This document shows positions 1-36,867 of a stretch of 36,867 nt of DNA, in pieces. Source of the stretch: an uncultured bacterium (GTDB lineage: Bacteria > Patescibacteriota > Minisyncoccia > Phycocordibacterales > Phycocordibacteraceae). The position numbers and the translations under genes were made by a program. Below the pieces are notes generated by a model. That model ran no database searches. It was not told where the DNA came from and saw nothing but the letters and a program-made list of their open reading frames with translations. The stretch lies in assembly GCA_963759775.1 (NCBI GenBank), contig CAVXAH010000002.1:1-36867 (forward strand). Reading direction: 5' to 3'. The stretch's first letter is position 1; each line of letters starts with the position of its first letter.

Positions 1-918
1 CGACGCTAGCCATGGGTTTTCGCGAAGCGCCTTGATAGAAAGGGAAATCTTTCCTTCTTTGATTTCAATCACTTTCACTTTCACCGCGTTTCCAACCTTA
101 AAGAGCACGCGAGGGTCTTCAACAAGTCCCCAATCAAGCTCGCTGATGTGAACGAGCCCCTCAAGCCCCTGCTCAAGCTTCACGAAGACACCGAAGTCAA
201 CGACACCAGTAACCTCGCCGCCAACAACGTCGCCCACCTGGTACTTGTCAATGAGAGATGCCTTCTCTTCCTCTTCATTCCCTGTGCGTTCAGAGAAAAT
301 AAGTTTTCCTTCTTTTGCATCCGCGGTGATGATGCGTACCGAGAGTATGCGGCCGACCAGTTTCCCGAGTTCGCCAAGAATTTTATCTTTATCGCCATCA
401 GCAATACGCGGATAGTGTTCCTTTGAGAGCTGGGAAGCAGGGAGGAAGCCTGGAGTGCCTTGCCACGAAAGAATAAGTCCGCCCTTGTTTGCTTCTTCAA
501 CCGTGAGCTGGTATGCGGTCTGCGCAACAATAGCTTGCTCCGCTTCGCTCCAAATAGCTGCCTGGCGAGCTTCCTTGAGAGAAAGCTCTATATAGCCCTC
601 GCGACCCGCGGGGTCTACGACTTTCGCCGTGATCATGTCGCCCGGATTTGCTTTGCGCAAAATGTCCGCGGCGTTCAAATACTCGCGGCCGTAAATAAGA
701 CCAGTTCCAAAGGGTGGAAGATCAACGTAGAGTCGTCCACGAGAAAGCGCGATAACCGTACCTTCAACCAAGTCCCCGGCCTTAGGCGGAGTAGGGATGG
801 ACTCAAGAAGTGCGAACATTGGGTGCTTTGGGTCAAGCACAATAGAAGGCACCGGCACCGCGGCTTTCTTTTCTTCTGCAGACGCTACAGAGGAAGTTTT
901 TTCTCCAAATCCAAACAT
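1..918 (-). CDS. rpsA: 30S ribosomal protein S1-like (S1 RNA-binding domains), 3' end outside window
   Basis: Not in the ORF track because it is open at the edge. Manual translation from ATG 918: MFGFGEKTSS...GDLVEGTVIALSRGRLYVDL...GFLPASQL...YQVGDVVGGEVTGVVDFGVFVKLEQGLEGLVHISELDWGLVEDP, i.e. classic S1 repeats. Confidence 0.9.
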   Translation of the reverse strand, partial: MFGFGEKTSSVASAEEKKAAVPVPSIVLDPKHPMFALLESIPTPPKAGDLVEGTVIALSRGRLYVDLPPFGTGLIYGREYLNAADILRKANPGDMITAKVVDPAGREGYIELSLKEARQAAIWSEAEQAIVAQTAYQLTVEEANKGGLILSWQGTPGFLPASQLSKEHYPRIADGDKDKILGELGKLVGRILSVRIITADAKEGKLIFSERTGNEEEEKASLIDKYQVGDVVGGEVTGVVDFGVFVKLEQGLEGLVHISELDWGLVEDPRVLFKVGNAVKVKVIEIKEGKISLSIKALRENPWLAS

Positions 919-1048
919 AATGATATTAAGCAGTGCGGATTTTCGAGAAGGGTGCCCGTCACACTTCTGCAGTGTGGCGGGGGGTTAGTCCTTTTCTAGT
1001 TCTCCCACGCGTTACGGAGGGAATGTATCACAAAGCTATATAAAGTAA

Positions 1049-1077
1049 AACCCCATCACGTCTTAGGTGATGGGGTT
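1049..1077 (-). terminator. Intrinsic terminator
   Basis: 11-bp stem AACCCCATCAC/GTGATGGGGTT ending in a T-run on the minus strand. Confidence 0.7.
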
Positions 1078-1121
1078 GGTTATGGCGGTAGCCTTGTACC
1101 GCGTTGGTTGCTGGCGGCCGG

Positions 1122-1217
1122 CTAGCTTTCGCTGCCCAGCTCGCTGATGTGGCTGGCGCCGCTGAAGAGAGTCGTGGGGATCGTCTTGGTCTCAAGGTAC
1201 AGCCTGAATGCATTCAT
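1122..1217 (-). CDS. Putative 31-aa small protein MNAFRLYLETKTIPTTLFSGASHISELGSES (or an ncRNA locus)
   Basis: GGAG SD upstream of ATG 1217; TAG at 1122-1124; lies between a TTGACA promoter (1328-1333) and a terminator. Confidence 0.35.
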   Translation of the reverse strand: MNAFRLYLETKTIPTTLFSGASHISELGSES

Positions 1218-1305
1218 GACGGGGTTCTCCGTTTGTTGGCGTGGAAATGAGAACAACGACGCTCCGTCCGCAGAATTCAGAACGACTGCGGCGAGCGACT
1301 AATAC

Positions 1306-1333
1306 ATCTTAGCATACCCATCACGCATGTCAA
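1306..1333 (-). promoter_or_regulatory. sigma70-type promoter TTGACA-16-TAAGAT with extended -10 TG
   Basis: Minus strand reads TTGACAtgcgtgatgggtaTGcTAAGAT. Confidence 0.6.
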
Positions 1334-1414
1334 TAAGTGTGGGTTTACGGGTCATTTAAAAGGAAAATCCACTTTATTTTTGTCTTCATTTACGCTATAA
1401 TGTGGAGATAAATT

Positions 1415-2056
1415 ATGGTCATCACCCACCACGGCGGGCAGTGTTTCAAGGTGACGTTTGGTGACCTCACGCTCGTGTTTGATCCCATCGCAAAAGGTGC
1501 GACCCTACCCTCGGTTCGTTTTGGCGCTGACATAGCTCTCGTCTCAAGGAACCATCCGGATATGAACGGAGTTGAAGAAGTGACTTATGGCGACAAGGCG
1601 CCTTTCGCTATCACTGGCCCTGGCGAATACGAACGTGGTGGTGTCACGATTCAAGGATTTCTCACCAAGAGTCGGTATGGCCTCGGGAAAGGACAAACCG
1701 AAGCGGTGAACACGGTGTATGCAGTTGAGCTTGAGGACATGACACTCGTACACCTCGGTGCACTCTCCGACAAAGAGCTTCCGAAAGATGCCGGCGAAGG
1801 CATTGATGAAATAGATATTCTTTTTGTGCCGGTCGGCGGAAACGGAGTGCTCTCGGCGTCTGACGCGCACTCACTTGCGGTATCACTTGAACCCAAGATC
1901 ATTGTCCCGATGCATTGGAACGGCATGGGCGCACCCAAGTCGCTTGAGGCATTTCTTAAAGAAGAAGGTGGGGGAGCAGAGACCGTTGAGAAACTTACTA
2001 TAAAGAAGAAGGATGTTGCGACAAAAGACGGTGCTATTATAGTTATAAAGTCATGA
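1415..2056 (+). CDS. MBL-fold metallo-hydrolase (Lactamase_B_3-like)
   Basis: HGGQCFKV..LVFDP, ITGPGEYE, HLG, DILFVPVGG and PKIIVPMHW motifs. Confidence 0.85.
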   Translation: MVITHHGGQCFKVTFGDLTLVFDPIAKGATLPSVRFGADIALVSRNHPDMNGVEEVTYGDKAPFAITGPGEYERGGVTIQGFLTKSRYGLGKGQTEAVNTVYAVELEDMTLVHLGALSDKELPKDAGEGIDEIDILFVPVGGNGVLSASDAHSLAVSLEPKIIVPMHWNGMGAPKSLEAFLKEEGGGAETVEKLTIKKKDVATKDGAIIVIKS

Positions 2057-2412
2057 GAGCCCTCTTTACCCACATAGACCGAATCAAACAGAAGCCTCAC
2101 GATGTTCGTCGCCAAATTGCGCTCGCGCTCGCGTTTGGGCTTACCGCATTTGTTGCCGCCGTCTGGTTTGTAGCAGTCGTCTCAACCGGAACTTTTGCGA
2201 TTCAGGGCGCCTCTTTTGCCGACAGTACGAAAAGCGGTGCAGAGCTTGTCGCAAGCCCAGCCGCATCCGAGTCAAGCCTGCTTGGAGCCGCGTCCGCAGC
2301 ATTTGGTTATGACCAGGGACCCGCTCGCATTGAAATAGTAAGTTCCGAGACGTCCTCAACGATGTCGGACAAGAACGAACCGCAAGCAGAGCAGACCGTT
2401 ATTCCTTTTTAG
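2053..2412 (+). CDS. Hypothetical single-TM membrane protein
   Basis: ATGA overlap with the upstream gene; basic N-terminus followed by a hydrophobic helix; directly precedes gyrA. Confidence 0.7.
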
Positions 2413-2422
2413 TACTGAGACC

Positions 2423-4912
2423 ATGGCGCGCGGGAACGATGAGAAGAAGGGTGGTAAGTATTCGCCGGAAGACATCCGTCCGGTGGGCTCAAGCGTAATC
2501 TCGCAACCGATCGTGAGCGAGATGCGCACCTCGTATCTTGACTACGCGATGTCGGTCATCACCTCGCGCGCACTTCCGGACGTGCGCGACGGCCTGAAGC
2601 CGGTGCACCGCCGTATTCTTTTTGCGATGCGTGAGATGGGACTCACTCCTTCGGTAAAGTTCCGTAAGTCAGCGACGGTGGTCGGCGAAGTGCTCGGCAA
2701 ATACCACCCACACGGCGACACCGCAGTGTATGACTCAATGGCAAAAATGGCACAAGACTTTTCGTACCGCTACCCGCTCGTGCTCGGACAAGGAAACTTC
2801 GGCTCAATAGACGGCGACTCTCCGGCCGCCATGCGCTACACCGAAGCAAAGATGTCGCGCCTTTCCGACGAGCTTCTCAGAGACCTTGAAAAAGAAACGG
2901 TGGAGTGGAATCCTAACTACGACGCGACTCGCGAAGAGCCGAAGGTGCTTCCGGCAGCGCTTCCGAACCTACTTTTGAATGGCACGCTTGGTATTGCGGT
3001 CGGCATGGCGACCAACATCCCTCCACACAACCTGCGCGAAGTCGTGGATGCGACGGTGCATCTCATAGAGAACCCTGACGCATCTACCGAAGACCTGCTC
3101 GCCTATGTCAAAGGTCCTGATTTTCCACTTGGCGGCGTGGCGTTCAACCAAACCGACATCAAGCATGCGTACGCAAACGGCAAAGGCCCCGTGGTAGTGC
3201 GCGGCGAAGCGGAAATAGTGGACGACGGCAAGAAAGACTCCAAAATAATCATCACCTCAATCCCGTATCGCGTAAATAAATCAGAGCTCATTACGAAAAT
3301 CGCAGAGCTCGTCACGGAAAAGAAGATTGAGGGCATTCGCGACCTTCGCGACGAGTCAACGAATGACATCCGCATCGTGGTGGAACTCAAGGGCACGGCG
3401 CATCCGCAAGCAGTACTCAACAATTTGTATAAATACACTGAGCTTGAGGCCGCATTCCACTACAACATGCTCGCGCTTGTGGATGGAGTTCCGCAGACGC
3501 TCTCACTAAAGAGCATGCTGGAAGAATTTATCGACCACCGACAGACGGTGGTGAAGCGTCGCACGGAGTATGATCTCAAGAAAGCGGAAGAACGCGAGCA
3601 TATTTTGCTCGGTCTCTCAAAAGCACTTGATCATATTGATGAGGTGATTGCGGTTATTAAGAAGTCCGCAGATGTGGAGAGCGCGAGCGCGGCACTCCAG
3701 AAAAAGTTTGGTTTCTCGGCACTCCAGGCCGCCGCCATTCTTGAAATGCGTCTCTCAAAGCTCGCGGGTCTTGAGCGCAAGAAGATAGAAGACGAGCTTA
3801 CTGAAGTGCAGGCACTCATCAAAAAGCTCAAGGAAATTCTTTCTTCAGCGAAGAAGATTCTTGCCGTGGTGAAAGCGGAGTTGGTGGAAGTGGGAACAAA
3901 ATACGGAGACGACCGTCGCACCAAGATAGTGAAGGGTGGGGTCAAAAACATGTCTATGGAAGACCTCGTACCGGACGAAGAGTCAGTGCTTGTCCTCACT
4001 GCGGGCGGCTACGTGAAGCGGACAAACCCAAGCGAGTACAAGGTGCAAAAGCGCGGTGGCGTTGGCGTCGTTGATATCGCAACCAAAGAAGAAGATGTGG
4101 TGACGCACTTCCTCGTTACCTCCGCCCACAGCGACCTCCTTTTCTTTACGGACTACGGCAAGTCGTACCAACTCAAAATGTATGAGATTCCGGAAGGGAA
4201 ACGCGCAACCAAAGGAAAGAGCATTATGAATTTCCTACCTCTTGCTGCTGACGAGAAGGTTACCTCTATCCTCCCCGTGCAAAAGGGTGCGGCGTGGGCT
4301 GCGCTTTCCATAGCGTTTGTGACCGAGCAGGGTGTGGTGAAGAAGGTCGCCGCGAAGTCGTTCTCTGATGTGCGGCGTTCGGGCATCATTGCTATCAGCC
4401 TCAAGGGCGCGGACAAACTCGTTTCCGCAAATCTCGCCGGAGAAGGCGACAGTATTTCAATAGTGACGAAGAAAGGTCAGTCAATTCGTTTTGACGAAGG
4501 CGACGTGCGACAGATGGGACGCACCGCGGGCGGCGTGCGCGGTATGAGTCTTAAGAAAGGCGACGAGGTTGTTTCGGCGGAAGTAATTCCCGCAGACGCG
4601 AAAGATGCCTCGCTTCTCGTCATCATGAGCAAAGGCTACGGCAAGCATACGACGATGGACGAATACAAAATACAGGGTCGCGGCGGCTCGGGTATTAAGA
4701 CTTCGGAAGTAACGCCAAAAACAGGCGAGATCATCGGTGCAAAAGTCGTGGTGGGGAACCTCGAGGAGCAAGAGATTGTGGTCATTTCTAAGAAAGGGCA
4801 AGTGATACGCACGGTAGTATCCGGCATCCCATCGCTCTCGCGCGCGACACAGGGTGTGCGGGTGATGAAGTTGTACGAGGGCGACTCCATCGCCTCAATG
4901 GTTGCTCTTTAA
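2423..4912 (+). CDS. gyrA: DNA gyrase subunit A
   Basis: [29 protein letters not shown] catalytic Tyr, GyrA-box QKRGGVG, C-terminal pinwheel repeats. Confidence 0.98.
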
Positions 4913-5035
4913 GAACGCGATAAAAGTTCCGTCTGCTTTGTTGCGGGTCCCGCCGATTTCTTCCGTCGTACCTCATGTACGCCTACAGAAATCGACTTCC
5001 CGCGCCTCGCATCCGGAGCCTTTTCTCCGCGTTCT
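4912..5035. repeat. MITE-like palindromic element, family A copy 1
   Basis: Ends AGAACGCG/CGCGTTCT are inverted repeats; the 73-nt core (4939-5011) aligns ungapped to 32467-32539 (60/73 identical by eye); central CGTAC-N4-GTACG. Confidence 0.75.
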
Positions 5036-5056
5036 ATAAGACTCATTCGAGCGCGG

Positions 5057-5248
5057 CGTGCTCCAAAACGGAAACTCGCGTGAGGCGAGGTGAAAATCAA
5101 CGAGCCGAGTAGGAAAACCGTGCTGTTTGAGCGAAGCCTGACCACACTTCTGAGTGTGACAGGCGAAGCGAGTTCACGATTTTCCGTTAAACGAGGCGAC
5201 TATGATTTTCCCTTGCCGGAAGCGGGGCTGGTTCCGTTTTGGAGTACG
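5057..5248. repeat. Long nested inverted-repeat element (MITE-like or structured RNA)
   Basis: CGTGCTCCAAAACGGAA (5057-5073) vs TTCCGTTTTGGAGTACG (5232-5248); nested GAAAATC/GATTTTC, GGAAAACCGTG/CACGATTTTCC and GCCTG-CACAC/GTGTG-CAGGC pairs. Confidence 0.65.
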
Positions 5249-5292
5249 GCGAGCGAGAAGTGTTGTACCCCAGAGCATGGTATTTTATAAAG

Positions 5293-5841
5293 ATGAGTCA
5301 GCACTTTAGCGACCCGCGCGAGGCCGTCCTCCAGCTTGCTCTTAAAGACGGAATGCGCGTCGCAGATTTGGGGAGCGGCACAGGGCATTATGCAAACACA
5401 GCCGCGAGTGTGGTGGGGAAAAGCGGGAAGGTGTACGCCGTTGATGTCCTCGAAGATGTGCTCACGCACGCAAAAGGCGAGCACGGGCACCTTCACCACC
5501 ATCACCGGCAGGGCATAGTGGAGTCCGTGTGGGGAGATATTGAAAAACATGCCGGCACGAAAATCCGCGAACACTCGGTTGACGCGGTAATCCTCGCAAA
5601 TACTCTTTTTCAAATACAAAACCGCGATGGTCTTCTCGGAGAAATAAAGCGCATCATCAAACCCGGCGGTAAACTCCTTGTCGTTGATTGGGCAGGGGCA
5701 TACGGCGGCTTAGGACCCTCTCCGCTTCAAGTGGTTTCCGAGCACGAGGCGGAAGCACTCTTTATTGGTGCTGGTTTTCATAAAACAAAGACCTTCAGGT
5801 CAGGACCGCACCACTACGGTATAATTCTCACTGCGCCATGA
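5293..5841 (+). CDS. Class I SAM-dependent methyltransferase
   Basis: VADLGSGTG motif I, VYAVD, IIKPGGKLLVVDW; ATG 5293 preferred over TTG 5239, which lies inside the repeat. Confidence 0.9.
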   Translation: MSQHFSDPREAVLQLALKDGMRVADLGSGTGHYANTAASVVGKSGKVYAVDVLEDVLTHAKGEHGHLHHHHRQGIVESVWGDIEKHAGTKIREHSVDAVILANTLFQIQNRDGLLGEIKRIIKPGGKLLVVDWAGAYGGLGPSPLQVVSEHEAEALFIGAGFHKTKTFRSGPHHYGIILTAP

Positions 5842-7148
5842 ACGGTATCCCTCTATTTAAAATAATTCTGGTCGGTTTTTTTGTGATTGGCGGCTTGGTT
5901 GGTCTTTTCGTATTTTCTACTTACAAAGGAGATGGCGGAGACACGGCGGGAGTTGGGAATGTGTTGGTGTGGGGAGTTCTTCCGCAGGAGGACGTGCAGG
6001 ACGCGCTCAACTCAATAAGTGTTTTCAATAGGAGCATACAAGGCGTCTTGTACACCAGACACGACGTGGACCGATTTGAAAATGACCTTTCAACGGCGAT
6101 TGCAACCGGGAACAGCCCCGATCTCGTTCTCATTTCTCAAGAACAACTACTCTCGCTCCGAAATCTTCTTCAGGTTATTCCACCCGCAGCGCTCTCCACG
6201 CGCACGTTTCAAAGTACGTTCGTAGACGAAGGTCAGCTCTTTCAGGCACCGAACGGTATGTATGGCGTGCCCTTCCTCGTTGATCCGCTGGTGCTTTACT
6301 ACAACAAATCAATTCTCTCTTCCGCGGGTATTGCAACCCCACCCTCAAGTTGGGAAGCGATGACGGGACTTGTGCCCAAGGTCACCGTTCTCTCGTCTGC
6401 GGGGAAAATCACACGCTCGCTCATCGCACTTGGGAGCTACGACAACGTGACGAGTGCACGAGGCATCCTTTCGGCACTTTTCCTCCAAACAAGAGTGCCG
6501 CTCTCAACACTTTCAAACACGGGTGTGCTCGGCGCATCGCTTGGAAGTGAGACAGCAACAGGAAGCGGAACGCCGCCCGGAGAATCAGTAGTGCGCTTCT
6601 ACACGCAATTCGCAGACTCAACAAAACTTTCCTACACCTGGAATGCGTCGCTTCCAAGCTCCGAGCACGCATTCCAGGTGGGCGATCTTGCGCTCTATCT
6701 TGGATACGCGTCTCGCGCACGATTCCTCAAAGAGGCAAACCCGAACCTCAACTTTGATGTCGCGCCGCTTCCGCAGGCGAAGAATGCAACCACCAAGACA
6801 ACCTACGGCCTTACGTATGCGTTTGCGCTTCCGCGCGGCGCTAAAAACCCGGGAGGTGGTCTTCAGGCGGCGCTTCTCCTTACGGGTTCGGCTGAGCAGC
6901 AAACCGCAGTTCGCGCCACCGGCCTTGCTCCCACGACGCGCGCGGTCATAAGCCAAGGTACAGACGACCCCGTCCTCTCAGTTGCCTACACATCTGCGCT
7001 CTACGCAAAGGGATGGCTGTCCCCAGCACCAGCCCGCACAAATCAGGTTTTTGGAGCTATGATTACGAACGTGACGAGCGGACGTCTTACGATTCAAGAA
7101 GCGCTTGGGGCGGCTGAAGGCTCGCTCAACGCACTCCTTCAACAATGA
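5838..7148 (+). CDS. Extracellular solute-binding protein (ABC sugar-binding family), N-terminally anchored
   Basis: N-terminal TM helix, PDLV, YGVPFLVDPLVLYYNK, PPSSWE, FDVAPLPQ. Confidence 0.85.
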   Translation: MNGIPLFKIILVGFFVIGGLVGLFVFSTYKGDGGDTAGVGNVLVWGVLPQEDVQDALNSISVFNRSIQGVLYTRHDVDRFENDLSTAIATGNSPDLVLISQEQLLSLRNLLQVIPPAALSTRTFQSTFVDEGQLFQAPNGMYGVPFLVDPLVLYYNKSILSSAGIATPPSSWEAMTGLVPKVTVLSSAGKITRSLIALGSYDNVTSARGILSALFLQTRVPLSTLSNTGVLGASLGSETATGSGTPPGESVVRFYTQFADSTKLSYTWNASLPSSEHAFQVGDLALYLGYASRARFLKEANPNLNFDVAPLPQAKNATTKTTYGLTYAFALPRGAKNPGGGLQAALLLTGSAEQQTAVRATGLAPTTRAVISQGTDDPVLSVAYTSALYAKGWLSPAPARTNQVFGAMITNVTSGRLTIQEALGAAEGSLNALLQQ

Positions 7149-7567
7149 AAACACCTCTAGCAAAATTGGTTTTTTGTGCACTATGTGTTCTTTCATTTGC
7201 TCCAATTGCTTTTGCTGTTGATCTTGGTCCCGCACCAGGGAACAGCCAAGGGGTTGATAATGGCCCGGCTCCGTCCTCAAGCGGCAACGGTGGTGCACTC
7301 CAAAATCCACTCGGCCCGGGAGTCGGACTCGAGGACCTGATTATCAAAGTTTTGCAATTCGTTGCGCAAATAGGAGCAATCGTAGTTGTCTTTATGTTGG
7401 TATATGTCGGTTTTCTGTTTGTAGTTGCGCGTGGCGAGCCGGGTAAGATCGCCGAGGCGCGACAGGCACTTATGTGGACGGTTATTGGCGCTCTTGTACT
7501 TTTGGGAGCCGTCGCAATCGCGGAAGGCATCAAAGCAACAGTGCAGGCACTTTCGGCAGGGAACTAA
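7145..7567 (+). CDS. TrbC/VirB2-like pilin
   Basis: Signal peptide, LQNPLG, two TM helices linked by ARGEPGKIAEARQALMWTVIG. Confidence 0.8.
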   Translation: MKTPLAKLVFCALCVLSFAPIAFAVDLGPAPGNSQGVDNGPAPSSSGNGGALQNPLGPGVGLEDLIIKVLQFVAQIGAIVVVFMLVYVGFLFVVARGEPGKIAEARQALMWTVIGALVLLGAVAIAEGIKATVQALSAGN

Positions 7568-7573
7568 ACACAC

Positions 7574-7825
7574 ATGACATTCAAAAGTTTTGTAGACGGC
7601 CTTATCAATCTCGGGAACGTGGTTGTCATACCAGTCATCTTTACACTCGCATTTCTGGTGTTCATTTGGGGCCTATATAAATACTTCATTTGGGGTGCGG
7701 AAAACGACGAGGAGCGTGCGAAGGGCAGGCGGTTTCTTCTCTGGGGACTCCTTGGCATGGCACTTCTGCTTTCTGTGTGGGGCGTATTGAACTTACTGTT
7801 ATCCACGCTTGGGTTTTCCCCATAG
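7574..7825 (+). CDS. TrbC/VirB2-like pilin (short)
   Basis: AFLVFIWG..GAENDEERAKGRRFLLWGLLG..SVWG shared family motif. Confidence 0.8.
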   Translation: MTFKSFVDGLINLGNVVVIPVIFTLAFLVFIWGLYKYFIWGAENDEERAKGRRFLLWGLLGMALLLSVWGVLNLLLSTLGFSP

Positions 7826-7851
7826 CCCTCGGAAGTGTCATACTTATCTTC

Positions 7852-8304
7852 ATGAAATCCTTTCAACGTGCCGCCTCGCTCCTGGTGCTGTCTGTCGCTC
7901 TCGCTCTTCCTTCCTATGCCGCCGCGGCTGTTACCGTGAGCGGGTGCGCGTACATTGGCGGTCTTTGTGGTTGCTACGACGGCAATGGAGACTGGCGTAT
8001 AAGCACCAACCCAGCGGCGTGTAGCCAGATCGGGGGCTTTGCAGGGAACATCATTTACGTCATTAACAACATTCTGGTCCCACTCCTTTTCGCCGTCGCC
8101 TTCATTGTCTTCCTTTGGGGTATTTTCAAGGCCTATATTTATAACGCAGGCGACGAGGCGGGGCGCGAGCAGGGTCATAAGCTTGTTTTGTGGGGCCTCA
8201 TCGGGTTTGCCGTCATGCTCTCCCTGTGGGGACTGGTAAACGTGGTTGCCAATACGTTTGGTCTCAGTGGCTACTCCGCTCCGCGAACACCAACATCGTA
8301 CTAA
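7852..8304 (+). CDS. TrbC/VirB2-like pilin with a 4-Cys insert
   Basis: ATG 7852 gives a signal peptide (MKSFQRAAS..YAAA), Cys loop, then the AFIVFLWG...LWGLIGF core. Confidence 0.8.
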   Translation: MKSFQRAASLLVLSVALALPSYAAAAVTVSGCAYIGGLCGCYDGNGDWRISTNPAACSQIGGFAGNIIYVINNILVPLLFAVAFIVFLWGIFKAYIYNAGDEAGREQGHKLVLWGLIGFAVMLSLWGLVNVVANTFGLSGYSAPRTPTSY

Positions 8305-8309
8305 GTGTT

Positions 8310-8948
8310 ATGAAGATTTACCGCGCCTCTGCTCTCGTCCTAGTATCTGCACTTTTTTTCGCTGCTCCTTTTACAGCAGGAGCACAAGTCAATTGCGAAG
8401 TTGAAGGATGCGTATGGAGTTCATCCCTAAGCGTTTGCACCTGTACCACACCCGCGTGTGCGGAGAAGGGCTGTTATCCGCAAGATTCGTGCAGTTCTGG
8501 TGCGTGTACGAACGAAGCAAATTGCGATGTTAACGAAAGATGTGACAATCCGGCTGGTCAGTCATGTAGCGGAGATTGTGTTCCTCGCGGGAGCGGCGGA
8601 AGTGGATTTAACAGCGGAGGAGGAGGGGGTATCAATACCCAGCTTCTCGAGCGGGACTATGTGGCTAAATTTATTAATTTTGTAAACGGTGCTCTTGTTC
8701 CAGCACTCATTGCAATCGCTTTCATCGTCTTCCTGTGGGGAGTATTTAAATATCTCATCTGGGGTGCGGATGACGAAGCGGATCGTTCAACAGGCCGGAA
8801 ATTCATTCTTTGGAGTGTTATAGGTTTTGCGGCCATTTTCTCGGTGTGGGGTATGGTAAATGTTGTCACAAGTCTTTTTGGCTTCAAAGCCGGACAAGGC
8901 GCGTCTAATTACGGCATTCACCCTCCGACTTTTCCGGAGAATCAGTAA
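8310..8948 (+). CDS. TrbC/VirB2-like pilin with a 12-Cys extracellular insert
   Basis: ATG 8310, signal peptide ending AGA-Q, 12 Cys, Gly-rich linker, then the AFIVFLWG pilin core. Confidence 0.8.
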   Translation: MKIYRASALVLVSALFFAAPFTAGAQVNCEVEGCVWSSSLSVCTCTTPACAEKGCYPQDSCSSGACTNEANCDVNERCDNPAGQSCSGDCVPRGSGGSGFNSGGGGGINTQLLERDYVAKFINFVNGALVPALIAIAFIVFLWGVFKYLIWGADDEADRSTGRKFILWSVIGFAAIFSVWGMVNVVTSLFGFKAGQGASNYGIHPPTFPENQ

Positions 8949-8954
8949 GACTCA

Positions 8955-9009
8955 TTATCCACACACCCCCCGAAGCGTATTGACCAGCTTCAAGATAAAG
9001 CGCTACAAT
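8955..9009 (+). promoter_or_regulatory. Perfect DnaA box (TTATCCACA 8955-8963) upstream of promoter TTGACC-18-TACAAT
   Basis: Motifs read directly upstream of the 9036 pilin. Confidence 0.5.
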
Positions 9010-9035
9010 ATACCTGTTATTCGCTTACTCACACT

Positions 9036-9404
9036 ATGAAAAAAGCCCTTATTAATGGTTTTGGCCTTACCGCCGCATTTGCATTGCCACTGTTTGCTTT
9101 CGCTCAGACTGTGAGAGACATTTCTTCTGCCGGCCAGCTTGTTATTGACATCATCAATAACGTCCTTGTCCCAGTACTCTTTGCGGTCGCCTTTATCGTC
9201 TTCCTCTGGGGTGCCTTCAAGACTTTCATCTTGGGTGCCAACAGTGAAGAAGTTAAGGAGCAGGGTAAGAACCTCATGCTTTGGGGCCTCATAGGCTTTT
9301 TCGTCATGGTGTCTGTCTGGGGTCTCGTGAACATCCTCACCGGCTCAGTGACCTTCGGAAACAACCAAGGTCCAAACCTCCCAGGCGCAGGCAAGATCAA
9401 ATAG
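9036..9404 (+). CDS. TrbC/VirB2-like pilin, probable major subunit
   Basis: Signal peptide ending AFA-Q, pilin core, own promoter and strong terminator. Confidence 0.85.
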   Translation: MKKALINGFGLTAAFALPLFAFAQTVRDISSAGQLVIDIINNVLVPVLFAVAFIVFLWGAFKTFILGANSEEVKEQGKNLMLWGLIGFFVMVSVWGLVNILTGSVTFGNNQGPNLPGAGKIK

Positions 9405-9423
9405 TTTAGGCTCGTGGAGAGCA

Positions 9424-9456
9424 GAAAACCCCGGTCGCCCTGCGACCGGGGTTTTC
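9424..9456 (+). terminator. Intrinsic terminator
   Basis: GAAAACCCCGGTCGC-CCT-GCGACCGGGGTTTTC. Confidence 0.85.
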
Positions 9457-9509
9457 CCATTTTGTACCCTTGGAACTATTCGCCATAGGCTATATGCTAA
9501 GTGGTATAC

Positions 9510-9806
9510 ATGTCAGTCCTGAATTCATTTCTTGGAAAAGTAGTTGAGCAAATAGTGAACCCACTTATCCTGCTTCTCTCCGCGGCGGCATTCATCGTAT
9601 TTCTCTGGGGTATTTTTGTATTTATTAAAGATTCGGCAGACGAGAACAAAAGGGAAGAGGGTCGACACGCCATTATGTGGGGGCTTATGGGGCTTGTCAT
9701 TATCTTCGGTGCATATGGGATTATCAACCTTGCCCTCGGGACTTTTGGGAACGACTGTACGGTTGAGCAAATTAGTGCAGGACAGTGTGAAACGAGGCTA
9801 CCGTAG
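9510..9806 (+). CDS. TrbC/VirB2-like pilin
   Basis: AFIVFLWG..DSADENKREEGRHAIMWGLMG; C-terminal Cys pair. Confidence 0.8.
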   Translation: MSVLNSFLGKVVEQIVNPLILLLSAAAFIVFLWGIFVFIKDSADENKREEGRHAIMWGLMGLVIIFGAYGIINLALGTFGNDCTVEQISAGQCETRLP

Positions 9807-9835
9807 AGTCGTCTAACTTGGAAATAAAAAATAAA

Positions 9836-9861
9836 AAGCCGCGGTAGTAACACCGCGGCTT
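9836..9861 (-). terminator. Intrinsic terminator (likely bidirectional)
   Basis: AAGCCGCGGT/ACCGCGGCTT stem followed by a long T-run on the minus strand. Confidence 0.8.
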
Positions 9862-9874
9862 AAAGTTTTTGCAT

Positions 9875-10804
9875 TTACAGCACAGGACAGGGAGCAGGTG
9901 CCAGTAGGTACCGGAAAACGGCTTCGCCATTTTCCACTCTGACGCGATAGTACGCTTTCCCATCGCTATCATCTCTCTGTACGATGAAGCCAGAGTTGCT
10001 ACACATCCGAAGTCCCGAGATGTCTTCGCCAGGCACCGAACCAATCCTTTCGGATAGGGTCGTTTTGGCTACACATTCTCGGACGCCAGCTGCAGTTGCA
10101 TCTGGGCATTGCACCCGAGTGTTCATGACGGTACGCGACATCTTCACGACATCGGGCGCACGAAGCCAACCAACAAACGGTACGATGATGAACAAAATGA
10201 GCAACGCGCTCATAATGGCCATGCCGGCAGAGTCTTTGTGCCCCGTAAACGCGAATGCGGCGAAGACGAGCGCAAAGGCAAGCAGGATCGCAAACCAATA
10301 CCGATAGGTCAGCGTGCCCACTTCTGCCGCAGTTGGCGAAGGAATGGCGGTTGGCAGAAAGTTTGTTGCCGAACTCCAAAACCACCAAGTCAGACCAGCT
10401 GCAAACAACAAGAAGACAGCTCCTGCTGTCCATGCCCACGTTCGAGCTGCCGGTGCTGTTCCATGATGCCAGATCGTGTAGAGAATAACGCCAAGCCCAA
10501 CAATCCCAGCGATGATGCCCAAGACTGTCAGTAGTCCCCAAAAAACATTAATGGGTTCTAGAAGCCAAGGAACACCTCCGCCAAAAAGGATCAGTAGTAG
10601 CGGCGGGAGGCTGAGGCAGAGCAGAACTACATGTTTAGGATTCATTCCTTTTACCTCCTTGCGATACCAACTCGACATTTTCATGTCAATTGCTTTGAAG
10701 GTTGAAACCCCAAAGCGCTTCGCATCTTTCCCTTTGGTGCCGAGCTTCGTGAGAAGCTCGGCACCTCGGTTTCGGATGCTTTCCCACTTCATCCACATTT
10801 TCAT
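9875..10804 (-). CDS. Hypothetical multi-pass membrane protein with a C-terminal Cys-containing domain
   Basis: About 5 hydrophobic segments; GAGGAG SD; 15 nt downstream of the SPFH gene. Confidence 0.7.
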   Translation of the reverse strand: MKMWMKWESIRNRGAELLTKLGTKGKDAKRFGVSTFKAIDMKMSSWYRKEVKGMNPKHVVLLCLSLPPLLLILFGGGVPWLLEPINVFWGLLTVLGIIAGIVGLGVILYTIWHHGTAPAARTWAWTAGAVFLLFAAGLTWWFWSSATNFLPTAIPSPTAAEVGTLTYRYWFAILLAFALVFAAFAFTGHKDSAGMAIMSALLILFIIVPFVGWLRAPDVVKMSRTVMNTRVQCPDATAAGVRECVAKTTLSERIGSVPGEDISGLRMCSNSGFIVQRDDSDGKAYYRVRVENGEAVFRYLLAPAPCPVL

Positions 10805-10819
10805 CAGGCTCTCCTCGCG

Positions 10820-11989
10820 TTAGACCGTTTTTGCAAGTCGATCGACTAGACCGACGAGTTTGTCTGGTATAACGACCGTAGTTCCGCCCTTCTCTCCGGT
10901 TCTCTCGAGTGCTTCGAGTCGCCGGATTTCCATGCGTTTTTCCTGATCGTTTCCCGCGATAGATCCGTAGACGATGTCGATGCGCTTTTTTTCAGCTTCG
11001 GCGCGGATTCGGATTGCTTCCGCTTCCCCAACAGCTTTCGCTGCTTCGGCCTTACCGGTTTGGGTTTCCACATAGATTTTAGTAGTTGCTTCTTCAAAGT
11101 CTTTTACGACTTTGTCGTCTGCGAAACCAAATCGATGTATTTTCGCCGCGTCAACCGTGACGCCGTAGGCTTCTTTCAAATCCACGCTTCCTCCAATATC
11201 GCCTGCGGTACCATCGCCCAAGGCCTTGATGAGTGCCTCAAGCGTGTAGGACTTCTTCTCCCCCTCACTACCGTCGGGGTTGCGTATCGCAAGCATTGCC
11301 GGCGTGCTACTTGTTATTTCATCGTACTCGAGCGAACCAGCATAGCGAATGACCATTTGACTCATCGCTGCCGACGTTCGCTGAAGCCAATCTTCTCCGG
11401 AAAACAACGCTTTGTAGGGATTGGTGATCCGGATAGTGACCACGAGGACGAACTTGAGTGGAACACCGCTTTTCGTCTTAACGTCAAGGAAGGTGAAGTA
11501 GTAGTTGAAAGCATTAATGTAGATGAAGCGGGTTCGCCCCTCATCACCGTCGTCCGTTGTCGGATTCTTTTTTGTTGCTCGACGTGTGATAGGAACGACA
11601 TTGCCGCTGTCGTCCTGCTTTCCTTCCGTCCAACTGAAGTCGTAACTATAGATCTTGAACCATGGCCAAATACCGACCCAGTAGATGCCAAAAGGCTCCA
11701 TCCAATTGAGCGGATTGAAGTAATTCAGCAAAGGTTTCGCCCCATCGTTCTCGATGATCTCATAGTTATCGAATGGATCTTCTGAGCTTTCGCCACCTTT
11801 TGCGCGATGACCTTTCCAGGCGACGATCATCTCATGAACAGTATTACCCCGCATGACAAACTCCGCCGTTCCTTCAAGGGGAGCGGTGAAATACGTCTTC
11901 GCTTGCGCAATAAAGTGCACAAGCAGTGCAAGCCCGACGAGACCAACGACGTAGATGCCGATTGATACTCCAAGTTCGAATCCAGACAT
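10820..11989 (-). CDS. SPFH/Band-7 (stomatin/prohibitin-like) domain protein
   Basis: N-terminal TM; DVKTKSGVPLKFVLVVTIRITNPYKAL..DW..R resembles the SPFH core; AEA-rich coil AVGEAEAIRIRAEAE; GAGGT SD before ATG 11989. Confidence 0.7.
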   Translation of the reverse strand: MSGFELGVSIGIYVVGLVGLALLVHFIAQAKTYFTAPLEGTAEFVMRGNTVHEMIVAWKGHRAKGGESSEDPFDNYEIIENDGAKPLLNYFNPLNWMEPFGIYWVGIWPWFKIYSYDFSWTEGKQDDSGNVVPITRRATKKNPTTDDGDEGRTRFIYINAFNYYFTFLDVKTKSGVPLKFVLVVTIRITNPYKALFSGEDWLQRTSAAMSQMVIRYAGSLEYDEITSSTPAMLAIRNPDGSEGEKKSYTLEALIKALGDGTAGDIGGSVDLKEAYGVTVDAAKIHRFGFADDKVVKDFEEATTKIYVETQTGKAEAAKAVGEAEAIRIRAEAEKKRIDIVYGSIAGNDQEKRMEIRRLEALERTGEKGGTTVVIPDKLVGLVDRLAKTV

Positions 11990-12060
11990 GGCGTAATACC
12001 TCTCTATGTGATGTGTGTGAGTGTTTTGATTTGTACGTAAAGACCAAATCGCCACTAGCT

Positions 12061-12088
12061 ATAATACATAAAACCTAGTATATGTCAA
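12061..12088 (-). promoter_or_regulatory. sigma70-type promoter TTGACA-16-TATTAT
   Basis: Minus strand TTGACAtatactaggttttatgTATTAT upstream of the SPFH gene. Confidence 0.65.
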
Positions 12089-12124
12089 GCCTTTATAGGC
12101 TTTAGATACGGCGTTTTTGTTTTG

Positions 12125-12207
12125 TGCTGGGGAGAGGACTCGAACCTCCAATGGGTTGCCCCGTCAGCTCCTAAGGCTGATGCGTCTACCAATTTCGCCA
12201 CCCCAGC
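12125..12207 (-). tRNA. tRNA-Leu(TAG), CCA not encoded
   Basis: GCTGGGG acceptor stem, TCAGC-CTTAGGA-GCTGA anticodon arm, long variable arm, GTTCGAGTC. Confidence 0.95.
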
Positions 12208-12240
12208 AATATGCAAACTATAACAACCAATACCGTTTTG

Positions 12241-12313
12241 TGCGCCTACCTGGGCTCGAACCAGGGACCTTATCCTTAAGAGGGATCTGCTCTACCAACT
12301 GAGCTATAGGCGC
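12241..12313 (-). tRNA. tRNA-Lys(CTT), CCA not encoded
   Basis: GCGCCTA acceptor stem, AGCTCAGTTGGTAGAGC D-arm, anticodon loop CTCTTAA, GGTTCGAGCC. Confidence 0.95.
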
Positions 12314-12343
12314 AATGTTTCAAACTTTACACGATGACCGGTT

Positions 12344-13486
12344 TTATTCAACGACTCGCCGTAGGTGCGGAGGAACGTGTACAAGCACATCGTAGGGAAT
12401 GCGGCCAGTTTGAGTGGCAATAGAGCGCACGGAATTTATCGCGTTTGGGTCGCGACTTATGACGATGACCGTATCTCCGGGTTTCGTTTCTGGAATATCA
12501 GTAACATCAAGACTCGTCATGTTCATAGAAACGCGTCCGGCAATTGGCGCGGCTTTTCCACGAACCAACATGCTTCCCGTATTGGAAAGTCGGCGATCAA
12601 TACCCTCAAAATAGCCGGTGGGGAGCGTTGCGACCTTTGTGGGGCGTAGGGCGGTAAAGGTGGCGTTGTAGCCGACATGTTCACCAAGCGGCACATCGCG
12701 AACCGAGCTTACGATAGTTCTAAGTTCAAGAACAGGTTTAAGCGAGACCTTACTTTCTGGGGAAGTATCAAGACCGTAAAGTCCGATACCAAGACGCGCT
12801 ACGCGTGCACCCGTCTCATTTCCAAATCGCACTCCTTTGGTTGCGGCAAAATGTGTGTGAGTGATGTCGGGAAAGGCGGTGAGCACTTGTGGCGCCATCT
12901 CGTTCCACAACGCGCGCTGCCCGTCGGTAAGCGGAGAGATTTTAGAATCAGCATCTCCCATGTGCGAACAAAGTCCTACAATGCGTATGAAGGGGTGATG
13001 CTTGAACATGTGTATGACTTCCGCAAGATCACCCTTCGTTATGCCGTGGCGATGCATGCCGGTATCAAGTTTCAAGTGAAGCTCAATTGGTTTTCGAGCT
13101 CCTTTCGCAAGCGCACGCGCTTGTTCAATATCAACCAGAGTGAATGCGGTATTTTTGAGGCGGTTTCTTACAATGTCTTCAGGGCGCACATACCCCATCA
13201 CGAGAATGGGCGAGTGCACGTCGTAAGCACGAAGTTGTCGCGCTTCGTAATATGAATCAACGACAAAGAATGCGATTTTTTCATGGTCGAGAATAGTTGC
13301 GACCTCCGTAAGCCCATGCCCGTATGCATTGCTTTTCAATACGGGCGCAAAGGAAAGAGAAGGGAATTCGTGCTGGTATGTATGTAAGTTGTGAAGAAGG
13401 TTCTCGCGCGAGATAGACACCTCAACCAGAGGAACCGTGCGATCAAACGATTTTCGTAGCGCGCGTAAGTAAGAGAAAAGTTTCAT
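12344..13486 (-). CDS. alr: Alanine racemase
   Basis: VLKSNAYGHG PLP lysine motif, HLKLDTGMHRHG, VGYNATF, GRVSMN. Confidence 0.95.
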   Translation of the reverse strand: MKLFSYLRALRKSFDRTVPLVEVSISRENLLHNLHTYQHEFPSLSFAPVLKSNAYGHGLTEVATILDHEKIAFFVVDSYYEARQLRAYDVHSPILVMGYVRPEDIVRNRLKNTAFTLVDIEQARALAKGARKPIELHLKLDTGMHRHGITKGDLAEVIHMFKHHPFIRIVGLCSHMGDADSKISPLTDGQRALWNEMAPQVLTAFPDITHTHFAATKGVRFGNETGARVARLGIGLYGLDTSPESKVSLKPVLELRTIVSSVRDVPLGEHVGYNATFTALRPTKVATLPTGYFEGIDRRLSNTGSMLVRGKAAPIAGRVSMNMTSLDVTDIPETKPGDTVIVISRDPNAINSVRSIATQTGRIPYDVLVHVPPHLRRVVE

Positions 13487-13489
13487 TTT

Positions 13490-13645
13490 GGTACAGGTAT
13501 ATTACTCCGCTCGAACCTATTTTACCCGAAACCCGAACCCTTAACTCGCGCCTCGCAGACTCGGCGCTCGCCCGAGCCCTGTCCGCACTTTTCTTTTTTG
13601 TTTTTCGTGGGGGGGGGTGAATGCAATGCAAGTGGAGCGGCAGGG
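13490..13645 (+). repeat. attL element arm (arm A, 156 bp); exact inverted copy at 15920-16075
   Basis: Base-by-base reverse-complement match including the G9/C9 run. Confidence 0.95.
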
Positions 13646-13785
13646 CTCGGGGAACGGCTCAGTTTCTTCCCTAAATGGCTCACATGGGAAGAAATGAGCC
13701 GTTCCATGCAAATGCGTATTTGTGGTCTCTGGGCTGTTTTAGCCGCTTTGTGGAGTTGTCCGGTGCTCAGGCATCTCACCCCTCG

Positions 13786-14098
13786 GCATCCGCCTCGGGG
13801 CTGTTTCCGCTAGGGCTACGAACGCCTAGGTTCGTTAGTGCCGCCTTATCCTCGCACTCCCACACTGCTGTGTGGGAGCTCGGGGCGGCTCTTGTTTGGG
13901 GGAAGGAAGGAATCCTTCCCCCAGCTCGGGACTCCTCCTCGTGCCTTCGGAGTCCGCCCCTCGCACAACCCCCATCCACGTTTGCATGTTTAGAGTGTGT
14001 GGTGTCGCCTCCGCTTCAAACCCGTTTCTGCTAGCTGACCACGGCGTTCGTCCTTTCGCACTGGACGCTCCTAGCGGAAACAGCCCCGAGGCAAATGC
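13786..14098. other. Highly structured non-coding segment (candidate ssDNA origin or ncRNA)
   Basis: Perfect 23-bp closing stem (13792-13814/14070-14092), inner 9-bp stem (13818-13826/14043-14051), hairpins at 13857-13878 and 13898-13922. Confidence 0.6.
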
Positions 14099-14303
14099 AT
14101 AATGCTTGCCCCAGAGTTTGCGTGAGGACACGCAAACTCTTTCCCGCCCGTGCGCGCATGCACCGCCTGATGGCGGCTCCCTTTACAGAAAATACACAAA
14201 GAGCATACTTGGCAATGACTCCCTGGAATATGGGTACACCATCGTCGATTGATGGAAAACTGCCTGAACAAGGCGTCAAAATTACCAAACAGTTTCGAAG
14301 CAT

Positions 14304-14480
14304 ATGGAAAGCAAAGTAAAAGGCGTACTGCCTGCTCCAGCACACCTTGCTGAGTGTGTACGAGGTCTAGCAAATCTGACTTCGACAGTAAAACCGCTTA
14401 TTGAAATAACACACAGTACCGTCATTCCAGAAAAATCAGAAAAGCAAATTTCATCGGAATCTGGAAGATCTTCAATCTGA
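14304..14480 (+). CDS. Possible 58-aa small protein (MESKVKGVLPAPAHLAECVRGL...)
   Basis: Open frame followed by a terminator-like hairpin at about 14493-14530; no homology recognised. Confidence 0.3.
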   Translation: MESKVKGVLPAPAHLAECVRGLANLTSTVKPLIEITHSTVIPEKSEKQISSESGRSSI

Positions 14481-14574
14481 TCGCTAAAGAACAAACACAA
14501 AAGGCACCGATTGGTGTCTTTTATGTTTTATCAACTAACTTCTCACGTCTTATTCCGTTAAGGCGACTTAAAAT

Positions 14575-15881
14575 CTAGTAGTTCAAATTGAACACTCGGT
14601 TCGCATTCAGTATCCTACCCAAGTTATCGTACTTACCTATTTGTACGGCAGAGGGAATACCCATGTAACAATCTCTGTCTGGATCTAGTGCAACGCCTCC
14701 CGAATTACCGGCCTCAATTTTTGCAGAGGTTGTGTAGTAAGGATCAGCGTATCCCGAAACTATCCCTTGTGTTGCAGTTGGTTGAGTAAAATTACCTGCA
14801 TAATCAGGGTATCCGAGCACTATTACGTTATCGCCTGTACGCGCTTGTGTCTCACAAATCGACAGATTCTTTCCTGCAACGCTAGTAAAATACGTGCTGC
14901 CGTTTGCAACAGGCAAAACTCCCCAGTCATACTCGGGGTTTATTTTTGTGTCACTACCATTTACTACATACGTGTTATTTCCATCTCCAGGGATTCCAAC
15001 GGCACATTCTGTAGCACCATATCCAGCCATATCAGTAATAACGTGCCTGTTTGTTATAACTACTATTGATGAGTCGTTAGAAAACCTCGTGACAAAACCA
15101 GAGCCAAAACCAAAGCTTCTATCTGAAAACTGGCACACAATAAGCGCAACGCTAGGGCTCCATTTCTGAATAACTGCAGGGAGTCCATTTTTTTGAGGAG
15201 GGTTTGTACGATCTTTTTGCATTGCTGCGAGTTGCTTTTTCAGACTCTCAATTTCTGCTTGCGTAAAGTCTGAAGCGGAGTTGTCTTCAACTATTTGGTT
15301 TTGGTTCGAAGATGAGAAGATTAAGGAATTTAGAAAAGAGTCCTCCAATCGTTTATCTTCGTTTCCCAAATAAAAACTATAGCCAAGCTGGTATAAATCG
15401 CTGCCTTTTACAATATCCCTCCCAAGATAGCAAACCTGCGCGTCGTTATTACACATAAGATAATCGATCGCGGGTAAACCCTTATATTTGGTCGGATTTG
15501 AGGAAATCAATCCATTAAAGCCCGCAAAGTCTTCTTGACTTGATGTGTACAGCAATTCATTTTTCAAGTTTTCTTCAGGGGTCAATCTTCGAGTTTGAAA
15601 ACGCAGAGCTTACATAAGCAGCAGAGAGAACGTATTTGTTGTCAGGATCATCATAACGGTAATTGTAACGCAGTGACATTATTTCCTTTGCCAAGTTCTT
15701 GATCTCTGACTGAGAGAATTGGTTGTCCTGGGAAAAGCATAGAGAAGTCACCATGTTCCATGTAATGGCCTTCTTGTTTGTGAGGTAGAAGATAAACTCC
15801 AACTCCAGCCAATACCAACAACAAAACAATAACCACTGGGTTATTGAAGTAGTTCAGGTTATTTTCTTGATTTTTTGCCAT
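14575..15881 (-). pseudogene. Membrane-anchored trypsin-like serine protease, split by two +1 frameshifts
   Basis: ORFs 15651-15881 (TM anchor), 15575-15829 and 14575-15585 (TNRHV, DWGVL, AGNSGG triad) overlap in successive frames. Confidence 0.65.
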
Positions 15882-15919
15882 GAATTTTTCTTAAGCCCAT
15901 TATAACTCCTAAACCCTCA

Positions 15920-16161
15920 CCCTGCCGCTCCACTTGCATTGCATTCACCCCCCCCCACGAAAAACAAAAAAGAAAAGTGCGGACAGGGCTCGGGCGAGCG
16001 CCGAGTCTGCGAGGCGCGAGTTAAGGGTTCGGGTTTCGGGTAAAATAGGTTCGAGCGGAGTAATATACCTGTACCCAGACAGATACTGAATCGGAATTTC
16101 CGGAATTTTCCCGCGCGGCGGCTACCGCCGCGTATAGAGGGTGCGCCGTGCCGGAGACTTT
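15920..16161 (-). repeat. Internal inverted copy of the reconstituted attP (arm B + GGTAC + arm A)
   Basis: 16071-16161 is the reverse complement of 18758-18848 (1 mismatch); 15920-16075 is the reverse complement of 13490-13645; degenerate similarity continues to about 16237. Confidence 0.92.
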
Positions 16162-16455
16162 AGTTCGAGAATACAAATACAAGCCCGAAGATTTTTTGAA
16201 GAAAAGAGAAGCGAATTTTTTGGCGGGGAGAGAGGGGAGTACCAAGAAGCCCAGAATGCTCGTGGTGTGCTTGCCCCTCCCGCCCGTGCGCGCACCTACT
16301 CCTTCGCTGGCGGGTCTGAAACCAGCGAAGCTCCCTTTTTGTTTTCTGATATAATTTAGGAGATCTAATATGATTTCCAAGACGTCATTGATATCTAAAT
16401 CGTCGAAATTACTGCTTTGCGCGGAAATTTTTGTTGCGTTTTCGTTGACTACTAC

Positions 16456-16504
16456 ACTGGATGAAGCTAAAATGCCGTTGAACGGCATTTTAGCTTCATC
16501 CAGT
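16456..16504. repeat. Perfect 49-bp palindrome (24-bp arms, 1-nt centre)
   Basis: ACTGGATGAAGCTAAAATGCCGTT-G-AACGGCATTTTAGCTTCATCCAGT. Confidence 0.95.
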
Positions 16505-16594
16505 TCTCCATTCTGATTTAATGGCTTAAATTAAGGATAATATGATAGTTGGGGAAATCATTGATTTTTCAGGTAGAAATTGCTAGTGTAGACG

Positions 16595-16669
16595 TAACAA
16601 GGGAGCTAATTGGAAGTCTTGTAAATAAAGGAGCGTGTCCTAGGTCTAGGGCCCGCTCCTTTGTTTTTT
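16595..16669 (+). ncRNA. Candidate small RNA convergent with the DUF3800 gene
   Basis: Promoter TTGATT(16561)-17-TAGTGT with extended TG; hairpin ACAAG/CTTGT (16597-16622); terminator AAAGGAGCG/CGCTCCTTT plus T-run. Confidence 0.45.
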
Positions 16670-17342
16670 ACCAAATTTTGTGGAGATATTTTTTGTCTAT
16701 CACTTTTCTTAAATCTTTGTTCTTACCAGTGAAATAGTCCTTCATCGCTCCGCTCACCAAGTCAGATAGCTGCATCGCATTTACATACTCCGAATCTACA
16801 TGGGTAATGTGTTTTATTCGTTTTATCGTCTTTCTATTAACGCGGTCAAAAAGATACTGATCAAATGCCGTGAAATAATCACCGTTCCACATCCGACGAT
16901 CGGCGCGGTCAATTACAACCTCTGCGCCCAAGAGGTTTTGTTTCTGCGCCGTAAATAGAACTAATTTCGACAAATTATAGTCGTCAAAAATGTTGTGCAA
17001 CTGAGTGTGTCCAGAAACAGCAAATTTGCCCTTGTATGTAGTTTTGTCGACGAGTCGATAATAAATAGGAATTTCCAGCTTATTTATGATCGCCAAGAGA
17101 TCCATATACATTGGTAACGGAATAAGGGTTGATTTTATTTCGCTTCTAAAACCGTATTTATGGCGTATCTCCATAATCTCGTTTTCGAGCGCAAATAGCT
17201 TTGTTGAATCAAGATAGACCGCTGACAGTATGTAAAACAAACTTGCTCCAGTTGGAATTTTGTTTCCAGACGCGTCAATTTCAAATGGCTTGCCCGGATC
17301 ACCCGACTCATCTACAAAAATGTAATGCTGGATATTAGCCAT
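16668..17342 (-). CDS. DUF3800 domain protein (RNase H-like fold)
   Basis: N-terminal YIFVDESG and C-terminal VDS...MQLSDLVSG signatures. Confidence 0.8.
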   Translation of the reverse strand: MANIQHYIFVDESGDPGKPFEIDASGNKIPTGASLFYILSAVYLDSTKLFALENEIMEIRHKYGFRSEIKSTLIPLPMYMDLLAIINKLEIPIYYRLVDKTTYKGKFAVSGHTQLHNIFDDYNLSKLVLFTAQKQNLLGAEVVIDRADRRMWNGDYFTAFDQYLFDRVNRKTIKRIKHITHVDSEYVNAMQLSDLVSGAMKDYFTGKNKDLRKVIDKKYLHKIW

Positions 17343-17386
17343 AAGTTAGAGCGGGTTTTTGGTCACGTCGATATATAATACAACTT

Positions 17387-18874
17387 ATGCAGTACTTCCT
17401 CTACGCCCGTAAAAGCACTGATGTCGAGGACAAACAAGTTCTCTCCATCGAAGCTCAACTTACCGAACTTCGCGCGCTCGCAGGGCGCGAACAACTCAAC
17501 GTCGTTGAGGTATTCATCGAAAAACAAAGCGCGAAGAAGCCGGGTCGTCCCGTGTTTAACGAAATGATGGCACGTATACAAAAAGGCGAAGCGCAGGGAA
17601 TCGTATGCTGGAAAATTGACCGTCTCGCGCGAAACCCTGTGGATGGCGGACAAGTCCAGTGGCTTCTTCAAAACAGCACCATTCGTCATATCCAAACCCA
17701 CGATCGCTCGTATTATCCAACCGACAACGTGCTTATGATGTCCGTCGAGCTTGGGATGGCGAATCAGTATATCCGCGATTTAAGTGTAAACACTGCACGG
17801 GGACTCCGTGCTAAGGCGCGGGAAGGGCATTTCCCCGGTACTGCGCCCTTTGGATACCGCAACAACAAGCACAAGAAGGTCATTGAGCTAGACCGCAAGA
17901 AATCAAAGGTCGTTCGCGCCGCATTTGTGCGCTATGCAAAAGGCGAATCGAGACTTGAAGATATTTCGCGTTTTCTATATGACAGCGGCGTCCGCAGTTT
18001 CGGCGGAAAACATCTCACCAAAAACCGCACCAAGTTCATCCTCCAAAATCCATTTTATTACGGCCAGTTCCTCTATGCTGGCGAACTCTATAACGGCCGT
18101 CACACGCCACTCATTTCCAAAGCTCTCTTCGACAAAGTACAGACGGTTCTACTGACCCGGAGCCACCCAAGCAAAGCAAAAACCGAGCCGCAAGTCTTTT
18201 GCGGTCTCATGTCTTGCGGCGAGTGCGGCATGGGTATCACCGCCGAGAAGCAGAAAGGCCATGTGTACTATCGCTGTACCAAAAAATCGTCGGCTCCGTG
18301 TTTCCAGCGCTATACGCGCGAAGAAACACTCGCCTCCGATTTTTCAGAGTTGATTTCCATGTTTGTCCTGCCCACAAAATGGGCACAGGACTTTCGCCGC
18401 AGGGCAGAAGAAGATGCAAAAGACACCGAGCGCGTCACAAGCGGCGCGGTTGCTGCCCTCCGCGATCAAATACGCGATCTCAACACCAAGCTCGATCGCC
18501 TTACCGATCTCTACATCGCCCAAGATATCGAGCGCGACGCATACTTAACGAAGCGTCGCGCACTCACATCCGACAAGCGTACGCTTGAAGAACAAATCCT
18601 CACTCTACAGAAAGACGGCGGAGCTTGGCTCGAACCCATGCGCGCGTGGATAAACCACGCGGAAATGCTAGAGAAAATCCAAAAAGACCCCTCTCTCCCC
18701 GCCAAAAAATCCGCCCTTCAAAAAATCTTCGGCTCGAACCTGAAACTCCAAAACCAAAAAGTCTCTGGCACGGCGCACCCTCTATACGCGGCGGTAGCCG
18801 CCGCGCGGGAAAATTCCGGAAATTCCGATTCAGTATCTGTCTGGGTACCAGGGGTGAGACTCGAACTCACATGA
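17387..18874 (+). CDS. Large serine recombinase (resolvase, recombinase, Zn-ribbon and coiled-coil domains)
   Basis: YARKS catalytic Ser, KIDRLARN, APFGY, NPFYYG, HTPLIS, CGECG...YYRC; the last codons are read antisense through tRNA-Leu. Confidence 0.95.
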   Translation: MQYFLYARKSTDVEDKQVLSIEAQLTELRALAGREQLNVVEVFIEKQSAKKPGRPVFNEMMARIQKGEAQGIVCWKIDRLARNPVDGGQVQWLLQNSTIRHIQTHDRSYYPTDNVLMMSVELGMANQYIRDLSVNTARGLRAKAREGHFPGTAPFGYRNNKHKKVIELDRKKSKVVRAAFVRYAKGESRLEDISRFLYDSGVRSFGGKHLTKNRTKFILQNPFYYGQFLYAGELYNGRHTPLISKALFDKVQTVLLTRSHPSKAKTEPQVFCGLMSCGECGMGITAEKQKGHVYYRCTKKSSAPCFQRYTREETLASDFSELISMFVLPTKWAQDFRRRAEEDAKDTERVTSGAVAALRDQIRDLNTKLDRLTDLYIAQDIERDAYLTKRRALTSDKRTLEEQILTLQKDGGAWLEPMRAWINHAEMLEKIQKDPSLPAKKSALQKIFGSNLKLQNQKVSGTAHPLYAAVAAARENSGNSDSVSVWVPGVRLELT

Positions 18875-18934
18875 GGATTTTAAAGGCCTCCGAAGGTTTT
18901 AAGCCTCCTACGTCTACCATTCCGTCACCCTGGC
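18846..18934 (-). tRNA. tRNA-Leu(TAA); integration target, now followed by CCC instead of CCA
   Basis: GCCAGGG/CCCTGGT acceptor stem, GGAGG-CTTAAAA-CCTTC anticodon arm, long variable arm. Confidence 0.93.
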
Positions 18935-18957
18935 TTGTACTCTCAAATATATACGAT

Positions 18958-19032
18958 TGGAGGCCCGGGCGGGAGTTGCACCCGCTCATCGAGGATTTGC
19001 AGTCCCCTGCGTTCCTATTTCGCCACCGGGCC
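18958..19032 (-). tRNA. tRNA-Cys(GCA) with encoded CCA
   Basis: GGCCCGG/CCGGGCC acceptor stem, anticodon loop CTGCAAA, U discriminator; atypical T-loop TGCAACT. Confidence 0.9.
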
Positions 19033-19740
19033 TTTTTGTTTCAAGATTCTCGGGATATCGCTTCTCAAAACACCCCGAAGCTCAAGATACTTTTCAAATA
19101 TAGCGTACTTTCTTCCCATGCATAATGCTTGCGTAAAACCACTTGGATACATGAACAGGAACAGTCGCAAGCTGTCACGAGTTGAATAACGCAATTGATA
19201 GGCACCTTTTGTGCTCCCATGTTTGTATAAACCTGAACCAACCATGCCAATGCGGATAACAAGCCAACGATGTAGGGCCATAAGAAATGCTCTGCTACCG
19301 CTCGTGAATATTGTAAGGAGACGTTTCGGCTTACCATGAACGACATCGATGTGTGCACAGCCATCACCATCGAAATATCCACGCACGAACGCGCTGAGGT
19401 AGGGTAGAGGCACCTTAGGAAACCTCATCGTCATTGATTTATGAGGAGTTACTCCGTGCGAAACAAGGCCGTCATACAACGCATGATTCCCGATACGGAG
19501 TAAATACTTGGTCTTGTGGTTATCTGTGCCGTCAATACGAATTATCGTATGACGAGAACCAAGCAAAGAGCGTATAGTATCGATTCTGTCCTTGTCAGTA
19601 CTGCTCACCCGCACATATTTACCGCGTATGCCAGAAGCGTTTTCAAGACTTCCGTCGGCATATAAATACCCAAGAACATAGGCAACTTCTTCGTTCCACG
19701 TATCAAAAAATTTCTCGTTTACAGAATATTTAACTCCCAT
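19015..19740 (-). CDS. Free-standing LAGLIDADG homing-endonuclease-family protein
   Basis: Two motifs AYVLGYLYADGS and AFVRGYFDGDGC; stop codon lies inside tRNA-Cys. Confidence 0.88.
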   Translation of the reverse strand: MGVKYSVNEKFFDTWNEEVAYVLGYLYADGSLENASGIRGKYVRVSSTDKDRIDTIRSLLGSRHTIIRIDGTDNHKTKYLLRIGNHALYDGLVSHGVTPHKSMTMRFPKVPLPYLSAFVRGYFDGDGCAHIDVVHGKPKRLLTIFTSGSRAFLMALHRWLVIRIGMVGSGLYKHGSTKGAYQLRYSTRDSLRLFLFMYPSGFTQALCMGRKYAIFEKYLELRGVLRSDIPRILKQKGPVAK

Positions 19741-19808
19741 CACTTCTTATGATAAGTGGTAACGATATATACTGCAATAAATGTGGGGTGGAAAACGATT
19801 TTTGAAAA

Positions 19809-20159
19809 TCAGATGTTGCGACCCAAGTCGTCCAGTTTTTGTCGACTTTTCTCCCCGTTGTCCGGCATAAAGTCTACGCGTGGCAGGGGTTTTAACCGGG
19901 TGTGCTTTTTAAGATGTTCTGAAAACTCCTGTCGCTGGCGTGAGAGCATGAAAAGTGCACCTTTTGTTTTTTCTTCCGGAAAGACGCTCACGAAAACAAT
20001 GGCGCGGTCGCCGTGTGACGTAAGCATCGCACGGGTTACCGTAATGAGGGATTCATTTCCTGCTTCACGCAGAATAAACACTGCGGCCTCATGAGCTATT
20101 TGCTCGGCCGCACGACTGTCATGGTGATTGTTTTTTGGTGTGAGCGGAGTCAGTTTCAT
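19809..20159 (-). CDS. rbfA: Ribosome-binding factor A
   Basis: LITVTRA..AIVFVSV, LKPLPRVDFMPD; immediately downstream of infB. Confidence 0.85.
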   Translation of the reverse strand: MKLTPLTPKNNHHDSRAAEQIAHEAAVFILREAGNESLITVTRAMLTSHGDRAIVFVSVFPEEKTKGALFMLSRQRQEFSEHLKKHTRLKPLPRVDFMPDNGEKSRQKLDDLGRNI

Positions 20160-20278
20160 CCCGTTAGAGGTAGGAAATCGGAGATTTCCGTACGATTATC
20201 AACGCGAGTAATGGATTCGACCTCATTGTCCAGTTAAGAATATCACCAACTGATCTGCGGTTTTTACCTCTAACGGGA
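20159..20278. mobile_element. 120-bp MITE with 14-bp TIRs and a 4-bp target duplication
   Basis: TCCCGTTAGAGGTA/TACCTCTAACGGGA termini; TTCA at 20155-20158 and 20279-20282. Confidence 0.8.
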
Positions 20279-20279
20279 T

Positions 20280-21752
20280 TCATTTTTCAACAGTGCGAAA
20301 GGGAATCAATGTATCGCCTGGAGCGGCGTCTTCTTTTGCCGCAATTTCTGTACCAAAGTCGCCCTCGGTGCGCACCTCTTTCACGTCCGCTCGCGCCTGC
20401 TGCAAGTTCTCCACTTTGCCGCGCGCAATGACGATATCGCGACGCACAATCTTCACCAGATTGCCCACGGCAAATGCTCCCGACACAAGCTTTACTCCAA
20501 GGACTTGTCGTTTTGAACCAGATGAGAAAGTTCGGACTACTGTTCCGCGTCCGAGCTCTTCTTCAACTGCCAGTTTTGGCGCACGTGCTGTGACAAGCGC
20601 CGCTACTTTTTCCGAAAGCTCATAAATAATAGTAAATGATTCAATGGGAGTGTTCTCACGAAGCCCCACCTCGCGAGCCGCAGGTTCGGTCGGCGTATTA
20701 AAAGCAATGACCACTCCGTGGGACGCGCCCGCCGCCTTCACATCTCCAAGAGAAACCGCGCCTACCCCCGAGGAAACAATACGTATCTGCACGTGCTCAT
20801 GAGTAATTTTTTTGAGCTCGTGAAATATTGCGTCCACGGACCCTGCGACGTCTGCTTTTATAACAAGGGGGAGCTCGGCAACACCTTCGGTATGAGGAGC
20901 GTTTACCTGCGCTGGAGTGCGCGTTGTGGTCGCGAAGCGCGCGAGGGCGGCCTCCGCTTCTTTGCGGGAGGAAACCGTAGTGAAAGGAGTGCCTGCGGCA
21001 GGAAGTTTTGAAAAACCGGAAATGCGAACTGGCTCGGAAGGGCCTGCCTGGTCAATTCTTTTCCCGAGGAAATTTTCAATAAAGCGGACAGGCGCATACG
21101 CGTCCCCAGCAACTACGAACGAGCCAGTTTCAAGCACGCCGTCCTTAAGAATAAGTGTGGCCGAGGAGCCGCGTTTCGCGTCTTGCATAGACTCAAGTAC
21201 GAATCCTTTCGGAGAGGCACCAGGCGTCGAAGACAAGCCGGCAAGGTCTGCAGCAAGCAGCACAAGGTCAAGGAGCTCCGGTATTCCCTGGCCATTTTTT
21301 GAAGAAACGGCTGCGAACGCGATTTCGCCACCAAGGCCTTCAAGGTAGATGCCTTTCTCAAGGAGAGAAGACTTTGCGTGTTCAATGTTCGCATTGTTTT
21401 TATCAATTTTCGTCAATGCGACCACAAAAGGAATTTTTGCTTCCTGTATTGCCGCGTACGCATCCATTGTTTGAGGCATGACACCTTCATCGGCCGCGAC
21501 GACGAGAATAGCGATGTCCGCAGCGGACGCACCGCGGGCGCGAAGTGCCTTGAAGGCTTCGTGGCCCGGTGTGTCCAAAAAGGTGACCGGTCGTCCATTG
21601 TGCTCTGCAATGTATGCCGCGACGTGTTGCGTGATGCCTCCCGCTTCGCCAGCAACGACATTTGATTTGCGGATGTAGTCAAGAAGCGAAGACTTGCCGT
21701 GGTCTATGTGGCCCATCACTGCGATGACGGGCGGTCGTGTTGCGATCGCCAT
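20280..21752 (-). CDS. infB: Translation initiation factor IF-2 (no N-terminal extension)
   Basis: [47 protein letters not shown]. Confidence 0.96.
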
Positions 21753-21807
21753 TGTAGGCTGATTTCATCACAAAAGAGACATGTCCGCAATCATGTACAA
21801 TCACCGC

Positions 21808-22953
21808 ATGTTTTGGAAAAGACGTGTATATCTGGATGCCGCGGCGGCTGTACCGGTCAAAAAAGAGGCCGCGCGTGCGTACGCACGCGCGGCAATAGAG
21901 TTTGGGAATCCCTCATCGGCGCACGAGGAAGGAAGGCGCGCAAAAGACGTTCTTGAGGACGCGCGGCGAGATATTGCACGGCTTACGGAAGTTAAACCAG
22001 ACGACGTGATCTTTACTTCTGGCGCAACCGAAGCGAACGCGCTTGTCGTTCTCGGACTACCAAAGGAGGGGCAACACGTTCTTTATTTACCAAGCGCGCA
22101 TGCATCAGTTGTGGAGAATATGAATCTCCTTTTGAAACGAGACGTAGTCGTAGAACCACTTCCTATAAAAAATGGTCGCGTGGACACAGATGCGCTTCGC
22201 ACCATGCTCCGCCCAAATACTGTTCTTATTTCCATGGACGCGGTGTGCGGGGAGACCGGAACGATTTGGAACACGCGAGAGGTTGCGCAGGCAATAAAAA
22301 ATGCCGACTCCCGCGCGCGCCTTCATGTAGATGCAAGCCAAACACCGCTCTCGGAAAAGCTCACGCGCGCGCATTTTTCCGCCGACCTTATGACACTGGA
22401 TTCCGGAAAAGCAGGTGGTGTCCGCGGTATGGGATGCCTTATTGCTCACCGAACGATTCCGCTCGCTCCACTCTTTGGCGGCGGATCCCAAGAAAGAGGA
22501 TTGCGGCCGGGGACGGAGAATCCAGCTCTTGCCGCGGCATTTGCCGCGGCACTCATTGCGTGCGCACGTGAACGAGATTCATTTCGAGAAAGTGCGGAAG
22601 CTGACCGAGCATTTCTCACAGAATTCATCTCAACGAATATTCCAAAGTTCCATCTAAATGGCGGCAAGGAAACTGTTCCGCATATTCTCAATATTTCACT
22701 TCTTGGACGTGATACGGACTACCTTGTAGCACTTCTAAGTGAGGCAGGGTACGCGGTCGCTACCAAGAGCGCCTGTGAGACTGATTCGGAAGAGGGGTCT
22801 CGTGCCGTTTTCGCTCTCTCGGGCGACGCAGAAAGGGCAAAAAGCACCCTCCGAATCTCGTGGGGAACCTCGGTTTCGAGGCGAGATTTAGAGCGATTTG
22901 CGCGCGAACTCAAGAAGGAGGTTGTATTTCTTGACAGAGCTGTACGTCAGTAG
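21808..22953 (+). CDS. Cysteine desulfurase (class V aminotransferase, IscS/NifS-like)
   Basis: YLDAAA, GNPSSAH, IFTSGATEAN, HVDASQ, GGGSQERGLRPGTEN, KSAC; TACAAT 6 nt before ATG 21808. Confidence 0.9.
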   Translation: MFWKRRVYLDAAAAVPVKKEAARAYARAAIEFGNPSSAHEEGRRAKDVLEDARRDIARLTEVKPDDVIFTSGATEANALVVLGLPKEGQHVLYLPSAHASVVENMNLLLKRDVVVEPLPIKNGRVDTDALRTMLRPNTVLISMDAVCGETGTIWNTREVAQAIKNADSRARLHVDASQTPLSEKLTRAHFSADLMTLDSGKAGGVRGMGCLIAHRTIPLAPLFGGGSQERGLRPGTENPALAAAFAAALIACARERDSFRESAEADRAFLTEFISTNIPKFHLNGGKETVPHILNISLLGRDTDYLVALLSEAGYAVATKSACETDSEEGSRAVFALSGDAERAKSTLRISWGTSVSRRDLERFARELKKEVVFLDRAVRQ

Positions 22954-22965
22954 CATTATAGACGC

Positions 22966-23724
22966 ATGAATATAGAAGAACTCTCCAAGTCCCAACTTAT
23001 TCTTCTCACGATTTTAGTGAACTTTGTGACTTCCGTTGCGACCGGCATTTTGACCGTGTCGCTCCTTGACCACGCACCGCCGGTGGTGACACAGACGGTC
23101 AACCGCATTGTTGAGCGAACCGTTGAGACGGTGGCACAAGCGGCACCCGCAACCATCATCAAAGCGCCCGCGCCGGCGCCCTCGACCGAAGAGCTGGTGA
23201 CGGGTGCCATCGCCGAATCTGCTGCACGACTCACATGGATTTATAACGAGTCAACCGGTACCACGACACCCGCCATCAGCATTAGCATGTATTTGCCAAA
23301 ATCAAGAACGGTTGTCACGGCGGCAGGCGATCATCTACCCGCGAAAGCACTCATAGAATTTGCAGATGGCTCCACGGCTTCTGCCTCCTTGAAGCGCTCA
23401 GGAAATGGCCTTGCGGTGTATGGTTTTGCTGACGATGCAAAATTGCCGAGCGCCACAGCACCCACGCTTATTGCCGCAAAAGATTTGAAGCTCGGACAGA
23501 CCGTACTTGCGATTGGAACCGACGGAAGCGCCGCAACCGCTATTGTCTCGCGCGTTACCGATACCGCCATTTATACGACCCTTCCGAGCGTAGGCAGAGG
23601 TGCCGCCGCTATTGATCTCTCCGGCAACCTGATTGGTATCACGACCGGGGAAGCGGCGGGAGTGCTCGTGAGCGCTGAGCACATTCCTGAACTCCTCACC
23701 GATCCGTCCACCCCTGCGACCTAG
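22966..23724 (+). CDS. Membrane-anchored degenerate trypsin/HtrA-like protein
   Basis: N-terminal TM; LKLGQTVLAIG and GAAAIDLSGNLIGI resemble HtrA, but GNSGG is absent. Confidence 0.6.
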   Translation: MNIEELSKSQLILLTILVNFVTSVATGILTVSLLDHAPPVVTQTVNRIVERTVETVAQAAPATIIKAPAPAPSTEELVTGAIAESAARLTWIYNESTGTTTPAISISMYLPKSRTVVTAAGDHLPAKALIEFADGSTASASLKRSGNGLAVYGFADDAKLPSATAPTLIAAKDLKLGQTVLAIGTDGSAATAIVSRVTDTAIYTTLPSVGRGAAAIDLSGNLIGITTGEAAGVLVSAEHIPELLTDPSTPAT

Positions 23725-23764
23725 GGGATTTGGGGTATAAACTCAAAAACGATACACTGTACCC

Positions 23765-26461
23765 ATGCCTCCTTTCAAAAACTTCACCACCAAAGCAAAA
23801 GAAGCGGTGCGACGCGCACACGAGCTTGCGATTGAGCGCGGACAAAACCACGTCTCGCCACTCCACCTCCTCGCCGCACTCGTCCTTCAGGAAGAGAGCC
23901 TCGTATTTTCTATGCTTGATCGGATGGAGGTGGACACTATTTTGCTTTCCGACGCCATTTTGGAAAACCTTGAGACTCCCGAGAGTGCCTCAACCCTCTC
24001 TCCTTCCTACCAGATTTATCTCACCCCTGACCTTGCTCAGGCACTTGAAGCCGCCGGCAAGGTGGCTGCGCGCTTGAACGACGCGTTCGTCGGAACTGAA
24101 CACCTTTTCCTTGCGGTTATTGAACACCCAGGGCCCGTGGCAGATACCCTTACCCGTTTTCGTATCACAAAAGACTCAGCATCTTCGGTTCTCAAAGAAT
24201 TGCGCGCGGCAAAAGAGGGAGGAGTGGAGGAACCGAAGCGTTTCCGTGCGCTTTCAAAATACGCGCGCAACCTCACAAAGCTCGCCGCTGAAAACAAACT
24301 TGATCCAGTTATTGGCCGAGACATTGAGATTAATCGTGTAATCCAAATCCTCTCGCGCCGCACTAAAAACAACCCCGTGTTGATCGGCGAGGCAGGCGTC
24401 GGCAAAACTGCGATAGCCGAAGGGCTTGCGTCCCGCATGGCGGTCAACGACGTGCCTGAGTCTTTGAAAGGCAAAGAACTTTTGCTTCTTGATCTTGGTC
24501 TTATGATTGCTGGCACAAAATATCGTGGTGAATTTGAAGAGCGAATGAAAAACGTCATGAAAGAAGTGGAGCGCGCCGAAGGGAAAGTAATTATTTTCGT
24601 AGATGAGCTCCACACACTTGTGGGCGCCGGTGCCGCAGAGGGCGCGCTTGATGCTTCAAATATGTTGAAGCCTGCGCTCGCGCGTGGTGAACTCCGTATC
24701 ATTGGCGCAACGACCATTAAGGAGTATCAGAAGCATATTGAAAAAGATGCCGCCCTCACACGCCGTTTCCAGCCGATTTATGTGAACGAGCCGTCAGTTG
24801 AAGATGCGGTCGCCATCTTGCGCGGTCTTCGCGATAAATACGAACTTTTCCACGGCGTGCGCATTACTGATGGCGCAATTGTATCTGCGGTGGAGCTTTC
24901 CTCGCGCTACATCGCTGACCGGTTCCTTCCTGACAAAGCCATTGACCTTATTGATGAGGCGGCCTCGGGACTGCGCATTGCGCTTGAAAACAAGCCGCCC
25001 ATACTTGAAGAAACTGATCGCAAGATTCGCCGTCTTGAGATTGAGCGCGAAGCACTTAAAAAAGATGAAGCAAGTGCCTCGGATGGGAGTGACCGCGAAC
25101 GCACAAAAGAAATTAAAGACCGTTTGAAGAAAATTGAGAGCGAGGTAGCAGACCTGAAAGAAACAACCTCAGAACTTGAACTCAAGTGGAAGAATGAAAA
25201 GGAAGTGCTCGGTGACATTAGAAAGGCGAAAACAGAACTTGAGAAATTAAAAATTCAAGCTGACAACGCGGAAGTCGCCGCAGATCTTGGTACGACCGCT
25301 GAAATTCGCTACGGCAAGATCCCGGCATTTCAAAAAGAGCTTGAACAAAAGTTGAAGCGCTTAAAGGTTTTGCAGAAATCGCGCCGCGTGCTTCACGAGG
25401 AAGTGACTGAGCACGAAATCGCAGGTGTCGTTTCAAGATGGACCGGTATTCCGGTTTCAAAAATGATAGAAGAGGAAGCGGTAAAGCTCACCCGCATGGA
25501 AGAAGCTTTGAAGAAGGGGATTGTGGGACAGGACGGCGCAGTAAAGAAGGTTTCGGACGCAGTGAAGCGTTCGCGTGTGGGCATTGCGGACCCGAACCGC
25601 CCTATCGGTTCCTTCCTCTTTTTGGGACCAACGGGTGTGGGCAAAACCGAACTCTCGCGCCAACTCGCGGAATTTATGTTTAACGACCCGGACGCGCTCG
25701 TGCGTGTAGATATGAGCGAATTCATGGAGAAGCACTCGGTCGCAAAACTGATAGGCGCACCACCCGGCTATGTGGGATACGAGGAGTCAGGGTCGCTCAC
25801 TGAGCGCATCCGTCATCGCCCATACGCCGTCCTCCTCTTTGATGAAATTGAAAAGGCGCACCCCGAAGTCTTCAATATCCTTCTCCAAGTGCTTGATTCG
25901 GGGCACCTCACTGATGGCAAAGGCCGCAAAGTGAATTTCAAAAACACAATCATCATTCTGACGAGCAATATCGGTAGCGAATTTATGGACCGCCTTGCAC
26001 ACATAGGCTTCGGCTCAAGTGATGCAACGGAAGCGTCGCGTTATGCAGAGACCAAGGACAAGGTGATGGGCGCTCTTAAAGACCATTTCCGTCCGGAGTT
26101 CCTGAACCGTTTGGACGACATCATTATTTTCGACACACTTGTAAAAGAAGCACTTATGGGCATCGTGGAAAGACAAGTGGAGGAAGTAGTGAAGCGGCTT
26201 TCTTTGAAGAGAATCTCACTCGTTGTCTTACCGGAAGTGCGTACATGGCTTTCTGAGGTGGGGTACAACCCACAGTATGGTGCGCGACCACTCCGACGTA
26301 CCATTCAAGACAAAATCCTCACGCCGCTCGCATCCATGATGGTTGCGCAAGGAGTGATGGAAGGAGGTTTGGTAACGGTCTCGCTCAAGAATAATGAACC
26401 CGTGTTTGAGGTTAAAAAGCGAGCCCCAAAAACTAAACACGCCGAGCCAGCGCTCGCATAA
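23765..26461 (+). CDS. clpB: ATP-dependent chaperone ClpB
   Basis: Clp-N domain, [15 protein letters not shown], long coiled-coil middle domain, [17 protein letters not shown]. Confidence 0.93.
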
Positions 26462-26499
26462 GGTTTGCGCAAACACATCAGTTCTGGTAGATTCCTCGC

Positions 26500-26655
26500 A
26501 TGTCACAGGATCAACTCATAAAGCTCAAGTCCACGAAGTCGGACCACGTTCGCTATACCCGTAAAAACAGAAAGAAGGTTGAGCGAAAAATTGAGCTCAT
26601 AAAGTTTGACCCAAACCTCCGAAAACGCGTTACCTACAAAGAAACGAAGAAATAA
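26500..26655 (+). CDS. rpmG: 50S ribosomal protein L33 (Cys-free form)
   Basis: Manual translation MSQDQLIKLKSTKSDHVRYTRKNRKKVERKIELIKFDPNLRKRVTYKETKK; below the ORF-track length cutoff. Confidence 0.93.
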   Translation: MSQDQLIKLKSTKSDHVRYTRKNRKKVERKIELIKFDPNLRKRVTYKETKK

Positions 26656-26709
26656 GAAACCAGCGGCGCCTAACGGCGCCGCGAGGTTTTATGTTATCCT
26701 CACGCGTAC

Positions 26710-26783
26710 GGGTCCATCGTATAATGGTAGTACAGCGGCCTCCAAATCCGCTAGCGTAGGTCCGATTCCTACTGGGCCCGCCA
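26710..26783 (+). tRNA. tRNA-Trp(CCA)
   Basis: GGGTCCA/TGGGCCC acceptor stem, anticodon loop CTCCAAA, G discriminator plus CCA. Confidence 0.9.
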
Positions 26784-26841
26784 AAAATTGAAGTGTGGGG
26801 AAAGTCACTTTCATGCGTTTTTTAGACGTTATACTTTAAAT

Positions 26842-27768
26842 ATGCGTTCGCGCCCCATTCTTTTCACACTCGTCCTGTCGGTGATTTTCTTCATGCTCCC
26901 GGATTTCGTCTACGCAAAGATTCCGTTTTACGGTCCTATCATTCCACCAGAACAAGCGACTTGCCCGGGGGGCTGGGGTTTGTTCGTTACAGTCATCAAC
27001 AACATCATCAGTCTGCTCATCACACTTGTCATTACCGCCGTTGCGCCTCTTATGATCGCCTACGCAGGGTTCTTGTGGGTGGTGAATCCACTCAACCCGA
27101 GCGAAAGGTCAGAGGCGAAGAATGTACTGTGGAAAGCTGTCATTGGCATAGTCGTTTCTCTTTCTGCGTGGCTTATCGTGAATGCGATGCTCGTCGTACT
27201 TCTACCAGAAGACGGTAGTGTGCAAGATGGTAGGGGTGGATTTACAAAATGGTACAACATCATCACCACAGACGGTACGACATGTCTTAATATTTCAAGC
27301 CCACCTACATCTGGGCAACAACCACCTTCTGGTCAGCCATCCGTTGCGCCACCACCACCTTCATCTGGTGGAGTACCTCCAGACGGCAGGTTCGATTATC
27401 AGGGTGGTATTGCGGCACAGATACCCACAGCTTCTGCTTCACTCAACACACTTCTTTCTTGCATGGCCGCAATAGTTCCAGGAAATGTTGGACAAATTTC
27501 TTCCATTTCTGACAGTTGGATAATAAGTGGAAAGAATACGTGGGATCAATGTCGAGGAGGACTCTGTCAGCACTCGGCGAATTCTTGTCACTACGGTGGT
27601 AGATCGTGCGGCGATCAGTCTTTTGCGGTTGACTTCGGTGATGAGGTTAACACAACCGTCCTCACCAGCGCGGCGAGTCAGTGTGGGGCGCGTACGAACT
27701 TTGAAGGAAACCATCTTCATGTGAGTGTTGGTGCGGCAAACGGCTGCGGGTGTGACGCAAGACTTTAA
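26842..27768 (+). CDS. VirB2-like pilin fused through a Pro/Ser linker to a Cys-rich putative Zn-peptidase (M15/Hedgehog-like) domain
   Basis: Pilin core IAYAGFLWV..NPSERSEAKNVLWKAVIG..AWLIVN; C-terminal SCHY...AVDF...NHLHVS. Confidence 0.7.
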   Translation: MRSRPILFTLVLSVIFFMLPDFVYAKIPFYGPIIPPEQATCPGGWGLFVTVINNIISLLITLVITAVAPLMIAYAGFLWVVNPLNPSERSEAKNVLWKAVIGIVVSLSAWLIVNAMLVVLLPEDGSVQDGRGGFTKWYNIITTDGTTCLNISSPPTSGQQPPSGQPSVAPPPPSSGGVPPDGRFDYQGGIAAQIPTASASLNTLLSCMAAIVPGNVGQISSISDSWIISGKNTWDQCRGGLCQHSANSCHYGGRSCGDQSFAVDFGDEVNTTVLTSAASQCGARTNFEGNHLHVSVGAANGCGCDARL

Positions 27769-28601
27769 ATACTAAAATCACCTTCCAATTTGCGAAGCCA
27801 CGCTCTTTGACGTCGTACATACTGCCAGAGTTTTGCAGTGAGTGTCGGAAGAAGTGAATCCTCAGTGCGCTCATTCCTCAAGAATTCCCCCACGATACGA
27901 TACTCAAGCCCGAGCTCGTTTAAGCGAGCGTCACCCACAAGTTCGCGTACATGACGCACCTCTTCAACAAGTCCGCGTGCAAGTGCCGCTTGAAGACGCG
28001 TTTCAAGCCGTTTCTTGAGTTCCTCAGCGGACGGATTAATGACTACCCACTCAACAATATATGGACTTACGATGTCCATAGATCGAGGAGATACTTTTCC
28101 TTTTGTTTCTATGATTTCAAGCGCACGGATAAGGCGGCGACGGTTTTTTGGGTCAAGCTCGGTTGCGCGACGCGGGTCAAGTTCCAGAGTGCGCCTCCAA
28201 AGTTCTTCGGACGAGAGTTTCTCAAGTTTCGCGCGAAGCGCATGATTCATGGGCACTTCGTCTGGAAGCCCCTTGAGAAGTGCATCAAAATAGAAGTGAC
28301 TTCCGCCAACCAGTATCGGTAGTTTCCCGCGCTCCGAAATGTCTTCAATGAGTCCTGTCGCGTCTTTTACAAAATCACCGGCAGAATACGGTTTGGAAGG
28401 CTCGCGGATATCAATAAGGTGGTGCGGTACGCTTCGCATTTCTTCAGGAGATATTTTCTCGGTACCAATATCAAGTCCGCGATATACTTGCCGCGAATCA
28501 ACCGAGATAATTTCTCCTTTTCTCTTGAGAGCTTCCTCAACTGCTCGCGCTGATTTTCCCGAGGCGGTTGGTCCAACAATGCAAAGTATAGGTGTCGCCA
28601 T
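27765..28601 (-). CDS. miaA: tRNA dimethylallyltransferase
   Basis: IVGPTASGKS, IISVDSRQVYRGLDIGTEK, PHHLID, RRLIRALEI. Confidence 0.96.
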   Translation of the reverse strand: MATPILCIVGPTASGKSARAVEEALKRKGEIISVDSRQVYRGLDIGTEKISPEEMRSVPHHLIDIREPSKPYSAGDFVKDATGLIEDISERGKLPILVGGSHFYFDALLKGLPDEVPMNHALRAKLEKLSSEELWRRTLELDPRRATELDPKNRRRLIRALEIIETKGKVSPRSMDIVSPYIVEWVVINPSAEELKKRLETRLQAALARGLVEEVRHVRELVGDARLNELGLEYRIVGEFLRNERTEDSLLPTLTAKLWQYVRRQRAWLRKLEGDFSI

Positions 28602-28653
28602 TGGAGATTTGCTATACTCTATTCCTACAACCCTAGAACCACAACCTATTTTT

Positions 28654-29313
28654 ATGAAAGAAATGAAAAGTAACTATTGTGAGCACTGCGGCGAATTCCA
28701 CGATATGGGGAAAGACTACCTCTCGCGTGTAAAAGTGGGCGAGATGGTTCCGGACTACGAGTTCGAGGTTTATCACACCGAAGAGATTAAGAAAATGTCT
28801 CTTTCCTCGTTTCGCGGAAAATGGGCAGTGCTTGTCTTTTATCCCGCTGATTTCAGTTTTGTTTGTCCGACCGAGCTTGAAGAGCTCGCAAAGCTGTATC
28901 CGAAATTTGAGGCACTAAATGCCGAGATACTCGCCATTTCAAGTGACACCGTGTTCGTACATAAAGCATGGCACGACACCTCCGAAGCTATCAAACAGAT
29001 TAAATACCCTATGGCGGCTGACCCTTCTGGAAAGCTCGGAAGTGCATTCGGAGTATTAATCGAAGGAGGTTCAGCTGAATTTGTACCCGACGAAGGTCTC
29101 TTTATGCGCGGAACATTCATCATTGACCCTTCCGGCACACTCCGCGCCATGGAAATTAATGATAACTCCATGGGACGAAAGGCATCGGAGACGCTTCGCA
29201 AACTCCAGGCCGCGCAGTATGTAGAAACGCACAAAGGCGAAGTCTGTCCTGCGTCCTGGGAACCAGGCGACGACACGCTTGAGCCGGGTCTCGGACTCGT
29301 GGGGAAGATTTGA
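28654..29313 (+). CDS. ahpC: 2-Cys peroxiredoxin AhpC with an N-terminal CxxC extension
   Basis: FYPADFSFVCPTE, HKAWHDTS, GEVCPASW; the longer upstream ORF overlaps miaA and is rejected. Confidence 0.93.
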   Translation: MKEMKSNYCEHCGEFHDMGKDYLSRVKVGEMVPDYEFEVYHTEEIKKMSLSSFRGKWAVLVFYPADFSFVCPTELEELAKLYPKFEALNAEILAISSDTVFVHKAWHDTSEAIKQIKYPMAADPSGKLGSAFGVLIEGGSAEFVPDEGLFMRGTFIIDPSGTLRAMEINDNSMGRKASETLRKLQAAQYVETHKGEVCPASWEPGDDTLEPGLGLVGKI

Positions 29314-29320
29314 GACAGAA

Positions 29321-29349
29321 AAGCGCCTCCTGGTAAAAGGGAGGCGCTT
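29321..29349. terminator. Bidirectional terminator
   Basis: AAGCGCCTCC/GGAGGCGCTT stem between convergent genes. Confidence 0.75.
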
Positions 29350-29350
29350 G

Positions 29351-29611
29351 CTAATGGATGAGCTCGCAAAACTCTTTTTTAAAACATACATTGTTGTCCC
29401 AAACGTACCCGATTTCTTTTCCCCACGTCTTCCACCAATTTGCAGCGAGGTGATGTTTGTTTTCTTCAAGCACAGCAAGTGCTTCTGTGAGAAGTACATG
29501 GTAGTGCTCGGCATCTTCGTTTCGGAGCGGTAGCTCCAAGCGAACCCAGCATTCCCGAATGTGTTCCGGTGCAGGTCCCGCAGGTACAGCAACAATTTTG
29601 ATTTTTGCCAT
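29351..29611 (-). CDS. Hypothetical 86-aa protein (MAKIKIVAVPAGPAPEHIRECWV...)
   Basis: GGAG SD, promoter TTGACA(29675-29680)-16-TACTCT, terminator downstream. Confidence 0.7.
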   Translation of the reverse strand: MAKIKIVAVPAGPAPEHIRECWVRLELPLRNEDAEHYHVLLTEALAVLEENKHHLAANWWKTWGKEIGYVWDNNVCFKKEFCELIH

Positions 29612-29702
29612 GTGGCAACTCCCGGTATGTTTTGAAATGGACTCTGGCGTAGAGAGTACTCTCGATCGCCTAAGTGTCAATGAGAGCACCTGTTACATAT
29701 TT

Positions 29703-29786
29703 TGGTGCTGGAGGAGAGACTTGAACTCTCATGTCTTGCGACAATGGGTTTTGAATCCATCGCGTATACCATTCCGCCACTCCAGC
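29703..29786 (-). tRNA. tRNA-Leu(CAA) with encoded CCA
   Basis: GCTGGAG/CTCCAGC acceptor stem, anticodon loop TTCAAAA, long variable arm. Confidence 0.93.
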
Positions 29787-29842
29787 GTTTTTACAAGCTA
29801 CCACCTACCACCTACCACCCACAACCTGCTAGAATGTTTTGA

Positions 29843-30826
29843 ATGAAAGATGATGCGCGGTACATTCCTACGAAATACGACTCGGTCTTTTGGGTTGAGG
29901 TGGACAAAATAAAGCCAAACCCATACCAACCGCGACGTGAGTTTGATGAAGAGCGTCTCCGCGCACTCGCAGACTCTATACGCCAGTACGGTGTACTCCA
30001 ACCATTGGTTGTCACCCGTAAAGATGTGGAAAAGCCAGAGGGAGGTCTTGGCAGCGAGTACGAGCTTATCGCTGGCGAACGTCGTCTGCGCGCCTCCAAG
30101 CTCGCGGGACTCAAAAGTATCCCGGTTGTCATTCGAGAAGGAGAAAGTAATCTCACAAAACTTGAACTCGCGATCATAGAAAACCTCCAACGAGAAGATT
30201 TAAACGCGATTGACCGCGCAAAAGCGCTCCAAAAGCTCGTTGAAGAGTTTGGCATTTCGCACAGCGAAGTGGGCGCAAAAATAGGGAAGAGTCGCGAATA
30301 CGTGAGCAATTCCATTCGCCTTCTCGGGCTTCCAGAACATATGCAGCAGTCCATCGTGGCAAAGGAAATCACAGAAGGACATGGCCGCACGCTCCTTGCA
30401 TTAACCGACCGCACAGAAGAACAAGAAACTCTCTTTAAGGAAATTATCCTTAAAAAGCTCCCGGTGCGCGCGGCAGAGCGCATTGCGCGCTCTATTGCCC
30501 AGGAACGAGTGAGAAAACACCACCGCAAAACTGCAGAATTAGTTGAGCTTGAGCGCTCGCTCACCGAGACTTTGGGTACGCGCGTCATTATTGAGACAAA
30601 CGAGCAGGGAGGTCGTCTCATGATTGAATTTTTCTCCCCAGAAGACCTTTCGCATCTTGTGGCTTCAATAGCCACTTCTCCAACACAAGAAGATGCGAGT
30701 GTCGCGCCTGCGCCGCCAGCTGCCTCACCGGTCTTTCCAAACACGACGCAAGTTGAAAGCAAGCCAGCACCTAAAAACGATTCACCGGAAGAGGATTTAT
30801 ATTCAGTAAAAAGTTTCTCAGTGTAA
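29843..30826 (+). CDS. parB: ParB/Spo0J partition protein
   Basis: PNPYQPRREF, GVLQPLVV, IAGERRLRAS, IENLQREDLN, HTH. Confidence 0.95.
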   Translation: MKDDARYIPTKYDSVFWVEVDKIKPNPYQPRREFDEERLRALADSIRQYGVLQPLVVTRKDVEKPEGGLGSEYELIAGERRLRASKLAGLKSIPVVIREGESNLTKLELAIIENLQREDLNAIDRAKALQKLVEEFGISHSEVGAKIGKSREYVSNSIRLLGLPEHMQQSIVAKEITEGHGRTLLALTDRTEEQETLFKEIILKKLPVRAAERIARSIAQERVRKHHRKTAELVELERSLTETLGTRVIIETNEQGGRLMIEFFSPEDLSHLVASIATSPTQEDASVAPAPPAASPVFPNTTQVESKPAPKNDSPEEDLYSVKSFSV

Positions 30827-30855
30827 AAATTCCTCCATATGTGGAGGAATTTTTA
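30824..30855. terminator. Bidirectional terminator containing both stop codons
   Basis: TAAAAATTCCTCCA-TATG-TGGAGGAATTTTTA. Confidence 0.75.
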
Positions 30856-32433
30856 TTTTTTTGCTCGCTTGGACCGGTGTCCTTTGTCGGTTTCGTTCAT
30901 TCCAAGAGCCGTGCGAATCTGCTTACGCGCCATTGAGGTTTTTGCGTCATCAAGCCATTTTGGGGAAGGGTGTGCAGAATCTCTTCGGAGAATCTCAATG
31001 ACGTCGCCGTTGTGAAGCGCCGTTTCAAAAGAGACCATCTTGCCGTTTACTTTTGCACCCTGCATATGGTTCCCAAGGTCGCTGTGAATAGCGTAGGCAA
31101 AGTCTATAGGTGTCGCGCCCGTTGGCATATCTATAACATCGCCCTTCGGTGTAAAAAGGAAAACGCGGTGTGAGAAGAAATCTGCCTTGAGTCCTTCTAC
31201 AAACTCTTCGGACCCAGCAGTATCGGTGTGTGCATCCGTAAGCTCTGAGAGCCAGTACGGCATTACTTTTGTAGCCCCGGCGTCGTTTGATGCAGGTTTC
31301 TTAGTTTTAAGGAGTGAAGGAATAAGTCCGCGTACCCAGGCGAACGAAAGCTTCGCGAAAGAGCTTTTCTGGTGCGCTGGGTCGAGCTTTTCAATAGCTT
31401 TACCCAGCTGTTTGTAGGTCATGTGGGAAGCGATACCAAACTGTGCCCTGCGGTGCATTTCTTCACTCCGTACTTGGATTTCCACAATCCCAGCGTCTTT
31501 TGTAAGCACGGTTGTGTGGAGCGACTGGTATCCGTTTGGCTTCGGAAACGCGATGTAGTCCTTAAATTCTCCGGGAAGAGGTTTGAAGAGGGAATGGACA
31601 ACGCCAAGCGCCGCATAACAAGCATCAACAGATGGCACGATCACGCGGAGCGCCGCTATGTCATGAATGAGTGTAATATCATCGTTTTTTCGCTTCAACT
31701 TCTGGTGTAAGCTCCAGAGTCCTTTCATGCGGAGTACGGTGCGGAAATCGGTAATGCCCTTTTTTGCGAGTTCTTGGCGAATATCTTTTTGCACCTTCGC
31801 GAGACCTTCTTCCGTTTCTTTTGTCTTTAACTTGAGTAATTCAAGCGTATGAACATACGCGTCAGCATCCACATACGGGAATGCCAAATCCTCTAGGTCG
31901 CGCTTCAAGCGTCCCATGCCGAGTCGGTCGGCGAGTGGTGTATAGATCTCAAGTGTTTCAAGCGCGATGCGGCGTCGCTTTTCCACGGGCACATGCTCTA
32001 AGGTTTGCATGTTGTGGAAGCGATCGGCGAGCTTCACGATAAGTACGCGTACGTCAGACGCAGTTGCGACAAGAAGACGCCGCAAAGATTCCGCATGGCG
32101 CTCCGCGCCATGGTATTTATGTTTTCCGAGCTTCGTTACTCCTTCAATGAGGAAGAGAACTTCTTTACCAAACTTATCCTCCACATCCTTCGGGGTTGCG
32201 CGCGCGTCTTCTATCGTGTCATGAAGAAGTCCTGCGGCGATGGTGGGTGCATCCATCCCAAATTCAGCAAGAATTTTTGCGGTAACCGCTGGATGTATGA
32301 AATACGGCTCGCCCGAGTAGCGGGTATGGCCCTCGTGCGCTTTTTTTGAAAATTCATACGCCTTCAGAACCAGCTCCTGGTCCGCTTGTGTCGCTTGCGG
32401 CATTTCCGCAATTATCTCCTTTGCGGTTGTCAT
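30853..32433 (-). CDS. rel: RelA/SpoT (p)ppGpp synthetase/hydrolase (HD, SYNTH and TGS; no ACT domain)
   Basis: RYSGEPYFIHP, LLHDTIED, KLADRFHNM, PKPNGYQSLHT, FTPKGD..TPIDFAYAIHS. Confidence 0.93.
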   Translation of the reverse strand: MTTAKEIIAEMPQATQADQELVLKAYEFSKKAHEGHTRYSGEPYFIHPAVTAKILAEFGMDAPTIAAGLLHDTIEDARATPKDVEDKFGKEVLFLIEGVTKLGKHKYHGAERHAESLRRLLVATASDVRVLIVKLADRFHNMQTLEHVPVEKRRRIALETLEIYTPLADRLGMGRLKRDLEDLAFPYVDADAYVHTLELLKLKTKETEEGLAKVQKDIRQELAKKGITDFRTVLRMKGLWSLHQKLKRKNDDITLIHDIAALRVIVPSVDACYAALGVVHSLFKPLPGEFKDYIAFPKPNGYQSLHTTVLTKDAGIVEIQVRSEEMHRRAQFGIASHMTYKQLGKAIEKLDPAHQKSSFAKLSFAWVRGLIPSLLKTKKPASNDAGATKVMPYWLSELTDAHTDTAGSEEFVEGLKADFFSHRVFLFTPKGDVIDMPTGATPIDFAYAIHSDLGNHMQGAKVNGKMVSFETALHNGDVIEILRRDSAHPSPKWLDDAKTSMARKQIRTALGMNETDKGHRSKRAKK

Positions 32434-32438
32434 AGGGG

Positions 32439-32563
32439 TGATCCTGCTCTAAATCGCGCATTGCTGTGTTGCGGGTCCTGTCGATTTTTTCCGCCGTACC
32501 TTAGGTACGTCTCCAAAAACCGCCTGCCCGCGCCTTGCACTGCATCAATTTTCAGCAGGCTCA
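32439..32563. repeat. MITE-like palindromic element, family A copy 2
   Basis: Imperfect TIRs TGAtCCTGCT/AGCAGGcTCA; core homologous to 4939-5011. Confidence 0.75.
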
Positions 32564-32645
32564 TAGAAGCATAGAGTACTCCAGTTTCGAATAAATAAAA
32601 AGAAACCGCAGCGGTAAGGCTGCGGCGGTGTCCGTAAAGAACTTC

Positions 32646-32957
32646 TTACTTCAGTCCCCAGAGCGAGCCGACCACGCGCTGGAATCTTTGTTCCAAATTG
32701 TGCCCGTACTCTCCCGAGGGAGGAGTGCGTTCAAGATCCTTCATGCGCGCTACAAGTGCGTCTTTGACTTTCTGCACACGCGGATCGCGCGCGATGCCTC
32801 CGATTTCGAGGAAGTCGATCGTCTGATAAGCGGCGACATCCGGGATCGGGGACATCTGCGTGATTTTGAAGAACATCGCTTCCACCTGCTTCACGATTTC
32901 ATCGGGTTTCGCGGTCTGGACGTTGACGAGCATTTGCTGCAGAGGAGATTCCTCCAT
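32646..32957 (-). CDS. Hypothetical 103-aa protein
   Basis: AGGAGG SD, TTGACA at 33013-33018, terminator CCGCAGC/GCTGCGG (32606-32625) plus T-run. Confidence 0.7.
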   Translation of the reverse strand: MEESPLQQMLVNVQTAKPDEIVKQVEAMFFKITQMSPIPDVAAYQTIDFLEIGGIARDPRVQKVKDALVARMKDLERTPPSGEYGHNLEQRFQRVVGSLWGLK

Positions 32958-33019
32958 GTTTGCCTCCTATGAGCGGAGAAAGAACGTTATTTTATAATAA
33001 GTGAGTATTATTTGTCAAC

Positions 33020-35434
33020 CTATTTCATCATTTCCGCTGCTTCGGCGGGAGTGAGCTTTTCGGTATCAATTCGGTGGGGTAGATAAATGCGACGGAGACC
33101 TTTTTTGAGGAACATGCCGGACTTGGATTTGTAGAGAATCATCGTTCTCTTTGTTTTTGGATGAGGACCAATTTCGCGAACTATCTCAACGCCCTTTGGC
33201 GGGAGTTTTGGCTTTGCAAGAAGCACAAGAGCTTCTTCAAATGTGATGGCGTAGGGATCACCTTTCTTGATGGAGCGGAAATTTCCTTCAGAGCCCACGT
33301 ATGGGCCGTAGCGGCCGGTTGAAGCGAATACAGGCTTTCCAGTCGTCGGGTGCATGCCAAGCTCTCTGGGGAGCGAGAGATATTTAAGTGCATCTGCGAG
33401 TGTCACTTGGGAGAGATCGGTACCTGGAGGAATACTTGCACGCTTCGCCGCTGTCTTTGGACGTCCTCGACCTTTTTTCTTTTTGGTAGTCTTCTCTTCA
33501 ACAACTTTTACTTCACCTACGACTTCCGGAAGAGGCATTTCCACGTACGGTCCAAACCGTCCAGTCTTTATATAGATAGGAGCGCCAGTATCAGGATGGT
33601 GGCCGATAGGCTCATCAGCTTTGAGTTCGTGCCCAGTTTCTGTGCGTGCGCCAAGACATTCCGGATAGCGCTTGCAGCTCATAAAGATACCGCCGCGACC
33701 GAGTTTAAATTCCATTGCTGATCCGCAAAGCGAGCACGGGAATTCGAGAGGAGCATCTCCAAGCGAGGTGGCTTTCGGGAGCTTGTCTTTCAAGCGCACC
33801 GCCTTCTCAAATGGCGTGTAGAAGTCAGCGAGCGTCTTGGTGTATTCGCGCTCGCCACGCGCTATTTCATCAAGCTCATCCTCCATTTCGGCTGTGAAGG
33901 TATCGCTGATATATTCCGAAAAATGCTCCTCAAGCCAACCCGAAACCACCATGCCAGTCGCGGTTGGATTCAAAGTCCGACCTTGTTTCTCCACATACCC
34001 GCGGTCGGCAATGGTTTTCATTGTCGAGGCATAGGTCGAGGGGCGTCCGATACCGCGCTTCTCAAGCTCTTTAATGAGCCCCGCCTCGGTGTAACGATTC
34101 GGCGGTTCGGTTTGTTTCTCGTCTCCCCCAAGAGAAAGTAGAGTGAGCGCTTCGCCAATGGTGAGCTTCGGAAGGTCTACATCCTCGCCGCGCGCTTTCG
34201 TATCAAGCGCAAGCCAGCCAGGGAAAAGGACGTGCGAGCCGTTTGCTGTGAAAATCGGAATCTCCACATCCGCTTTTGCAGAGACGGCAGTGCGGAGTAC
34301 GCGGGCGCTTTTCATTTGAGACGCAAGTGCTCTCGTCCGAATGAGTTCGTACAGTTGTTCCTCATCTACCGTGGCACCCGCCTGAGAACGGTTTGGGTCG
34401 GTAGGTCTGATAGCCTCGTGCGCCTCCTGAGCATTCTTGCTTTTTGTTTTGTATACGCGCGCCTCCACATAATCTTTTCCAAACTCTGTCTCAAGCGTGG
34501 AGCACATTTTTGCCACCGCTTCTTTTGCGAGATTTACCGAGTCAGTTCGCATGTAGGTAATGTGTCCGGCTTCGTAGAGCTTTTGCGCCGCGCGCATTGC
34601 TCGGGAAGGAGCAAACCCAAGTCGTGTGGAAGCGGATTGTTGAAGGGTGGAGGTGGTGAAAGGTGGCTTCGGGTTTCGGTCTTCCGCTTTTTCCACAATG
34701 TTTGCGACGCTCCAAGCCGCTTTGCGGCCTGCGTTTACGATCCGGTCGGCCTCCTCTTTTGTTTTTGGCTCTTCACTGCAAACCGTAGGGAATTCTCCGG
34801 CCTTTGATTTGAACAATGCATTCAAAACGAAAAATGTCTCTGGAATAAAAGCTTTGATTTCGCGTTCGCGTTCGGCAAGGATGCGAAGCGCAGGCGACTG
34901 CACGCGCCCCGCAGAAAGCCCGTAGCGCACTTTCTTCCAGATAAGCCCCGAGAGGTCGTAGCCTACGATGCGGTCCAAAACGCGACGCGCCTCCTGTGCT
35001 TGCCGCATGTTCTGGTCTATTTCACGCGGGTGCGCAAGAGCATCCTCAATCGCCTCCTTGGTTATTTCGTGATAGGTGACTCGTTGTATTGGTTTGGTTC
35101 TTGCTTTTTGGTTCTTGGTGCTTCCGAAATTATCCTTAATGATTTCGGCAATATGCCATGCGATAGCTTCACCTTCGCGGTCAGGGTCGGTTGCAAGGAA
35201 CACCTCGTCAGCCTTACTTGCAGCATGTTTTATTCTTTCGATGATCTCGCGCTTCTCAGCAGGCACGACATAGCGCGGGGTAAACCCGCCTTCAATATCA
35301 ACAGCGTCTTTGTTTGATTTCGGAAGGTCGCGCACGTGCCCGACAGAAGCCAAGACTTCATAGTCCTTGCCGAGATAGTGCCCGATGGTGCGGGCTTTTG
35401 TAGGAGACTCAACGATGAGGAGTTTTTTGCTCAC
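33020..35434 (-). CDS. topA: DNA topoisomerase I
   Basis: LIVESPTKA, ATDPDREGEAI, SAGRVQS, ITYMRTDS, GIGRPSTY, one Zn finger and C-terminal repeats; GTG start. Confidence 0.97.
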   Translation of the reverse strand: MSKKLLIVESPTKARTIGHYLGKDYEVLASVGHVRDLPKSNKDAVDIEGGFTPRYVVPAEKREIIERIKHAASKADEVFLATDPDREGEAIAWHIAEIIKDNFGSTKNQKARTKPIQRVTYHEITKEAIEDALAHPREIDQNMRQAQEARRVLDRIVGYDLSGLIWKKVRYGLSAGRVQSPALRILAEREREIKAFIPETFFVLNALFKSKAGEFPTVCSEEPKTKEEADRIVNAGRKAAWSVANIVEKAEDRNPKPPFTTSTLQQSASTRLGFAPSRAMRAAQKLYEAGHITYMRTDSVNLAKEAVAKMCSTLETEFGKDYVEARVYKTKSKNAQEAHEAIRPTDPNRSQAGATVDEEQLYELIRTRALASQMKSARVLRTAVSAKADVEIPIFTANGSHVLFPGWLALDTKARGEDVDLPKLTIGEALTLLSLGGDEKQTEPPNRYTEAGLIKELEKRGIGRPSTYASTMKTIADRGYVEKQGRTLNPTATGMVVSGWLEEHFSEYISDTFTAEMEDELDEIARGEREYTKTLADFYTPFEKAVRLKDKLPKATSLGDAPLEFPCSLCGSAMEFKLGRGGIFMSCKRYPECLGARTETGHELKADEPIGHHPDTGAPIYIKTGRFGPYVEMPLPEVVGEVKVVEEKTTKKKKGRGRPKTAAKRASIPPGTDLSQVTLADALKYLSLPRELGMHPTTGKPVFASTGRYGPYVGSEGNFRSIKKGDPYAITFEEALVLLAKPKLPPKGVEIVREIGPHPKTKRTMILYKSKSGMFLKKGLRRIYLPHRIDTEKLTPAEAAEMMK

Positions 35435-35473
35435 GCACTAACACTTACCGCGTATACCTATATATGGTCAAGT

Positions 35474-36334
35474 TCACACCCTGCGCCACGCACCGAATTC
35501 TTCTTTGATAAGGCCTCGGAGTTCAAGTGCGACAAGAGCAGTGAGAACTTCGCCCGCGCCGCTTGTGGCGGCGCGGAGTATCTCGTCCCTTGTTTTTGCT
35601 CCCGCGAGCAAATCCCACACTTCTTTTTCATCGCCCTCAAGCACTGGCGCAATTCCTGTTGTACCGGCCTCCCGCGGAGTTATGTGAAGTGCTTCAAGTA
35701 TATGTGCGGGCTCGGTAACGAGCGCTGCGCCAAGTCGCGCAAAGAGGTGTGGACCAAAGCCGTGCGGATCGCCAATGCGGTGTGGTACGACGAGCAAGTC
35801 GCGATTGTACTCGGTTGCGAGTCTTGCGGTAATAAGTGTCCCCGACCGTTGGCTCGCTTCAATGACGAGTACGGCGTCCGACATTCCCGCCATAATCCTA
35901 TTCCTTGATGGAAAGTCATACGAGCGAGCGATGTGCGTCGGCTCATGTTCTGAAATCAAAGCACCACCCGCTTTCAAAATGTCTTGTGCAAGACCCAAAT
36001 TGGAACGAGGGTAAATCACTGCGTCTCCGAGTCCTGACCCGGGAACAGCTATCGTGTGGAGTCCTGCGGCGAGTGCCGCTTTGTGCGCGCACGCATCTGC
36101 ACCAAGTGCGAGACCAGAGACAATGGAGATAGGGTAGCCCGCAAGTCCCGCAATCAGCTTTTCACACGCCTCTTTTCCGTAGCGAGAAAGGGCGCGCGAA
36201 CCTACCACTGCAAGCAGTTTGGTGCCTTCGGGAGGCATTGACCCCATGACCCACAGCGCCTCTGGTGTTTGTGGAATCTCGCGGAGAGCGCGTGGGTAGT
36301 CCTCTTTATGAAGTTGTCGCAAGGGGAAAGCCAT
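35474..36334 (-). CDS. dprA: DNA-processing protein DprA
   Basis: LAVVGSR, IVSGLALGAD, FPSRNRIMAG, SGTLITA. Confidence 0.95.
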   Translation of the reverse strand: MAFPLRQLHKEDYPRALREIPQTPEALWVMGSMPPEGTKLLAVVGSRALSRYGKEACEKLIAGLAGYPISIVSGLALGADACAHKAALAAGLHTIAVPGSGLGDAVIYPRSNLGLAQDILKAGGALISEHEPTHIARSYDFPSRNRIMAGMSDAVLVIEASQRSGTLITARLATEYNRDLLVVPHRIGDPHGFGPHLFARLGAALVTEPAHILEALHITPREAGTTGIAPVLEGDEKEVWDLLAGAKTRDEILRAATSGAGEVLTALVALELRGLIKEEFGAWRRV

Positions 36335-36641
36335 ACCCTGGGGTACAAGTTCGAATTACGCCGCTAGATAATCTCGCAATCGTTTTGCTAAAAAGCGGCT
36401 GCCGTCGGGAGTTTTCATATACCCTTCGCGTCGTTTTGCATCAGCATAGGACAAACATGCCTCGTAGTATATAAGAGAAAACGGTCGCCGCGGAGCAGTC
36501 GAAATATTTTTACCGTTGTGATGTTCAAGAAAACGCCGACGTAAATCGATGGTGAGTCCGATATACCTTTTACCGTCTCGTTTGCTCACTAAAACGTAAA
36601 TATAGTGAAAGCGGTTTCGATTCGAACTTGTCCCACGGGGC
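36335..36641. mobile_element. TIR-bounded GIY-YIG cassette inserted at the dprA start codon
   Basis: Ends ACCCTGGGGTACAAGTTCGAAT and (reverse complement) GCCCCGTGGGACAAGTTCGAAT; AT flanks on both sides. Confidence 0.6.
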
Positions 36642-36643
36642 AT
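36356..36643 (-). CDS. Small GIY-YIG nuclease
   Basis: YIYVLVS...YIGLTIDLRRRFLEHHNG...TAPRRP..LIYYE...AKRREGYMK. Confidence 0.9.
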   Translation of the reverse strand: MPRGTSSNRNRFHYIYVLVSKRDGKRYIGLTIDLRRRFLEHHNGKNISTAPRRPFSLIYYEACLSYADAKRREGYMKTPDGSRFLAKRLRDYLAA

Positions 36644-36659
36644 GCTAAGATTTTATATC

Positions 36660-36867
36660 ATGTTAGACATCCACTTCATCCGCGAGCATGCGGACATCGT
36701 CAAAGCAGGAGCGACAAAGAAGCACATCAAGGTTGATATAGACCGCCTGCTTGTTGTTGATGATGAGCGCAAGTTACTTCGCCAGGAATTGGATGCGAAG
36801 CGCATGGAGCAGAACCGCCGGGGAAATGAAATCCAGCGCGCGGAGGGCGAAGAGAAAGAGAAACTGC
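36660..36867 (+). CDS. serS: Seryl-tRNA synthetase, 5' part (runs off the window)
   Basis: MLDIHFIREHADIVKAGATKKHIKVDIDRLLVVDDERK is a typical SerRS N-terminal coil. Confidence 0.88.
   Translation, partial: MLDIHFIREHADIVKAGATKKHIKVDIDRLLVVDDERKLLRQELDAKRMEQNRRGNEIQRAEGEEKEKL

Follow-up and report, generated by a model that had tools for sequence, protein, structure and literature searches.

An inverted inner attP in a family of serine recombinase elements of Patescibacteria and its possible role as a splint for imported single strands

What could an intact, inverted copy of its own attP do inside an integrated mobile element? The question is raised by a 5.36-kb large serine recombinase (LSR) element at 13490-18848 of the window, the whole stretch of 36,867 nucleotides analysed here, where it is inserted in the 3' end of a tRNA-Leu(taa) gene of a Patescibacteria host.

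Architecture of the element and its attachment sites

The features discussed below are as follows, with the source of each assignment.

12344..13486, - strand: alanine racemase gene, left chromosomal flank (Pfam Ala_racemase_N, Ala_racemase_C; ORF list)
13490..13494, + strand: attL core GGTAC at the junction b/A (sequence; common to the inner site and attR)
13490..13645, + strand: outer arm A, the P' half-site, including a TCGAAC motif that resembles the T-arm of a tRNA (inverted repeat I1)
13633..14165, no strand assigned: conserved structured non-coding region beside the left arm (nucleotide identity, RNAalifold)
14499..14522, + strand: hairpin resembling a terminator, with the non-coding region on one side and the convergent cargo operon on the other (consensus scan, pattern match only)
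14575..15585, - strand: trypsin-like serine peptidase, 336 aa, cargo (Pfam Trypsin_2, E = 5.8e-13)
15575..15829, - strand: 84-aa cargo ORF, first gene after inner arm A (ORF list; no Pfam match)
15920..16075, - strand: inner arm A, inverted copy (I1)
16021..16488, - strand: 155-aa ORF, probably a pseudo-ORF (translation; no Pfam match)
16071..16161, - strand: inner arm B, which repeats the 3' end of the LSR in inverted orientation, with a decayed extension to 16237 (I2, I4)
16456..16504, no strand assigned: palindrome, perfect 24+24 nt, in U2 (I6)
16668..17342, - strand: DUF3800 protein, 224 aa, U2 accessory gene (Pfam DUF3800, E = 2.1e-10)
17387..18874, + strand: large serine recombinase, 495 aa (Pfam Resolvase, Recombinase, Zn_ribbon_recom)
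18758..18848, + strand: outer arm B, the P half-site and also the LSR 3' coding end (I2)
18844-18848, + strand: attR core GGTAC (sequence)
18844..18934, - strand: target tRNA-Leu(taa), 3' end completed by the core (ARAGORN; Rfam tRNA)

The left end of the element, arm A, is repeated in inverted orientation at 15920-16075 over 156 nt with 100% complementarity (13490-13645, I1), and the right end, arm B, at 16071-16161 over 91 nt at 99% (18758-18848, I2). The inner arms share a 5-nt overlap at 16071-16075, which is the GGTAC core, and inverted, core-fused copies of both outer arms thereby occupy 15920-16161 and make up an intact inverted attP. In the window sequence attL reads TTTTGGTAC followed by AGGTAT and attR reads TCTGGGTAC followed by CAGGGG; on the - strand the inner site reads TCTGGGTAC followed by AGGTAT, identical to the excision joint. 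A perfect inverted repeat of 156 nt lies far beyond chance, and no further arm copies were found elsewhere in the 631,659-bp, 2-contig genome. Past arm B the similarity decays: 16211-16237 still matches 18688-18714 at 96% (I4), the complete B alignment spans 174 nt at 86%, and in tblastn 16069-16236 matches LSR residues 435-488 at 76%. Outer arm A continues past the P' half-site into a hairpin, a T-run and a G-run segment, which are conserved across the family described below.

The recombinase contains a catalytic domain at residues 4-147 (PF00239, E = 1.1e-21), followed in the Pfam matches by PF07508 (E = 1.4e-12) and the zinc ribbon PF13408 (E = 8.8e-07). Its translation places Ser10 within YARKS, which we take to be the serine-nucleophile motif with Ser10 as the nucleophile. 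The reading frame runs past the crossover point into the antisense strand of the tRNA, and the last ~70 residues of the 155-aa ORF are the LSR C-terminal tail in its joined (attP) form. On the other side, 3 nt separate the element from the start codon of the alanine racemase gene. The Pfam scan of 7 ORFs detected neither a Rep nor a relaxase domain, and the palindrome in U2 gave spurious miRNA-family matches only in Rfam. The original prediction had described the arm coordinates, the GGTAC-fused inner copy, its identity to the excision junction, the recombinase, the decay beyond arm B, a dprA gene of the host and the lack of a visible Rep or relaxase, and on each of these points our analysis agrees with it, the dprA gene lying in the window.

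The right end of the element adjoins the 3' end of a complete tRNA-Leu (ARAGORN, Rfam), and the two ends together spell the joint and restore the target tRNA, as expected of an integrative element. Wherever ARAGORN called a tRNA-Leu(taa) in the loci of 19 relatives (L173-L191), the locus gave neither an LSR nor an alanine racemase match in tblastn, and the gene ends in GTACC or GTGCC after a stretch that is mostly T-rich, in agreement with the predicted empty site. The TCGAA-like motif of arm A lies farther from the core than the T-arm motif of the tRNA, by 4 nt in 27 and by 5 nt in 4 of the 36 cases compared. In serine integrases, P-type and B-type half-sites have been reported to differ by an offset of the distal motif of ~5 bp (PMC3783163), and the shift of 4-5 nt marks the arms as real att sites with this P-type versus B-type offset. 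Across homologous elements at least 18 different tRNA genes are targeted. The inner site is complete in every element, with P-type halves on both sides of a correct core.

Recurrence of the layout in homologous elements

The inverted inner copy of the right arm was present in 50 of 57 informative homologous loci, drawn from genomes and metagenomes, whose LSRs share 43-73% amino acid identity. The complete layout with both arms was seen in 18 of the homologous loci; in 19 further loci the contig stops within 250 nt of the inner site, and arm A is not assessable there. More distant LSRs with 34-39% identity (L158, L159, L205, L207, L208) have the same layout. Its order is attL, arm A, U1, inverted A and inverted B forming the inverted attP, U2, arm B, attR and the tRNA, where U1 is cargo, often with a structured non-coding region, and U2 is the recombinase with or without accessory genes. 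Its recurrence in dozens of related elements marks the layout as a conserved design rather than an accident.

Some of these contigs might be expected to be artefacts, as the inverted joins are of the type that MDA chimeras typically show and many related contigs break at the inner site. However, the layout is the same in 50 independent loci from many assemblies, single-contig genomes included, the two copies are often non-identical (80.9-100% across loci), the paralogous extension has decayed and the copies co-evolve. We therefore reject an assembly or amplification chimera, the probability of which is practically nil. A lack of the inverted copy in homologous elements was one of the refuting outcomes named in the original prediction, which survived this test. 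Some elements have held decayed inner copies (80.9-87%) for a long time, which suggests that an inner copy is lost slowly even when it has no function.

The orientation of the two halves is as constant as the layout itself. In each of the 50 loci with an inner copy it is the outer one that forms the 3' end of the LSR, and no alternative isomer was found among these 50 loci with at least 18 target tRNAs, in assemblies in which minority forms could be missed. The U1 cargo genes read away from inner arm A in the window and in the loci inspected. The LSR is the sole protein cluster common to all 10 complete elements compared, and no conserved small protein fit for a directionality factor was found among these 10, such factors being small and diverse; the smallest U2 consists of the LSR gene alone (L051, L052, L105, L158). 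The halves themselves can be exchanged: L048 shares U2 with L046 over 3374 of 3374 nt and U1 over 0 nt, and shares U1 with L049 over 3211 of 4144 nt.

Contig G172:C18 is 12.3 kb long with both attP sites intact, no tRNA and only cargo-like ORFs in its ORF list, and there are no other arm copies in that genome; the joined form therefore exists as assembled DNA. In L207 an LSR unit lies between two convergent tRNA-Ser genes, the 3' ends of which are both completed by B arms. In at least this one case, recombination between the inner site and another tRNA gene has apparently taken place, and the inner site would then also be a live recombination substrate. In G198:C63 a second unit comes after an intact B.A' joint, an arrangement suggestive of a tandem array and of non-canonical pairing.

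Beside the left arm lies a conserved region, 13633-14165, that is either an RNA gene or a single-strand DNA structure. Its segment 13786-13814 pairs with 14070-14098 in a long-range 29-bp helix that closes a multi-hairpin domain. The region is kept at 76-83% nucleotide identity in 32 of 201 genomes, and RNAalifold predicts 84 pairs with compensatory changes in 21, both strands folding equally well. No Rfam family matched at its gathering score; at E ≤ 1 the only match was a weak one to mir-2209 at 13648-13711, which scored 22.7 bits where the gathering score is 70. The region adjoins the outer left arm in 12 of the 12 complete elements that have one, and it might act as a single-strand origin.

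Concerted evolution of the arms and a proposed splinting model

Across the family arm B measures ~90 nt and arm A 110-285 nt, compared with the 40-50 bp reported for LSR sites. This excess suggests that the self-complementarity of the arms matters more than their function as sites by itself. Identity between inner and outer copies is highest at the crossover. For arm B, counted outward from the core, the values are 96-98% (11-60 nt), 92-95% (61-90 nt) and 62-84% (91-160 nt), dropping to near 50% past 160 nt, and the first 60 nt are identical at 60/60 positions in most of 47 pairs; in arm A it is 94-99% over 110 nt. Sites that are the same within an element and different between elements number 1173 in B and 98 in A (1271 together), and sites of the orthologous pattern 60 in B and 0 in A, over 99 pair comparisons. 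On these counts, 1271 to 60, the inner and outer copies evolve in concert and non-reciprocally. It is very probable that these loci represent a widespread family of small, tRNA-targeting elements of Patescibacteria, each with one LSR, with a fixed layout and U1/U2 orientation and with copies homogenised non-reciprocally, most strongly at the crossover.

We hypothesised that the inner inverted attP may be a cis-acting complement that splints the ends of the element together in single-stranded DNA, without an excisionase, and put the probability of this reading at about 0.35. On this reading the inner attP would not mainly be a second recombination substrate. A linear single strand would enter the host through ComEC and DprA, and on this strand A would pair with inverted A and B with inverted B. 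Both stems would stack along the inner strand, which is continuous, and so bring the first base of A against the last base of B at the shared core, while the chromosomal flanks protrude as flaps. Flap trimming, short repair synthesis by Pol I and ligation would then give a single-stranded circle that is exactly the excised element, with neither an excisionase nor excision in the donor being required. Second-strand synthesis would yield a double-stranded circle, which the recombinase would insert in a tRNA gene by ordinary attP x attB recombination. The same fold would also keep the two flanks next to each other, which should help homologous recombination to insert the element in close relatives. 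With the inner copy as template, repair synthesis would replace the core-proximal parts of the outer arms at each passage, which is our proposed source of both the concerted evolution and the identity gradient.

Several observations are consistent with splinting: the repeats and joint in the window and their recurrence across homologous loci, the arms longer than LSR sites with their gradient and concerted sites, the lack of an inverted isomer, the absence of excision or transfer machinery with the LSR as the only shared protein cluster, and the joined form in G172:C18. The host genome (G000) encodes ComEC, DprA, RecA and a Pol I with a 5' nuclease domain; MutS was not found with the query used in this genome, which is 89.7% complete. 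Natural competence has been reported in Saccharibacteria (PMC10187176, PMC10633639), and circularisation through duplicated regions is described as a known step in natural plasmid transformation (PMC5615212). Against splinting, a double-stranded circle that carries the same attP twice should be able to use either copy for integration, yet none of the 50 loci shows the alternative isomer. The reading then needs an extra assumption, such as cis-delivery of the recombinase to the attP located at its stop codon, or an inner site made inactive by decay of its distal B part, and L207 indicates that the inner site is also a live substrate. DprA, SSB and RecA coat incoming DNA and may block fold-back over kilobases, a single fragment must cover the entire element of 5 to >14 kb, and decayed inner copies (80.9-87%) have long been retained in some elements. 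Conversion by RecA or repair of recombinase-made breaks could moreover yield the concerted evolution and its gradient with no single-strand stage.

This last point is the basis of a different explanation, unlikely in our view, in which an ancestral inverted duplication of the attP region is frozen in place and its copies are kept alike through RecA gene conversion, or when occasional breaks made by the recombinase at the core are repaired. The B.A block would be retained as a gene-end, terminator and promoter module that separates the leftward U2 accessory genes from the U1 cargo operon. RecA is present, the core-centred gradient fits conversion tracts begun at recombinase breaks, the cargo reads away from inner arm A in the window and the loci inspected, distal arm A with its hairpin and then T-run is kept family-wide, and the arms are where U1 and U2 are reassorted among elements (L046, L048, L049). 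However, homologous recombination between inverted repeats should invert U1 and U2 and a single orientation is seen, an inversion of U1 being transcriptionally neutral because both arms are identical. A terminator or promoter module also gives no reason for ~90 nt of recombinase coding sequence and an exact core, and a promoter scan was at chance level (6 sites found, 6.8 expected). An intact chromosomal attP is, on the evidence of L207, a liability, and its retention in 50 of 57 loci points to positive selection on the site itself. A further explanation is a second recombination-active attP, allowing integration through either site, inversion of U1 and U2 as a switch or for amplification as in the 2-micron plasmid, or capture of further tRNA attB-like sites. 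The complete P/P site with the correct core in every element, the product in L207 expected from inner attP x a second attB, the joint and second unit of G198:C63, and a predicted circle laid out like the 2-micron plasmid all agree with an active site. The constancy of the isomer (0 of 50 alternatives, at least 18 independent tRNA targets) and the non-coding region at the outer arm in 12 of 12 complete elements having one make this quite unlikely. Serine integrases are moreover reported not to act on any pairing but attP x attB or, given a directionality factor, attL x attR (PMC3783163). Capture of a second tRNA would lead to chromosomal inversion or deletion, which should be harmful.

Alternatively, the inner attP might be a cis site on which a bound recombinase dimer relieves self-inhibition of the attL and attR complexes in place of a directionality factor, or regulates transcription of cargo and recombinase. 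Elements with no conserved candidate for such a factor, with the LSR as the only cluster in 10 of 10 and a minimal U2 of the LSR gene alone, could use a site that always lies between attL and attR. This explanation is very unlikely: it is purely inferential, binding takes ~50 bp and yet 200-400 bp are kept identical, and the inverted orientation is not obviously required. We know of no directionality role for a third att site, and none of this type was among the literature matches listed. The original prediction had instead favoured a panhandle, in which the two inverted attP sites anneal on one strand and the recombinase integrates the duplex directly into attB. Perfectly complementary arms within a single strand and ComEC and DprA in the host agree with this, and tyrosine recombinases do use folded single-strand sites, for example those of CTX phage and the attC of integrons. 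Serine recombinases cleave all four strands, two in each partner, and recombination of a stem closed by the U1 and U2 loops with attB would by inference give a linear chromosome with hairpin-capped ends that replicates into an inverted dimer. A naive recipient would also be without recombinase until the gene became double-stranded. Direct panhandle integration is thus at odds with the enzyme mechanism and extremely improbable. The flipping of halves through the repeats, the other option raised in that prediction, is not supported, given the LSR 3' end at the outer copy in all 50 loci and the non-coding region at the outer left arm in 12 of 12. Of the overall interpretation, the element, the inverted attP and their recurrence stood, flipping and direct panhandle integration did not, and a modified single-strand idea, with the inner copy as splint rather than substrate, may hold.

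It is conceivable, if doubtful, that these elements have swapped excision for self-splinting of a strand imported by competence and closed by the flap nuclease, polymerase and ligase of the host. Were this true, a mobile-element life cycle would be built on natural transformation, with excisionase, relaxase and capsid all dispensable.

Relation to known systems

Like the LSR elements and prophages phiC31, Bxb1, A118/LI and SPbeta, the elements here combine a three-domain recombinase with short att sites and a small shared core. The P-type motif lies 4-5 bp farther out than the B-type, as reported for canonical LSR elements (PMC3783163), and the integrase gene likewise adjoins attP. Canonical elements have one attP and a separate directionality factor, whereas those described here keep a second, inverted and intact attP, have arms of 90-285 nt that evolve in concert and no conserved partner protein, and target the 3' ends of many tRNA genes through T-arm mimicry.

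The yeast 2-micron plasmid has FLP and its FRT sites inside 599-bp inverted repeats and exists as equimolar isomers. Our predicted circle is similarly split by two inverted site repeats into unique halves, one with the recombinase, and a conserved non-coding region adjoins the repeat. In contrast to the tyrosine recombinase and equimolar isomers of the plasmid, which is never integrated and has its own origin and partition genes, the elements here are integrated, use a serine enzyme and show one arrangement, with 0 of 50 alternative isomers in assemblies and no Rep-type domain in 7 ORFs. Hin, Gin and Cin are small serine invertases dependent on an enhancer and Fis, and their segments occur in both orientations in populations. 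Here too a serine recombinase gene lies in or beside a segment flanked by inverted sites, but the enzyme is of the 495-aa integrase type, the sites are attP with attR or attL, and one orientation was seen, which sets the family apart from Hin-type phase switches. The attP of CTX phage and attC of integrons are closer in one respect, in that inverted repeats on one strand form a double-stranded site linked to entry of single-stranded DNA, and arms of 156 nt and 91 nt allow such intrastrand pairing here. Those systems exchange one strand pair by a tyrosine recombinase; our elements use one of the serine type, and the role we propose for the fold is that of a ligation splint, not a substrate.

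An inverted inner attP in a natural LSR element appears to be without published precedent: the original prediction knew of none, we found no natural example in the literature searched, and a natural counterpart of two-inverted-attP cassettes was absent from the literature matches listed. Such cassettes are known as MiMIC and RMCE landing pads, reported to hold two inverted phiC31-type attP sites around a segment; these are engineered, depend on a donor carrying two attB sites and are without natural function. Tandem arrays of SGI1 and SCCmec composites are likewise reported to have an intact internal att site in the integrated array (PMC2297512). That site is in direct orientation between two complete elements, whereas here it is inverted within a single one.

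The inverted joint inside the element

The large serine recombinase (LSR) element consists of a cargo half between the two copies of its left end (U1) and an LSR half between the two copies of its right end (U2).

Features of the element and its tRNA target, in window coordinates
13490-18848: whole element, 5.36 kb, between the alanine racemase gene and tRNA-Leu(taa)
13495-13530 and 18849-18875: T-arm mimicry and its tRNA counterpart, compared in 36 related loci
13633-14165, strand undecided: conserved structured non-coding region, just inside the left arm
13646-14575: GC-rich stretch with no credible ORF
14575-15585, minus strand: trypsin-like peptidase, with an 84-aa ORF upstream
16021-16488, minus strand: 155-aa ORF whose C-terminus is the LSR tail repeated in joined form
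16456-16504: perfect palindrome, 24+24 nt with a 1-nt spacer, overlapping the start of the 155-aa ORF and upstream of the DUF3800 gene end
16668-17342, minus strand: DUF3800 protein
17387-18874, plus strand, reading from U2: LSR, 495 aa, with Resolvase, Recombinase and Zn_ribbon_recom domains; the frame crosses the crossover point

The left end, arm A (13490-13645), pairs with 15920-16075 as an inverted repeat of 156 nt at 100% identity, and the right end, arm B (18758-18848), pairs in the same inverted manner with 16071-16161 over 91 nt at 99%. The two pairs abut, with the 5-nt core as the overlap between the inner arms, and the second pair is extended by a 27-nt match between 16211-16237 and 18688-18714. 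The attL junction reads TTTTGGTAC followed by AGGTAT, and the attR junction TCTGGGTAC followed by CAGGGG. On the minus strand the inner site reads TCTGGGTAC followed by AGGTAT, which equals the exact excision joint. Both the repeat coordinates and these three junction sequences thus bear out the original prediction that the element carries inverted copies of its own ends, fused as they would be after excision. No further arm copies were present in the 631,659-bp genome, which comprises two contigs, the window being one of them in full (36,867 bp).

The right boundary of the element is the 3' end of tRNA-Leu(taa) and the left boundary is the start codon of the alanine racemase gene. At loci of relatives without an LSR match, tRNA-Leu(taa) genes have as their 3' end a mostly T-rich stretch and then GTACC or GTGCC, in agreement with the predicted empty site. 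Several of the relatives (L173-L191) have tRNA-Lys(ctt) and tRNA-Leu(tag) close after tRNA-Leu(taa); in the window, where 12124-13486 is the stretch compared, the element and the alanine racemase gene separate tRNA-Leu(taa) from these two genes. The genome's other contig opens with a second, distant LSR-like frame (G000:C1:476-1069; 30% identical to residues 141-326), and a further element of this type may span the assembly gap.

Rep, relaxase and excisionase-like domains were absent from the 7 ORFs scanned. At gathering score Rfam returned six tRNAs and nothing else for the window, and at E<=1 it added below-threshold miRNA-family matches only, most of them on the palindrome at 16456-16504, where they are spurious and the only matches obtained.

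Recurrence of the layout and its tRNA targets

Of 201 genomes sampled from the host family, 112 had LSR homologues (E<=1e-30). Wider loci were taken from genomes, together with 54 metagenome loci and 21 named genome contigs; the latter are all Patescibacteria lineages by label, a few weak matches excepted, and viral contigs gave no LSR relative. The tallies that follow for these loci were made by one uniform script with the window left out, and they count assemblies of related organisms that are not independent samples. The 3' end was included in 66 of the 78 LSR copies found. Where at least 100 nt followed downstream, a tRNA gene on the opposite strand abutted this end in 45 of 55 copies, with 18 isoacceptors represented. 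On visual inspection, four of the ten copies without an ARAGORN call have a T-arm resembling that of a tRNA (L040, L046, L048, L105), and for L103 a separate scan gave tRNA-Tyr; the rest are G198:C63, G172:C18, L044, L128 and L199.

An inverted inner B arm was present in 50 of 57 informative loci, at 80.9-100% identity (median 91%), and absent from seven (L044, L091, L095, L122, L130, L135, L149). The inverted attP copy therefore recurs among homologous LSRs, and the possibility raised with the original prediction, that homologues never carry one, is set aside both by this tally and by distant LSRs, since a tight inverted pair surrounds the LSR gene also at 34-39% identity (L158, L159, L205, L207, L208). 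The entire layout of A and B arms was seen in 18 loci, with A arms 82.5-100% identical (median 99%). A further 32 loci have B without A. Nineteen of these are uninformative for A because their contigs stop less than 250 nt from the inner site, probably through a break at the repeat. In the other 13, whose sequence extends 1.7 kb or more leftward from the inner site, no outer A arm was found. The contigs of two of them, L037 and L137, begin within the non-coding region usually found next to the outer arm, and where upstream genes of the 13 were scanned they were cargo-like (Tsp45I restriction enzyme, HsdM, methyltransferases, DsbA-like protein). It is probable that U1 is simply long in these loci, and a split or rearranged state may also be represented. 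Taken across these sequences, the layout is ancestral and is kept in most of the family. The family spans 50 loci, at least 18 tRNA targets and LSRs diverged to 34-43% identity, a conservation beyond what the original prediction anticipated.

The cores vary with the target (GGTAC, GGTG, TTGGAG, TGGTGA, GGGCTC), and a matching core is found in every inner copy. Most lack a palindromic dinucleotide; GGGCT(C) contains GC. The start of arm A mimics a tRNA T-arm, with a TCGAAC-like motif and then an A/T-rich run. Measured from the crossover, the distance of this motif exceeds that of the T-arm motif in the target tRNA by exactly 4 nt in 27 of 36 elements and by 5 nt in 4 more. The same offset between attP-type and attB-type half-sites has been described for the Listeria integrase (PMC3783163). 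The mimicry explains how one LSR family moves among at least 18 tRNA genes, and the inner and outer sites are both genuine integrase sites.

In enzyme and sites alike, this is a large-serine-integrase element. It differs from 2-micron-like and Hin-like invertible systems, as one isomer only is seen and the enzyme is of the wrong class, and from CTX/integron-type folded sites, as the enzyme is not a tyrosine recombinase. We also considered U1 and U2 as two IS-like units with inverted ends, the attB core of the window, GGTACC, being palindromic. This idea was rejected because most cores of nine other elements (GGTG, TTGGAG, TGGTGA) have no palindromic dinucleotide, and joints of that kind would be unligatable. 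Nested or tandem integration, or inversion between two occupied tRNA genes, was likewise rejected as the origin, as on paper none gives an inverted intact attP.

Serine integrases are textbook enzymes of one attP and one attB, and major tools of genome engineering. In the literature searched by title and abstract opening, supplementary att-site tables aside, there was no precedent for a natural inverted inner attP, and the nearest cases among the matches listed were engineered inverted-attP cassettes and direct-orientation tandem islands only. Within those titles and abstract openings, no family was described in which a second, inverted attP evolves in step with the element ends.

Arm evolution, variant loci and the role of the inner site

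Related elements were compared pairwise, in 99 comparisons that are mutually non-independent. Positions that are the same within an element and different between elements numbered 1173 in B arms and 98 in A arms, and the pattern of independent divergence since an old duplication was seen at 60 B-arm and 0 A-arm positions. Inner and outer B arms grow less alike away from the core, with identities of 96-98% (11-60 nt), 92-95% (61-90 nt), 62-84% (91-160 nt) and near 50% (>160 nt); A arms are 94-99% identical across 110 nt. Over the first 60 nt, ungapped, most of 47 pairs had 60/60 identities. The decay beyond arm B noted in the original prediction is thus a rule of the family, with about 90 nt alike and then falling identity, as in the 91 nt of the window.

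The reciprocal product was never seen, and the LSR always reads into the tRNA-side copy. In all 12 of the complete elements having the conserved non-coding region, it adjoins the outer arm. The copying of the arms is thus non-reciprocal, and neither flipping nor integration through the alternate attP has left traces. None of the isomers expected if the two halves flipped, as had been proposed, was observed; assemblies report majority states, and rare inversion is possible. Mismatch repair was rejected as the homogeniser, as a search with PF00488 found no MutS in this genome, which is 89.7% complete.

Several loci depart from the canonical layout. The 12.3-kb contig G172:C18 (L104 and L106) has only cargo-like ORFs in its ORF list and no tRNA, and runs from the LSR through a B.A joint to the non-coding region, with an inverted inner site in addition; both attP sites are intact. 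The contig is not closed, its arms are 84-90% alike, and the G172 genome has no other arm copies and no attL or attR. It looks like a joined form, possibly excised, episomal or tandem. L100:14400-19620 and L101:4400-11330 are LSR-less derivatives which keep A, U1 and inverted A at 96-98.5% identity, with U2 collapsed to a short perfect palindrome adjoining the tRNA. At L207:7760-9564 an LSR unit with inverted arms on either side is enclosed by two convergent tRNA-Ser genes, whose 3' ends are both supplied by B arms. The locus resembles what would result if the inner attP had recombined with another tRNA site, in other words a chromosomal inversion. In G198:C63 (L097:1-1500) an intact B.A' hybrid joint comes after the LSR 3' end; beyond it are a unit of 963 nt, whose inverted arms measure 136 nt, and a further inverted joint. 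This order suggests a tandem array of two elements with non-canonical site pairing. Those two loci speak for a recombination-active second site, and the single isomer seen elsewhere speaks against it; we regard this as an unlikely general explanation. A role for the inner site as a directionality or regulatory binding site seems more doubtful still. If either were true, the rules of site choice for these enzymes would change.

Any explanation has to account for the inverted orientation with its exact joint, for arms that far exceed a 40-50-bp site, for non-reciprocal homogenisation that peaks at the core, and for the lack of genes for excision or transfer in a host that is known to acquire DNA by single-strand uptake. 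The genome encodes ComEC, DprA, RecA and a Pol I 5' nuclease. Plasmid monomers are not known to be active in natural transformation. Circularisation is described as a bottleneck in plasmid establishment by this route, normally solved via duplicated regions (PMC5615212), and natural competence is reported for Saccharibacteria (PMC10187176, PMC10633639).

We tentatively favour, at a probability of roughly 0.35, the inner attP acting as an intramolecular splint for an imported single strand, a reading that covers all four facts. Both arm pairs would anneal and then stack, so that the element ends meet at the core along one unbroken template strand. Once the flaps were trimmed, a short stretch of repair synthesis and then ligation would yield a single-stranded element circle, which would be made double-stranded and integrated by the LSR. 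With the inner copy as template, repair synthesis would rewrite the outer arms near the core in every round of transfer, and this would produce the identity gradient. The splint has weak points: RecA-dependent conversion could copy the arms instead, and a double-stranded circle whose two attP sites are equivalent would be expected to integrate through either of them, leaving the exclusive isomer unexplained. Direct integration of the annealed panhandle, as originally proposed, conflicts with serine-recombinase chemistry as judged from the established mechanism, because double-strand exchange of a loop-closed stem with attB would linearise the chromosome with hairpin caps. It is also possible, if rather less probable than the splint, that the inner site represents a duplication frozen in place, with a role as a terminator or promoter module; on this the promoter and terminator scan was uninformative, with 6 promoter-like sites against 6.8 expected. 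If the splint is true, it shows how elements without conjugation or phage genes of their own spread in bacteria reliant on DNA uptake, and suggests a simple design in which integrase cargo is delivered as linear single-stranded DNA. Either way, the findings on T-arm mimicry and on the structured region stand.

Structured region and cargo

The non-coding region at 13633-14165 has 76-83% nucleotide identity among elements whose LSRs share 54-73% of residues, and was detected in 32 of 201 genomes. RNAalifold on a 13-sequence alignment gave 84 consensus pairs, 21 of them with compensatory changes; among these is a long-range helix of 29 bp in which a one-base deletion is compensated. The consensus fold is about as stable on one strand as on the other (energy -117.5 for plus, -125.8 for minus), and G.U pairs are few. 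Rfam gave no convincing match to the region, the one weak match at E<=1 being mir-2209 (22.7 bits, 13648-13711). A profile search recovered diverged full-length copies in further elements and none in L045, L046, L051, L052, L086, L125 and L136, so the region is common and not universal. It may act as an RNA or as folded single-strand DNA, for example a priming site, and it represents a new candidate element of one or the other kind.

The two halves reassort at the arms. L048 and L046 have 3374/3374 nt of U2 in common and no U1, and L048 and L049 have 3211/4144 nt of U1 in common. Among 10 complete elements compared, no protein cluster other than the LSR is shared by all, and U2 holds the LSR gene alone in L051, L052, L105 and L158. 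Examples of cargo (L132:4332-5198, L158:7077-8669, L153, L087) include a Tsp45I enzyme, an HsdM methylase, T5orf172, methyltransferases and a DsbA-like protein, and this restriction-modification and accessory cargo all reads away from the inner site. In a tRNA-Ser element, L045 (G088:C1:122500-136000), A arms of 473 nt enclose just 373 nt. Its outer end abuts an inverted arm copy and the same arm also lies beside the neighbouring tRNA-Glu, an arrangement that appears to be rearranged or nested.

Follow-up and report, generated by a model that had tools for sequence, protein, structure and literature searches.

How an element that breaks its own integrase gene can leave its host again is an open problem, and it is posed here by a large serine recombinase (LSR) encoded in a 36,867-nt stretch of DNA (the window), one contig of a 632-kb genome, from an uncultured bacterium of the Patescibacteriota. 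As the preliminary description of this DNA had noted, the LSR frame crosses the crossover core and ends in the antisense strand of tRNA-Leu(TAA), the reading frame overlapping the tRNA gene at 18844-18934(-). The answer proposed here, which in our judgement could equally well prove right or wrong, is that crossover falls inside the last predicted helix of the enzyme, so that integration trims the tail and likely switches the enzyme off, and that the tail would come back, probably bringing activity for excision with it, once the gene-bearing segment is flipped at an inverted attP kept in reserve.

The region 13490-18848 is a mobile element of ~5.4 kb integrated at the end of the tRNA-Leu(TAA) gene, with the order attL, cargo X (a non-coding module and a protease gene), inverted attP, segment Y (DUF3800 and LSR genes) and attR (Table 1). 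It is recognised as an insertion because the alanine racemase gene (alr) that flanks attL adjoins tRNA-Leu(TAA) directly in 6/6 congener loci checked, and because a 151-nt contig from a related strain joins 13490 to 18845, the latter being weak with a short side of only 28 nt. A protein search in three relatives had found no alr; a DNA search then located it in congeners, with matches in 8/36. The start codon of alr lies 3 nt from attL (13484-13505) and in the empty site overlaps or follows the tRNA CCA, so that insertion parts alr from the tRNA transcript; its expression in the integrated state may depend on the P' arm.

Table 1. Coordinates of the element, its attachment sites, cargo and host flank within the window
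Feature	Position	Strand	Remarks
Host flank: alanine racemase gene (alr)	12344..13486	-	Pfam; directly after tRNA-Leu in the empty site
Site 1 core GGTAC, attL (host B arm / P')	13490..13494	+	
P' arm, copy 1	13490..13645	+	Tail codons 13494-13544; motif GCTCGAACC at 13509-13517; then GC-rich stretch and T run
Conserved non-coding module, putatively structured, at the attL end of X	13672..14167	+	
Cargo in X	14575..15881	-	Trypsin-like protease 14575-15585; two short overlapping ORFs 15575-15829 and 15651-15881
P' arm, copy 2, inverted	15920..16075	-	Tail codons 16021-16071; matches copy 1 at 156/156 nt
Core of site 2: the spare attP, intact and inverted (P / P')	16071..16075	-	
P arm of the spare site, repeating the 3' end of the LSR gene in inverted orientation	16071..16237	-	91 nt at 99%, 27 nt at 96%
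Cargo in Y: DUF3800 protein	16668..17342	-	Pfam E 2e-10; weak PADLOC PDC-M04A match
Large serine recombinase (LSR), 495 aa	17387..18874	+	Resolvase, Recombinase and Zn ribbon domains; residues 1-487 element-encoded
P arm within the LSR gene	18688..18848	+	
Site 3 core GGTAC, attR (P / tRNA B' arm)	18844..18848	+	
Integrated-form tail PGVRLELT, then stop	18848..18874	+	Antisense of tRNA acceptor and T arm; T-loop motif 18859-18867
Target tRNA-Leu(TAA)	18844..18934	-	Positions 1-73 intact; encoded CCA now CCC

The core GGTAC is common to all three junctions, and the two P arms form an inverted match over 170 nt at 85% overall. When 23 elements are compared, the letters common to B and P arms narrow to three, which places the crossover at tRNA positions 73/72; integration there leaves the tRNA body intact. 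Between 3 and 10 nt are shared around the element in 22/23 elements (5 nt in this one), and the short shared core with hybrid attL and attR that is expected of large serine recombinases is present.

The enzyme itself carries PF00239, PF07508 and PF13408 above cut-off, the motif YARKS10 with the catalytic Ser, and the zinc-ribbon Cys residues. Long helices, as expected for the coiled coil of such enzymes, are predicted at 339-419 in an AlphaFold2 model, and the best fold match is SPbeta Int; NCBIfam scores for the Ccr and XisF families are below cut-off (CcrB 87.8/900, CcrA 78.8/700, XisF 96/375). A second, distant serine recombinase (25% identity) is found at the end of another contig (G000:C1:2-1405, minus strand). 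In the integrated state the LSR frame ends ...SVSVWV-PGVRLELT, and read over P/P' it ends ...SVSVWV-QVYYSARTYFTRNPNP (503 aa), each followed by a stop. Integration swaps a conserved 16-residue end for eight antisense-tRNA residues, and the tail QVYYSARTYFTRNPNP is encoded twice, once in each P' copy. The alternative tail had earlier been placed at 16021-16075; the tail is present there, its codons stopping at 16071 and the core at 16075. Similarly, the idea that inverting the LSR segment would switch the tail stands in that inversion would restore it and loci in the flipped orientation exist, but the arms concerned are P arms derived from the LSR 3' end and not B arms.

The distribution of this arrangement was surveyed in the phylum and beyond. 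LSR matches at E<=1e-60 occur in 99/401 phylum genomes, this one included, and the closest relatives are in records named Patescibacteria, Parcubacteria, Kaiserbacteria and Saccharibacteria. Loci were fetched for 68 of ~130 places in the phylum, together with 32/36, 21, and the best 80 of 585 from further searches; duplicates and 32 viral loci at <=34% identity were set aside. The resulting 203 loci yielded 166 LSR matches that extend to residue 440, of which 163 are non-redundant; kin among the loci are not independent, and the family figures below are counts and not tests. No close relative was found in viral, phage, plasmid and IMG/VR sets (0 loci; best 32%; best rows 24-28%), and a region search for full-length tailed relatives returned only three matches.

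The LSR ends at a tRNA in 117/163 non-redundant loci, with 98 overlapping an ARAGORN gene (18 amino-acid types), 15 recognised by a T-arm motif and four stopping just before the tRNA. An inverted copy of the LSR end is present in 52/67 loci with at least 6 kb upstream. For 47 loci the sequence continues past the spare site: the attL copy of P' (35-333 nt, 89-100%) is present in 23, another 23 have none within the available sequence, and one further row was excluded. The P and spare-P arms have a median exact run of 95 nt across loci, and both arm pairs are kept nearly identical in the family. With relatives in 99/401 sampled genomes of the phylum, the element may rank among the principal vehicles of accessory genes in bacteria with such small genomes. 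An assembly artefact as the source of the three-site layout was considered and rejected: the empty site is found in congeners, and the same double-inverted layout in unrelated genomes means that it is neither chance nor a one-off misassembly.

Conservation of the attP-encoded tail across homologues had been proposed as a check. Fifty loci were picked by tRNA position alone, with no protein motif, of which 32 share the frame of the present LSR and 16 form a second class; the analysis covers these 48. In these 32 tails codons 1-11 are always stop-free and a stop follows at codon 12-17 in 31, compared with 4/32 and 1/32 having a stop at codons 12-18 in the other frames. Leu2 is encoded by all six Leu codons, Arg7 is present in 32/32 via five codons, and pN/pS is 0.52 (16 disjoint pairs) vs 0.82 and 1.01 in the shifted frames. 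The second class, which extends down to 34% LSR identity, has a stop at codon 12-20 in 14/16 and Arg7 in 15/16. The spare copy holds an intact in-frame tail in 69 loci. The signal has limits: a codon-position entropy test on the tail is not significant (p 0.063), and one reverse-strand frame reaches a pN/pS of 0.68, figures to be read beside a value of only 0.74 for the known coding P arm and synonymous sites near saturation. By codon usage and reading frame, the tail is nonetheless conserved as protein in both P' copies, and the proposed check came out positive: length and sequence are kept, with a coding signature.

The reading under which a conserved DNA-binding site yields the tail peptide only incidentally, or the three-site layout is a misassembly, is largely refuted by these data and hardly deserves credence. 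The R-T codons do overlap the CGAAC motif, with GCT and CGA preferred, and Ala6 is GCT in 23/23, so that DNA and protein constraints on the tail overlap. Synonymous codons nevertheless break the motif (AGA 6, CGT, CGC, CGG), pN/pS stays at 0.52 when the R and T codons are removed, and TAA, TAG and TGA are all used as stops, at several positions; as for misassembly, the layout recurs in 23 loci in which all sites are seen. A role of the spare copy as a small trans-acting protein was also considered and found unsupported: of the 150 best profile matches, 149 are short ORFs with a median of 84 aa, whose starts and upstream stretches lack conservation.

The tails acquired from tRNA genes are of a different kind. 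Over 71 loci their length ranges from 0 to 156 codons, with two outliers; they are rich in Pro and Gly, at 3.9 per 11 residues, and their hydrophobic moment is 0.22 vs 0.48 for attP tails. A swap that works at the level of protein or transcript could draw on this composition: the tail would stabilise the fold or bring a terminator, and the integrated gene would be silenced by antisense tRNA transcription or by proteolysis. Indeed, transcription of tRNA-Cys and tRNA-Leu runs toward the 3' end of the LSR gene, and a GC-rich stretch and T run follow the stop in the P' arm. We consider this explanation very improbable, as tRNA-derived tails of such varied length have no common end and so no shared degron, a terminator scan did not call the P' hairpin, and the Arg and Phe that are invariant in the attP tail suggest a specific contact.

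What the tail might form was approached with AlphaFold2 on P0017, a natural relative with 71% identity and a near-identical tail. With tail-bearing alignment rows a helix is predicted at 491-508 (pLDDT ~87-93), which the crossover cuts after residue 496; the same tail falls to pLDDT <50 with an alignment of mostly tRNA tails, and confidence in the helix thus depends on the alignment. No contacts of the predicted helix are seen in the model. Structural alignments to the SprA, LI, phiC31 and Bxb1 integrases end at model residues 473-483 (rmsd 12-29 A, the ranges being indicative). These alignments stop before residue 491, and the swapped helix is therefore predicted to lie beyond the canonical serine integrase fold, while the tail-less LSR keeps everything that aligns to canonical integrases.

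The attachment sites point to how the enzyme may find its targets. In B' the motif GCTCGAACC, at offset 11, is the antisense of the tRNA T-loop, and it is found again at offset 15 in P', the shift between attP and attB being +4 in 30/50 loci and +5 in 14/50. A comparable 5-bp shift of the zinc-ribbon domain (ZD) motif between attP and attB is reported for LI integrase (PMC3783163, in excerpt). In phage-type serine integrases each site has the distal motif on both of its arms; here P arms (n=32) and B arms (n=10) give scores for it similar to those of shuffled sequence. From this pattern we infer that the ZD binds the T-loop-like motif and that the enzyme would see mainly two kinds of site, x/P' and x/B'. 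With only two kinds, attL resembles attP, attR resembles attB, and integration, excision and inversion of Y become the same pairing, so that the att sites likely give no direction. P and P' do share a few inner positions (T6, A10, C11), and thus P is not wholly unrecognised, which limits the claim of one-sided sites. A palindromic core as the cause of inversion was rejected: the TA centre is palindromic here, but the junction codon varies (GTG 20, GAG 6, GCT 5, GTA 1 of 32), and a palindromic core is therefore not general.

Taken with the conserved tail, these sites suggest the following cycle. Integration yields the order seen here, with the tRNA intact; the integrated LSR ends in arbitrary antisense-tRNA residues, and the attP tail is kept as protein in both copies of P'. 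The enzyme would read the T-loop-like motif on one arm per site, and with sites that give no direction, control would fall to the tail: the tailed form would be active and the tail-less form weak or off. The free circle makes only the tailed form, so the tailed form must integrate. A rare flip of Y, through residual activity or through host homologous recombination on the ~100-nt arms, could then return the active form, which would excise the element or flip Y back; this would explain the rarity of the tailed form. Against this cycle, the tail-less form retains all canonically aligned parts and may integrate well.

It is also conceivable that the tail is a tethered RDF-like helix near the coiled-coil hinge which adds excision, the tail-less form being an ordinary one-way integrase. 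SprA residues 536-537 align to model residues 478-479, just before linker and tail. RDFs are said to have no common structural theme in the excerpt consulted (PMC11795197), and the preliminary description had stated that no RDF gene is evident. This holds only insofar as a comparison of 389 ORFs, taken from 24 X and 47 Y segments, turned up no shared small ORF apart from an HTH gene; the element studied here has no such shared ORF. The small HTH gene (mostly 66-89 aa) occurs in 17 distant elements (L058, L060, L069, L071, L079, L086, L087, L239, L255, L259 and seven more), in which it is a candidate regulator, and was not found in this element. An excision-only role does not fit a free circle that makes only the tailed form at either attP. 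Moreover, a tail-less form able to pair x/P' with x/B' should flip Y freely, yet tailed forms amount to ~7%. A tethered RDF-like helix is judged unlikely, at about one chance in five.

The orientation of individual loci bears directly on the proposed flip. Of the 120 best proteins, nine end in the tail and 91 in an antisense T-arm peptide; the other 20 are of another kind or truncated. At the level of loci, 124 are tail-less, in five Y is flipped and the tRNA lies next to the inverted copy, and in four the LSR bears the tail, so that the tailed form accounts for nine loci against 124. Random orientation would give about half; even should some of the flipped cases prove spurious, the preference for the tail-less state is real. 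Four of the five flipped contigs end inside a repeat, and these may be path choices of the assembler. L185 and L186 are one element (100% over 2,661 nt) in which the spare arm joins P' in one assembly and tRNA-Leu in the other, an ambiguous case of real polymorphism or assembler choice. Two loci are robust to assembly: L082, flipped with both junctions on one contig and a longest exact repeat of 26 nt, with a different tail type and diverged arms, and L128, tailed, with a longest exact repeat of 49 nt. Inverted sites thus flank Y, and one of the five flipped loci is robust. The contigs of one population run with a 0.06 share contain no inversion joint, which carries no evidential weight.

Two other rearrangements were considered and rejected. 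Tandem insertion at attR as the source of tails finds no match, as 0/22 attL flanks matched the LSR profile. Free inversion of X was judged by the non-coding module, which adjoins attL in the eight complete elements that share it; it adjoins the spare site in L119 and L162, but long P' repeats leave both ambiguous. Two loci misfit a single insertion: L128 at 637-11252 has P/P' at both ends of Y, and L014 at 9760-11564 has tRNA-Ser at both ends of Y.

Two features are unexplained by a switch in Y, namely the identity of the P' arms over 156 nt and the putatively structured module in X. The profile of this module (~500 nt) is found in 14/163 loci, some partial, and it has no Rfam match above the gathering score. 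Its long-range helix (13786-13814 / 14070-14098) has changes on both sides in 13/52 predicted pairs, which makes the module a candidate structured RNA or single-strand DNA origin. The motif TGCTTGCCCC...CCCGCCCGTGCGCGCA is present in two direct copies, at 14103-14160 (X) and 16268-16298 (Y), and also in relatives; as a guess, the copies could be a nick or transfer site. A perfect 49-nt palindrome is located at 16456-16504, and L007 has a different 42-nt palindrome at a similar distance from its spare site; palindromes are found in 2/29 segments.

Such features raise the alternative that swapping the tail does turn the enzyme off, as for Mx8 or DsiB, but that the spare attP serves transfer or replication, by single-strand pairing or as a second integration site, with the flips being accidents or assembly choices. 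Arms that far exceed a binding site, both pairs nearly identical, a predicted single-strand structure in X with co-varying positions, and the ambiguity of most flipped loci would all suit this explanation. On the other hand, double-strand exchange on a snapped-back single-stranded circle would, by known chemistry, leave hairpin ends and not the layout observed; L082 is flipped with both its junctions on a single contig; and the intact in-frame tail of the spare copy in 69 loci also speaks against it. We regard a transfer or replication role as improbable, to the same degree as the RDF-like helix, and return to the own-gene flip as the preferred reading.

A self-rewritten integrase end is already known from Mx8, DsiB and the rumA ICEs. 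In the ssrA islands of Dehalococcoides, the 3' end of the LSR DsiB always overlaps att and, as here, reads antisense into a structural RNA gene, giving variable C-termini, and the authors suggest full function only on the circle (PMC3146451). Unlike here, DsiB targets tmRNA and belongs to a six-gene module with a second recombinase, and the excerpted account describes neither a conserved tail nor an inverted spare attP (PMC3146451). Similarly, attR lies within the serine integrase gene of streptococcal rumA ICEs, whose excised form differs in length and C-terminus; the C-terminus changes with integration as here, but these elements are conjugative and target a protein gene, and the available part of the paper mentions no spare site (PMC4701971).

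Integration lowers or ends activity in Myxococcus phage Mx8, whose attP lies within the integrase gene (Magrini 1999, cited in PMC4701971). An excerpted review of archaeal suicidal integrases, which likewise have attP inside the gene, calls the intact gene itself the RDF (PMC8371274). Both resemble the present element in having attP within their own integrase gene; as these sources describe them, they are tyrosine recombinases which lose 112 residues or the catalytic domain, compared with 16 residues here. The archaeal split separates the catalytic part, whereas residues 1-487 of this serine recombinase stay intact, and to regain activity the Mx8 and archaeal integrases depend on an intact gene arriving from outside or on inversion between two separate elements rather than on a site of their own.

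The phage integrases LI/A118, SPbeta SprA, phiC31 and Bxb1 share the domain order and fold with the LSR, as well as a distal motif that in attP lies 4-5 bp farther from the core than in attB. In these phage systems both arms bear the motif, attP pairs strictly with attB and the RDF is separate, whereas the LSR sites carry the motif on one arm and the LSR has a further predicted helix after the canonical end. TnpX/TndX of Tn4451 are described in excerpt as RDF-free serine recombinases (PMC5704250). Like the present element, Tn4451 with TnpX/TndX and SCCmec with CcrAB/CcrC are small integrative elements that integrate and excise by serine recombinases with no known RDF, although the NCBIfam Ccr score of the LSR (87.8 vs a cut-off of 900) sets it apart from CcrAB/CcrC. 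We know of no description of a TnpX/TndX or Ccr recombinase gene as cut by its att site.

In the open, non-subscription literature no account was found of this family, the conserved tail or an inverted spare attP, and the words 'tRNA' and 'Patescibacteria' do not occur in the consulted main text of a large LSR survey (10.1101/2021.11.05.467528). Accordingly, what appears undescribed is the conserved predicted helix, together with sites that carry the T-loop motif on one side and an inverted attP built into the element. The fuller picture, a self-contained switch, widespread in Patescibacteria, whose recombinase reads the universal tRNA T-loop on one arm and can be retargeted to almost any tRNA, loses an activating helix on integration and recovers it through inversion of its own gene at a spare attP, and in which neither att identity nor an RDF sets direction, is tentative, and we would put it at little better than one chance in three. 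An inverted attP that stores the true gene end would answer the exit problem directly, and an activity-gating helix beyond the canonical fold would, if true, add to the known control of direction in serine integrases. Self-limiting, tRNA-targeting integration tools are a possible application.

Several further features of the window were observed. The two short ORFs in 15575-15881 lie upstream of the protease gene; a single membrane-anchored protein may have been split into them by a frameshift. A free-standing LAGLIDADG-like gene is located at 19015-19743, just upstream of tRNA-Cys / tRNA-Leu. Elsewhere, a short hydrophobic coding unit is repeated within 7625-9616 in four to five diverged copies, at intervals of 400-620 nt, and an intergenic repeat of 78 nt with 82% identity occurs at 4934-5011 and 32462-32539, 27.5 kb apart.
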